Part shown: positions 1 through 32,000 of the stretch, piece after piece | Layout: each line of letters starts with the position of its first letter | Position numbering within the stretch: the first letter of the stretch is position 1 | Assembly: GCA_048886185.1 (NCBI GenBank) | Contig: JBHLKY010000003.1 | Location: 1-32,000 of the forward strand | Origin: Candidatus Hermodarchaeota archaeon | Lineage (GTDB): Archaea; Asgardarchaeota; Heimdallarchaeia; Hodarchaeales; Hodarchaeaceae | Direction: 5' to 3' | Length of the DNA stretch: 32,000 nucleotides | Made by a program: the position numbers and the translations under genes | Notes under the pieces: generated by a model | What the model was told of the DNA's origin: nothing | What the model saw: only the letters and a program-made list of their open reading frames with translations | The model's database searches: none

Positions 1-194
1 TGGTCTTGCACTATCAAATTGGCGATTACCAGTAAATGGTTTCTTAATGAGTTGTGACCATGGTTCATGGATTCTATCTAGTACTGTAATTCCTTACTAT
101 TGAAGATATATGTATATAGTGTCCAGATATAACTAAAGAATAAAGTTTATTGCATACTCGTTATTAGCACCATTAATCCTCATTCTTCACACGA

Positions 195-1562
195 TTGTCC
201 AGTGGAAATATAACTCTAGGTTTTCTATCAATGCAAGAAACAACAAGTACCAGTTTTATTAAAAATCTAAAGATTATCTTCAATTCACGAAATTATGTTA
301 TAATCCTCTTTACCAATTATTCATCAGCAGTATTTCTAGCAGCATGGATATATTTGAATCTATTCTTTCGGGACATTGGTATCTCTTACTTTGAAATTGG
401 ACTCGCAGATGCGTGGGCAATGCTTCTTGGTCTTTTTACGACTCTTATAGGAGGATATTGGGCAGATAAGCATATTCCACATCGTAAATTTATGGCTACT
501 TTCAACCAATTTTTTCTTGCTATTGCTTCTTTTCTTATTCCACTCGTGACTGATTTCTATAGTCTTGTTCTTGTATGGACAGTTTTTGGTTTTAGTCAGT
601 TTTGTCAGGCTTCAATTGATCCGATGCTGTTTGAATCAATCCCACCCGAACAAATGGGCACTGGTACTAGTTTGTTTACCTTGGGAGGTGTTTTTGGCAT
701 CGCTGGGTTAGTAACTGTTGGATTTCTAATCGTAGATAATTTTGTGTCTGGACTAAAGGTTTTTTGGTACCTTTTTACTATCGTAGCAATATTAAACTTC
801 TTCACACGATTATTCTTTTTAAAGAAGACACATCCAGCTAAACAAATGGAAGATCAGGAAAATAGAAGAGGGATTAAAGACCTCGTCAGCCAATACCGCT
901 TAGGAATTATGGTACTTGTAACCACCATTCCGTTGTTTTTCATTGTATTTTTGCTTGATGTAAGTAGTGATATAAATTACCGTTTTGCTCAAAACTTCTT
1001 TCTCAATGAAGAAGTTGGGATGGATTATGACGTCATTAACTACACGATGATTGGAGCCGTTCTTCTTGGTGTTCTAGGTGGGCTTTTTGCAGGGCAGCTT
1101 CTTGATAGGACTCAGAATGATTCAAAAGTTATGTTTTTAGTATACTTTTTCCTCCCTTTCTCAATTTTCCTCCTGTTTCATTCACCATCAGCACCAACTT
1201 GGACCAATCTATTACCGAATGAAGGATTAGGTTCTCTTATATCAAGTACTGCATTTATTGCTGTTATAATTAAGGCAGGAAACGATGAAGTCTGGCGAAC
1301 AATAGCATGGGGAGCCGTGGGCCGTAAGCTTCCACGAAATCATACTGGAAAAGTCACTGCCATATTATCAATGTCTATCTCGTTATTGGGGATGGTTATT
1401 AGTCCGATTGTAGGGTTTATCTATCAGATTGAAGGTGGAAGACCTTTACTACTAATTGCGTTTATTTTAAATCTAATTATTCTTGTATTACTCTTAACTG
1501 GTTGGATAAGAAGTTCAAAAGGATGGGCTGATAAAAAGACAATTGTTTCCAGCCAAGTATAG
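195..1562 (+). CDS. Major facilitator superfamily transporter
   Basis: About 12 hydrophobic segments in two halves; motif-A-like GGYWADK and AGQLLDR loops. Track start is TTG 195; ATG 231 is an alternative start. Confidence 0.85.
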   Translation: MSSGNITLGFLSMQETTSTSFIKNLKIIFNSRNYVIILFTNYSSAVFLAAWIYLNLFFRDIGISYFEIGLADAWAMLLGLFTTLIGGYWADKHIPHRKFMATFNQFFLAIASFLIPLVTDFYSLVLVWTVFGFSQFCQASIDPMLFESIPPEQMGTGTSLFTLGGVFGIAGLVTVGFLIVDNFVSGLKVFWYLFTIVAILNFFTRLFFLKKTHPAKQMEDQENRRGIKDLVSQYRLGIMVLVTTIPLFFIVFLLDVSSDINYRFAQNFFLNEEVGMDYDVINYTMIGAVLLGVLGGLFAGQLLDRTQNDSKVMFLVYFFLPFSIFLLFHSPSAPTWTNLLPNEGLGSLISSTAFIAVIIKAGNDEVWRTIAWGAVGRKLPRNHTGKVTAILSMSISLLGMVISPIVGFIYQIEGGRPLLLIAFILNLIILVLLLTGWIRSSKGWADKKTIVSSQV

Positions 1563-1696
1563 AGATTCACAACTTGGTGTTTAAGAATGTCATCGACTCG
1601 TGAGGAACTGCATGATTTGGTACTTGCTATCTCTTTAAAGAAAGCACAATCTCTTTGCTCCATTTCAATGAGTTTTTTCAGAATCATTTAAGTTCA

Positions 1697-2257
1697 TTAT
1701 ATTGATCTTAGGGAGTCACGCTTGATTTCTTGCGATTTAAGATGAGGAGGTAATGACTCCTTGGGAGTTTGGTTCTCAATATACAATCCATATTGGTATT
1801 GTAAATAAGCCCAAGTTAACAGTTGGTTAATTACCTCACTTTTTCCCAGCTTAAGGGTGGTACTCTGTTCTTGAATGAAATCATAAAGAGGGACTGGTAA
1901 ATAGCCAAGATTGATGAGAATTGTCTCGTGCTCTTTTCTTGGCGGAAGAGTATACGCCTTACGCGGCCTTCCAGGGCCGTTTTGAGGGAGTTCTAATTCT
2001 TTAATCATTTTATTATCAATAAACTCTTTTAGAATTGATAAAACTGTTTTTTTTGACCCAAGATTATGTTCTTGTGAATATAGAAGAATTTCAGACTGAG
2101 GGAGAGTCTCCTGAATGGCTAAAGATTTATCCATGAATTGCCAGAGTTTATACTGTCGAATTTGACGTTTATAGTTAGAAATCATTTTCCTCATTTCATT
2201 CAAGGAAAAATGCATATTTAAACTCCTGCGATGTAGAATAAATTCACAATATTCCAA
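1697..2257 (-). CDS. Putative transcription regulator: winged HTH followed by a ribbon-helix-helix-like domain
   Basis: Wing motif GPGRPRKAYTL after a helical HTH-like segment; C-terminal TILINLGYLP..LYDFIQEQS..LKLGKSEVINQLL fits the beta-alpha-alpha RHH pattern. Start codon uncertain (TTG). Confidence 0.6.
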   Translation of the reverse strand: MEYCEFILHRRSLNMHFSLNEMRKMISNYKRQIRQYKLWQFMDKSLAIQETLPQSEILLYSQEHNLGSKKTVLSILKEFIDNKMIKELELPQNGPGRPRKAYTLPPRKEHETILINLGYLPVPLYDFIQEQSTTLKLGKSEVINQLLTWAYLQYQYGLYIENQTPKESLPPHLKSQEIKRDSLRSI

Positions 2258-2607
2258 AACTCTTCATATGACCCTTTTTGAAGGGAATGGAACAGTAGCA
2301 CTTAAATCCGTGTCTTTCGAATATAAAATCCATTTCTAGGTATTTCTTCATTGTTATAGATTATCAGAACTTTTTTTATCGATCAAAAGAAGATTTACCA
2401 TGCCGGTACCAAGAAAAGGAATGTAATACCATTCTTTTGTTCTTTCATTCTTAAGTGAAGAAAGAAATATACCAAACTAAAAGAGATTTTGATTATAAGA
2501 AGTCTTACTGAAATTGAAAGAGATATCTATTTAGTTAGGACTAATGAAAGAGAGGCACCTCAGGCCTCCATATAGAAAATCCTACTTTTTTAAGTCCGAT
2601 TTCTTAT

Positions 2608-3012
2608 CTAATCTTGGAGATTAAATTTAAGATATTGAGTATGATGATCAAGTTCATCTATGGGTTTAATGTCATAATATTTTAACAATTCATCGCTCTC
2701 GTTTTTGATTATCTTAATTGTTTTGATTATTTCTGCTGGTAATGTCGTGTTTTCGATATTATGAAGTATTTTTTGAACTGATACATGGATTTGTTTACAA
2801 AGATGAATAAAGAAGCGTGATTCTAATTTATAGGTAAGACCATAAATACAGAAACCCAAAATAGCCATCATCTGCATTTTAATAAATCTATGTTCTGCTT
2901 TGTTTATTATTCTGGATGTCAATTTTGGATTGTTTATTATTAAGGGTGCCAATCCTAAGAACTCTTCGATAGTCTCTTTAATCCTAATTAGACTTTCTAA
3001 TTGTCTTTCCAC
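2608..3012 (-). CDS. Hypothetical helical protein
   Basis: 134-aa ORF occupying otherwise non-coding space; no recognisable motif. Confidence 0.6.
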   Translation of the reverse strand: MERQLESLIRIKETIEEFLGLAPLIINNPKLTSRIINKAEHRFIKMQMMAILGFCIYGLTYKLESRFFIHLCKQIHVSVQKILHNIENTTLPAEIIKTIKIIKNESDELLKYYDIKPIDELDHHTQYLKFNLQD

Positions 3013-3367
3013 GCTTACCCATCCTTTTGTTTAAATCCCATTATATACTCAAATAGTAACTAGTTATGGATTTTCTCTCTCTTTTAGAAATGAGATATCT
3101 TTTCTCTTTTGACCTTATTGTAACACTAAAAGGAATCTTATATTTTTCTCTTAATTCTATTTCATTCTTTTGTACGATTAAGCAGGTTTTTCAAGACAAA
3201 AATAGATAAGACATTATAATGACCTATATTTTTACAGATCTATGAGGAGATTCTTATTATTCCTTTTTTTCCAGTAATGGCCCTATCTGGCTTGGACTCT
3301 ATAAAATAATACTTAAAACTTAGGATAACTTCATAAATTCATTTATCCTCACGTATAGAGAAGAAAA

Positions 3368-4600
3368 ATGAAAGAAACCATCGTAACTCGAATTCTAGAT
3401 GTCATTACAACATATAAAACTGAGATTCTAGAATTTACTAAAAAGTTGATCACGATTGCTACAGAAAATCCCCCTGGTGCCTTGTACGAAACGTGTATTG
3501 AAGTCATCACGAATAAATTATCTGAAGTTGGTCTTGATTATGAAATAATTGAAGTTCCAAATCAGGGTTCATCATCAACGACTGGGGAAATACCTCGATA
3601 TTGTATTCTTAGTTTTTATGGGTCAGGAAAAAGAACTCTATACTTCCATGGCCATTATGATGTTGTCCCTGCATTTAGCGTTACTCAATTCCAACCATAT
3701 ATTGAAAACGGGAAACTTTTTGGGCGTGGGAGTTCAGATATGAAGAGTGGTCTAGCAGTTATGATTTATGCCCTTAAAACAATAAAAGAGTTAAAAATTC
3801 CAATTAATGAAAGAATTGGACTGATTATAGTTCCAGATGAAGAAACTGGGGGATTAATGGGCTCAAAATATCTTTCTGATATTGGAGTGTTAGGTAAAGA
3901 CGCTATAGGGATGCTTTTACCTGAACCAACAAGTGGAGTTATTTGGAATGCAAGTCGTGGAGCGATTTCTCTCCGAATCACTTTAAAAGGAAGGCCTGCG
4001 CATGTAGCTCTTCAGTATCAAGGAATTAATGCTTTTGAAAAAATGATTGTGGTAGCAAATAAACTTCTGGAATTAAAAACTGAGGTTGAATCCAGGACTA
4101 CTAGGCATAATATCCACCCAGACTCAGCTAGATCTTCAATCTTAATGCTTGGAGGTCAATGTGAGGGTGGAACCAATTTCAATCTTGTGCCAGAAGGTGT
4201 TACATTTACTGTTGATCGTCGAATCAATCCTGAGGAGGATCTTGAAGTGGAGAAACAAAGATTACTTAAACTACTCGAAGAATGTACGAAACAGGGGATT
4301 AATCTTGATATTGAGATTCTCCAAGAAGGAGAGTCATCAGGCACCTCTAAAGATTGTCCGCTTGCTCAAGGGTTAACAAACAGCATTGTAGCTATTACTG
4401 GAAATCACTCAAAATTTGAGATGTGTCCTGGCCTTTTAGAGACTCGATTCTATGTTAAAAAGGGTGTTCCAGCCTTTGCGTATGGCCCAGGCATAATCTC
4501 GGTCTCACATGGCCCCCAAGAATATGTCATGATAAACGATATTTACAAATGCACTGCAATTTATGCCTTGACTGCCATCGAAGTTCTTTCAAATAAGTAA
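3368..4600 (+). CDS. M20 family metallopeptidase/deacylase (ArgE/DapE-like)
   Basis: Metal-ligand motifs HGHYDVVP, GRGSSDMKSG, DEETGG, EPT and C-terminal HGPQE; substrate not assignable. Confidence 0.92.
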   Translation: MKETIVTRILDVITTYKTEILEFTKKLITIATENPPGALYETCIEVITNKLSEVGLDYEIIEVPNQGSSSTTGEIPRYCILSFYGSGKRTLYFHGHYDVVPAFSVTQFQPYIENGKLFGRGSSDMKSGLAVMIYALKTIKELKIPINERIGLIIVPDEETGGLMGSKYLSDIGVLGKDAIGMLLPEPTSGVIWNASRGAISLRITLKGRPAHVALQYQGINAFEKMIVVANKLLELKTEVESRTTRHNIHPDSARSSILMLGGQCEGGTNFNLVPEGVTFTVDRRINPEEDLEVEKQRLLKLLEECTKQGINLDIEILQEGESSGTSKDCPLAQGLTNSIVAITGNHSKFEMCPGLLETRFYVKKGVPAFAYGPGIISVSHGPQEYVMINDIYKCTAIYALTAIEVLSNK

Positions 4601-4836
4601 TTAATAGAAAAGGACGGTGAATCATCCATAATAAACAGGTTAGACATGTATCTTAATATGGGATAGTTATCAAGAATTGAGAGCTCATGAATGCCCAAAG
4701 TTCAAAATCAGATAAGACATTTTATAATCAGATTCAATTCTAGAAACGAATAAAACATCGAAATACAATTCATGTCTGGTCAAAATCGTTTAACTCGAGA
4801 CATATGAACCAATTCTGTGTGGAGACTTCTTAAAAA

Positions 4837-6669
4837 ATGCGTATCGTTGTGTTAGATACTGACAAGTGTAAACCTAAGAAATGTGTTAAGGAATGCCGAG
4901 GGTCCTGTCCAGTGGTCCGTTCTGGAACTGAAATGTTTGAGTTTGAAACGACTATCTCTCAACCGATCATCCATGAACAATTCTGCACTGGGTGTGGGAT
5001 CTGTCCAAAGGCATGCCGTTTTCACGCCCTCACGATCATCAATACCCCCGAGAGATTAGATAAAGATTTAACTCACAGATTTGGAAGAAATGGGTTTACT
5101 CTATTTCGCTTACCTATCATTAAACCAAGTAAGGTAAATGGTTTAGTAGGTCAGAATGGAATAGGCAAGTCAACCGCTATAAAGGTTTTATCTGGAGATA
5201 TCATTCCAAATTTTGGTATATATGATAAAAAACCAAGCTGGGAGCGTGTCCATGAGTATTATAAGGGGACTGAGCTTCAAAATTATTTTCAAAAAATGAT
5301 TGAAGGCAATATCAAATGTGTACGAAAGCCACAATATATAGATAATATTACTAAACATGTTGAGGGAACTGTTAAGGAGATTTTGTCTCGTTTTAATGAA
5401 AGAGATATTTTAGATGATCTTCAAGATGAGCTAGCTCTCCGTGAAATCTGGAATCGTGATATTAGTGTTCTATCAGGTGGGGAACTCCAGAAATTTGCTA
5501 TTGCAGTCGCTATGGCTCGGGATGCAGATATCTACCTCTTTGATGAACCTTCTTCTTTTCTTGATATTAATGAACGTCTTCGCGTTGGAAGAGCTATTCG
5601 GAGTCTAATCAAACATGAAAGAACTGTAGTTGTTGTTGAACATGATTTAGCCGTCTTAGATTATCTTTCTGATTATGTTACTACTTTTTATGGCACTCCA
5701 GCGTCTTATGGAATCATTTCTCAACCATATACTGAAAAAGAAGGTATTAATGTCTTTCTTGATGGTTTTATTCCCTCTGAAAACATGAGATTTCGTGATT
5801 ACTCAATTATAATTCAAAAATCCTCAGTACGAGAAAAAAGTATCGTTTCAGATAGTTTATTATCTTATCAGGATCTTTCTAAAGTTTTTGAGAAGAGTAA
5901 TTTCTCCTTAGATGTTCGTAAAGGAACTATTCATCAGAATGAGATCATTGGAATTCTTGGGCCCAATGGAATTGGAAAAACAACTTTTATAAAAATGTTG
6001 GCGGGGCTTGAATCGCCTACTTCGGGATCAGTTGATCATATTCGTTCTGATGAAGAAGAAAAGGGAGAAAATGAAGATGCAAATAAATCTCTTAGAGTAG
6101 CATACAAACCTCAATATATATCGCTGGATGGCAACCAAACTGTGGAGGAATTTCTCTTAAAAAAAGGAGGAGCAATTGTTGCTACTTCACAATTTAAAAG
6201 TGAAATAATCCATCCGTTTCAATTGTCTGAACTTCTTGATCAACAGCTTAGCTATCTAAGTGGTGGTGAATTACAAAAAGTTGCCATTGTAGCTACTCTT
6301 GCCAAAGATGCTGATATTTACCTATTTGATGAACCATCGGCTTTTTTATCTATCGAAGACAGGCTTACTGCAGCAAAGATTATCCGGAGGTTAATTAAGA
6401 GTCGAACAGCTGCAAGCTTCATTGTCGAGCATGATATCGTTTTCCAAGATTATGCAAGTGATCGAATAATTGTATTCCTCGGACAACCTGGTGTCTATGG
6501 GAAAGCTTATTCACCATCATCTGTTAGAACAGGAATGAACCGTTTTCTTGGTAACTTAAAGATCACATTCCGACGAGACCCCAAGAGCGGTAGACCTCGA
6601 GTTAATAAACTCGACTCAAAGCTTGACCGACTCCAAAAAACCCAAGGCGAATATTATTATGAGAAATAA
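4837..6669 (+). CDS. rli1: Ribosome recycling ATPase ABCE1/Rli1
   Basis: N-terminal Fe-S cysteines (CKPKKCVKECRGSCP; CTGCGICPKAC), two Walker A motifs (GQNGIGKST, GPNGIGKTT), two LSGGELQ signatures, C-terminal RRDPKSGRPRVNK. Confidence 0.97.
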   Translation: MRIVVLDTDKCKPKKCVKECRGSCPVVRSGTEMFEFETTISQPIIHEQFCTGCGICPKACRFHALTIINTPERLDKDLTHRFGRNGFTLFRLPIIKPSKVNGLVGQNGIGKSTAIKVLSGDIIPNFGIYDKKPSWERVHEYYKGTELQNYFQKMIEGNIKCVRKPQYIDNITKHVEGTVKEILSRFNERDILDDLQDELALREIWNRDISVLSGGELQKFAIAVAMARDADIYLFDEPSSFLDINERLRVGRAIRSLIKHERTVVVVEHDLAVLDYLSDYVTTFYGTPASYGIISQPYTEKEGINVFLDGFIPSENMRFRDYSIIIQKSSVREKSIVSDSLLSYQDLSKVFEKSNFSLDVRKGTIHQNEIIGILGPNGIGKTTFIKMLAGLESPTSGSVDHIRSDEEEKGENEDANKSLRVAYKPQYISLDGNQTVEEFLLKKGGAIVATSQFKSEIIHPFQLSELLDQQLSYLSGGELQKVAIVATLAKDADIYLFDEPSAFLSIEDRLTAAKIIRRLIKSRTAASFIVEHDIVFQDYASDRIIVFLGQPGVYGKAYSPSSVRTGMNRFLGNLKITFRRDPKSGRPRVNKLDSKLDRLQKTQGEYYYEK

Positions 6670-7216
6670 GTCAGATCATCGATCAGTGATTACTATTTTT
6701 CATGCAAATCAGTGTGATCGTAAAAAGTGCACTGGGCTAAAAACTTGGAGATATTTTAGACAACATAGATTTCCTTCTATTGATGACATTAAGTTTGTCA
6801 AACGGATCCCTCAGATCCCTCGATATTCTCTAATTTTAAATCCTCTGACTAATCAAATTTTATCCTATGAAGATTATTCCATATTTGTCAAATCTGGTGT
6901 AACTGTCCTAGACTGTTCGTGGAACTTTGCAGAAGATATATTTGCAAAAGAATTTCCTCATTTAAGGCGACTTCCACACTTAATTGCAGCTAATCCAATT
7001 AATTATGGAAAACCAAGTAAGCTCACAAGCGTTGAGGCCCTTGTAGCCGCGTTCTATCTCTTAAGAATTGAGAAAATAGCAAAAGAATTGATTTCGATCT
7101 TTTCGTGGGGAAATCAGTTTCTAGCTTTAAATTCCAATTTGTTAAAAGAATATTCGCAATGTAGTAATATGGAAGAGTTGAAAAGGAAAGAATCAGAGTA
7201 TTTTGAAGCCCAATAA
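6659..7216 (+). CDS. tsr3: rRNA aminocarboxypropyltransferase Tsr3
   Basis: QCDRKKCTG, LDCSW, RRLPHLIAANPINYGKP and LTSVEA motifs. ATG 6659 overlaps the rli1 end; the track uses TTG 6623. Confidence 0.93.
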   Translation: MRNKSDHRSVITIFHANQCDRKKCTGLKTWRYFRQHRFPSIDDIKFVKRIPQIPRYSLILNPLTNQILSYEDYSIFVKSGVTVLDCSWNFAEDIFAKEFPHLRRLPHLIAANPINYGKPSKLTSVEALVAAFYLLRIEKIAKELISIFSWGNQFLALNSNLLKEYSQCSNMEELKRKESEYFEAQ

Positions 7217-7334
7217 TCTTTATTCAGTCTTTTGAATCACAATAAACTAAAGAAAGAATTAAGTTCAAAAAATATAATCTCTCCAATAATCTCAAATCCC
7301 AATATATATCGATCTAGATGGAGTAAAATCCCCC

Positions 7335-7802
7335 GTGACTGCTGATAAACCCTTAAAAATTACATTATTAGGTGTTAAGCAGTCAAAACCAGGAAATAAG
7401 TTTATTTTCGTGGGTGAAACCGACATCTGCTCTGATTGTCGTCTTCGTGGAGCTTGTTTAAAACTTGAGAAAAATAGGGTATATGAGGTTGCTAGTGTAA
7501 AAGATACTATTCATCCTTGTGACGTGTTTGCACAAGGAGTTCAAACAGTTGAGATATTTGAACCGTCATATACAGTCTCAACTGGCGTAAAACTTGCCGT
7601 GGAGGGGGCAATGGTTACCTTCAAACGTCGTGATTGCGATTTAATTGATTGTCCTCATTTTTATCACCATTGTCGACCAATTTACCTGAAAGAGGGTGAA
7701 AAATTAAAGATCCTTGATGTTTCGGATGAATCTGTTGACTGTACACAGGGATATCACCTGAAAATCATAATAGTTGATCGAAACAATAATCACAATGAAT
7801 AG
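7335..7802 (+). CDS. UPF0179 family protein
   Basis: ITLLG..., CSDCRLRGAC, HPCDVF..GV..VE and a second C..C..C cluster typical of this archaeal family. Confidence 0.8.
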   Translation: MTADKPLKITLLGVKQSKPGNKFIFVGETDICSDCRLRGACLKLEKNRVYEVASVKDTIHPCDVFAQGVQTVEIFEPSYTVSTGVKLAVEGAMVTFKRRDCDLIDCPHFYHHCRPIYLKEGEKLKILDVSDESVDCTQGYHLKIIIVDRNNNHNE

Positions 7803-7823
7803 TTTTAATCCTGAGGAAATAAT

Positions 7824-8609
7824 ATGCCTATTAAAGAAAATGATTGGGTTAAAATTGATTATACAGGCCGATTAAGAGAAAATTCCAAAGTATTTGATAC
7901 AACATTGGAAGATGTGGCTCGTGCTGAGCGTATCTTTGATGAAAAACGAAAATATGAACCTTTTTTATGTCGAATTGGAGATGAGAAGTTCTTAATTCCA
8001 GGACTGGCTAAAAATCTTGTAGGCCTTGAATTGAATTCTCCTCAAACTTTTGACATTGCATCAGAGGATGCATATGGGGAAAGAGACAGCAAAAAAATTG
8101 AAATGGTTCCAACAAAGCGACTTCGTAAAGCAAATCTTGAACCACGGGTAGGGAATCGAGTCCAGCTAGCTGGCCGCAGTGGAACTATAATTTTTGTAGG
8201 TGGAGGTAGATCGCGAATCGATTTTAATCATCCCCTGGCGGGGAAAGATCTGATCTTCGATGTCACCGTGGTAGAACACTTAGAGGATGAAGACCAAATT
8301 CGAAAAGAAATTGTTTCTAGACGTTTTCCAGGAATCAATATCGATGAAATCACGATTGAAGTCTCAAAAGATCCAGATACAATATCGATTACTTTACCAA
8401 ATTACTTAATCTTTATGGAAGGTTTGGCAATAGCAAAATATTCTCTCGCAATGGACCTTCGAGATTTCCTAGATTTTAAAATTGTTAAATTTATTGATCT
8501 CTTTGATTACCAAGAAAAACCTTCTACGGATGAAGGATCAGAAAGTCAAGGAGAAGAAGGAGGTTCCTCTGAACAAGAAGAAAATTCTTCTGAGAAAGAA
8601 GAATCCTAA
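7824..8609 (+). CDS. slyD: FKBP-type peptidyl-prolyl isomerase, archaeal long SlyD type
   Basis: VKIDYTGRL, VFDTT, AYGERD, DFNHPLAGKDL motifs plus C-terminal domain and acidic tail. Confidence 0.93.
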   Translation: MPIKENDWVKIDYTGRLRENSKVFDTTLEDVARAERIFDEKRKYEPFLCRIGDEKFLIPGLAKNLVGLELNSPQTFDIASEDAYGERDSKKIEMVPTKRLRKANLEPRVGNRVQLAGRSGTIIFVGGGRSRIDFNHPLAGKDLIFDVTVVEHLEDEDQIRKEIVSRRFPGINIDEITIEVSKDPDTISITLPNYLIFMEGLAIAKYSLAMDLRDFLDFKIVKFIDLFDYQEKPSTDEGSESQGEEGGSSEQEENSSEKEES

Positions 8610-8641
8610 TTTTTCTTAGACAATTACTGAATAACGTATCT

Positions 8642-8836
8642 TCAGCTTGTCTTCATTTTGGGAACATATTTTTTTGTCCACTTAAATTTCCTTGGATCTC
8701 TTTTGAAGTCTAACAAAGATCTACGACACTTACGGCTACAAAATCGAACTAATTGACCATTTCTACGTACAAACGAGATTCCTGTTCCTGCCTCGATATC
8801 ATGACCACAAAATGCACATGGGAAAATCCTTACCAT
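8642..8836 (-). CDS. rpl24e: 50S ribosomal protein L24e
   Basis: CAFCG..I..GTG, FCSRKC, RDPRKFKWT. ATG 8836 is preceded by GGTGA; GTG 8845 is an alternative start. Confidence 0.96.
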   Translation of the reverse strand: MVRIFPCAFCGHDIEAGTGISFVRRNGQLVRFCSRKCRRSLLDFKRDPRKFKWTKKYVPKMKTS

Positions 8837-8869
8837 ATTGATCACCAGTATTTTAGCTTATTTCTATAT

Positions 8870-9085
8870 TTAAGGGCGTTTTAAGTTCCGAGCTTCACGT
8901 TCAGTCTCCCTGAGTAGGAGGGTATCACCTTTTCTTATTGGACCTTTCACATTACGAACTATAATACGTCCACGATCTCTTCCCTCAAGTACTCGGACTC
9001 TAACTTGAGTAATTTCTCCTGTAACACCAGTTCGTCCTATGATTTGTAGAACTTCAGCAGGTATGGAGATTTCTTCCTCGCTCAT
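8870..9085 (-). CDS. rps28e: 30S ribosomal protein S28e
   Basis: [37 protein letters not shown]. Confidence 0.98.
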
Positions 9086-9097
9086 TCAAATCACTCC

Positions 9098-9475
9098 TTA
9101 GATCCCAGCCAATTCTTTTATTCGAACACCTAAGTTGTCAATCTTTGCTTTAACTTCCCCTTCTTTTACAATTGAGCAGCTAGCTGTTTTGACTCCAAGA
9201 TTACACGCTTTCCCAAGCTCTTCCTTAGTAGTTACGTATAGATAAGGAATTTTCTTATCCTTACACAGAAGAGGGAGATGGGCTACTATTTCAGGTGGAT
9301 CCACATCTAACGCAATGAAAACAAGTTTAGCATCACCACGCTCAATACTTTTCGTGGTTTCATTCGTCCCCTTACGGATGTTTGCTGGATCAGTACTGAC
9401 GTTCTCTAATAACGCCAAGGCATCGCTTTCGAGCCCCTCGGGCTGTTCATAATTTACATAAAATGGTTTACTCAT
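9098..9475 (-). CDS. rpl7ae: 50S ribosomal protein L7Ae
   Basis: IRKGTNETTKSIERG, DVDPPEIVAHLPLLC, ELGKACNL; GGAGGT Shine-Dalgarno upstream. Confidence 0.98.
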   Translation of the reverse strand: MSKPFYVNYEQPEGLESDALALLENVSTDPANIRKGTNETTKSIERGDAKLVFIALDVDPPEIVAHLPLLCKDKKIPYLYVTTKEELGKACNLGVKTASCSIVKEGEVKAKIDNLGVRIKELAGI

Positions 9476-9508
9476 AATTTGACGACCTCCAGGGTCTTAT
9501 TTCAGATT
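9434..9508. repeat. Direct repeat copy 1 (75 bp): rpl7ae first 14 codons plus proximal leader
   Basis: Ungapped manual alignment to 10810..10884 gives 67/75 identical bases. Confidence 0.95.
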
Positions 9509-9645
9509 GAATAATCATACCCAATCCTTGGTCGGGCATTCAACCCCGTATTCTGTTCAATTAAATATTTTTACCTTCTCATAATTACTTCGCTTTTACA
9601 TCTTTGAATAAGATTATAAAGATTAAAAGAATATAAGAAATAAGG

Positions 9646-10695
9646 TTGGGGAAGATGACCCAAAAAAATGTTATTAGTCAAGGTAACAACCCAAATTATC
9701 TAAGAGAAGTGTCAAAATCAAACATTGAGAAAAATTTGTTAAGTGCTATACAGATAGAACCAAGAATCATAAAATCGCAAAAAATAGGATCCTTAACATT
9801 ACGGGGAGGTTTAATTGGAACTATTATATCATCCTCATTGATGTCCTTAGCAATAATTAGTATGCCTTTCGATGCTGGTTTTAGAACCCCTTTTAGGTAT
9901 TACCTCGTCAATTTTGGTCTTTATACTGGGATTCTGGGGTTAATTCTATTTACTTTTATTTTCTATCTCGGAGTACTAATCACTTTCTTTAATGAAATTA
10001 AGGCAAAACGAATTAACAGTGTAACCATCAAAAACTTTGTAATAAATAGAAAATTCTTGGTGATTATATCCATAATTGCAGCAAATTGGGCTTTAAGTCT
10101 TATCCCTCAAGTTTTTCTTCTTCCTTTTTACAGTCAGGTTGGTCTATATGGAGGAGCGTCTTCTTTTGCTTTTCCTCTTGAAATTGGTAAAGATTTTGAA
10201 CAGTTCATCTTAATTGAAATCGTTCAGGGAATTTTAGAACATCCCGATCTTGAAACTGGGATATTTGGTAGATTGATTAGGCTAATTGCAATTGGTATAT
10301 TGATTTGTACAGTTTACTCTTTGATTTGGTCATTAATTGAAATTTTCAAGGATTTTAGACATCTGAGCGAAAAGACACCCTATGGAAAAATCGTGCTGGA
10401 TTTATGTTTCAAAGCTCTAATTCTGGTATTATTGATATTTGAGATTATCAGTCCAATCTGGGAATTTGCTGATCCTTCGGGTTTCCAAAGGCTGTGGTGG
10501 TCAGATTTCTTGATAGATCTCTTTATTGCTACTCCTCTCTCGATTTTTATATTACTATTTTTAATAACAGGAAGTTTTACGAATGATTCCTTTGTAATGG
10601 AAGATAAAACAAAGTTTAAATCTAGGTTGGTCTTTTCAATTTCCCTTACATTTTTTATAGTTGGATACTCTTGGTTTTTGGTATATGTATATTGA
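9646..10695 (+). CDS. Uncharacterised polytopic membrane protein
   Basis: 349 aa with roughly 7-8 hydrophobic segments; no family recognised. TTG 9646 or ATG 9655 start. Confidence 0.75.
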   Translation: MGKMTQKNVISQGNNPNYLREVSKSNIEKNLLSAIQIEPRIIKSQKIGSLTLRGGLIGTIISSSLMSLAIISMPFDAGFRTPFRYYLVNFGLYTGILGLILFTFIFYLGVLITFFNEIKAKRINSVTIKNFVINRKFLVIISIIAANWALSLIPQVFLLPFYSQVGLYGGASSFAFPLEIGKDFEQFILIEIVQGILEHPDLETGIFGRLIRLIAIGILICTVYSLIWSLIEIFKDFRHLSEKTPYGKIVLDLCFKALILVLLIFEIISPIWEFADPSGFQRLWWSDFLIDLFIATPLSIFILLFLITGSFTNDSFVMEDKTKFKSRLVFSISLTFFIVGYSWFLVYVY

Positions 10696-10773
10696 GTAAA
10701 CACCCCCAAACACTCGCACGGGATTTTTGCTGATTTAAACTCGACATCTACAGAAATAAGTTGAGGGGCAATC

Positions 10774-10851
10774 CTATGTATTCTCATCAATTCTGCGGTT
10801 TTTACTGTACCCCTCGGGCTGTTCATAATTTAGATAAAACGATTTATTCAT
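10774..10851 (-). pseudogene. Truncated duplicate of the rpl7ae N-terminus (MNKSFYLNYEQPEG then unrelated sequence, 25 aa)
   Basis: 11 of the first 14 residues match L7Ae MSKPFYVNYEQPEG; similarity stops abruptly at 10810; SD decayed from GGAGGT to AGAGTT. Confidence 0.8.
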
Positions 10852-10884
10852 AATTTGACTAACTCTAGGGCCTTATTTCAGATT
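10810..10884. repeat. Direct repeat copy 2 (75 bp)
   Basis: 67/75 identical to 9434..9508, same orientation. Confidence 0.95.
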
Positions 10885-11310
10885 CCAATCTTTAGCCCAA
10901 TTATGTATTTTTTCATTTTTTAAGCAAGGATGATTTCGCTTCAAATAGCTATTAGATCCCAAGATTTAACACAGAAATAGACCAATCTTAGCTGATATGT
11001 AATTTCTTTACCTTCAGGGTACCCTCTCAAACAGAATTCTTCTGAAATGCAAAGAGAGCTTGAAGAATCCCAAGTAAGAGTACTTAATAATGGGAAGTAT
11101 ATGCCTTACAATGTAAAATAAGAGGAAAAAAAGAAATCAAGCTTAATGAAAACAGTAAAAGATTAATTAATGTCTGTTCAGTCTAATATTAAACAGATAA
11201 AATCCATAGTTCCCCCAGAACACAAAGATGGGAAGGTATTTTAAAGCAATGTATAATGTTCCTGTTAATAGGACTTTGAAGTTGAAAAAATTTCCTTTGA
11301 GAGGATAATA

Positions 11311-13455
11311 ATGTCATCAGAAGTTTATGAAAAACTAGGGCTTTCTATTGAGGAGGGGCAGATATATGCAATCATGGCCTCAAAGTTGGTTCGAACCAAG
11401 GAAGAAATAGAATTATTAGCTGAGAAGATTGCACCTCAAGTTGAAAACCTTCTAAAATCATTGGAGGAAAAGAAGTTCATTCGAATGATTCCTGGAAAAG
11501 TACCTCAATATCATGCTTTAGCCCCTCCTATTGCAATCAGTCACCAAATGCATCATCAAGTAGAGACAACATCCTCGGAGTACAATGATGAGATTAACTC
11601 ATATTGGGAACAAGGGCAAATATCCTTGCAATCCATAGTCAATGAGCTACAAGCAGGTGTTAAACAGCTAATAGAATTTAAAAATGGAACCTCTTCGGGT
11701 CTTGAAAAGTTTATTAATCAGGTAGACGGTACCATTAAATCTGAGGAGGAAAGACTTGAAGGAGAGATAAATAAAAACACCCAAGTCCAGAAAGATACCA
11801 TTGAAATTTGTGGGCATACATTTAGTCTAACCTTACAATCTTTATTAAACAAGGATATGTTAAATCTAATAGAGGAAGCTAGAAAGATTCATTCCGATTT
11901 TCGTGAACAATTACAAGATTTTATTGGTAAAATAACAGACGAAACGAAAGAAGAATTTTCAGACAAATTTCAAAACTGGATAAACCAAAGCCTCGAAGAA
12001 ATGGAGGTTGGAATCCCGTCAACTCAAAAACAACGCGATGAAGAACTGACAATTTCAACTGAATATATTGATAAAACTGGAAATAAATTCGAGAAAACGA
12101 TCCTAGAATTCAGTAATCAATTTCCTAAACTTGTTGAGGATTTCACAGCACAACATTCTAATGATTTCAATATTTTAGACAGAAATTTTAAAGGAACCAT
12201 AAATAAAATAAAGAGTCGGTTTCTGGAAATTCAGAATGAGGCGAATAATCGATTAAGTAAACGAGTATCATTTGGGAAAAGTGGATTCGAAGCCATTAAT
12301 AAAATAGTAGACCTTTCAATAAATGAGATTGACACATCATATAAAAGTATTGAAAACCAAATTGAAAATATAATTCAAAATTCAGAGCAAACTAGCTCAT
12401 CTTTAGCGGAAACTGTGACGTCAAATCTAACCAAACAAAATAGGGAATTTCAAGATTTTCTAAGAGAAATTAAATATGATTTAACGGAGGCAATCAACAA
12501 TTCATATGAAAAAACAATTTCTACTCTGCAATCTGTTTCACAGAATATCCGAAATTCATCTTTACAACAAAAAATTATCATTTCTCGGCAAATAAATCAT
12601 TTATCCGAACTTTTGGCCGAAAAGAACCGCTATTATCTTACCACGACCGATCAGGTATTAAATGCCTTTTTTACTCATATCAATACTGAAACTCAAAATC
12701 TGGTTGATCGAATGATCCAGAATGTGAATGATTGTTTAGCTATAACAACAAATACTCTTATTCAATCGGGTCAAACTTATTTTGAAATAATAGAGAGAAA
12801 TCTCTCTTCTATTTTTTCCTCATTAGATTATGAGGTTGAGGATTTAACAACGAAATTAGATAACATTCAAATGAATCTTGAAACTAAAATCAATAATTCT
12901 ATAACGGATGTTAATAATTCAATCTCCACTAATTTCAATCAATCTGTCAAGGCAATTCCAGACAGATTTTCAAAAGGCTTAGCTCAAGGCCAAGAAATAA
13001 TTAATGTATTGCGTGATATTAACACCATGACGCTAAAGATCCCAATTGAACAAATCGAACACACCTATCTCCGAATTGAATCACTAGAAGGTATAACCAA
13101 AATACTTGAGGCAATGTTGGCTCGAACCAAAAGCACCATTCAGATAATCCTCCCTAACATTTCCCTCCTCCCAATTGAAGCAATAAAACAGATAACACGA
13201 CGTAGGATTCAAATATTAACTCAAATTAAATCCTCAGACAATGTAGAGGAACTGAAGGATTTGGATAATGTCCATCTTAAGAGTTTTGACGATCTAGGAC
13301 ATGTGTACGCCATTGCACGAGATGGAACAGAAGAGATTATTATTGGTTCAGGGAAAGATGAAAAAATACCCTTAATTGCTACAATTGATGAGGAACTCGC
13401 AGCTGTACTTAAAGAAATTATTCAGGATTATTGGCCCAGAGGGAGAGCCATCTGA
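11311..13455 (+). CDS. TrmB-like HTH protein with a very long coiled-coil insert and TrmB-like C-terminal domain
   Basis: N-terminal KLGLSIEEGQIY...LKSLEEKKFI...PQYHALAPP matches the TrmB wHTH pattern; about 500 aa Q/E/N/S-rich amphipathic helix; C-terminal alpha/beta domain (AMLARTKSTIQIILP...AIARDGTEEIIIG). Confidence 0.75.
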   Translation: MSSEVYEKLGLSIEEGQIYAIMASKLVRTKEEIELLAEKIAPQVENLLKSLEEKKFIRMIPGKVPQYHALAPPIAISHQMHHQVETTSSEYNDEINSYWEQGQISLQSIVNELQAGVKQLIEFKNGTSSGLEKFINQVDGTIKSEEERLEGEINKNTQVQKDTIEICGHTFSLTLQSLLNKDMLNLIEEARKIHSDFREQLQDFIGKITDETKEEFSDKFQNWINQSLEEMEVGIPSTQKQRDEELTISTEYIDKTGNKFEKTILEFSNQFPKLVEDFTAQHSNDFNILDRNFKGTINKIKSRFLEIQNEANNRLSKRVSFGKSGFEAINKIVDLSINEIDTSYKSIENQIENIIQNSEQTSSSLAETVTSNLTKQNREFQDFLREIKYDLTEAINNSYEKTISTLQSVSQNIRNSSLQQKIIISRQINHLSELLAEKNRYYLTTTDQVLNAFFTHINTETQNLVDRMIQNVNDCLAITTNTLIQSGQTYFEIIERNLSSIFSSLDYEVEDLTTKLDNIQMNLETKINNSITDVNNSISTNFNQSVKAIPDRFSKGLAQGQEIINVLRDINTMTLKIPIEQIEHTYLRIESLEGITKILEAMLARTKSTIQIILPNISLLPIEAIKQITRRRIQILTQIKSSDNVEELKDLDNVHLKSFDDLGHVYAIARDGTEEIIIGSGKDEKIPLIATIDEELAAVLKEIIQDYWPRGRAI

Positions 13456-13753
13456 GAAGCTGGCTTATGAGAGGCCTGATGAATAAAATCATTAAGTAAA
13501 AGCCCTAGCTGGAAACTTTATCATTAGTTTCTACTAAATACTTATTACACAACAGAGTAAATCAAATTTCTTAATCTAAAAACTACATCTAAAGCCACAG
13601 TTTCTTTATATGGCAGAGCTGATAGCAGGGATAGCTATTTTCTAGTATTATATAAAGAATTTAACAGTGTAATCGTTATATCACTTATAATAATCTGTTA
13701 TTATAATAGAATAATAAAAGTTCATCACTTTTTAAAATAAAAATAAGAATTAC

Positions 13754-14257
13754 TTATTGTATATTATTAACATTCTTGGGACGGACGACGATTTTTATGA
13801 AAAACTTATCAACTTCTAGTGTTAATTTAGCTTTCATTATTGGATGCTTTAAGTATTCTTTCTGTGATGGATCAATTATTAATTTAGATTTTATCCGTTT
13901 ATTAATAGTTGCAATTGATGCAACTCCCCCCTCCTCATTTATTGATACACTTAACAATCTATTATCTAAATCAATACTCAACCTTTTGAATACATGTAAT
14001 TTTTTCCGTTTTTTTTTGTATGCTAAGACCACCTTATCTCTAGCTCTTACTACCAAGTTTGCGGGAATGTTATATTTCAACCTAACATCCTTATAAGTCA
14101 AATGATGAAGCGCGACTGAATTAAAACAACCCTCATTATAGGCTATTTCACTAATATAGTTACAAATCTCTCTATAGAGTCTAATGGTATTTTTTAATCT
14201 TGAAAAATCTTCTTCTGTAATCTCCAGTTTCCCTGAAATAATATAATTAGTTTCCAT
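13754..14257 (-). mobile_element. TnpB (IS200/IS605-family) N-terminal half only; RuvC domain absent
   Basis: Typical TnpB N-terminal pattern (GKLE.T.E...L..T..LYREICNYIS; LHHLTYKDVR.KY.I.ANLVVRA; SIDLD.R..S; A.L.....FFIKIVV) ending in a stop where GVDLG would follow; no tnpA and no RuvC remnant seen in the AT-rich downstream DNA. Confidence 0.8.
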
Positions 14258-14464
14258 TCTTCATCACAGAATCCTAAAATTAAGTACCGTCTCTATACTT
14301 GTAACTAGTAAGCTCAATTCTTAGTTCAAATGAAATTTCCTTGAATATTAATTTAAAATTACCATTTATAATGATTATTAAAGGCCTATTGCAAGAACTT
14401 GGATATGATGTTATTCTAGAAATCGTCAATCTAACATTAAAGAAGATCCAGAGGTGTAAGAGAG

Positions 14465-16189
14465 TTACGCAAATTTTAATATGGTTGATCTTTTCGAGAA
14501 TCGTCTAGCTCTATAATCTCTCATTTTTTTCTCTACAAGTGGGTAACCGTTGTCTTCTAAAATCATATTTAGACGATCTACTTCGGATAAAATAGTAAAC
14601 GAATTCGGATCAACCGTTAAACATTTTCCGTCAACAATATTGGTTTGAATTTCACCACATGCTACATCAGATCCCTTCAAATGTGGGGCATCAAGAATTC
14701 CTATTTTAACCGCTCTTGCTAATGTTAATGGATGGATTAAAGGATCTTTAACTGATTCTTCAGATATATTCTGAAGCGCCTGAAAAATCAAGTAAGCGTC
14801 AGATATAAGCTCTAATTTGTACTCCTCAAGCTTTGGATCTAACGCGATTGAAGGTAAACCCCTCACGGAATTTGAAATTACTTTTCGAGCAATTTTAGTA
14901 CTCTCCAGCACATCTTCAGATGTTGCTGCATGATCAGCTTCACAATAGCTGACCACATGGACAATATGAGGTTTAATAAACATAGCCATTTGAATAGAAG
15001 AGGCTAGCTGCCCCATTGCAAGATGAGGATCCTCGGGGAAGCTCAAAAGGCCAGTACGAACCTGACGATAGGTGGTGAAGGTTTCAGTACGTAGACTTTC
15101 TATCAGCTCAGTCTTCGCTAACATTTTCGCTAAATCATATCTAGGTGCTAGACCAATAGGTGTATTAAACATCAGCTGGGAAATATAATTATGTACACCA
15201 GCCATTTTTGCGTTGTACGCTCCTAGGAAGGCTGCTGCAACAGCAATGGCATCAGGGGCGGAACGGAGACTCCAATGATGTGACTCATTGGCTTCAAAAG
15301 GAATATTATGTGCCCCATGCCAGACAATATTTGATTGGTTCTCTATGATTGCTTCTTGTAATGCCCGATTACTTCGACCATCTAATTCAGAATACCAAAA
15401 TAAGGGAGTAGCTCCCCAAGCATTGTTTATCGTGTTTTTAAGCAATTTTGCCATTTTTAGTAAATTTCTGGTACCTGAATAACAGCGTAGTAAAGGGTAA
15501 TTTCCACACCTCGATGCCTTGTAAAAACTAATTAAATCTTCTTTTGAACGGATTGGAACACCTCCTGCTCCCCTTTCGGACTCTTTCATCTTTTCGGGGC
15601 CAAAAAAGTGTTCTTGAAAATTTTGGTCTGGACCTATCGAGATAATATCAATGACTTTTGCTGCTGCTATTGTTTTAATACCGTTTTGGGTTTCCTCAAC
15701 AGAAGGAACACCAAAATGGGCACGTAATAAGGGGTAAGGAGAATAAAATTTTATTCGATCAATTAAATTGATTGGAATGGATTTCTTTTCTTTTGAAGGG
15801 GATAATGAATTCCTTAGGTATTCAATTACATCCCTTTCTGTTGTTTTCCCATTAAAAAGGCGATGGAATATTCCAAACCTTCTAATAGCTTTGCATACAG
15901 GACTTGTACCTCCAAAGATCCACTTTTTCTTTCTCATTTCAGGAGTGATTTTGTCATTAAGTTCCTTTACAATCTCAATACCTGCTTCTGGTGTTAAACG
16001 ATAACTTAAAGCGATTATTTCAGGATCTAATTTATTAATTTCTGTAATAATATTTTCGATTGTATTTGGAGGACGTAAGAACGATGTTTCATAACCTTGT
16101 TCTCGTGCAATTTGCATGAAATTAAATACTCCAGCAACATGAACACAAGAACCTAATGTGGCACATAATATTTTTCTCCTAATGGTCAT
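14465..16189 (-). CDS. Cobalamin-binding domain fused to a TIM-barrel domain (putative B12-dependent mutase, glutamate-mutase S+E-like)
   Basis: DxHxxG-type motif CVHVAG, then ALSYRL and IFGG of the B12 Rossmann domain; C-terminal ~400 aa with QVRTGLLSFP and VVSYCEA that resemble glutamate mutase E motifs (from memory). Confidence 0.7.
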   Translation of the reverse strand: MTIRRKILCATLGSCVHVAGVFNFMQIAREQGYETSFLRPPNTIENIITEINKLDPEIIALSYRLTPEAGIEIVKELNDKITPEMRKKKWIFGGTSPVCKAIRRFGIFHRLFNGKTTERDVIEYLRNSLSPSKEKKSIPINLIDRIKFYSPYPLLRAHFGVPSVEETQNGIKTIAAAKVIDIISIGPDQNFQEHFFGPEKMKESERGAGGVPIRSKEDLISFYKASRCGNYPLLRCYSGTRNLLKMAKLLKNTINNAWGATPLFWYSELDGRSNRALQEAIIENQSNIVWHGAHNIPFEANESHHWSLRSAPDAIAVAAAFLGAYNAKMAGVHNYISQLMFNTPIGLAPRYDLAKMLAKTELIESLRTETFTTYRQVRTGLLSFPEDPHLAMGQLASSIQMAMFIKPHIVHVVSYCEADHAATSEDVLESTKIARKVISNSVRGLPSIALDPKLEEYKLELISDAYLIFQALQNISEESVKDPLIHPLTLARAVKIGILDAPHLKGSDVACGEIQTNIVDGKCLTVDPNSFTILSEVDRLNMILEDNGYPLVEKKMRDYRARRFSKRSTILKFA

Positions 16190-17334
16190 TTCTCTAGTAC
16201 ACTCTCCTGTTTCATTATTTCAATGTAGAATTCATCACCAAGAGTCATATACTCTTTTAGTAAGTAAAATGGGATTCTATGTAGCCTCAATGACTCAATA
16301 GTTCTACCAAGAGATCTATAATCTTTATTAAACATACAATTAGCTAAATTAATAATGGCATCAATGAAAGGAGTTTGAACTTCAGCTTCTTCTCCAAAGC
16401 TAGATAATGGAATTAAACCAGTTGGAATATCTTCAAAGATATACCGGACATCTAAAGTTGATGGTGCCATAACGTTTTGATATTCTCTTGTGTTATGAAT
16501 TGTTTCATATAGATTTTTCCCATTACTTCCATAGACCGAATTCAACCATTTTTGTAATGTAATCGCCCGTACTCCATATGCATCTGCTACCGCAACTCGT
16601 TCATTGTCCATTTTTTCTAAAAAAGAAGCAACAGAGGGAGATATTCCATCAATATAATGTCGATAATTAACTTTTGGATCCTCACATCTAGCGACATTCA
16701 ATAATAATGGAGTAGGATGAAAAATTGCACCAATATTATCAAAAGAAGTGTTTAAAACCGATTCAGTTTCCCAAAAAGCGCTGTGTAGATCTTTCAAGAA
16801 TGGTATAGTTTCGTTATTATCGCAGGATGGAAATGCTGAAACTGGTACTCTTTTTTTTATCCCAGAAATTGTTACTTCGCTTGGTTTTGAACATCGTGAA
16901 ACAAATAGAAGGGATTGAGCTTCTACGACTTGTGGTTTAAACAAGCCATTATTATCTCGTATGGAATTTCTAACTTCAATTGCGCCTCCAGTTCTCCCTG
17001 GATTTAATACAACGATTTGATTATCATCCAAATAAGGAGCAATTCTTGCTGCTATTTCCTTATGTGCATTAGCGGTTGTTACCACCATTATTAACTTACT
17101 TTCTTTAATAACCTCATGAATTGAGGGTGAAACCAAATCAATGTTGAAATGTCCTTCTAATAGTCCTGAGGATATAATACCGTTATTCTCTTTTACACCT
17201 TCAAGAACTGACCTAGACCGATTCCAAATCTTCACTTTATACCCTTTTGATTTTGCATATGCTGCAAAAGCATGTCCTCCATTTCCTAACCCAAGAATAG
17301 ATATAGAGTCATCTTGAATCTTTTCGTTTTTCAT
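16186..17334 (-). CDS. NAD/NADP-dependent opine (octopine/nopaline) dehydrogenase family protein
   Basis: Rossmann ILGLGNGGHAFA, LNPGRTGG, NIGAIFHP, RYIFEDIPTGL. ATG 17334 follows AGGAAGG; the track uses TTG 17352. Confidence 0.88.
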   Translation of the reverse strand: MKNEKIQDDSISILGLGNGGHAFAAYAKSKGYKVKIWNRSRSVLEGVKENNGIISSGLLEGHFNIDLVSPSIHEVIKESKLIMVVTTANAHKEIAARIAPYLDDNQIVVLNPGRTGGAIEVRNSIRDNNGLFKPQVVEAQSLLFVSRCSKPSEVTISGIKKRVPVSAFPSCDNNETIPFLKDLHSAFWETESVLNTSFDNIGAIFHPTPLLLNVARCEDPKVNYRHYIDGISPSVASFLEKMDNERVAVADAYGVRAITLQKWLNSVYGSNGKNLYETIHNTREYQNVMAPSTLDVRYIFEDIPTGLIPLSSFGEEAEVQTPFIDAIINLANCMFNKDYRSLGRTIESLRLHRIPFYLLKEYMTLGDEFYIEIMKQESVLEK

Positions 17335-17532
17335 ACGGATCCTTCCTTTCAAAAAATATAACTATAATCCTTTTATGCTCTTTATTCGCATTTTAAATAA
17401 TTCTAGTCTATTAAAAGCTAATTTAATGTATGATCTATTGCTAAATTGCTGATTATCCCATTAAAAAAAAGAAATTCGGATCAAAAAATCAGTTTCCTAG
17501 GAAATCAGAAAGATTATCTCTTTTCCACTAGC

Positions 17533-17550
17533 TTTATTCATATGAATAAA
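17533..17550. promoter_or_regulatory. Perfect 18-bp palindrome TTTATTCATATGAATAAA, candidate operator
   Basis: Equals its own reverse complement; lies about 200 bp upstream of the opine dehydrogenase start. Confidence 0.4.
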
Positions 17551-17683
17551 CCGAGAAAATTGTTGTAATTCCCTACATAATTAAACGTAATTAAACTTGT
17601 TTATTAATTTTTTGGATTTATTAACTGTAAATATATAAATAAACCTACGACTTCAGTGTGAAAAAGCTATAAAATTTGCATAG

Positions 17684-17695
17684 TTCATATATGAA
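17684..17695. promoter_or_regulatory. Perfect 12-bp palindrome TTCATATATGAA, candidate operator
   Basis: Shares TTCAT/ATGAA half-sites with the palindrome at 17533. Confidence 0.3.
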
Positions 17696-17946
17696 AATAG
17701 CTTAATTTTAATATTAAACTATTTTTTTATGTTTTGGGTAAAAATAAAACCAAAATTGATTTATTTCATATTAAATAATTCTGTATATAATATTGAATAT
17801 TGAAAATGAAAATCATGTGGAAAATAAATGGATAAAAACTACCTATTGTTATATTCGAGCTGATTGGGCTTCCTACACATTGAAGAAATACATTAAGGGG
17901 ACATATATCATCATTTAGTGATCTACCAATGGCTCTCTTCTGTTAA

Positions 17947-19080
17947 TTATTCTCTTGAATAATAGCTTGAGGGTTCAATTCCATGGATTTTCATTAGTTC
18001 AGCTACTTTTCCACTAATTACAAGTGGGGCCTTTTGTAAGTCTGAAAGGTTCCGTGACCCTGTAAGGAAGCAAGCCAACTTAAGCTGATATTCTATTTCC
18101 TCTATTTTTTGTACAACTGCCTCGGTAGAATGTTTCTGAACAACAAATAGAAAGGGAATGGCCATACCACCTGCATCTGCTCCCAACGCAATTAACTTTG
18201 CAATATCCAATCCATTTCTTACTCCACCTGACCCAATGATCACTCCATTAAAATTTTTTATTGCAAGGACTGTACTAAGAGCTGTAGGAACTCCCCAATC
18301 CCAAAACACTTCACCTGTGTTTTTATATTTGGATAAAGTTGTTCGAATTGCTTCTACACCAGCCCATGAGGTTCCTCCAGCTCCTTGAATATCTATTGCT
18401 TTAAACCCCATCTTTTTGATTTGTTTAATGTCATGAATACTGAAACCTGATCCAACCTCCTTGGCAATGACAGGGATGGAACAATTTTGAATCAACTGCT
18501 CTATTTTTTTATGTAATCCACTTAACTGGGTGTCACCTTCAGGTTGAATTGCTTCTTGAAGGGGATTAAAATGGACTGCAAGTGCATCAGCGTCAATCAT
18601 ATCAATGATTTCTTGGAATTGAGATTCAGTCAGTCCTTGCGCGAGCTGCCCTGCTCCAATGTTTCCAATGATAAGTGAACTGGGTGCGTTTTCTCGAACC
18701 ACATTGAAAGATTCCCTCACATCTTCATTCTCTAAAGCTGCCCGCTGACTCCCTATTCCCATACCAATGTTTGTCTGTTCAACGGCTTGAGATAATAATG
18801 CATTGAGTTTGTGTGTGAAACCATGTCCTCCAGTCATCCCTGATATTATCAGTGGAAGAGAGAGTTTCTTATTAAAAATTTTAGCAGAGAGGTCAACCTC
18901 ATCAAGATTTAAATCAGTGGTTGCATGATGGACAAATGAGATATCTTCCAATCCTGTTGTGATGTTTCGGGCTTGAACATCATGTTCCAAGCAAATTTGT
19001 ATGTGAGCCAACTTCCTGTCTGAAGTTAAATCGCCTTTTTTCTCAAGTTTGTTAATTACATCTTTATATTCAGTTTCCAT
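17947..19080 (-). CDS. fni: Type 2 isopentenyl-diphosphate delta-isomerase
   Basis: RKLAHI, GMTGG, GSQRAA, NIGA, HFNPLQE, KEVGSG, GAGGTSW, SGGVRNG. Confidence 0.97.
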   Translation of the reverse strand: METEYKDVINKLEKKGDLTSDRKLAHIQICLEHDVQARNITTGLEDISFVHHATTDLNLDEVDLSAKIFNKKLSLPLIISGMTGGHGFTHKLNALLSQAVEQTNIGMGIGSQRAALENEDVRESFNVVRENAPSSLIIGNIGAGQLAQGLTESQFQEIIDMIDADALAVHFNPLQEAIQPEGDTQLSGLHKKIEQLIQNCSIPVIAKEVGSGFSIHDIKQIKKMGFKAIDIQGAGGTSWAGVEAIRTTLSKYKNTGEVFWDWGVPTALSTVLAIKNFNGVIIGSGGVRNGLDIAKLIALGADAGGMAIPFLFVVQKHSTEAVVQKIEEIEYQLKLACFLTGSRNLSDLQKAPLVISGKVAELMKIHGIEPSSYYSRE

Positions 19081-19300
19081 TGTCTTAATGCTCCTTCAGT
19101 CTTTTTGAACTGAACTTACAAGCAGAAACCTTTGGCACCACCATATCCAGCCCTTCTACTTTCATGTATTTCTGTAATGGTATTCTGATCCTCTAGTTGT
19201 GAATATCAAAAATATTTCTATATGTTATTTGATGCTTTCTTAATCTCTTTTATGAGCATAAAAAAGCCTGTATTCTCTTCGATGAACAGATTAAATAGGT

Positions 19301-19726
19301 TTATTCTTGTTTGAATCTCTTTACGTGCTTTGTAATTGTTGTTGAACTTTTTTCGATATATTTGGATCTATATACATATCCTGGAATCCAGATAACAAAT
19401 CCAAATAATAATCCTAAAAAGAATGTTATTGGGTCGTTCCAAAGAAAGATTTTGTGAAAAATAGTTATAAAAAAAACCAAAAAACCAGATAGAACCCGTA
19501 TGGGATAATGGAGTCTATTTGAAAAAATTTGATGAAGTAAATAAAAAGACAGAATTATGGTGTGACCACTCACTGGAATACTTGTTACAATTCGGATTAA
19601 TGAAAATGTACCGATAATAATACACTCAGTAGACAAAAGAATACGAACATGAATCCCGAGTTTTTTTATCCACATCCAAAGTAGTTCACCCACGAGAATC
19701 CCGAATGGGAAAAATATCGGGATCAT
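19301..19726 (-). CDS. Uncharacterised membrane protein (SGH motif, possibly PAP2-like); frame is open further upstream to 19909
   Basis: Several TM segments, PVSGH and HKIFLWND motifs; 61 extra sense codons upstream without a canonical start. Confidence 0.65.
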   Translation of the reverse strand: MIPIFFPFGILVGELLWMWIKKLGIHVRILLSTECIIIGTFSLIRIVTSIPVSGHTIILSFYLLHQIFSNRLHYPIRVLSGFLVFFITIFHKIFLWNDPITFFLGLLFGFVIWIPGYVYRSKYIEKSSTTITKHVKRFKQE

Positions 19727-19951
19727 GTATATTGGTGGCGAGAAAAGAATTAATGTTTCTGTTGCAGTAATAACAGGTGGGTAACCAACAATATGGAAAT
19801 AAAACCCAGCGATGATAGTTATAAATAATCCAGTGCTATAGACAACTAGTAATTCACCTTTTGGGGAATTATATTCCGATGAAATTACGCTAGACCTCTC
19901 CTCTGATTGTTATCATTTTCCCCCATTAGCATTATCATGAATAATAGTATC

Positions 19952-20524
19952 TCATTTTTCATCTTCGTGCCATCGTTTATATTTCTCATTAGGAATATTC
20001 AAACAGTCTAATACTTTCCCAGTAATGAAATCGAATAAGTCCTGAATAGTTTGAGGTTTGTGATAAAACCCTGGACTTAAAGGAAGAATAATTGCGCCAT
20101 AAGTGGCGAGCTTCGATAAATTCTGGAGACAGGGCGGACTTAGAGGTGTCTCCCGTATTCCAATTATCAAGGGTCGGCGCATTTTGAGCATAATGTCAGC
20201 TGCTCGTGAAATTAAATTCCCAGTATTCGCATTTGCAATGTTACTAACTGTTTTAACCGTAGCGGGTATAATCACCATACCATCGATCAAAGTTGAGCTA
20301 CTAGAAAGGGGAGCATTCATGTCCTTACTATCATAAGATCGAAAAGCTATTTCTTTAATTTCTGCGCTCTTAATACCAACTTCATCATAAAGTACATATT
20401 CAGCCCATTTACTAATAATAACATGAGTTTCAATTTTACTCTCTATCAGAGCTCGGATAACTTCAATTCCGTATTGTATTCCAGAAGCGCCAGTTAAAGC
20501 AACGATTATTCTCTTAGGAACCAT
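19952..20524 (-). CDS. ubiX: Flavin prenyltransferase UbiX
   Basis: ALTGASG, PLSSSS, PATVKT, RETPL, PGFYHKP. Confidence 0.95.
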   Translation of the reverse strand: MVPKRIIVALTGASGIQYGIEVIRALIESKIETHVIISKWAEYVLYDEVGIKSAEIKEIAFRSYDSKDMNAPLSSSSTLIDGMVIIPATVKTVSNIANANTGNLISRAADIMLKMRRPLIIGIRETPLSPPCLQNLSKLATYGAIILPLSPGFYHKPQTIQDLFDFITGKVLDCLNIPNEKYKRWHEDEK

Positions 20525-20635
20525 CAGAATTCACATCGTAATTCTTTGATTCTTTTTATTTCATAAAGTAATTAGTATGATTAATAAAAAAAGAATAGAT
20601 GGATACGATAGGTTGGTGAAAAGGGAAATTAGGAT

Positions 20636-21025
20636 CTAATCCACTTCAACAACGCCAGTATCAGCATCTAGAACTACTTTCGACCCAGAGGTTATTTTTG
20701 TTGTATCTATTTTGTCTACGCAGGGAATTTCACCGATGATACACCCAACAGCTACAATAGCTTCACATTCTTGAAGAATAAGCGCCTTTGGCCCTTTCCC
20801 AGTTTTAGCCATTTGATAGATCACATACGAGCCGACTGTTGACCCTTTACCTGTAGGGAAAACAAGAATCTTGTCTGTTGTGTCTACTCCTTCCAATTCA
20901 TGGCCTTTTTCTACTATAATCCCAGTCTCTGGATCGACTCCACCGTAGAATGAAATACTGTCTTTTGTTACCAGAGCTTCTCCTTCGATCTTTCCTTGAT
21001 AGATTTTTCTACCTGTTAGCTTCAT
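20636..21025 (-). CDS. Phosphomevalonate dehydratase small subunit (AcnX swivel domain, DUF126)
   Basis: ISFYGGVDPETG, GKGSTVGSY; ATGA overlap with the large subunit. Confidence 0.9.
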   Translation of the reverse strand: MKLTGRKIYQGKIEGEALVTKDSISFYGGVDPETGIIVEKGHELEGVDTTDKILVFPTGKGSTVGSYVIYQMAKTGKGPKALILQECEAIVAVGCIIGEIPCVDKIDTTKITSGSKVVLDADTGVVEVD

Positions 21026-22203
21026 TTTAAAGCCTCCTCAATACATTCATCGACAGACATCAGTTTGACCGCAAATTTATTCCTACCTGATCCATAATAG
21101 CACATTTTGGCTGAATCAGAAGCTAAACCATGGAATCGTCCTTTGATTGGAGCGACAACACAGCAAGTATCTGCAGCAATTTTTGCTCCAGAGGTTTCGA
21201 TCATTTTAGTAAAACCCATTCGGTCTGCGATTTGTTTTGTAGGACGAGCTGTGGTTATCCATATCTCTTTCTTTGGATTAACTTTCTTACCTTCAAGTTT
21301 TTTGGCAATATATTCTAATTCTGCAAGAGAAGCGTGTGGACAACCCAAGCTTATGAAATCAATCTCTGTATCTTCGTTGAGATCTGAAATAGCTCTTCTT
21401 ATATCATCTTCAGTTACTTCTGTGGTTTCAGAAGGAATTGCATCAACTCTATCAGGAGTGATACTTTCCATATGGAATAATGCTACTCCTCCATATGTTG
21501 CGTATGAAGCACAAAACGACTTAAGCTCTTCAACAGAAGCTTTGGGAATTCCAGTGATATAGCTAATCTTCTGTCCAAGGCGATCCCCAAGAACTTTACC
21601 TAACGCTCCAAATTGGAATGTTCCGTCAACCTTAGCCTTTACTTCTACTTTGATTTCAGGTTGTCGGTTCTCATCAAGATGAAAGCCATATTCTGGGGTT
21701 TTACCCACAAGAGCTGCACTGAGGGCACTGGGTCCACCTTCTCGATTCGTTCGTGCACCAAGTACAGAGTTTGCATAACAGACAGCACTACTTTCTGACC
21801 ATGCTATATGTTGGCCGTAATGAGGTAGATTACCATAAAGATAAGGAGTGCAACTGCAGGTAGTGATTACACCCATCTTTCCAAATGCGTCAACAACTCT
21901 GTGTTGGTTTTCTGCGAACTCTTCACTGATGGCTAATTTTTTCCATTCTTCAAGATCCATGCCAGCTGGATTAAGTGTAGTAAAAACTCGTACTTTTCCG
22001 TCAATAGCCATTTCAGCTAACCACTCCAAACCAGGTTCGTTTAAATTAGCATAGCTTACTCCAGCAATTTGGACGGATGTAATATCAATCATTCGTTTGG
22101 CGCCATAAATATCTCCAAGAGATATTAAAATTTCCATAGCTTTTTGGGTAGCTTTTCCATACTTTCCTGAAGCCATATCTTGTTCTTCGGAAGTTAATTC
22201 CAT
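21022..22203 (-). CDS. Phosphomevalonate dehydratase large subunit (AcnX, DUF521)
   Basis: QIAGVSY, TTLNP, CSCTPY, WSESSA, GARTNREGG, LGCPHAS, DTC, SAK motifs; mevalonate-pathway context. Confidence 0.92.
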   Translation of the reverse strand: MELTSEEQDMASGKYGKATQKAMEILISLGDIYGAKRMIDITSVQIAGVSYANLNEPGLEWLAEMAIDGKVRVFTTLNPAGMDLEEWKKLAISEEFAENQHRVVDAFGKMGVITTCSCTPYLYGNLPHYGQHIAWSESSAVCYANSVLGARTNREGGPSALSAALVGKTPEYGFHLDENRQPEIKVEVKAKVDGTFQFGALGKVLGDRLGQKISYITGIPKASVEELKSFCASYATYGGVALFHMESITPDRVDAIPSETTEVTEDDIRRAISDLNEDTEIDFISLGCPHASLAELEYIAKKLEGKKVNPKKEIWITTARPTKQIADRMGFTKMIETSGAKIAADTCCVVAPIKGRFHGLASDSAKMCYYGSGRNKFAVKLMSVDECIEEALK

Positions 22204-22218
22204 AATTTTATCTCCTTA

Positions 22219-23526
22219 TTATTCTAAATAATCCTTTAAATCTACTTTAGGAAACTCAGCACGAGCGAAGCTTTTACCTTTGGTAACCAATGGTGCAGTA
22301 AAATCGAATCCAATTTTATTAGTAATTTTGGTTCCAGGTTCAGCACTTGGGTCTAAGCTTGACCCTGGTTCTTTCCCAATATCAACGAGGTCTTTATCAG
22401 CCTGGAAACGGGTAGCCATTGACCATTCGACCTCTAAGGGATTATAAATATCAATATCCTTATCCACCACAAAGACATGTTTACAACTTCTATGGCCTGC
22501 AAAAGCAGCGTGTATAGCTTTCTTTCCATCATCTTCATTCTGTTTATCAATTTTAACGATAGCATGCAACCAAGAAGACCCGCCAGGGTTTACGTTCACA
22601 TCGAGGCATTTGACACCTGCTTCATTCACAGATTTAAAGATCGTAGGTTCGCGTGGCATTCCCATCAGGACTTTATGCTCTAAAGCTCCTGGAACAAGAG
22701 CTTGCCAGATGGGATTCTTTCTGTGAGTAATCTTCTTAACTTCAAAGACTGGTTCGTCTCGGACAATATCATATGTTTCAGTGAGATCGATAAATGGGCC
22801 TTCATCAGAGCGGTCACTCATGAAAACCTTCCCTTCGAGGACTACTTCGCATCCTGCTGGGATCAGAAGGTCCACTGTTTTCGCTTTTGTCACTTCAGTT
22901 TTTGAAAGAGCATTAGCGATTTCCAGTTCGTTGATACCAGTCTTTACAGAGGTTGCAGCAGCAACAAGGATGTTGGGAGTGTTTCCAACACAATAGACTG
23001 CTTCCACTTCTCCTGTTCTCTCTAGAAACTTGTAAAAATCTCGTCCTTTGATTATTCGAGTACTCATCCTATTCTTTTCAAACTGCATTGCACGATGGAA
23101 ATCTAGGTTTTGACCGTACTCGGGATCTTTAGTCACAACAACTGCTGACGAGATATATCGACCTCCGTCTCGTTCGTTGTGTTTTAGAATTGGAAGTCTA
23201 TCGAGATCAACTTCATCCATAATTACCTCTTGACAAGGAGCACCTGTAATTTCCTCTGGTAAGCTTCGGTTGTCAATTGCTGCAGTGAGTTTAGGAATCA
23301 ATTGTGCCGTAGAAATCTTAAAATAATCAGCTATGCTTTCCTTTGTGCAGAACACATTCCCTGCAACCTGAAAATCCGAATATCCCTTCACTTTTTCAAA
23401 TAGAAGTGGAGTTGGTTCTGCTGCCTTTAAAACAGCAGCAGCCTCTATATCGATATTCACCTCCTTACTAATTTTAGTAATTAATCCCCTTTTACTAAGA
23501 TTTGCTAGATATTCACGAAAATACAT
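22219..23526 (-). CDS. UbiD-family decarboxylase, probable anhydromevalonate phosphate decarboxylase
   Basis: ERDGGRYI, FHR, EGPFIDLTETYD, VDKDIDIYN...W..ATRFQ, KIGFD; located between mvk and acnX. Confidence 0.9.
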   Translation of the reverse strand: MYFREYLANLSKRGLITKISKEVNIDIEAAAVLKAAEPTPLLFEKVKGYSDFQVAGNVFCTKESIADYFKISTAQLIPKLTAAIDNRSLPEEITGAPCQEVIMDEVDLDRLPILKHNERDGGRYISSAVVVTKDPEYGQNLDFHRAMQFEKNRMSTRIIKGRDFYKFLERTGEVEAVYCVGNTPNILVAAATSVKTGINELEIANALSKTEVTKAKTVDLLIPAGCEVVLEGKVFMSDRSDEGPFIDLTETYDIVRDEPVFEVKKITHRKNPIWQALVPGALEHKVLMGMPREPTIFKSVNEAGVKCLDVNVNPGGSSWLHAIVKIDKQNEDDGKKAIHAAFAGHRSCKHVFVVDKDIDIYNPLEVEWSMATRFQADKDLVDIGKEPGSSLDPSAEPGTKITNKIGFDFTAPLVTKGKSFARAEFPKVDLKDYLE

Positions 23527-23551
23527 TTTTTCACACCTTTGTCACTGTAAA

Positions 23552-24493
23552 TTATACTCCGATAAGAGTTTTCCACGCGGGATGCCCCGCGTCTTTTAAT
23601 GCGTTGTATACTTTGTTTTGAAGTCCAGAACTAGGAGTTAATGCAATAATATTTCCTCCACGACCAGTACCAGTGACCTTGGCCCCTAAGGCACCGTTAT
23701 CCCTTGCAAGTTTGACCATTTTATCCAAAACATCATTTGATACCGTGATGTCCTGAAGTAGTTTGTGATTCTTATTCATAAGTTGTCCGACTTTCTCTAA
23801 TTCCATCTTTTCTAGTGCTTCGCGACCTGATTCGATTACTTCTTGATATTCTTTAACTATCCCCTCGAACCACGCAGGATCCTCCTCCTTCTTTTTCCGA
23901 ACGTCTGCAACGACTTCTGCGGTGTTAGCTGTCATTCCTGAGCTAGCAATCACTAATTCAATGGGTTTTTCCAGTTTGATTGTTTCGATTGTATTGGAGC
24001 TCCCCTCAAGATTTCGTATAAAATAAACCAAACCACCAAATGTTGACGCGGTATTATCTATCCCACTAGGAGTTCCATGATACCCCTTTTCTCCTTCATA
24101 GGCAGCATTATTTATTTTTGTGTCATCCCATCCAAGGTTAAATTCATCGTTAATGGCTCTCGCCAGTGAAACACAACTTGCTGCAGAAGCCCCGACACCG
24201 CTAGCACAAACAAGATCTCCCCCAAAGGTTATTTTCAGGGCTTTATCCTCTAAGTTAATTCCCATAAAATCTATGATGTTTTTGATCGATTCTTTCTGTT
24301 CATCAAACTTCTTTTTCTTATACCCAGGAACTTCAGGACGGTTATCATTCAGCTCATAACCTGTCCCATCTTTAGATTCAACGATACATGTGGTACTATC
24401 ACCTATTGCGGATGCGAGTGCTGGTACACCATATACCACAAAATGTTCTCCAAATAAAATTGTTTTTCCATAACCAGATCCTTCACCAGCCAT
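23552..24493 (-). CDS. mvk: Mevalonate kinase
   Basis: GKTILFGEHFVVYG, GVGASAAS, PSGIDN, KVTGTGRGG. ATG 24493 follows GGTGGA; the track uses GTG 24505. Confidence 0.93.
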   Translation of the reverse strand: MAGEGSGYGKTILFGEHFVVYGVPALASAIGDSTTCIVESKDGTGYELNDNRPEVPGYKKKKFDEQKESIKNIIDFMGINLEDKALKITFGGDLVCASGVGASAASCVSLARAINDEFNLGWDDTKINNAAYEGEKGYHGTPSGIDNTASTFGGLVYFIRNLEGSSNTIETIKLEKPIELVIASSGMTANTAEVVADVRKKKEEDPAWFEGIVKEYQEVIESGREALEKMELEKVGQLMNKNHKLLQDITVSNDVLDKMVKLARDNGALGAKVTGTGRGGNIIALTPSSGLQNKVYNALKDAGHPAWKTLIGV

Positions 24494-24768
24494 TTTTTCC
24501 ACCAAATCCTTATTTCTATAAAATTCATCTGATTTTTTTTGTCTTTTATTGTTTTCTAAGAGAAGCTAAAAAACTCTTCTAACTTTGATTAGCAATATAA
24601 AATCCTTTTTGTCAGCATCCTGTTCCAGATCAGTCTTATAATTAATACTTATAACTAAATATGAACGCTTTTAGCCAAATGAGTATAGGTGTATAGTTAA
24701 AGTAGAATTCTAGGAGAATTTGGTATTGAAGAAATATTGAAATAACTCTCATTAGTACTCTAAAACAT

Positions 24769-25965
24769 ATGAAATTACTTTCAGACATAGATATTACAGA
24801 TAAAGTATGCTTGACACGAGTAGACCTGAACTCTCCTTTAGATGATGATAAAAATATCATCGATGCAACTAGGATTAAAGCTCACGCGGAAACTATCAAG
24901 TACATTGCTGATCGTAACGGCAAAGTAGTTGTAATTGCTCACCAAGGCCGTCCTGGCAGTGTTGATTTCAGTAGTTTGGCTCCACATGCAACAAAACTAC
25001 AAAATATTTTAGGAAGTAATTATAATGTTGATTTTATTCCTTACGCATACGGATCTGAAGTAGAGTCTCGTATTAAAGCAATGAAAGGAGGGGAAATCCT
25101 AGTTCTGGAGAACGTTCGTTCAATAAATGAAGAAATGATAGATAGACCAGCAAATGAACATGCTAAAGAGCCATATATCCAAAGCTTAGCTCGTGTTGGC
25201 CAAATTTTTGTAAATGATGCTTTTTCAGCAGCCCATCGTTCTCATGCAAGTTTGGTTGGCTTTACTGTAATGATGCCATCTGCTGCTGGTTTAATCATGG
25301 AACGGGAAGTGTTGAATCTTCAACGAGTTATTGACAATCCTGTTAAACCATGTGTTTTTATTCTTGGAGGAATTAAACCTGAAGATTCGTTTAAAGTTGC
25401 TGAACACGTTCTAGTTAATAATGTCGCAGATTCAGTGTTAACAGGTGGAGCTGTCTCTCAACTTCTTCTAATTGCAATGGAAAAGCCTTTAGGAAAACCA
25501 ACAATGGATTTCTTAGATAAGAGGAAGTTACTACAATTTCTAGAAGTAGCTAAGAAACTTTACAACCAATTTAGTAACCAAATTGAAGCTCAAATTGATT
25601 TTGCAGTTGATGAAGGAGGTCGGAAGATTTACTCCCTTGGAAATCTTCCTTTAAAAACATCCATATTAGACATTGGAGACCAAACGATCCAAAAATATAC
25701 TGAAATTATAGAAACAGCTTCAACGATAGTACTTAATGGTCCAATGGGAAAATTTGAAGATTTTGGTTTCGATAAAGGTACACTTGCCATTTTTAAAGCA
25801 ATGGAGAAATCCAACGGTTTTTCTCTAGCAGGAGGGGGTCATAGTGTATCAATTATAGAGAAATATAACATCAAACTTTCATATGTAAGTACTGCTGGAG
25901 GTGCCATGATCCAATTTTTGATGGGAACACCGCTTCCGGCTATAAAAGCATTAAATCCTGACTAG
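24769..25965 (+). CDS. pgk: Phosphoglycerate kinase
   Basis: RVDLNSP, AHQGRPG, LENVR, NDAFSAAHRSHAS, NGPMGKFE, GGGH, STAGGA. Confidence 0.97.
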   Translation: MKLLSDIDITDKVCLTRVDLNSPLDDDKNIIDATRIKAHAETIKYIADRNGKVVVIAHQGRPGSVDFSSLAPHATKLQNILGSNYNVDFIPYAYGSEVESRIKAMKGGEILVLENVRSINEEMIDRPANEHAKEPYIQSLARVGQIFVNDAFSAAHRSHASLVGFTVMMPSAAGLIMEREVLNLQRVIDNPVKPCVFILGGIKPEDSFKVAEHVLVNNVADSVLTGGAVSQLLLIAMEKPLGKPTMDFLDKRKLLQFLEVAKKLYNQFSNQIEAQIDFAVDEGGRKIYSLGNLPLKTSILDIGDQTIQKYTEIIETASTIVLNGPMGKFEDFGFDKGTLAIFKAMEKSNGFSLAGGGHSVSIIEKYNIKLSYVSTAGGAMIQFLMGTPLPAIKALNPD

Positions 25966-26125
25966 AAATAGATTTAAGAAAGCAATTGTTGTATAAATAG
26001 GATAGAATTACAAAGTTTCTAATTAGATACATGAAATAAGACTTCCATACGCTCATCTAAATCGGAAGAAATAAAAAGAGAAATGTGGATAAAAACCTTA
26101 GAATACGTAAAAAGTGGGATTGACT

Positions 26126-26629
26126 ATGACTGATTCCAAAGAAATTGAAACACTCAAAGCAGATTTAGTATTAGTAGCCAAAACGGCTAAGGCTCTTGCA
26201 GATAAGTTAGAAAAGGTAGCTTTAAAGTTTGATGAAATTTTTACTTCTATAAATAGTGTAAAAGTCCCTCAATCAGCACCAAAAGTCGTTGAAGTAGCTA
26301 AATCAACCCCAGCTCCTACTCCAGCACCAAAACCAGCTCCCACACCCTCAGTACACGCTGTAGGAATAGGAGAGGAAACAAAAGCAGGAAGATTACTGGA
26401 TTCATTTCTAAGTCAAGTTCAAACATTATCCAAGGGGAAAGAGATCTCAGACTTATTATCACGCCTAAGAGATCAAGTTATGCAGTCTGCAGAGGTGGGT
26501 TTTCATCCTGCATTCCATGAAATGGGAAGATATGCAAATCAAATTAAAAATATTAGAGAAATATCTGCTGCGGAGAAAGAGCAGCTGATCGAAAAAATTT
26601 ATGATTGGAAAGCACGTCTAACTGGTTAA
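26126..26629 (+). CDS. Hypothetical protein: N-terminal coiled coil, Pro/Ala/Thr linker, C-terminal helical domain
   Basis: Heptad-like N-terminus, TPAPTPAPKPAPTP linker, C-terminal GFHPAFHEM...EKIYDWKARL. ATG 26126 or GTG 26114. Confidence 0.8.
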   Translation: MTDSKEIETLKADLVLVAKTAKALADKLEKVALKFDEIFTSINSVKVPQSAPKVVEVAKSTPAPTPAPKPAPTPSVHAVGIGEETKAGRLLDSFLSQVQTLSKGKEISDLLSRLRDQVMQSAEVGFHPAFHEMGRYANQIKNIREISAAEKEQLIEKIYDWKARLTG

Positions 26630-26670
26630 TTCTTTTTCCTATTTCTATTCTGGGTAATTTAAAGGGTGAT

Positions 26671-27234
26671 TCAACCTGACCTTACATGATTCCCACATTT
26701 ATTACAGAAAAATGCGTTCTGGGGAATAATAGCATTACATGAGGGACATTTACGACGATTCTCAAAGAAACTACTACTGGAACTGAAGAATTTCTCCTTT
26801 TCTTTTTCTTCGTTTGATTCAAAAGAAGAGGTTTTGAACGGTGAAAAGGGAGGATGTGGCAATTCGTCCGTGGTGGGGGAAGGGAAAAAGGATTTTGATT
26901 GGGAGATACCTATTTCTGTGTTTTGAAGGTTTGAATTTAACCGTGATGTAAGATCCTCGAGTTGATTTGTGATCTGAGACATATAAGGGATGAAAGGGCA
27001 ATTGTTTCCCCCATATCCTTCTAAGGGGGTTTGAAAATTAGTTGATTGTGGGGAAAAAAGTTTGAAACCTATCTTTAATCCCTCCGAACTCTCTGTTATT
27101 GCAATTCCTTGTTCTAACAACCCTCTAATGACTTCCTTGGCAGAATAAGCTCTTCCTTTTATGATGATCTGGCCTGAAATTTGATCGAAAGGATTATTCA
27201 TACCTAAAAGTCCTCGAATATGATTTGTCATCAT
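26671..27234 (-). CDS. Zinc-ribbon domain protein
   Basis: C-terminal CPSCNAIIPQNAFFCNKCG preceded by a Ser/Pro/Phe/Glu low-complexity region. Confidence 0.8.
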   Translation of the reverse strand: MMTNHIRGLLGMNNPFDQISGQIIIKGRAYSAKEVIRGLLEQGIAITESSEGLKIGFKLFSPQSTNFQTPLEGYGGNNCPFIPYMSQITNQLEDLTSRLNSNLQNTEIGISQSKSFFPSPTTDELPHPPFSPFKTSSFESNEEKEKEKFFSSSSSFFENRRKCPSCNAIIPQNAFFCNKCGNHVRSG

Positions 27235-27514
27235 TTATTTAGAGAATACATAACATTAAGATAATATCAACAAATCTTTCTCATTAAAAAAAACATCTAT
27301 TAGGCGTTCTTTTTCCTGATCGTGGGTGATTTTAAGAGAAGTATCAAGAAATGAGTCTATAGAAAGGAATACTTTAGAATTTCTTTTGAAATTTCAACTT
27401 GGTAGCACACCATCATAAGAATCTTCGACATATCATTAGGAGGTTTTTTAAATATATGCGTGGATGAGACTAATAGTAACAAATATTGATCAAAGTTGAT
27501 ATTGAGGTGTAAGA

Positions 27515-27757
27515 ATGCCCGCTGCTTTTGTTTTAGTTAATGCTGAGATTGGATCAGAAGATGAAGTCCTTGAGGACTTAAAGTCCACTAAAGGGGTTGT
27601 AGGTGCGTGGATTGTATATGGTGTTTATGACATTGTAGCCAAAGTTGAAGCAGATACCATGGATGAATTAAAGGAAATCATTACGAGCAATATTCGTGGT
27701 CTAGATAATGTTCGTTCAACTTTGACCATGATTGTAGTTGAAGGAGCCAACGAATAA
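27515..27757 (+). CDS. Stand-alone Lrp/AsnC ligand-binding (RAM) domain protein
   Basis: AFVLVNAEIG, VYGVYDIVAKVEA, VRSTLTMIV; no HTH. Confidence 0.92.
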   Translation: MPAAFVLVNAEIGSEDEVLEDLKSTKGVVGAWIVYGVYDIVAKVEADTMDELKEIITSNIRGLDNVRSTLTMIVVEGANE

Positions 27758-27956
27758 ACTTCAAATCCCTTCTTGACTGGATCTTAAGGGTAGTATCAGA
27801 AGCTCTGAGACCAGTCGTTTAATTTTTTCCATTTTTCTGAAAGCCATCCTTATAATTCAGGTAAGAATAGTTCAAAATACTTCATTCTCTGATATTATAA
27901 GCTGATAAGATTCTATATTTCCAACGTTATCATGAAAAGAAACCAAGGTCTTCAAT

Positions 27957-28670
27957 ATGGAACAACTAGCGCATGGTATAACTTGGTTACTCGGTCAAGG
28001 ATTAGACTGCAATGTTTTCATTATTGAATCTGAAGATGAATCCCTATTAATCGATTCTGGATTAGGAGGCAGGATCAACTATGGTTTCGGTGTTCACCCA
28101 GACAGTCTGAGAGTTTTAAAAAAAGCCATCGAGCAAAAAAATATTGAACAGGTTTTTCTAACTCATGGACATATTGATCATGTGGGGGGTATCATGGCTC
28201 TTCAATCACAGTTTGATTTTAAGATTTCTACCTCAAAAATTGAGGCAGAATATTTGAAAACTGGAAATAGCTCCTATATTGAACCTTTCCTTGGTTCGAC
28301 ACATGATTCGGCCTCCCCCCCTATCAAGGTTTCACATGAGCTTGAGGAAGGGATGTATCTCGACATTGGAGAGTTCTCTTTTCAAGTCTTACACACACCT
28401 GGACATACTCATGGATCATCTTGTTTGTGGGATAAAAGTCACAGAATTCTCGTGAGTGGAGACACTGTTTTTCCTCAAGGATCTTTTGGAAGAACCGATC
28501 TTCTTTCAGGCAGTGATGAGGAGTTACTTTCTTCATTGCGGCGTCTTTCTGAGTTAAATGTAACAATTCTTCTCCCAGGACATATGCCCCCAGTTATTTC
28601 AACAACATCATCTCCCATCAATTCTATCAAACAGTCATTCGAGAACGCTCGGATGATGTTGGCGTACTAG
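27957..28670 (+). CDS. Metallo-beta-lactamase fold hydrolase (glyoxalase II-like)
   Basis: THGHIDHVGG, HTPGHT, SGDT, GRTD, PGH. Confidence 0.93.
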   Translation: MEQLAHGITWLLGQGLDCNVFIIESEDESLLIDSGLGGRINYGFGVHPDSLRVLKKAIEQKNIEQVFLTHGHIDHVGGIMALQSQFDFKISTSKIEAEYLKTGNSSYIEPFLGSTHDSASPPIKVSHELEEGMYLDIGEFSFQVLHTPGHTHGSSCLWDKSHRILVSGDTVFPQGSFGRTDLLSGSDEELLSSLRRLSELNVTILLPGHMPPVISTTSSPINSIKQSFENARMMLAY

Positions 28671-29156
28671 TGAAACAATTTGAAGGCATGTTTCATCAAT
28701 TGACATATCATCATTTGAAACCTCAACAATTTGGTTATATGAAAGGAGGTCGATGGCATCATAGTATGAGATATTCATTATTTCAGCTTCAATATTTGCC
28801 TCAATTTTCATTTCTGGATAATTGCGAGCAAGTAATCGTTGTTTAAGGATGTCAATACGACATCGTAATACAATGACAAGGTCAAAAATAACTTCTAAGG
28901 GAACAACCATCCCTATCAAACATAATCGTCTTTTAGTGGTTAATTCTGATTCTAAATAACTGATTAATAGGTCATCATCAATGATTACAGAGTCACGATC
29001 AATGTCATATCCTAGGTAGAATCCTTTTTCAAGAATAACTGTGTTCAATTCCACATAATCAAGTGTTAATTGCTTAGAAAGCTTCTTGGCTACACTAGTC
29101 TTTCCTGTTCCAGTTACCCCAGTGATATATAAGAGATAGGGAGAAGAGTGAGCCAT
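28635..29156 (-). CDS. Adenylate kinase 6 / Fap7-like P-loop protein
   Basis: ITGVTGTGKT, DLVIVLRC, RL..RNY...KI..NIEAE. ATG 29156 follows GGAGGT; the track extends to 29240. Confidence 0.85.
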   Translation of the reverse strand: MAHSSPYLLYITGVTGTGKTSVAKKLSKQLTLDYVELNTVILEKGFYLGYDIDRDSVIIDDDLLISYLESELTTKRRLCLIGMVVPLEVIFDLVIVLRCRIDILKQRLLARNYPEMKIEANIEAEIMNISYYDAIDLLSYNQIVEVSNDDMSIDETCLQIVSLVRQHHPSVLE

Positions 29157-29253
29157 AAGAAATACCTCCAAAGCAAAGTATTTTTCTTTATCTTTAAAAA
29201 AATCTTCTGATATATTGAAAGTTAGAGTGAAAATAATCATTTGGGTTTGAATC

Positions 29254-31731
29254 GTGGGTGCGACTATTTCAGTTTTAGCCGAGAAACCTTCTATTGCACG
29301 AGCTTTGGTTAGAGCTTTTTCTATTGTTTATAAACTCAAATTTAAAGGTCGAAGAGGCAAAACAAGATACAATTACATTTATGAAAGCACCATCGATACC
29401 CAAGAAATCTCTTTTCGGATAGAAAAAGACGAATATCGGCTGCGGAAACAGGATTATTTTTTGGTGTCAAGTGTTACGGGTCATATCCTCAATTATGACT
29501 ATCCTCCTCCTTTTGATAAAGACACGAATTGGCGTAATTCAGATCCAATAGATCTTATTGAATTGGAACCTATTGAGGTTCCAATTAAAGAGAATATGGT
29601 GGCTCACATTGAAGAAATTGGGAAAAAATCAGATGTTATTGTCATTGCCACTGATTGGGATGGCCATGGTGAGTCAATAGGACGCCAAATCCTTGAAATA
29701 GCTGCTCGTTGTAATAAGAAAATTAATCATGGCCGAATGCATTTTACAAGTACAAATCCTACCGCTCTGAGAAAAGCTTTTGAAATACAGTCAGATCTCA
29801 ATTGGGATTGGATCAAACAGGTAGATTCGTTAAGAAAACAGGATTTACGAATGGGTTCATCAATCACGCGATTTTTAACTGTTGGAATCCAAAACCAAGG
29901 GATTAAAAACCGAATGATTTCATATGGCCCTTGTCAGACAAGTGTTTTATGGTTGATAACAAATAGATTTCTGGAAAATAGAAACTTCACTCCTGAGAAA
30001 TTTTGGAGAGCCTCTGTTAAAATTTCTACCGTGGAAGACCCTTTATTTTTAGATTGGAAAGAAAATCCAATAAAAGACGAAAAAATCATTAATTCCTTAA
30101 TTTCTAAACTGAATAGAACTGCAGAAGGAATTATCACTGATTATAATGAAGAGTCAGCAACTATCAAGCGGCCTCTTCCATTAGACACCGATACTCTTGA
30201 AGCGGAATGTGCTCAGTTCTTTAGAATCAGTCCCAAACAAGTTGCAGACATTGCTGAGAAATTATATAATAATGGTCATATCACCTATCCTAGGACAGAG
30301 AGCTCTTTTTATCTTGAAAAAGACCTGACTAAATTAGCAGAGAAGTTTATTTCACATGATGAGTTTGGGTCTGTTGCTAAAGAGTGCATTGAGCTGGGGG
30401 GTACTAAAAATCCCAGCAAAGGGAGATTTACAAAAGATCATGAGCCAATAAAGCCAGTTAAGGCATCAAAACAACCTGAAATTGAAAAAATATTTGAAAA
30501 AACACCTGCAATAGCAAATCTAGCATGGAATATCTATTCATACATTGTTTGGAGATTCTTAGCTACCGTTCACTCTGATGTGGCTATAGTGAATCAATAT
30601 ATTATACTTAGTAGTGCATCTGAAGAATTCTATGCTAAGGGACGAAAAATCGTCGATTTAGGGTATTTAAGCTTCTATAAATTCAAAAGAGTAACGGGTA
30701 AAGTGCTACCTCCATTAGAGAAAGGGAGTAAGCACACTATTGAAGCCTTTAAACATCAGGGTTACACAACTCCACCTCCATTATGGAGTGAATCTCAATT
30801 AATCCGAGAAATGTCAGCATTAAACCTAGGAACTGATGCAACACGCTCGACTCACATTGATACTGTTCAAAAACGGATGTACACAACAAATAGAGGATCA
30901 AGGAGACTGTTAGAACCTACCAGTTTAGGAATGGCGCTCTATCACATATTTACAGAAAACGCTGAAGATCTGATTCTTCCCGAAATTCGAGGGAAAGTTG
31001 AATCTTGGACCCAGCAAATCAGAGACCACGAAAAAACTCCAGAAGATGTTGATAAGCTTGTGATTGAGTTGACAACTCATAGCTTGCAGAAAATGAAGGG
31101 AAATCAGGAGGAAATTTTTTCGACTCTAGTTCAAAGCATTGAGACAATGACGGGGATTGGTAAAACTTTTGGAATTTGTCCTGAATGTCAGGGAGATCTT
31201 GTTCTCCATCAGGGAAAGGGAAGCTCACGATTCTTGAAATGCTCCAATTCTCTGTGTAAAATAAGTCTTCCCTTACCAAAAAAAGGAGATTTGTCGGCAA
31301 TCGAGGGTGAAAATTGTCGTATCTGTAACGCGACTCCTCTTTTGGTTACATCTCAATCATACAATTGGATCATGTGTCCTGTTTGTTGGACAGGAAAGGC
31401 AGTAGAAGATCATCCATGGTTTTGCACAGAGTGTACCCGAACTGATTGTCCTTTCTCTGGCTCATGGGAAACTAATTCGCCTGGACAGTCTCTAGGGAGT
31501 TGTTCTGAATGCGGAGGAGACGTTCTCTTAAAATTTGATCAACAGGATACTCAAGTAATGTGCTCCAAGTGTAACCGAACTTGGAAAGCACCCAATCTTC
31601 GTAAGGGAACAACAGTTACTCCCAGTGATCCCTGTGAGAATTGTGGGCGCCAAACATTGTTTATTGCAAAACGAGGAAAAAAACCATACCGTTTATGCGT
31701 GTTCTGCTCCCTTTTCTTTTTCCAAGAGTAG
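29254..31731 (+). CDS. Type IA DNA topoisomerase III with C-terminal multi-zinc-finger region (Top3-beta-like)
   Basis: LAEKPS, TGHI, ATDWD..GE (TOPRIM), DLRMG..ITRF, SYGPCQT, catalytic ITYPRTES, DHEPI, LGTDAT; many CxxC pairs after 31177. Confidence 0.93.
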   Translation: MGATISVLAEKPSIARALVRAFSIVYKLKFKGRRGKTRYNYIYESTIDTQEISFRIEKDEYRLRKQDYFLVSSVTGHILNYDYPPPFDKDTNWRNSDPIDLIELEPIEVPIKENMVAHIEEIGKKSDVIVIATDWDGHGESIGRQILEIAARCNKKINHGRMHFTSTNPTALRKAFEIQSDLNWDWIKQVDSLRKQDLRMGSSITRFLTVGIQNQGIKNRMISYGPCQTSVLWLITNRFLENRNFTPEKFWRASVKISTVEDPLFLDWKENPIKDEKIINSLISKLNRTAEGIITDYNEESATIKRPLPLDTDTLEAECAQFFRISPKQVADIAEKLYNNGHITYPRTESSFYLEKDLTKLAEKFISHDEFGSVAKECIELGGTKNPSKGRFTKDHEPIKPVKASKQPEIEKIFEKTPAIANLAWNIYSYIVWRFLATVHSDVAIVNQYIILSSASEEFYAKGRKIVDLGYLSFYKFKRVTGKVLPPLEKGSKHTIEAFKHQGYTTPPPLWSESQLIREMSALNLGTDATRSTHIDTVQKRMYTTNRGSRRLLEPTSLGMALYHIFTENAEDLILPEIRGKVESWTQQIRDHEKTPEDVDKLVIELTTHSLQKMKGNQEEIFSTLVQSIETMTGIGKTFGICPECQGDLVLHQGKGSSRFLKCSNSLCKISLPLPKKGDLSAIEGENCRICNATPLLVTSQSYNWIMCPVCWTGKAVEDHPWFCTECTRTDCPFSGSWETNSPGQSLGSCSECGGDVLLKFDQQDTQVMCSKCNRTWKAPNLRKGTTVTPSDPCENCGRQTLFIAKRGKKPYRLCVFCSLFFFQE

Positions 31732-31950
31732 TGATTACTGCATATTTCTTAGATTTTTAACCAGTCAATCAATTTTCTATATATTTTCTTCAACGAGAGG
31801 TTTATGTGTATAAAAGTATTCATAACAAGATAATCTAAAATGCCATAACTTATAAGTTATGGGAATAACATGATATAAAATACTTTAATTTATTCTTATG
31901 ATAACTTCCAACAACTTAATATGAAAAAGAGATCCTGTTTGGTGAAATAG

Positions 31951-32000
31951 ATGAGTACAGAAACCCTAGAAAAGGACCCTGCGCCATCAGCAATTCGTTA
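31951..32000 (+). CDS. Probable start of a CDS running off the window (MSTETLEKDPAPSAIR...)
   Basis: ATG preceded by GGTGA at 5 nt; open to the window end. Confidence 0.45.
   Translation, partial: MSTETLEKDPAPSAIR

Follow-up and report, generated by a model that had tools for sequence, protein, structure and literature searches.

Can the half of TnpB that reads DNA persist once the half that cuts it has been lost? The question is raised by a short gene on the minus strand of the window (the whole 32,000-nucleotide stretch of archaeal DNA analysed), whose product resembles the N-terminal lobe of TnpB and stops where the RuvC nuclease should begin. Inactivated TnpB and Cas12 proteins that were exapted have a mutated or C-terminally shortened RuvC and keep the bilobed fold as well as a guide RNA encoded next to them (PMC10691335, PMC13622181). 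As described, TldR, Cas12k, Cas12m, sigma-associated dCas12f and Fanzor all retain the bilobed fold, because RuvC helps to hold the guide RNA. The first-pass annotation stated that known nuclease-dead derivatives keep an inactivated RuvC fold, as TldR, dCas12f and Cas12k indeed do. Under the headline of a possible RNA-guided DNA binder, it left the choice for this gene between a distinct exapted class and a recent deletion.

The open reading frame is intact: it starts with ATG, runs for 167 codons without interruption and closes with TAA. The SD-like GTGATG in front of it belongs to an extended motif, TGATGAAGA, which recurs before the ATG of most close orthologues. The annotation had described this reading frame accurately, leaving only its minus strand unstated, and was equally correct about the 207-bp gap to the co-oriented B12-binding and opine-dehydrogenase genes. 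The features of the locus are as follows.

13754..14257, minus strand: coding sequence of a stand-alone TnpB WED+REC lobe, 167 aa, pI 9.8 (open reading frame, phmmer and predicted fold)
14262..14267, minus strand: SD-like GTGATG, 6 nt before the ATG (-12..-7) (sequence reading; function presumed)
14258..14464, minus strand: upstream intergenic region, 207 bp, presumed site of the gene's own promoter
14306..14340, minus strand: decayed relic of a hydantoinase-A 3' end, '...YGNLIITKD*' in relatives (flank comparison)
13456..13753, minus strand: downstream intergenic region, 298 bp, AT-rich
14465..16189, minus strand: upstream, co-oriented gene of a 574-aa B12-binding-domain protein, a non-conserved partner
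16186..17352, minus strand: co-oriented gene of the opine/octopine dehydrogenase family
11311..13455, plus strand: convergent gene of a 714-aa protein with an N-terminal TrmB-like HTH, downstream after 298 bp

Comparison of orthologue flanks found no family-wide conserved sequence in the upstream intergenic region (14258..14464) except the hydantoinase relic and the SD-like motif. The relic was left behind when hydAB, which stood between the B12 gene and the short one, was deleted; a hydA 3'-end remnant of 35-60 nt also precedes the short gene in three other loci that lack hydAB (L007, L009 and L010). In L006 and L020, hydA has an in-frame stop close to the gene end. The TrmB-like HTH of the 714-aa protein scores below the Pfam cut-off, and the middle part of this protein is long, helical and apolipoprotein-like; its gene lies beside the short gene in no other locus examined. 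Elsewhere in the window, positions 17947-24505 (minus strand) carry an archaeal cluster of the modified-mevalonate-pathway type, syntenic across the genus, with genes for a GHMP kinase, a UbiD-like decarboxylase, the large and small subunits of AcnX, a flavoprotein and an FMN-dependent dehydrogenase. A search for IS ends or terminal repeats around 13754..14257 returned chance-level matches only, in line with the annotation's remark that no clear IS ends are visible. Sigma-70 promoter and terminator scans, whose models are unsuited to archaea, did not exceed shuffle expectation, and no CRISPR array was found in positions 9000-19000 of the window.

Sequence and fold together confirm that the 167-aa protein is the WED+REC lobe of a TnpB, lacking the RuvC half. 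Pfam gave no significant family for this protein or for any of the 17 family members (PF01385 in 0 of 17, and no PF07282). TIGR01765 (tspaseT_teng_N, the TnpB N-terminal domain) matches residues 7-72 with 27 bits (E 3.4e-6), short of its 47.25-bit cut-off, and matches 15 of the 17 family members (best E 4.2e-8), again below the curated cut-off; the score is thus under the trusted level, yet the homology is clear. An exhaustive phmmer search of 1.8 billion representatives returned 569 matches, among them full-length TnpBs of 366-392 aa, whose own residues ~4-159 align to residues 4-158 of the query and which carry PF01385 (OrfB_IS605) and PF07282 (Cas12f1-like TNB). A word-indexed search for longer homologues found none, a limit of its sensitivity, since the exhaustive search did find full-length relatives. 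The closest of these, P0018 (389 aa), is 45% identical to the short protein over its residues 1-172. From residue 173 onward, P0018 continues with the GVDVG of RuvC-I, and the window's protein terminates one residue short of that position, so the annotation had placed the boundary exactly.

A profile search against PDB sequences gave no TnpB match, so homology to solved structures is visible only by fold. The AlphaFold2 model, built from the family alignment (pLDDT 89.3, pTM 0.83), is laid out as one strand (residues 5-12), three REC helices (15-42, 47-62 and 66-82) and then a six-strand barrel with one helix (WED strands, 94-158). In Foldseek, each of the best 27 PDB matches of this model is a Cas12f, a TnpB or a Cas12k, and TM reaches 0.81. 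VIA-align gives Z 13-16 against the N-lobes of Cas12f, TnpB and Cas12k, including 15.6 for SpCas12f1; against ISDra2 TnpB, Z is 13.4-13.7, and model residues 2-167 fall on chain residues 2-182, the WED+REC lobe. The TnpB/Cas12f-like N-terminal lobe read from the letters by the annotation is thereby borne out by TIGR01765, by phmmer and by fold, the last through the very comparison with ISDra2 TnpB and Cas12f that it had suggested. All orthologues are basic (pI 9.4-10.1), and the invariant positions, rich in K, R, N, H and Y, lie on REC helices 2-3 and on the WED strands. A homodimer prediction for the protein scored 0.00, which carries no weight either way.

The same truncated form recurs in related genomes. 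In a 90%-clustered protein database, the family comprises 17 clusters, the query's included, with representatives of 144-169 aa; the 16 further clusters are 55-81% identical to the query, all have the same C-terminal end, and their source MAGs are labelled Hodarchaeota, Heimdallarchaeota or Promethearchaeota. With metagenome and genome loci added, at least 12 distinct coding sequences were assembled. Each of the 12 has an intact frame and stops no more than a few codons away from one boundary, with stop codons that vary; their mutual identities of 51-90% exclude that they are assembly duplicates of one population. For pairs with dS<1, Nei-Gojobori dN/dS falls in the range 0.08-0.29, and codon bootstraps of five pairs place the 95% upper limits at 0.26-0.48. 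In a maximum-likelihood tree of N-lobes (quick search), all 19 short forms make up one clade (SH-aLRT 99) on a long stem, placed within the full-length TnpBs and adjacent to P0018 and P0025, which points to a single truncation event followed by diversification.

Could the gene nonetheless be a recent deletion product, a decaying pseudogene without function or a chance reading frame? Its presence within the genus is patchy, as detailed below, and short 'transposase fragment' clusters of the same fold are common: the ESM Atlas contains bacterial clusters of 176-190 aa that share this WED+REC fold without a Pfam family in common, so truncated lobes as such are frequent. These clusters have 64-226 members and come from Bacillota and Cyanobacteriota. 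Set against 12 distinct intact orthologues that diverge down to 51% identity and share one boundary, a dN/dS far below 1, a single clade and conserved synteny, a functionless remnant is scarcely credible. What is new in the short gene is its fixation, single origin and purifying selection, not truncation as such. Of the two outcomes that the annotation had left open, the search for homologues with the same C-terminal boundary therefore favours the exapted class: the breakpoint is not unique to this genome, at least 12 orthologues form one clade at a fixed locus, and purifying selection is present. We regard the short gene as very probably a selected, functional gene derived from TnpB.

The gene is also immobile and inherited vertically as a fixed chromosomal locus. 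No genome that carries it has more than one copy, the window's own (4.84 Mb, 96% complete) included, and the GC3 of the gene, 0.26, falls among the 0.22-0.28 of its neighbours. Two blocks flank it at all loci with enough flanking sequence. The first comprises the modified-mevalonate and FMN-dehydrogenase genes together with an opine-DH/B12/hydantoinase or acetyltransferase cassette; the second comprises histone, FKBP, ribosomal S26e/L7Ae and Asn-synthase genes. The immediate neighbours vary: the upstream gene encodes a B12-binding protein, hydantoinase A or an acetyltransferase, and the downstream gene differs in identity and orientation. Since the upstream gene differs between orthologous loci, the 'operon' with opine DH and B12 genes proposed from the window is not conserved. 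The divergence of the short gene tracks that of hydantoinase A (69% versus 66% identity in L004, 58% versus 54% in L025) and is somewhat faster than that of some neighbours (61% versus 80% for the FMN-dependent dehydrogenase in L018). Of the 22 species genomes of one GTDB genus, 7 have the short gene, as against 0 of 61 other genomes of the class, and this patchy, narrow presence indicates that it is dispensable in many relatives. Members of the genus without it have the opine-DH/B12 genes in a different context. At several loci, an AT-rich conserved element of ~35 nt, AAAACTTTAAAAAT...AATTTCATATATGAAG, lies ~190 nt upstream of the histone genes and ~270-300 nt past the short-gene stop (L004:7050-7090, L018/L011, L024 and L020/L006); it is absent from the window. 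This element resembles a BRE/TATA promoter that has a long leader, or else a small RNA.

What happened to the nuclease half? A tblastn search with the RuvC/TNB half of P0018 (residues 173-389) matched every full-length locus and no short-form locus, which agrees with the annotation's observation that no RuvC remnant lies downstream. Neither PF07282 nor PF01385 occurs in the window's genome, and the P0018 RuvC/TNB half finds no match there, so this genome contains neither a split gene nor a resident full-length partner. A split TnpB with RuvC encoded elsewhere was accordingly rejected, as neither the Pfam nor the RuvC-half searches found anything in this genome.

The guide RNA can be followed in the same way. 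The omega-RNA scaffold of IS200/IS605 elements terminates at the element's right end. The full-length copies closest to the short gene (in L026, L040 and L027) are tnpB-only elements of ~1.23 kb, whose mutual similarity extends from 54 nt ahead of the ATG to 9 nt past the stop (TAG TTGACA). A right end only 9 nt past the stop places the scaffold inside the 3' part of the open reading frame, the part that was lost with RuvC. The copies themselves (L026:3947-5176, L040:1161-2390 and L027:905-1352) have clean ends and are usable to derive TAM and guide. When the 3' region of the L026 and L040 elements was searched by blastn against the window's genome for the ancestral omega-RNA, it returned noise (best E 0.21). 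Next to the short gene, flank comparison, folding and Rfam found no conserved or structured RNA. The downstream intergenic region (13456..13753, minus strand) folds no better than shuffles (z -0.43), Rfam has no match in the whole window, and the short-gene flanks share no family-wide sequence beyond the hydA relic and, at some loci, the promoter-like element before the histone genes. The gap downstream of the short gene is only 13 bp in L019 and 62 bp in L002. A look-up of sequencing runs that contain the locus listed just four DNA runs of sediment metagenomes, all of one study and probably the assembly's source, and no RNA run.

The structures of ISDra2 TnpB indicate what the retained lobe could still do. 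The TAM duplex is held in a cleft formed by WED and REC alone, the omega-RNA scaffold lies on WED and RuvC, and the heteroduplex occupies a channel between WED, REC and RuvC. RuvC contacts stem 1, the triple helix and stems 2-3 and provides half of the pseudoknot clamp and of the heteroduplex channel, and WED contacts stem 4 and the pseudoknot (PMC10097598). The TAM contacts in ISDra2 are Y52, S56, K76, F77, Q80, T123 and N124. From this comparison, the short protein appears to retain the complete DNA-duplex-reading cleft and only part of the surfaces that hold RNA.

These data bear directly on the possibility that the protein is a TldR-like, nuclease-free RNA-guided binder, which would use an omega-RNA-like guide encoded elsewhere to repress a complementary promoter. 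Dead relatives of TnpB and Cas12, such as TldR, Cas12k and dCas12f, do still bind DNA in an RNA-guided manner; the contacts of WED with stem 4 and the pseudoknot in TnpB mean that the short lobe may bind RNA; and in one cryo-EM state of ISDra2 (8ex9), the 166-residue N-lobe is the sole part ordered on RNA and DNA. Against this, all of the RuvC contacts listed above are gone, the ancestral scaffold-coding segment is deleted and its 3' counterpart in relatives is absent from the genome by blastn, and the flanks, with gaps as short as 13 and 62 bp, carry neither conserved sequence, nor an Rfam match, nor an unusual fold. In addition, a sliding synonymous-site analysis found synonymous variation to be uniform along the coding sequence, with no embedded constrained element. 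We therefore consider RNA guidance unlikely. The annotation's headline is left unsupported on two counts: the part of the gene coding for omega-RNA was deleted along with RuvC, with no conserved or structured RNA beside the gene, and RuvC supplies much of the scaffold-binding surface of TnpB (PMC10097598). A guide-independent binder of double-stranded DNA is preferred because the cleft is kept, the RNA surfaces are partial, the cognate RNA gene is lost and the orthologues are basic. Guide-free DNA binding, as judged from this structural comparison, is a plausible mode of action, though one that we rate a little short of probable.

A free lobe might instead act against transposons, competing with incoming TnpBs for TAM-flanked sites or for omega-RNA in a dominant-negative fashion, as the annotation had also suggested. 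The short form descended from such elements, and full-length TnpBs occur beside it or in its place in five genomes of the genus (G051, G065, G054, G062 and G064). The resident full-length copies are distant, however (E 1e-7 to 1e-14 against the family profile), and both the window's genome and the closed genome G058 carry the short gene with no detectable full-length TnpB, which weakens the dominant-negative idea. A stable locus under steady purifying selection would also be unusual for an arms-race gene. Taken together, an anti-TnpB factor seems decidedly improbable.

A second stand-alone TnpB N-lobe that ends before RuvC-I bears on whether the short protein could be a targeting module. This lobe has two known members, P0024 (170 aa) and P0167 (193 aa), which are 82% identical to each other and 35% identical to the window's protein, and it occupies a separate branch of the tree. 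Directly downstream of it lies an HNH-nuclease gene (267-269 aa, with zinc fingers), which overlaps the lobe gene by 4 nt in L039. The two pairs, at L039:8001-9319 and L049:5001-6393, are located on contigs with many small unknown open reading frames, whose gene content makes them look like putative archaeal viral contigs. Lobe and HNH protein may form a two-gene module. The HNH partner was also considered as a disguised RuvC half, and this was rejected because its similarity is zinc-finger-like only. The pair resembles the window's gene in having a stand-alone N-lobe and differs from it in lying on a mobile or viral contig and in being coupled to HNH. By analogy with this independent RuvC-less lobe, the short protein could recruit a separately encoded effector, such as a nuclease, to DNA. 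The short-gene orthologues share no conserved neighbour, however, and we give such recruitment very little chance.

How does the short protein compare with the systems already described? Its lobe is homologous to the WED+REC lobe of TnpB (ISDra2, PDB 8EXA/8H1J; P0018), and the short form is nested in the TnpB tree; it lacks RuvC, TNB or C-terminal domain, the 3' segment coding for omega-RNA and the IS ends, and in contrast to mobile TnpB genes, it is single-copy, at a fixed syntenic locus and under host-like selection. TldR is likewise a domesticated, immobilised, nuclease-free TnpB derivative that keeps REC and WED. TldR, however, preserves a degenerate, C-terminally shortened RuvC that still holds guide RNA, whereas the short protein has no RuvC lobe (bioRxiv 10.1101/2023.11.30.569447, PMC13622181). 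TldR genes also stand next to a gRNA gene and are linked to a target operon, whereas no adjacent RNA or constant neighbour was found for the short gene, and TldR is bacterial while the short gene is archaeal. The short gene lacks the RuvC, TNB and mobility of TnpB as well as the RuvC fold and linked target of TldR, and neither a 3' omega-RNA nor an adjacent gRNA was found for it; it is derived from TnpB and is a member of neither group.

In sigma-factor-associated dCas12f, Cas12k and Cas12m, the TnpB scaffold was also repurposed for binding without cutting, but these proteins keep the bilobed architecture with a mutated RuvC, whereas the short protein is one lobe only (PMC10691335). Cas12f (type V-F) has a RuvC nuclease and an adjacent CRISPR array, and the short gene has neither. 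Another structural counterpart is the second protomer of the Cas12f dimer (8DZJ_B, 7WJU_B), in which only an N-lobe of ~200 residues is ordered and which superposes on the model with an rmsd of 2.2-2.3 A over 154-155 residues. These protomers are nevertheless full-length chains in a dimer on sgRNA, whereas the genome of the short protein has no full-length partner, and no CRISPR array lies near the gene. No account of a conserved WED+REC lobe standing alone turned up in full-text literature searches, and the kind of domestication that a kept, RuvC-less lobe represents has not been described for the TnpB family.

We used all of these observations to assemble a single account of the gene, which on balance we consider probable: it would be all that is left of a tnpB-only IS200/IS605-type element, now immobilised, exapted and encoding a nuclease-free and probably guide-free DNA binder. 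One deletion in the ancestor of a Heimdallarchaeia (Hodarchaeales-like) Asgard genus would have cut tnpB at the WED/RuvC linker, removing RuvC, TNB, the 3' segment of the reading frame, in which the omega-RNA scaffold was encoded, and the element's right end. The remaining 167-aa WED+REC lobe would since have been passed down vertically, kept by purifying selection as a single-copy chromosomal gene. The small basic protein, unable to cut, would bind double-stranded DNA without a guide through its TAM-duplex cleft. We infer from these properties a role as a DNA-binding regulator that recognises a short motif, or as a chromatin-associated factor.

The survival of the lobe alone under purifying selection would mean that the TAM/PAM-reading half of TnpB can fold and serve by itself. 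If the account above is correct, the gene represents a new end-point of domestication, a protein-only DNA binder made out of an RNA-guided nuclease, and offers a natural 167-aa scaffold in which PAM/TAM recognition could be studied or engineered in isolation. A broader generalisation is more tentative still, and we hold it as possible rather than probable: the WED+REC lobe may be an autonomous, evolvable module that became a protein-only, sequence-specific DNA binder in this Asgard genus, possibly a regulator or chromatin-associated protein in view of the histone genes next to it, and was coupled to an HNH nuclease as an independent copy in putative archaeal viruses, together forming a new class of RuvC- and guide-free exaptation. 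The host group, Heimdallarchaeia, comprises the archaea closest to eukaryotes, in which transitions from transposon to host gene are of special interest.

Follow-up and report, generated by a model that had tools for sequence, protein, structure and literature searches.

A widespread gene pair of an opine dehydrogenase and a glutamate mutase-like B12 protein in a Hermodarchaeota archaeon

The pairing of an opine dehydrogenase gene with a gene for a B12-binding protein was recorded twice in 2009, once as a new family of proteins dependent on B12, with a pfam02317 gene adjacent (Zhang, Rodionov, Gelfand and Gladyshev, 2009; PMC2667541) and once as the Hore_09740/09750 operon (Mavromatis et al., 2009; PMC2626281). 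In the parts of these papers accessible to us, both descriptions concern the family treated here, with the same pfam02317 adjacency and with Ddl and AsnB genes nearby; they covered 11 bacteria as well as a few genera of thermophiles, and recognised no more than a MetH-like B12 domain. A GlmE-like barrel, MutL fusions, an acid-specific signature, c-di-AMP control and an Asgard distribution were not found in those parts. The Halothermothrix orenii protein (P0072) is 51% identical to the mutase described below. In the literature linking an opine dehydrogenase with B12, a mutase or a c-di-AMP riboswitch we found Zhang et al. (2009) only, and no publication placing the pair in a pathway came to light. 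The module was already described in 2009, and only its pathway is undescribed. The original prediction for this locus, an undescribed opine pathway, therefore stands as regards the pathway, but the pairing itself had been published.

On the dehydrogenase side, hot-spring enzymes termed mODHs join L-Asp or L-Glu to pyruvate, mostly with NADPH (Telek et al., 2024; PMC10787698). In that work, changes at two positions (111 and 198 of ArODH) switch specificity to L-Asp, and use of NADPH is signalled by an Arg at position 35 of ArODH. The mODHs are slow on Asp (kcat ~1 per second, Km 0.5-25 mM; Telek et al., 2024), and Asp or Glu plus pyruvate may therefore not be the native pair of substrates.

Layout of the locus

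The window, the whole stretch of DNA analysed, comprises 32,000 nucleotides of contig JBHLKY010000003.1 from Candidatus Hermodarchaeota archaeon. The module is present here in an ordinary copy (Table 1), and nothing in the window itself is unusual. The open reading frame list places the two genes at 16186..17352 and 14465..16189, both on the minus strand. The dehydrogenase likely starts at the ATG at 17334, which has the GGAAGG element ahead of it; we rejected the TTG at 17352, which is merely the start of the longest frame. The minus-strand junction reads GAGAAATGACCATT, in which the dehydrogenase stop TGA and the mutase ATG share ATGA. The coupling, the dehydrogenase end at 17334 and an AT-rich upstream region of ~600 bp had all been called from the sequence beforehand and are borne out, the spacer between the dehydrogenase and the IDI2 gene measuring 612 bp with a GC content of 0.28 for 17001-18000. 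An Rfam search of the window gave zero matches. Upstream of the pair lies an operon of the mevalonate pathway. It is absent beside the pair in other Asgard loci, the same genus excepted, and was therefore treated as unrelated.

Table 1. Coordinates of the gene pair and its features in the window
Feature	Position	Strand	Remarks
Opine dehydrogenase gene	16186..17334	-	382 aa from ATG 17334
Single-chain B12-binding / GlmE-like mutase gene	14465..16189	-	574 aa
B12-binding Rossmann-like domain, ~residues 1-135	15785..16189	-	SYRL and FGG motifs; aligns to GlmS, OraE B12 domain and corrinoid proteins
CVHVAG, residues 15-20	16130..16147	-	CxHxxG replacing DxHxxG family-wide
TIM-barrel catalytic domain, GlmE-like, ~residues 140-556	14522..15772	-	R156, D188, R235/Y237, E299, R378, H411, E417
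ATGA stop/start overlap	16186..16189	-	translational coupling
AT-rich upstream spacer	17335..17946	-	GGAAGG at 17341-17346 is SD-like; Rfam gave no element

The dehydrogenase and the B12 protein

The first gene had been read as an octopine/nopaline-type dehydrogenase, and its product matched the Pfam Octopine_DH model (PF02317) with an E-value of 2.4e-45 (154.7 bits, cut-off 30). The N-terminus is a Rossmann domain with GLGNGGHA, and the protein matched the Arthrobacter N-(1-D-carboxyethyl)-L-norvaline dehydrogenase (ArODH; 1BG6) over its full length (E 1.5e-78). The catalytic residues are intact: H212, R303, Y304 and D308 (R303-Y-x-x-E-D308) align to H202, R292, Y293 and D297 of ArODH and are invariant in 70 partners. 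At the two specificity positions, R120 and G208 are both found in 70/70 B12-linked partners, and R45 is the Arg at ArODH position 35, an Arg in 67/70 partners. The window dehydrogenase equals mODH-582/-48 at 10/10 listed active-site positions, and its placement in the same clade as the mODHs was made from residue signatures and motifs read by eye. Judged by these residues, it is probably an NADPH-type opine dehydrogenase of the acidic-amino-acid subclass, predicted to condense an amino acid reductively with a 2-oxoacid, and its substrates are likely narrowed to acidic amino acids and pyruvate (after Telek et al., 2024; PMC10787698).

Residues 6-97 of the mutase matched the Pfam B12-binding model (3e-8; 33.9 bits, cut-off 32.1), and S62-x-x-L65 and G93-G94 are present. 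The CVHVAG variant had been noticed in the original prediction; Cys15 aligns with the Asp of 'SDCHAVG' in GlmS and occupies the Asp position throughout the family, with C15, H17 and G20 at least 90% conserved in 30 diverse homologues (alignment A1). Since CxHxxG is nearly invariant, the variant motif is a family trait and not an error. The best solved sequence matches of this domain are corrinoid proteins, and PDB sequence searches with the mutase protein or its profile returned B12 domains only, never GlmE. The Pfam search found no radical-SAM, methyltransferase or pterin domain, the first two in line with what had been claimed, and Pfam and NCBIfam gave no homocysteine-binding, pterin-binding, B12 cap or activation domain. 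Many NCBI records label the family 'methionine synthase'.

The barrel was recognised only by fold and profile-profile methods. With an AF2 model of pLDDT 90.4, the best Foldseek match was glutamate mutase E (6h9e_B/1cb7_B; E 4e-17, probability 1.00, ~445 aligned columns; TM 0.65-0.67 on GlmE, identity ~15%), followed by lysine and ornithine aminomutases and methylmalonyl-CoA mutase. The top 36 fold matches were all AdoCbl isomerases; B12-dependent radical SAM enzymes gave weak fold matches only, through the B12 domain. On the point of fold, which the original prediction had put up for checking, the C-terminal domain is thus an AdoCbl-mutase TIM barrel nearest GlmE, not a methyltransferase or corrinoid-partner fold. 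The Pfam Met_asp_mut_E model (PF06368) stayed below cut-off for the window mutase (15.4 vs 26.6 bits; 0.0069; residues 381-531), and a homologue (P0131) passed it with 27.5 bits over positions 21-383 of the 441-position model.

The segments QVRTGLLSFP and VVSYCEA, picked out by eye as GlmE-like, do map in profile-profile alignments onto GGFPxDE and K326..E330 of GlmE. K326 and E330 of GlmE are adenosyl-ribose ligands; the nearly invariant E417 aligns with E330, V413 stands at the place of K326, and the FPxD motif is common to both proteins. R66, R100, R149, E171 and Y181 of GlmE, its glutamate-binding residues with R66/R100/R149 as the arginine claw, are all invariant in alignment A2. The claw is not matched in the window mutase: R149 aligns with Y237, and R100 and E171 are without clear counterpart in an N-terminal alignment of low confidence. 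Over the first three barrel strands hhalign is unreliable, local and global runs differing, so that neither R66 nor R100 is given a firm counterpart here; going only by the motif, R156 may correspond to R66. The changes R149 to Tyr237 and K326 to Val413 indicate that glutamate is not bound as in GlmE. Relatives of the mutase are fused to GlmL/MutL-type ATPases and the host genome encodes a CobA-type adenosyltransferase, which together point to adenosyl-B12 radical chemistry. A complex prediction of the mutase (1-556) with the dehydrogenase scored 0.00 and is uninformative either way.

Linkage and genomic neighbourhood

Whether the two families occur together elsewhere had been raised as a check, and they are linked almost everywhere: of the 69 loci with room for it, 65 have the dehydrogenase gene as the same-strand neighbour directly upstream. 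The linked loci come from Bacillota, Aminicenantes, Actinomycetota, Ignavibacteria, Chloroflexi, Thor/Promethearchaeota, Bathyarchaeia and others, with an overlap of -4 in 22 related loci and of -1 in 17. Among 151 Asgard genomes, 54 had both genes, 2 + 2 had one and 93 had neither. An Octopine_DH gene likewise accompanies a divergent 624-aa mutase subfamily. The pair is a conserved two-enzyme module. Taken by itself, the mutase family was present in at least 593 representatives of species in one scan, and in ~37% of sampled Asgard genomes.

Apparent fusions of the dehydrogenase with the mutase were rejected: neither the 961-aa frame in one locus (L071) nor the frames of 648-664 aa in two others (L081/L086) have an ODH match, and the L071 frame and the ~110-aa extensions in L081/L086 are read as artefacts of the longest-ORF caller. 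Most of the carriers are anaerobes that ferment peptides and necromass.

In Bacillota, 14/17 loci have a c-di-AMP riboswitch directly upstream of the pair, which links the pair there to potassium and osmotic balance; control of this kind would fit uptake-linked catabolism and synthesis equally. Rfam gave no riboswitch in 7 non-Bacillota loci. Neither a riboswitch nor an AsnB-like partner, an ATP-grasp partner or MutL was found in the host genome, so that for the archaeon the osmotic link is borrowed from bacteria. AsnB-like genes, mostly Cys-less homologues, stand near the pair in ~13 loci of many phyla and Ddl-like ATP-grasp genes in 13 loci, and one mutase is fused to an ATP-grasp domain with a C26 peptidase following. 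These accessories resemble the AsnO/Ngg logic of the osmolyte NAGGN.

Other neighbours were more scattered. Peptidases (TldD/PmbA, C26, C45) and oligopeptide ABC genes adjoin some members, and two Asgard loci have an MFS transporter after the pair; among the neighbourhoods we found no conserved transporter or regulator of the kind typical for catabolic operons. In Tissierellia, 2-oxoacid:ferredoxin oxidoreductase genes lie upstream with the riboswitch in between, which makes them a separate transcription unit, and as partners they were set aside as lineage synteny. The same applies to the His operon and an 1161-aa gene in Actinomycetota and to Lgt in Thermosediminibacterales/Tepidanaerobacter. 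No canonical GlmE or convincing methylaspartase was found in the host genome, and the usual methylaspartate route is therefore not in play.

Candidate reactions and relation to known systems

The reading we favour, with roughly even confidence, is a two-enzyme module of an acidic-amino-acid opine dehydrogenase and an AdoCbl GlmE-like mutase running in the biosynthetic direction. We infer that the mutase uses AdoCbl, that the two enzymes act consecutively on one metabolite, and that the pathway has the direction and purpose given here. The dehydrogenase would use NAD(P)H, probably NADPH, to join an acidic L-amino acid of the Asp/Glu type with pyruvate by way of an imine; the result would be an N-(1-D-carboxyethyl) amino acid, which the reverse reaction would cleave. 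The mutase would combine GlmS and GlmE in a single polypeptide, its His-on cobalamin domain delivering adenosylcobalamin to the barrel, where a radical 1,2-rearrangement of the same acidic amino acid or of the opine would take place. The product of such a synthesis would most likely be an anionic, rearranged Asp/Glu-pyruvate derivative serving as an osmolyte or potassium counter-ion, which in some lineages would be amidated or ligated further by the AsnB-like and Ddl-like enzymes.

The same enzymes could work in the opposite sense, and we consider this possible if somewhat doubtful. The B12 enzyme would isomerise an N-alkylated acidic amino acid from uptake, necromass or peptides to an N-(1-carboxyethyl) amino acid, which the dehydrogenase would split to pyruvate and Asp/Glu. 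In the fermentation of lysine and ornithine, an AdoCbl mutase followed by a dehydrogenase is the standard arrangement, and the aminomutases among the fold matches, the fermentative habit of most carriers, the adjoining peptidase and oligopeptide ABC genes, the Tissierellia oxidoreductases and the Asgard MFS transporters all favour it. Those oxidoreductases, however, are transcribed separately, the NADPH-type signature is more typical of reductive biosynthesis, the ATP-consuming AsnB-like and ATP-grasp partners are better suited to synthesis, and the neighbourhoods yielded no conserved catabolic-type transporter or regulator. We regard it as unlikely that the mutase is a single-chain glutamate mutase converting L-Glu to (2S,3S)-3-methylaspartate, an Asp-like acid that the dehydrogenase would then condense with pyruvate. 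GlmE is the best structural match, the mODHs prefer Asp-shaped acids yet are slow on Asp and were assayed on substrates that did not include 3-methylaspartate, and the host genome has no canonical GlmE or convincing methylaspartase; against this stand the low identity to GlmE, the PF06368 score below cut-off, the claw residue R149 aligned with a Tyr and R100 without clear counterpart, and a dehydrogenase-first order and strict pairing that suggest a dedicated substrate.

That the protein performs no radical chemistry, being a methylcobalamin/corrinoid methyl-transfer protein or a cobalamin-sensing or regulatory protein, appears highly improbable. The 'methionine synthase' labels, the corrinoid proteins among the best solved matches of its B12 domain and the Asp-to-Cys change, a departure from all classical His-on mutases, argue for it, but the homocysteine, pterin, cap and activation domains are absent, the barrel is that of a mutase with only AdoCbl isomerases among the top 36 fold matches, and the MutL/GlmL fusions in relatives make sense only if the protein is an AdoCbl enzyme in need of repair. 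A distant prospect of a different kind is that the mutase leaves the amino-acid skeleton as it is and acts on the opine's N-(1-carboxyethyl) arm in a PLP-free shift of nitrogen from C2 to C3, giving N-(2-carboxyethyl)-aspartate/-glutamate that the AsnB homologues encoded after the pair in many phyla would then amidate or cyclise. The arm is an aza-analogue of 3-methylaspartate, and the product would be a beta-alanine-type compound; beta-lactam synthetase, an AsnB relative, acts on N2-(2-carboxyethyl)arginine. If true, the mutase would be a B12 aminomutase of a new class, and beta-amino-acid derivatives would be reached by a new route.

The mutase family is among the most widespread cobalamin-enzyme families without an assigned reaction. 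The candidate substrates are narrowed to Asp, Glu or 3-methylaspartate with pyruvate, NADPH and AdoCbl, and low c-di-AMP, that is potassium or osmotic stress, is the suggested physiological condition. Solving the module would extend the known AdoCbl isomerase reactions by one, would probably reveal a new solute or route of fermentation among anaerobes, and would correct many 'methionine synthase' labels.

Among described enzymes, mODH-45/-47/-48/-49/-55/-582 are among the closest to the dehydrogenase, sharing the Arg/Gly specificity pair, the Arg at position 35 and all ten tabulated active-site residues; they convert L-Asp, L-Glu and cysteate with pyruvate, and are presented as stand-alone biocatalysts with no B12 partner mentioned (Telek et al., 2024; PMC10787698). 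ArODH/CENDH shares the Rossmann motif, the catalytic His and the RYxxED segment, but has A111, N198 and D34/I35/D36 where the window dehydrogenase has R120, G208 and N44/R45/S46, and its cofactor is NADH and its preferred substrates are hydrophobic amino acids. Cobalamin-dependent methionine synthase has only the B12 domain in common with the window mutase. GlmS/GlmE of Clostridium cochlearium (1CB7, 1CCW, 6H9E) combine a His-on B12 Rossmann domain with a TIM barrel of the same fold, and the E330 counterpart, the FPxD motif and the GlmL/MutL-type ATPase fused to relatives extend the likeness; the window mutase differs in being one polypeptide with an N-terminal B12 domain and CxHxxG, and its family is never found beside methylaspartase, but beside an opine dehydrogenase. 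Lysine 5,6-aminomutase and ornithine 4,5-aminomutase, second-tier fold matches, likewise couple an AdoCbl TIM-barrel isomerase to a dehydrogenase acting at a C-N centre. Unlike them, the window mutase has no PLP-binding domain or accessory subunit, and whereas their partner is an amino-acid NAD(P) dehydrogenase, the partner here is an imine-condensing opine dehydrogenase.

The gene pair and its surroundings

We found that gene 1 (the opine dehydrogenase) and gene 2 (the B12-binding, GlmE-like mutase) share an ATGA between the stop of the former and the start of the latter, and that gene 1 is preceded by a 612-bp AT-rich spacer (GC 0.28), in agreement with the overlap and the ~600-bp AT-rich upstream region of the original prediction. 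A GGAAGG motif lies at 17341-17346, ahead of the gene 1 ATG at 17334, which makes the TTG at 17352, listed by the ORF tool, an improbable start codon. An Rfam search of the window placed no element in the spacer. The mevalonate operon encodes a GHMP (mevalonate) kinase, a UbiD-like decarboxylase, AcnX large and small subunits, a UbiX flavoprotein, a small membrane ORF and a type-2 IDI (FMN_dh). The nearest relatives of the 574-aa protein (80-82% identity) occur in Promethearchaeota and Hodarchaeales MAGs, which places the host among the Asgard archaea.

Features of the window and of loci (L-numbers) carrying related pairs
Feature	Position	Strand	Remarks
Gene 1, 382 aa	ATG 17334, stop 16186	-	ORF calling
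Gene 2, 574 aa	ATG 16189, stop 14465	-	ORF calling; directly after gene 1
Archaeal-type mevalonate pathway operon, complete-looking	17947-24505	-	Directly upstream of the pair, past the 612-bp spacer
ORF, 167 aa	13754-14257	-	Just 3' of the mutase; no Pfam match
AsnB homologues after the pair, mostly Cys-less	L022:9656-11005, L054:10136-11464, L069:6445-7908, L085:9626-10969		Examples; others exist
Loci with RF00379	L008, L014, L017, L018, L023, L024, L025, L029, L031, L033, L035, L048, L050, L057
TFB gene near the pair	L010:4620-5549, L104:9668-10639; also L013/L114, L105, L108, L111

Domains and specificity residues of the two proteins

The gene 1 product matched Pfam Octopine_DH (2.4e-45) and, over its full length, the Arthrobacter N-(1-D-carboxyethyl)-L-norvaline dehydrogenase (ArODH, 1BG6; 1.5e-78), which bears out its assignment as an octopine/nopaline-type dehydrogenase. 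The catalytic His (H212) and the segment R303-Y-x-x-E-D308 were invariant across 70 dehydrogenase partners of the B12 protein. Six hot-spring opine dehydrogenases (mODHs) have been characterised, with the Arthrobacter enzyme as their closest known relative; with pyruvate, their preferred co-substrates are L-aspartate, L-glutamate and cysteate, and they mostly use NADPH (Telek et al., 2024, PMC10787698). Double mutagenesis showed that Arg at ArODH 111 and Gly at 198 set the acid preference, and an Arg at position 35 is the signature of NADPH use (PMC10787698). Mapped through the 1BG6 alignment, gene 1 carries R120, G208 and R45 at these positions (111, 198 and 35), and the Arg/Gly pair was present in 70/70 partners. 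At the ten active-site positions of Telek Table S5, gene 1 has R, Q, K, I, G, F, L, Y, R and Y, the same ten residues as mODH-582 and mODH-48. Judged from its printed sequence, mODH-48 also has the blocks LYNR, LNPGRTGGALEF, NIGAIFHP and RYIxEDVPMSLVP in common with the consensus of our alignment A3. Since mODH rates on Asp were low and 3-methylaspartate was absent from the substrates tried (PMC10787698), the native substrate of the gene 1 dehydrogenase may be a related acid.

Residues 6-97 of gene 2 pass the Pfam B12-binding model. The variant motif noted in the original prediction (CVHVAG) proved to be family-wide: across 30 diverse homologues it reads xCxHxxG, with nearly invariant Cys15, His17 and Gly20 followed by SYRL and FGG, the Cys aligning with the Asp of the motif in GlmS, a glutamate mutase subunit. 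An AlphaFold model built from the alignment of these 30 homologues was confident (pLDDT 90.4, pTM 0.84). Foldseek against the PDB ranked glutamate mutase E (GlmE) first (6h9e_B, 1cb7_B; E 4e-17; TM 0.65-0.67 on the target), followed by lysine 5,6-aminomutase, ornithine 4,5-aminomutase and methylmalonyl-CoA mutases, upholding the predicted GlmE-like barrel. Likewise as predicted, a Pfam search of gene 2 returned no methyltransferase or radical-SAM parts. NCBI/UniRef records often name the family 'methionine synthase' (homologues P0007, P0011, P0014, P0016, P0047, P0063 and others), a label we rejected because likeness to MetH is limited to the B12 domain.

Linkage, neighbours and riboswitch

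We scanned one genome per species, recovering at least 593 relatives, and determined gene order at the best 80 loci by our own ORF calling and clustering. Of the 69 among these 80 that have room, 65 carry the dehydrogenase directly upstream and on the same strand; gene overlaps of -4 occur at 22 loci and of -1 at 17. Three of the four exceptions have the dehydrogenase just downstream. In an even sample of the window's phylum (151 genomes, interrelated, so that the counts are not independent), 56 had the mutase, 56 the dehydrogenase, 54 both and 93 neither, the mutase genes of the two mutase-only genomes being fragments at contig ends. The proposed linkage of the two families thus held across genomes. 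The pair also occurs in Halothermothrix, Anoxybacter and Theionarchaea, and a divergent 624-aa mutase subfamily again has an Octopine_DH gene just before it. Some genomes hold two copies of the module or mutase (Wukongibacter, C1:5822637-5823107, L088), and in G259:C23 about 9 kb separates two pairs.

AsnB-like genes come after the pair at ~13 loci of many phyla. Their N-termini are mostly MAGIAGI, MSGIAGI or MTGIAGI and therefore lack the class-II amidotransferase Cys nucleophile, which is missing in 12 of 15 intact copies (three keep MCG); the Cys-less homologues are reminiscent of beta-lactam synthetase-type relatives. Ddl-like ATP-grasp genes occur at 13 loci, and TldD/PmbA pairs follow in Aminicenantes. 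Of 17 Bacillota loci, 14 have a c-di-AMP riboswitch (RF00379, 89-118 bits) directly upstream of the dehydrogenase or of an ATP-grasp-dehydrogenase-mutase unit, some 100-250 nt ahead of the leading gene. This riboswitch shuts genes off at high c-di-AMP, and the centre of its regulon is potassium uptake, osmoprotection and cell-wall functions. Rfam found no RF00379 in the window, nor in seven loci outside the Bacillota, and the window genome yielded none of the riboswitch, AsnB-like or ATP-grasp partners. Neighbours differ among other Asgard genomes: in six loci, from several Asgard families, a TFB (TFIIB-like) gene lies one to three genes away, which may reflect either synteny or dedicated regulation, and two loci have an MFS transporter after the pair.

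Candidate functions and the described family

Our favoured reading, to which we give about an even chance, is a two-enzyme module acting on an Asp/Glu-type acid and pyruvate, in which an NADPH-type opine dehydrogenase would be coupled with an AdoCbl GlmE-like isomerase and the most likely output would be an anionic solute. That the module instead catabolises an N-alkylated acid seems unlikely. A plain single-chain glutamate mutase supplying the dehydrogenase is quite improbable: we compared a profile of true clostridial GlmE genes (one of which matched the crystallised protein 1:1 over all 483 residues, bit score 1105.6) with the family profile, and the second half of the barrel aligned consistently, the first strands being unreliable. 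FPxD is common to both and GlmE E330 is matched by the nearly invariant E417, but the invariant Tyr237 is aligned with GlmE R149, and Val413 with K326. By these aligned positions gene 2 therefore does not qualify as a glutamate mutase and is a GlmE relative with a remodelled pocket.

Evidence for adenosylcobalamin chemistry in the family is indirect, and we regard non-radical use of B12 by the gene 2 protein as very improbable. In more distant relatives (P0150, P0151 and P0158, the last at L097:3908-7588) the fusion partner is PF13941 MutL, the GlmL-type ATPase found in glutamate mutase operons; these 1226-1266-aa fusions adjoin oligopeptide ABC ATPases as well as a C45-type hydrolase, and no dehydrogenase accompanies them. 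Another natural fusion, P0131 (L006:1174-3765), combines the mutase with a glutathione-synthetase/RimK-like ATP-grasp domain and is followed by a C26 peptidase. The window genome has a CobA-type adenosyltransferase and no CobS was found in it, which suggests cobalamin salvage.

The original prediction of an undescribed pathway stands in part: we found no paper after 2009 giving the pair a function, but the pairing itself was already published that year. Zhang, Rodionov, Gelfand and Gladyshev (2009, PMC2667541) predicted a new family of B12-dependent proteins always adjoining pfam02317, with Ddl and AsnB nearby, and Mavromatis et al. (2009, PMC2626281) described the Halothermothrix orenii copy, Hore_09740/09750, as an operon confined to thermophilic anaerobes. 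The family of Zhang et al. is exactly the gene 2 family, and the window copy is an ordinary member of this already described family.

Follow-up and report, generated by a model that had tools for sequence, protein, structure and literature searches.

An intact, eukaryote-like topoisomerase III from a Hodarchaeales archaeon with a predicted five-site zinc tail

The gene at positions 29254..31731 of the window (the whole stretch of 32 000 nucleotides analysed here, from contig JBHLKY010000003.1 of a Hodarchaeales genome, assembly GCA_048886185.1) raises the question of how an archaeal type IA topoisomerase with eukaryote-like motifs and a cysteine-rich tail is related to the two eukaryotic paralogues TOP3A and TOP3B. 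The preliminary description took it for an archaeal orthologue or sister of TOP3B, which would make the TOP3A/TOP3B split pre-eukaryotic and the enzyme a beta-type RNA/DNA topoisomerase. We consider it highly probable that the gene encodes the housekeeping topoisomerase III (Topo III) of Hodarchaeales, belonging to a small archaeal clade that adjoins TOP3A and TOP3B, split off before their duplication and kept an ancestral five-site zinc tail. The fold, the intact active site, the anatomy of the tail, the position in the tree and the presence across the order are direct results of the analysis. The original proposal is thus partly supported: the enzyme is an intact, eukaryote-like Top3 and the antiquity of its zinc module is upheld, but its assignment to TOP3B is not.

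Gene, domains and active site

The gene is a single open frame on the forward strand with a GTG start, and is confirmed to encode an intact type IA topoisomerase III of 825 amino acids from a Hodarchaeales archaeon. An AlphaFold2 model of the full-length protein has a mean pLDDT of 90.5. The Toprim domain (residues 7–165; 29272..29748, forward strand) scores 39.7 bits against PF01751 and contains Glu10, Lys11, Asp134 and Asp136, while domains II–IV of the topoisomerase IA core (residues 183–599; 29800..31050, forward strand) score 283 bits against PF01131 and hold Arg347, Glu349, Asp395, His396 and Asp528, as located by alignment to TOP3B. With the Toprim and Topoisom_bac domains both over their Pfam cut-offs and the model matching the toroidal Top3 structures, the protein belongs to the Topo III subfamily. 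The catalytic tyrosine, Tyr345 (30286..30288, forward strand), is equivalent to Tyr336 of TOP3B and is followed by a proline of the Topo III type, Pro346. The GPCQ signature of the eukaryote-adjacent Top3 clade is located at residues 222–229 (29917..29940, forward strand), and the core motifs quoted in the preliminary description are all present, at residues 197, 222, 395 and 525.

Alignment to TOP3B places the catalytic residues Tyr345, Arg347 and Lys11 in their expected positions (Glu10 and Lys11 being identified by motif), together with the base-stacking Trp93. The ligands of the catalytic metal (Glu10, Asp134, Asp136 and His396) and of the structural metal (Glu349, Asp395 and Asp528) are likewise present according to the ligand list of PMC11743793. 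Across 60 relatives these active-site residues show little or no variation, with the exception of Asp395. Topo III enzymes are marked by a lysine after the Toprim glutamate and a proline after the tyrosine (PMC10969213), and the structural-metal ligands are without counterpart in bacterial Topo I (PMC10969213, PMC11743793); the Hodarchaeales protein has the full set (Tyr345, Arg347, Lys11, Pro346, Glu349, Asp395 and Asp528).

The likeness of the Hodarchaeales enzyme to eukaryotic Top3 is real. Its best match among solved structures is human TOP3B (PDB code 9CAH; 227 bits, in one stretch covering residues 68–734), followed by TOP3A (217 bits), E. coli TopA (120 bits) and Sulfolobus Top3 (115 bits). 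That the first of these matches extends over core and tail favours TOP3B orthology; however, TOP3B tops the PDB ranking because human TOP3A has lost its long tail. The AlphaFold2 model fits the TOP3B and TOP3A cores equally well (TM scores, normalized by target, of 0.88–0.89) and gives 0.78–0.80 against Sulfolobus Top3.

The zinc tail and its distribution

The tail contains 19 cysteines that are predicted from sequence to form five metal sites in the order C4, C4, C3, C4, C4, all encoded on the forward strand. Site 1 is a C4 ribbon (Cys642, Cys645, Cys663 and Cys668; 31177..31257) that matches PF01396 with 22.6 bits, below the cut-off, and site 2 is a second C4 site (Cys688, Cys691, Cys708 and Cys711; 31315..31386). 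Site 3 is a three-cysteine loop (Cys724, Cys727 and Cys732; 31423..31449) corresponding to Cys706, Cys709 and Cys714 of TOP3B. Two further C4 ribbons follow as site 4 (Cys750, Cys753, Cys770 and Cys773; 31501..31572) and site 5 (Cys794, Cys797, Cys815 and Cys818; 31633..31707). The protein ends seven residues past site 5, with no GRF, CCHC or RGG extension, and neither RGG nor RGR occurs in the tail, in keeping with the initial observation that the RGG tail of TOP3B is lacking.

The cysteine order and spacing had been compared to those of TOP3B, and the two proteins are indeed collinear over sites 1–3 (the solved TOP3B chain ends at residue 717), which align residue by residue with human TOP3B (sites as given in PMC12077875). 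A separate fold prediction for the tail fits the TOP3B C-terminal domain (CTD) with an r.m.s.d. of 2.8 Å over 101 columns covering the first three sites, compared with 18–19 Å on the ribbons of E. coli TopA. This superposition, a further point in favour of TOP3B orthology, is confined to TOP3B as no long TOP3A tail has been solved. A VIA-align search with the tail model returned a β-propeller background alone (Z up to 6.1), and an Atlas search with the tail features returned generic PF01396 clusters alone.

The five-site tail is also found in TOP3A, where it precedes the GRF/CCHC extension in Thecamoeba, Naegleria, Rhodelphis, Paulinella, oomycetes, a kinetoplastid, and red and brown algae, and Apiculatamorpha likewise has a long-tailed TOP3A; the long tail has been lost from animal and fungal TOP3A. 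In profile comparisons the Hodarchaeales tail scores 89 bits with long-tailed TOP3A (73–82 bits when down-sampled to equal numbers), 62 bits with TOP3B and 1 bit with opisthokont TOP3A. The label of a Top3-beta-type tail is therefore not sustained: protist TOP3A and other Asgard Top3 share the five-site arrangement, which is not diagnostic of TOP3B, and comparison with the TOP3B C-terminal profile, the check originally suggested, gave a score under that of TOP3A. Moreover, PF23546 (Zn_ribbon_TOP3B) matches neither the query nor four relatives, compared with 46–75 bits for TOP3B controls, and is over its cut-off in none of the 301 Asgard genomes searched. A C4 site 2 is seen in 16/16 Hodarchaeales sequences and in 34/37 of TOP3A, whereas 17 of the 22 TOP3B sequences have D1C3. 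In a tail-only tree (184 columns) the TOP3B tails form a long branch nested among those of TOP3A.

An alternative is that the protein is an ordinary archaeal TopA whose C4 ribbons resemble TOP3B merely because they are zinc ribbons. Generic double ribbons make up four of the five sites, the comparison of the tail with euryarchaeal TopA gives a total of 66–68 bits (50 bits as a single domain), euryarchaeal TopA tails also score high in the reverse profile search, the Atlas clusters are those of PF01396, and the best NCBIfam match is the archaeal PRK07220, although below its cut-off. The part of the preliminary description that foresaw generic fingers as grounds for doubt therefore has some force, the ribbons matching euryarchaeal TopA about as well as TOP3B on total score, but the accompanying prospect of a branch within TopA did not materialize: the core groups with eukaryotes, away from TopA, with support of 97–100. 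The predicted tail also packs like that of TOP3B and unlike that of E. coli TopA. The three-cysteine site 3 is present in 16/16 Hodarchaeales, 17/22 TOP3B and 32/37 long-tailed TOP3A sequences, as well as in Sifarchaeia, Wukong, Baldr, Asgardarchaeum and family f24, but in none of 21 euryarchaeal and none of 18 canonical Asgard TopA sequences. To judge from these alignments, site 3 is the distinctive element, and plain TopA ribbon arrays are without it. The ordinary TopA reading is refuted by the trees and by this distribution of site 3, and we regard it as very unlikely.

Thus, the tail consists of two generic ribbon pairs with a three-cysteine loop between them, put together in archaea. The occurrence of the same module in Sifarchaeia and other Asgard Top3, supported by the trees, bears out the earlier suggestion that it predates eukaryotes.

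Phylogenetic position and genomic setting

Two careful trees were calculated from hand-picked subsets of sequences and rooted on TopA groups: a core tree (44 rows, 571 columns, LG+C20 PMSF) and a core-plus-tail tree (35 rows, 769 columns). In the core tree TOP3A (100/100), TOP3B (100/100) and the two together (100/100) form clades with Hodarchaeales outside. The Hodarchaeales enzymes group with two element-borne proteins (97/95), and the 97/95 clade takes in Hodarchaeales with these elements, Sif/Wukong, an Aigarchaeota-containing group, the short-tailed families f24 and f16, and the eukaryotes; Top3 of Thermoproteales and Methanosarcinaceae falls just outside it and canonical TopA is distant. 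Quick trees, including an 87-row set, agree in outline. The core tree has a polytomy around eukaryotic Top3. In the core-plus-tail tree the eukaryotes (100/100) have Sif as sister (95/96), then Wukong (93/93), then Hodarchaeales with the elements, and the whole group is supported at 100/99. The core and full-length trees therefore agree with the early description of the enzyme as eukaryote-like and not within ordinary archaeal TopA, but a sister relationship to TOP3B is not recovered.

Forcing Hodarchaeales together with TOP3B gave an AU p value of 0.012 (core). With the element-borne sister lineage added, the same pairing gave a borderline p = 0.052 (core), which leaves TOP3B orthology some room, and p = 0.0006 (core plus tail). 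Placing Hodarchaeales as sister to all eukaryotic Top3 was not rejected (p = 0.44 and 0.21). A further point for TOP3B orthology is that the GPCQT motif has threonine as in TOP3B, rather than the phenylalanine of TOP3A; the threonine is, however, also found in Thermoproteales and Sif enzymes and is therefore ancestral. The contrast drawn between GPCQ and the archaeal GRVQ holds to the extent that the motif is present, but it is not confined to eukaryotes and the Hodarchaeales lineage, as Top3 of Thermoproteales, Methanomethylicia, Nezhaarchaeales, Methanosarcinaceae and Sifarchaeia also has it. With TOP3A and TOP3B joined at 100/100 in both trees and D1C3, PF23546 and RGG as well as any Tudor or RMI1_N match lacking, TOP3B orthology is largely refuted by the trees, the AU tests and the absent TOP3B-specific features, and we judge it highly improbable. 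The trees instead indicate that the Hodarchaeales lineage branches just outside the two paralogues taken together.

As the deep branches are short, the order in which these archaeal lineages join eukaryotic Top3 is tentative. Hodarchaeales receive no special backing as the eukaryotic sister group, since Top3 of Sif and of Wukong is no more distant. A relationship of eukaryotic Top3 to Sif and Wukong Top3 is also described in PMC12680538, with which our full-length tree agrees; its Top3 legend does not name Hodarchaeales.

The Top3 gene is present in 23 of 24 Hodarchaeales genomes (43–81% identity; divided between two contigs in one of them), and other families of the class yield matches of only 24–29% identity. 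It is the sole PF01131 gene in a single-contig 4.9 Mb genome and in three further genomes, and a canonical Asgard TopA query found nothing above 30% identity in the 24 genomes. As several genomes have this single type IA gene and no canonical TopA, we infer that it is the housekeeping enzyme of Hodarchaeales. Of the 24 genomes, 15, including the source genome, have a second, unrelated type IA paralogue with a GRVQ motif (three copies were placed by tree), and a division of labour between the two enzymes in the source genome is possible.

The upstream neighbour, a divergent AK6/Fap7-like kinase gene (28635..29240, reverse strand), is conserved across the order with no functional link shown, and the conserved downstream neighbour encodes a transglutaminase-like membrane protein; this synteny is kept across Hodarchaeales. 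Together with a metallo-hydrolase, these neighbours suggest no shared pathway. Also in the window are ABCE1, FKBP and archaeal genes of the mevalonate pathway. Eukaryotic contamination of the metagenome bin might be suspected from the eukaryote-like motifs and a bin contamination estimate of 5%. However, the gene is intron-free and lies among the archaeal genes just named on a 257 kb contig, its orthologues occur with the same neighbours throughout the order, including in single-contig chromosomes, and the lineage falls outside crown eukaryotes in all trees. Archaeal gene context, order-wide orthologues and trees refute contamination, to which we attach next to no probability.

How Hodarchaeales came by the gene is a separate matter. 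Their ancestor could have gained it, with replacement of the canonical Asgard TopA, either from a eukaryote of the stem lineage that preceded the duplication or from a mobile element; we give this somewhat under an even chance. Such a transfer would bear on the past of the gene alone and leave the proposed function untouched. Other Heimdallarchaeia carry canonical TopA instead (27–29% identity, different clade), the closest relatives of the gene have a Pol-epsilon-like PolB next to them on element-like contigs, Top3 is listed among genes with probable transfer around eukaryogenesis in PMC12680538, and PMC12395588 argues for proto-eukaryote-to-Hodarchaeales transfers in general. Against this, the core-plus-tail tree favours another lineage over Hodarchaeales as sister of eukaryotes, and related forms in Sif, Wukong, Thermoproteales and Methanosarcinaceae fit old paralogy with losses equally well. 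The element nature and host of the contigs are also putative, the stretches examined showing neither capsid nor terminase genes.

The sister Top3 lineage (P0128, P0348 and P0122) is encoded on metagenome contigs of mostly unannotated genes, which also carry TFIIB, PCNA, ERCC4 or IS605 genes. On two of them Top3 is arranged head-to-head with PolB, the gap ranging from a few hundred bases up to 1.3 kb; between these two contigs Top3 is 55% and PolB 47% identical. The PolB proteins (1351–1391 amino acids) score 265 bits against yeast Pol epsilon and 65 bits against archaeal PolB, and the Pol-epsilon-like PolB of the source genome (195 bits) is 24–28% identical to them. The P0128 tail is sister to eukaryotic tails in a short tail tree (95/85), but not in longer alignments. 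PHROG scans of 20 proteins from the element-like contigs gave no clear virion genes, and an IMG/VR search gave only four distant giant-virus topoisomerases. The contigs may represent viruses or plasmids, with a putative host.

A bolder reading, which we hold to be doubtful, is that the Hodarchaeales enzyme closely preserves the state of the single eukaryotic Top3 before the duplication, active on DNA and RNA without RMI1 or TDRD3, and that the gene moved between Asgard archaea and the eukaryotic stem on large archaeal elements carrying Top3 head-to-head with a Pol-epsilon-like PolB. If so, two eukaryote-like replication genes of Hodarchaeales would share one vehicle.

Proposed function and comparison with known enzymes

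Returning to a housekeeping Topo III, a mechanism can be proposed from TOP3B and other Top3 enzymes. Single-stranded DNA would be held in the groove between domains I, III and IV, and Tyr345, aided by Lys11 and Arg347, would cut the strand to give a 5′-phosphotyrosine adduct. Cleavage would be assisted by the catalytic metal (Glu10, Asp134, Asp136 and His396) and the structural metal (Glu349, Asp395 and Asp528), after which the gate would open, a second strand would pass through without ATP and the break would be resealed. Such enzyme-bridged, ATP-free strand passage is expected because the residues are present and type IA chemistry is established. In TOP3B the CTD touches the core and holds the DNA duplex on the upstream side of the cleavage point (PMC11743793); by analogy, the zinc tail may pack on the core and grip the duplex upstream of the cut, and most likely anchors the substrate in this way.

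Saccharolobus Top3 performs decatenation and relaxation of hypernegative DNA (PMC11894792), and by analogy this is likely to be the cellular job of the Hodarchaeales enzyme as well. Its targets would include precatenanes, hemicatenanes and recombination intermediates, which it would unlink, and hypernegative DNA or R-loops, which it would relax, apparently without RMI1, TDRD3 or RecQ. The search for Tudor or RMI1-like partners, advised at the outset, gave nothing: RMI1_N, RMI1_C, Tudor and RecQ had no match over cut-off in the 96%-complete source genome. RMI1_N also had no match in 83 genomes of the class, but matched no control genome either, so that the absence of RMI1 is weakly shown.

RNA activity of type IA enzymes has been reported across all three domains, and its lack in TOP3A ascribed to rigidity rather than to one residue. 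Because it is so widespread, RNA strand passage in vitro by the Hodarchaeales enzyme is about an even bet, and would therefore not make the enzyme a TOP3B; there is no sign of a role on mRNA like that of TOP3B.

These results re-polarize the evolution of eukaryotic Top3: the zinc tail usually taken as a TOP3B feature arose before eukaryotes, and both paralogues had it in the last eukaryotic common ancestor; it then disappeared from TOP3A of animals and fungi, while D1C3, RGG and TDRD3 are later additions in TOP3B. A soluble, probably partner-free archaeal enzyme with the tail offers a way to ask whether activity on RNA is an ancestral trait and how the tail functions when TDRD3 is absent. The Asgard kinship of eukaryotic Top3 was known (PMC12680538), but we found no paper describing the Hodarchaeales form, an Asgard Top3 tail or its pre-eukaryotic origin in the literature searched, the coverage of which is incomplete.

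Among known systems, human TOP3B (PDB codes 9CAH and 5GVE) shares the core fold, the active site, both metal sites, GPCQT and the order of the five-site tail with the Hodarchaeales enzyme, at 25% identity. It differs in its D1C3 site 2 (Cys666, Asp669, Cys688 and Cys691), with Hodarchaeales Cys691 standing at Asp669, and in its PF23546 match, RGG tail and TDRD3, no counterparts of which were found for the Hodarchaeales enzyme, which lies outside the TOP3A+TOP3B clade; the autism-linked Cys666 of TOP3B corresponds to Hodarchaeales Cys688. The long-tailed TOP3A of protists gives the best eukaryotic profile score for the tail and is alike in its five-site tail, C4 site 2 and three-cysteine site 3, but the Hodarchaeales enzyme is outside the TOP3A clade, lacks GRF/CCHC and has no phenylalanine in the GPCQ motif, and the RMI1 and RecQ models stay below cut-off in its source genome. 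Canonical archaeal and Asgard TopA is set apart by the GRVQ motif, which the enzyme lacks, as it does a branch with TopA or an NCBIfam match over cut-off. Top3 of Sifarchaeia (Borrarchaeum) and Wukongarchaeia shares the eukaryote-adjacent clade and sites 1–3; these proteins are only 30–31% identical to the Hodarchaeales enzyme, that of Sif having an extra ribbon pair and that of Wukong ending after site 3. Finally, the characterized decatenase TopA/Top3 of Saccharolobus solfataricus (PDB code 6K8N; 668 amino acids) is ∼22% identical, reaches half the score of TOP3A/B and is without the five-site tail, but has the same type IA Topo III fold and, probably, the same role as a decatenase.

Element-like contigs carrying the sister Top3

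The lineage closest to the Hodarchaeales Top3 is encoded on element-like metagenome contigs, two of which are unrelated and pair it head-to-head with a B-family DNA polymerase (PolB). The pair occupies 4490-8665 and 10001-12556 at locus L080/L184, on a 161-kb contig, and 4817-8872 and 10001-12625 at locus L186. The polymerase beside the sister Top3 on these contigs is strongly Pol-epsilon-like, scoring 265 bits against yeast Pol2 and matching POL2_thumb. The majority of genes on both contigs are without a known family, and the 161-kb contig additionally encodes TFIIB and a JAB-domain gene. The two contigs are likely to represent a family of large archaeal elements.

On a third element-like contig (locus L082, 2723-14011) the sister Top3 is shorter, ending after the three-Cys loop that forms site 3 of the zinc tail. 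An ERCC4 nuclease gene lies immediately upstream, and genes for TFIIB, PCNA, an IS605 TnpB and a DNA methylase are found nearby.

Other genes of this genome and of the window

A Pol-epsilon-like PolB is an already known feature of Hodarchaeales; that of this genome (contig C16, locus L192, 995-5356) has 1453 residues and scores 195 bits against yeast Pol2. A second type IA topoisomerase of 755 residues (contig C17, locus L002, 1015-3282), with a GRVQ motif and three C4 ribbons, forms a long branch close to the Top3 of Baldr and of families f14 and f24; of 24 Hodarchaeales genomes, 15 encode an enzyme of this type. In another genome of this order (G023, contig C620, 6173-7528), a 1092-residue frame carries a type IA domain in its C-terminal part and is, by size and layout, a candidate reverse gyrase-like protein.

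Within the window, a minus-strand cluster at 17947-24505 resembles the modified mevalonate pathway of archaea: it comprises genes for mevalonate kinase, a UbiD-family protein, aconitase X, a UbiX-type flavoprotein and an FMN-dependent (IDI-2-like) protein. The 714-residue protein at 11311-13455 (plus strand) combines an N-terminal TrmB-like helix-turn-helix with a long coiled region, and a family search with it gave nothing over the cut-off. Two small proteins without a family are encoded at 26114-26629 (plus) and 26671-27234 (minus); one has a coiled N-terminus and a Pro-rich linker, and one has a C-terminal zinc ribbon.

Relatives in eukaryotes and other archaea

Two eukaryotic TOP3B-related cores (P0106 and P0109), one of them from the diatom Thalassiosira profunda, lack the tail and are fused to a DEAD/helicase_C (RecQ-like) helicase.

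None of 19 genomes of Asgard family f17 gave any match to the Hodarchaeales Top3 query, so either type IA topoisomerases are missing from them or the search overlooked one. Among loci L114-L163, from Thermoproteales and related groups, the eukaryote-type GPCQ motif occurs without the zinc tail in Top3 of Thermoproteus, Vulcanisaeta, Caldivirga and Thermofilaceae, and likewise in Methanomethylicia, Nezhaarchaeia and Culexarchaeia. The GPCQ-type Top3 of Methanosarcinaceae (Methanohalophilus, Methanococcoides and Methanosalsum; loci L098-L152) has a five-site tail in degenerate form and branches just outside the eukaryote-adjacent clade; as these are cultured organisms, they offer an easy test case.
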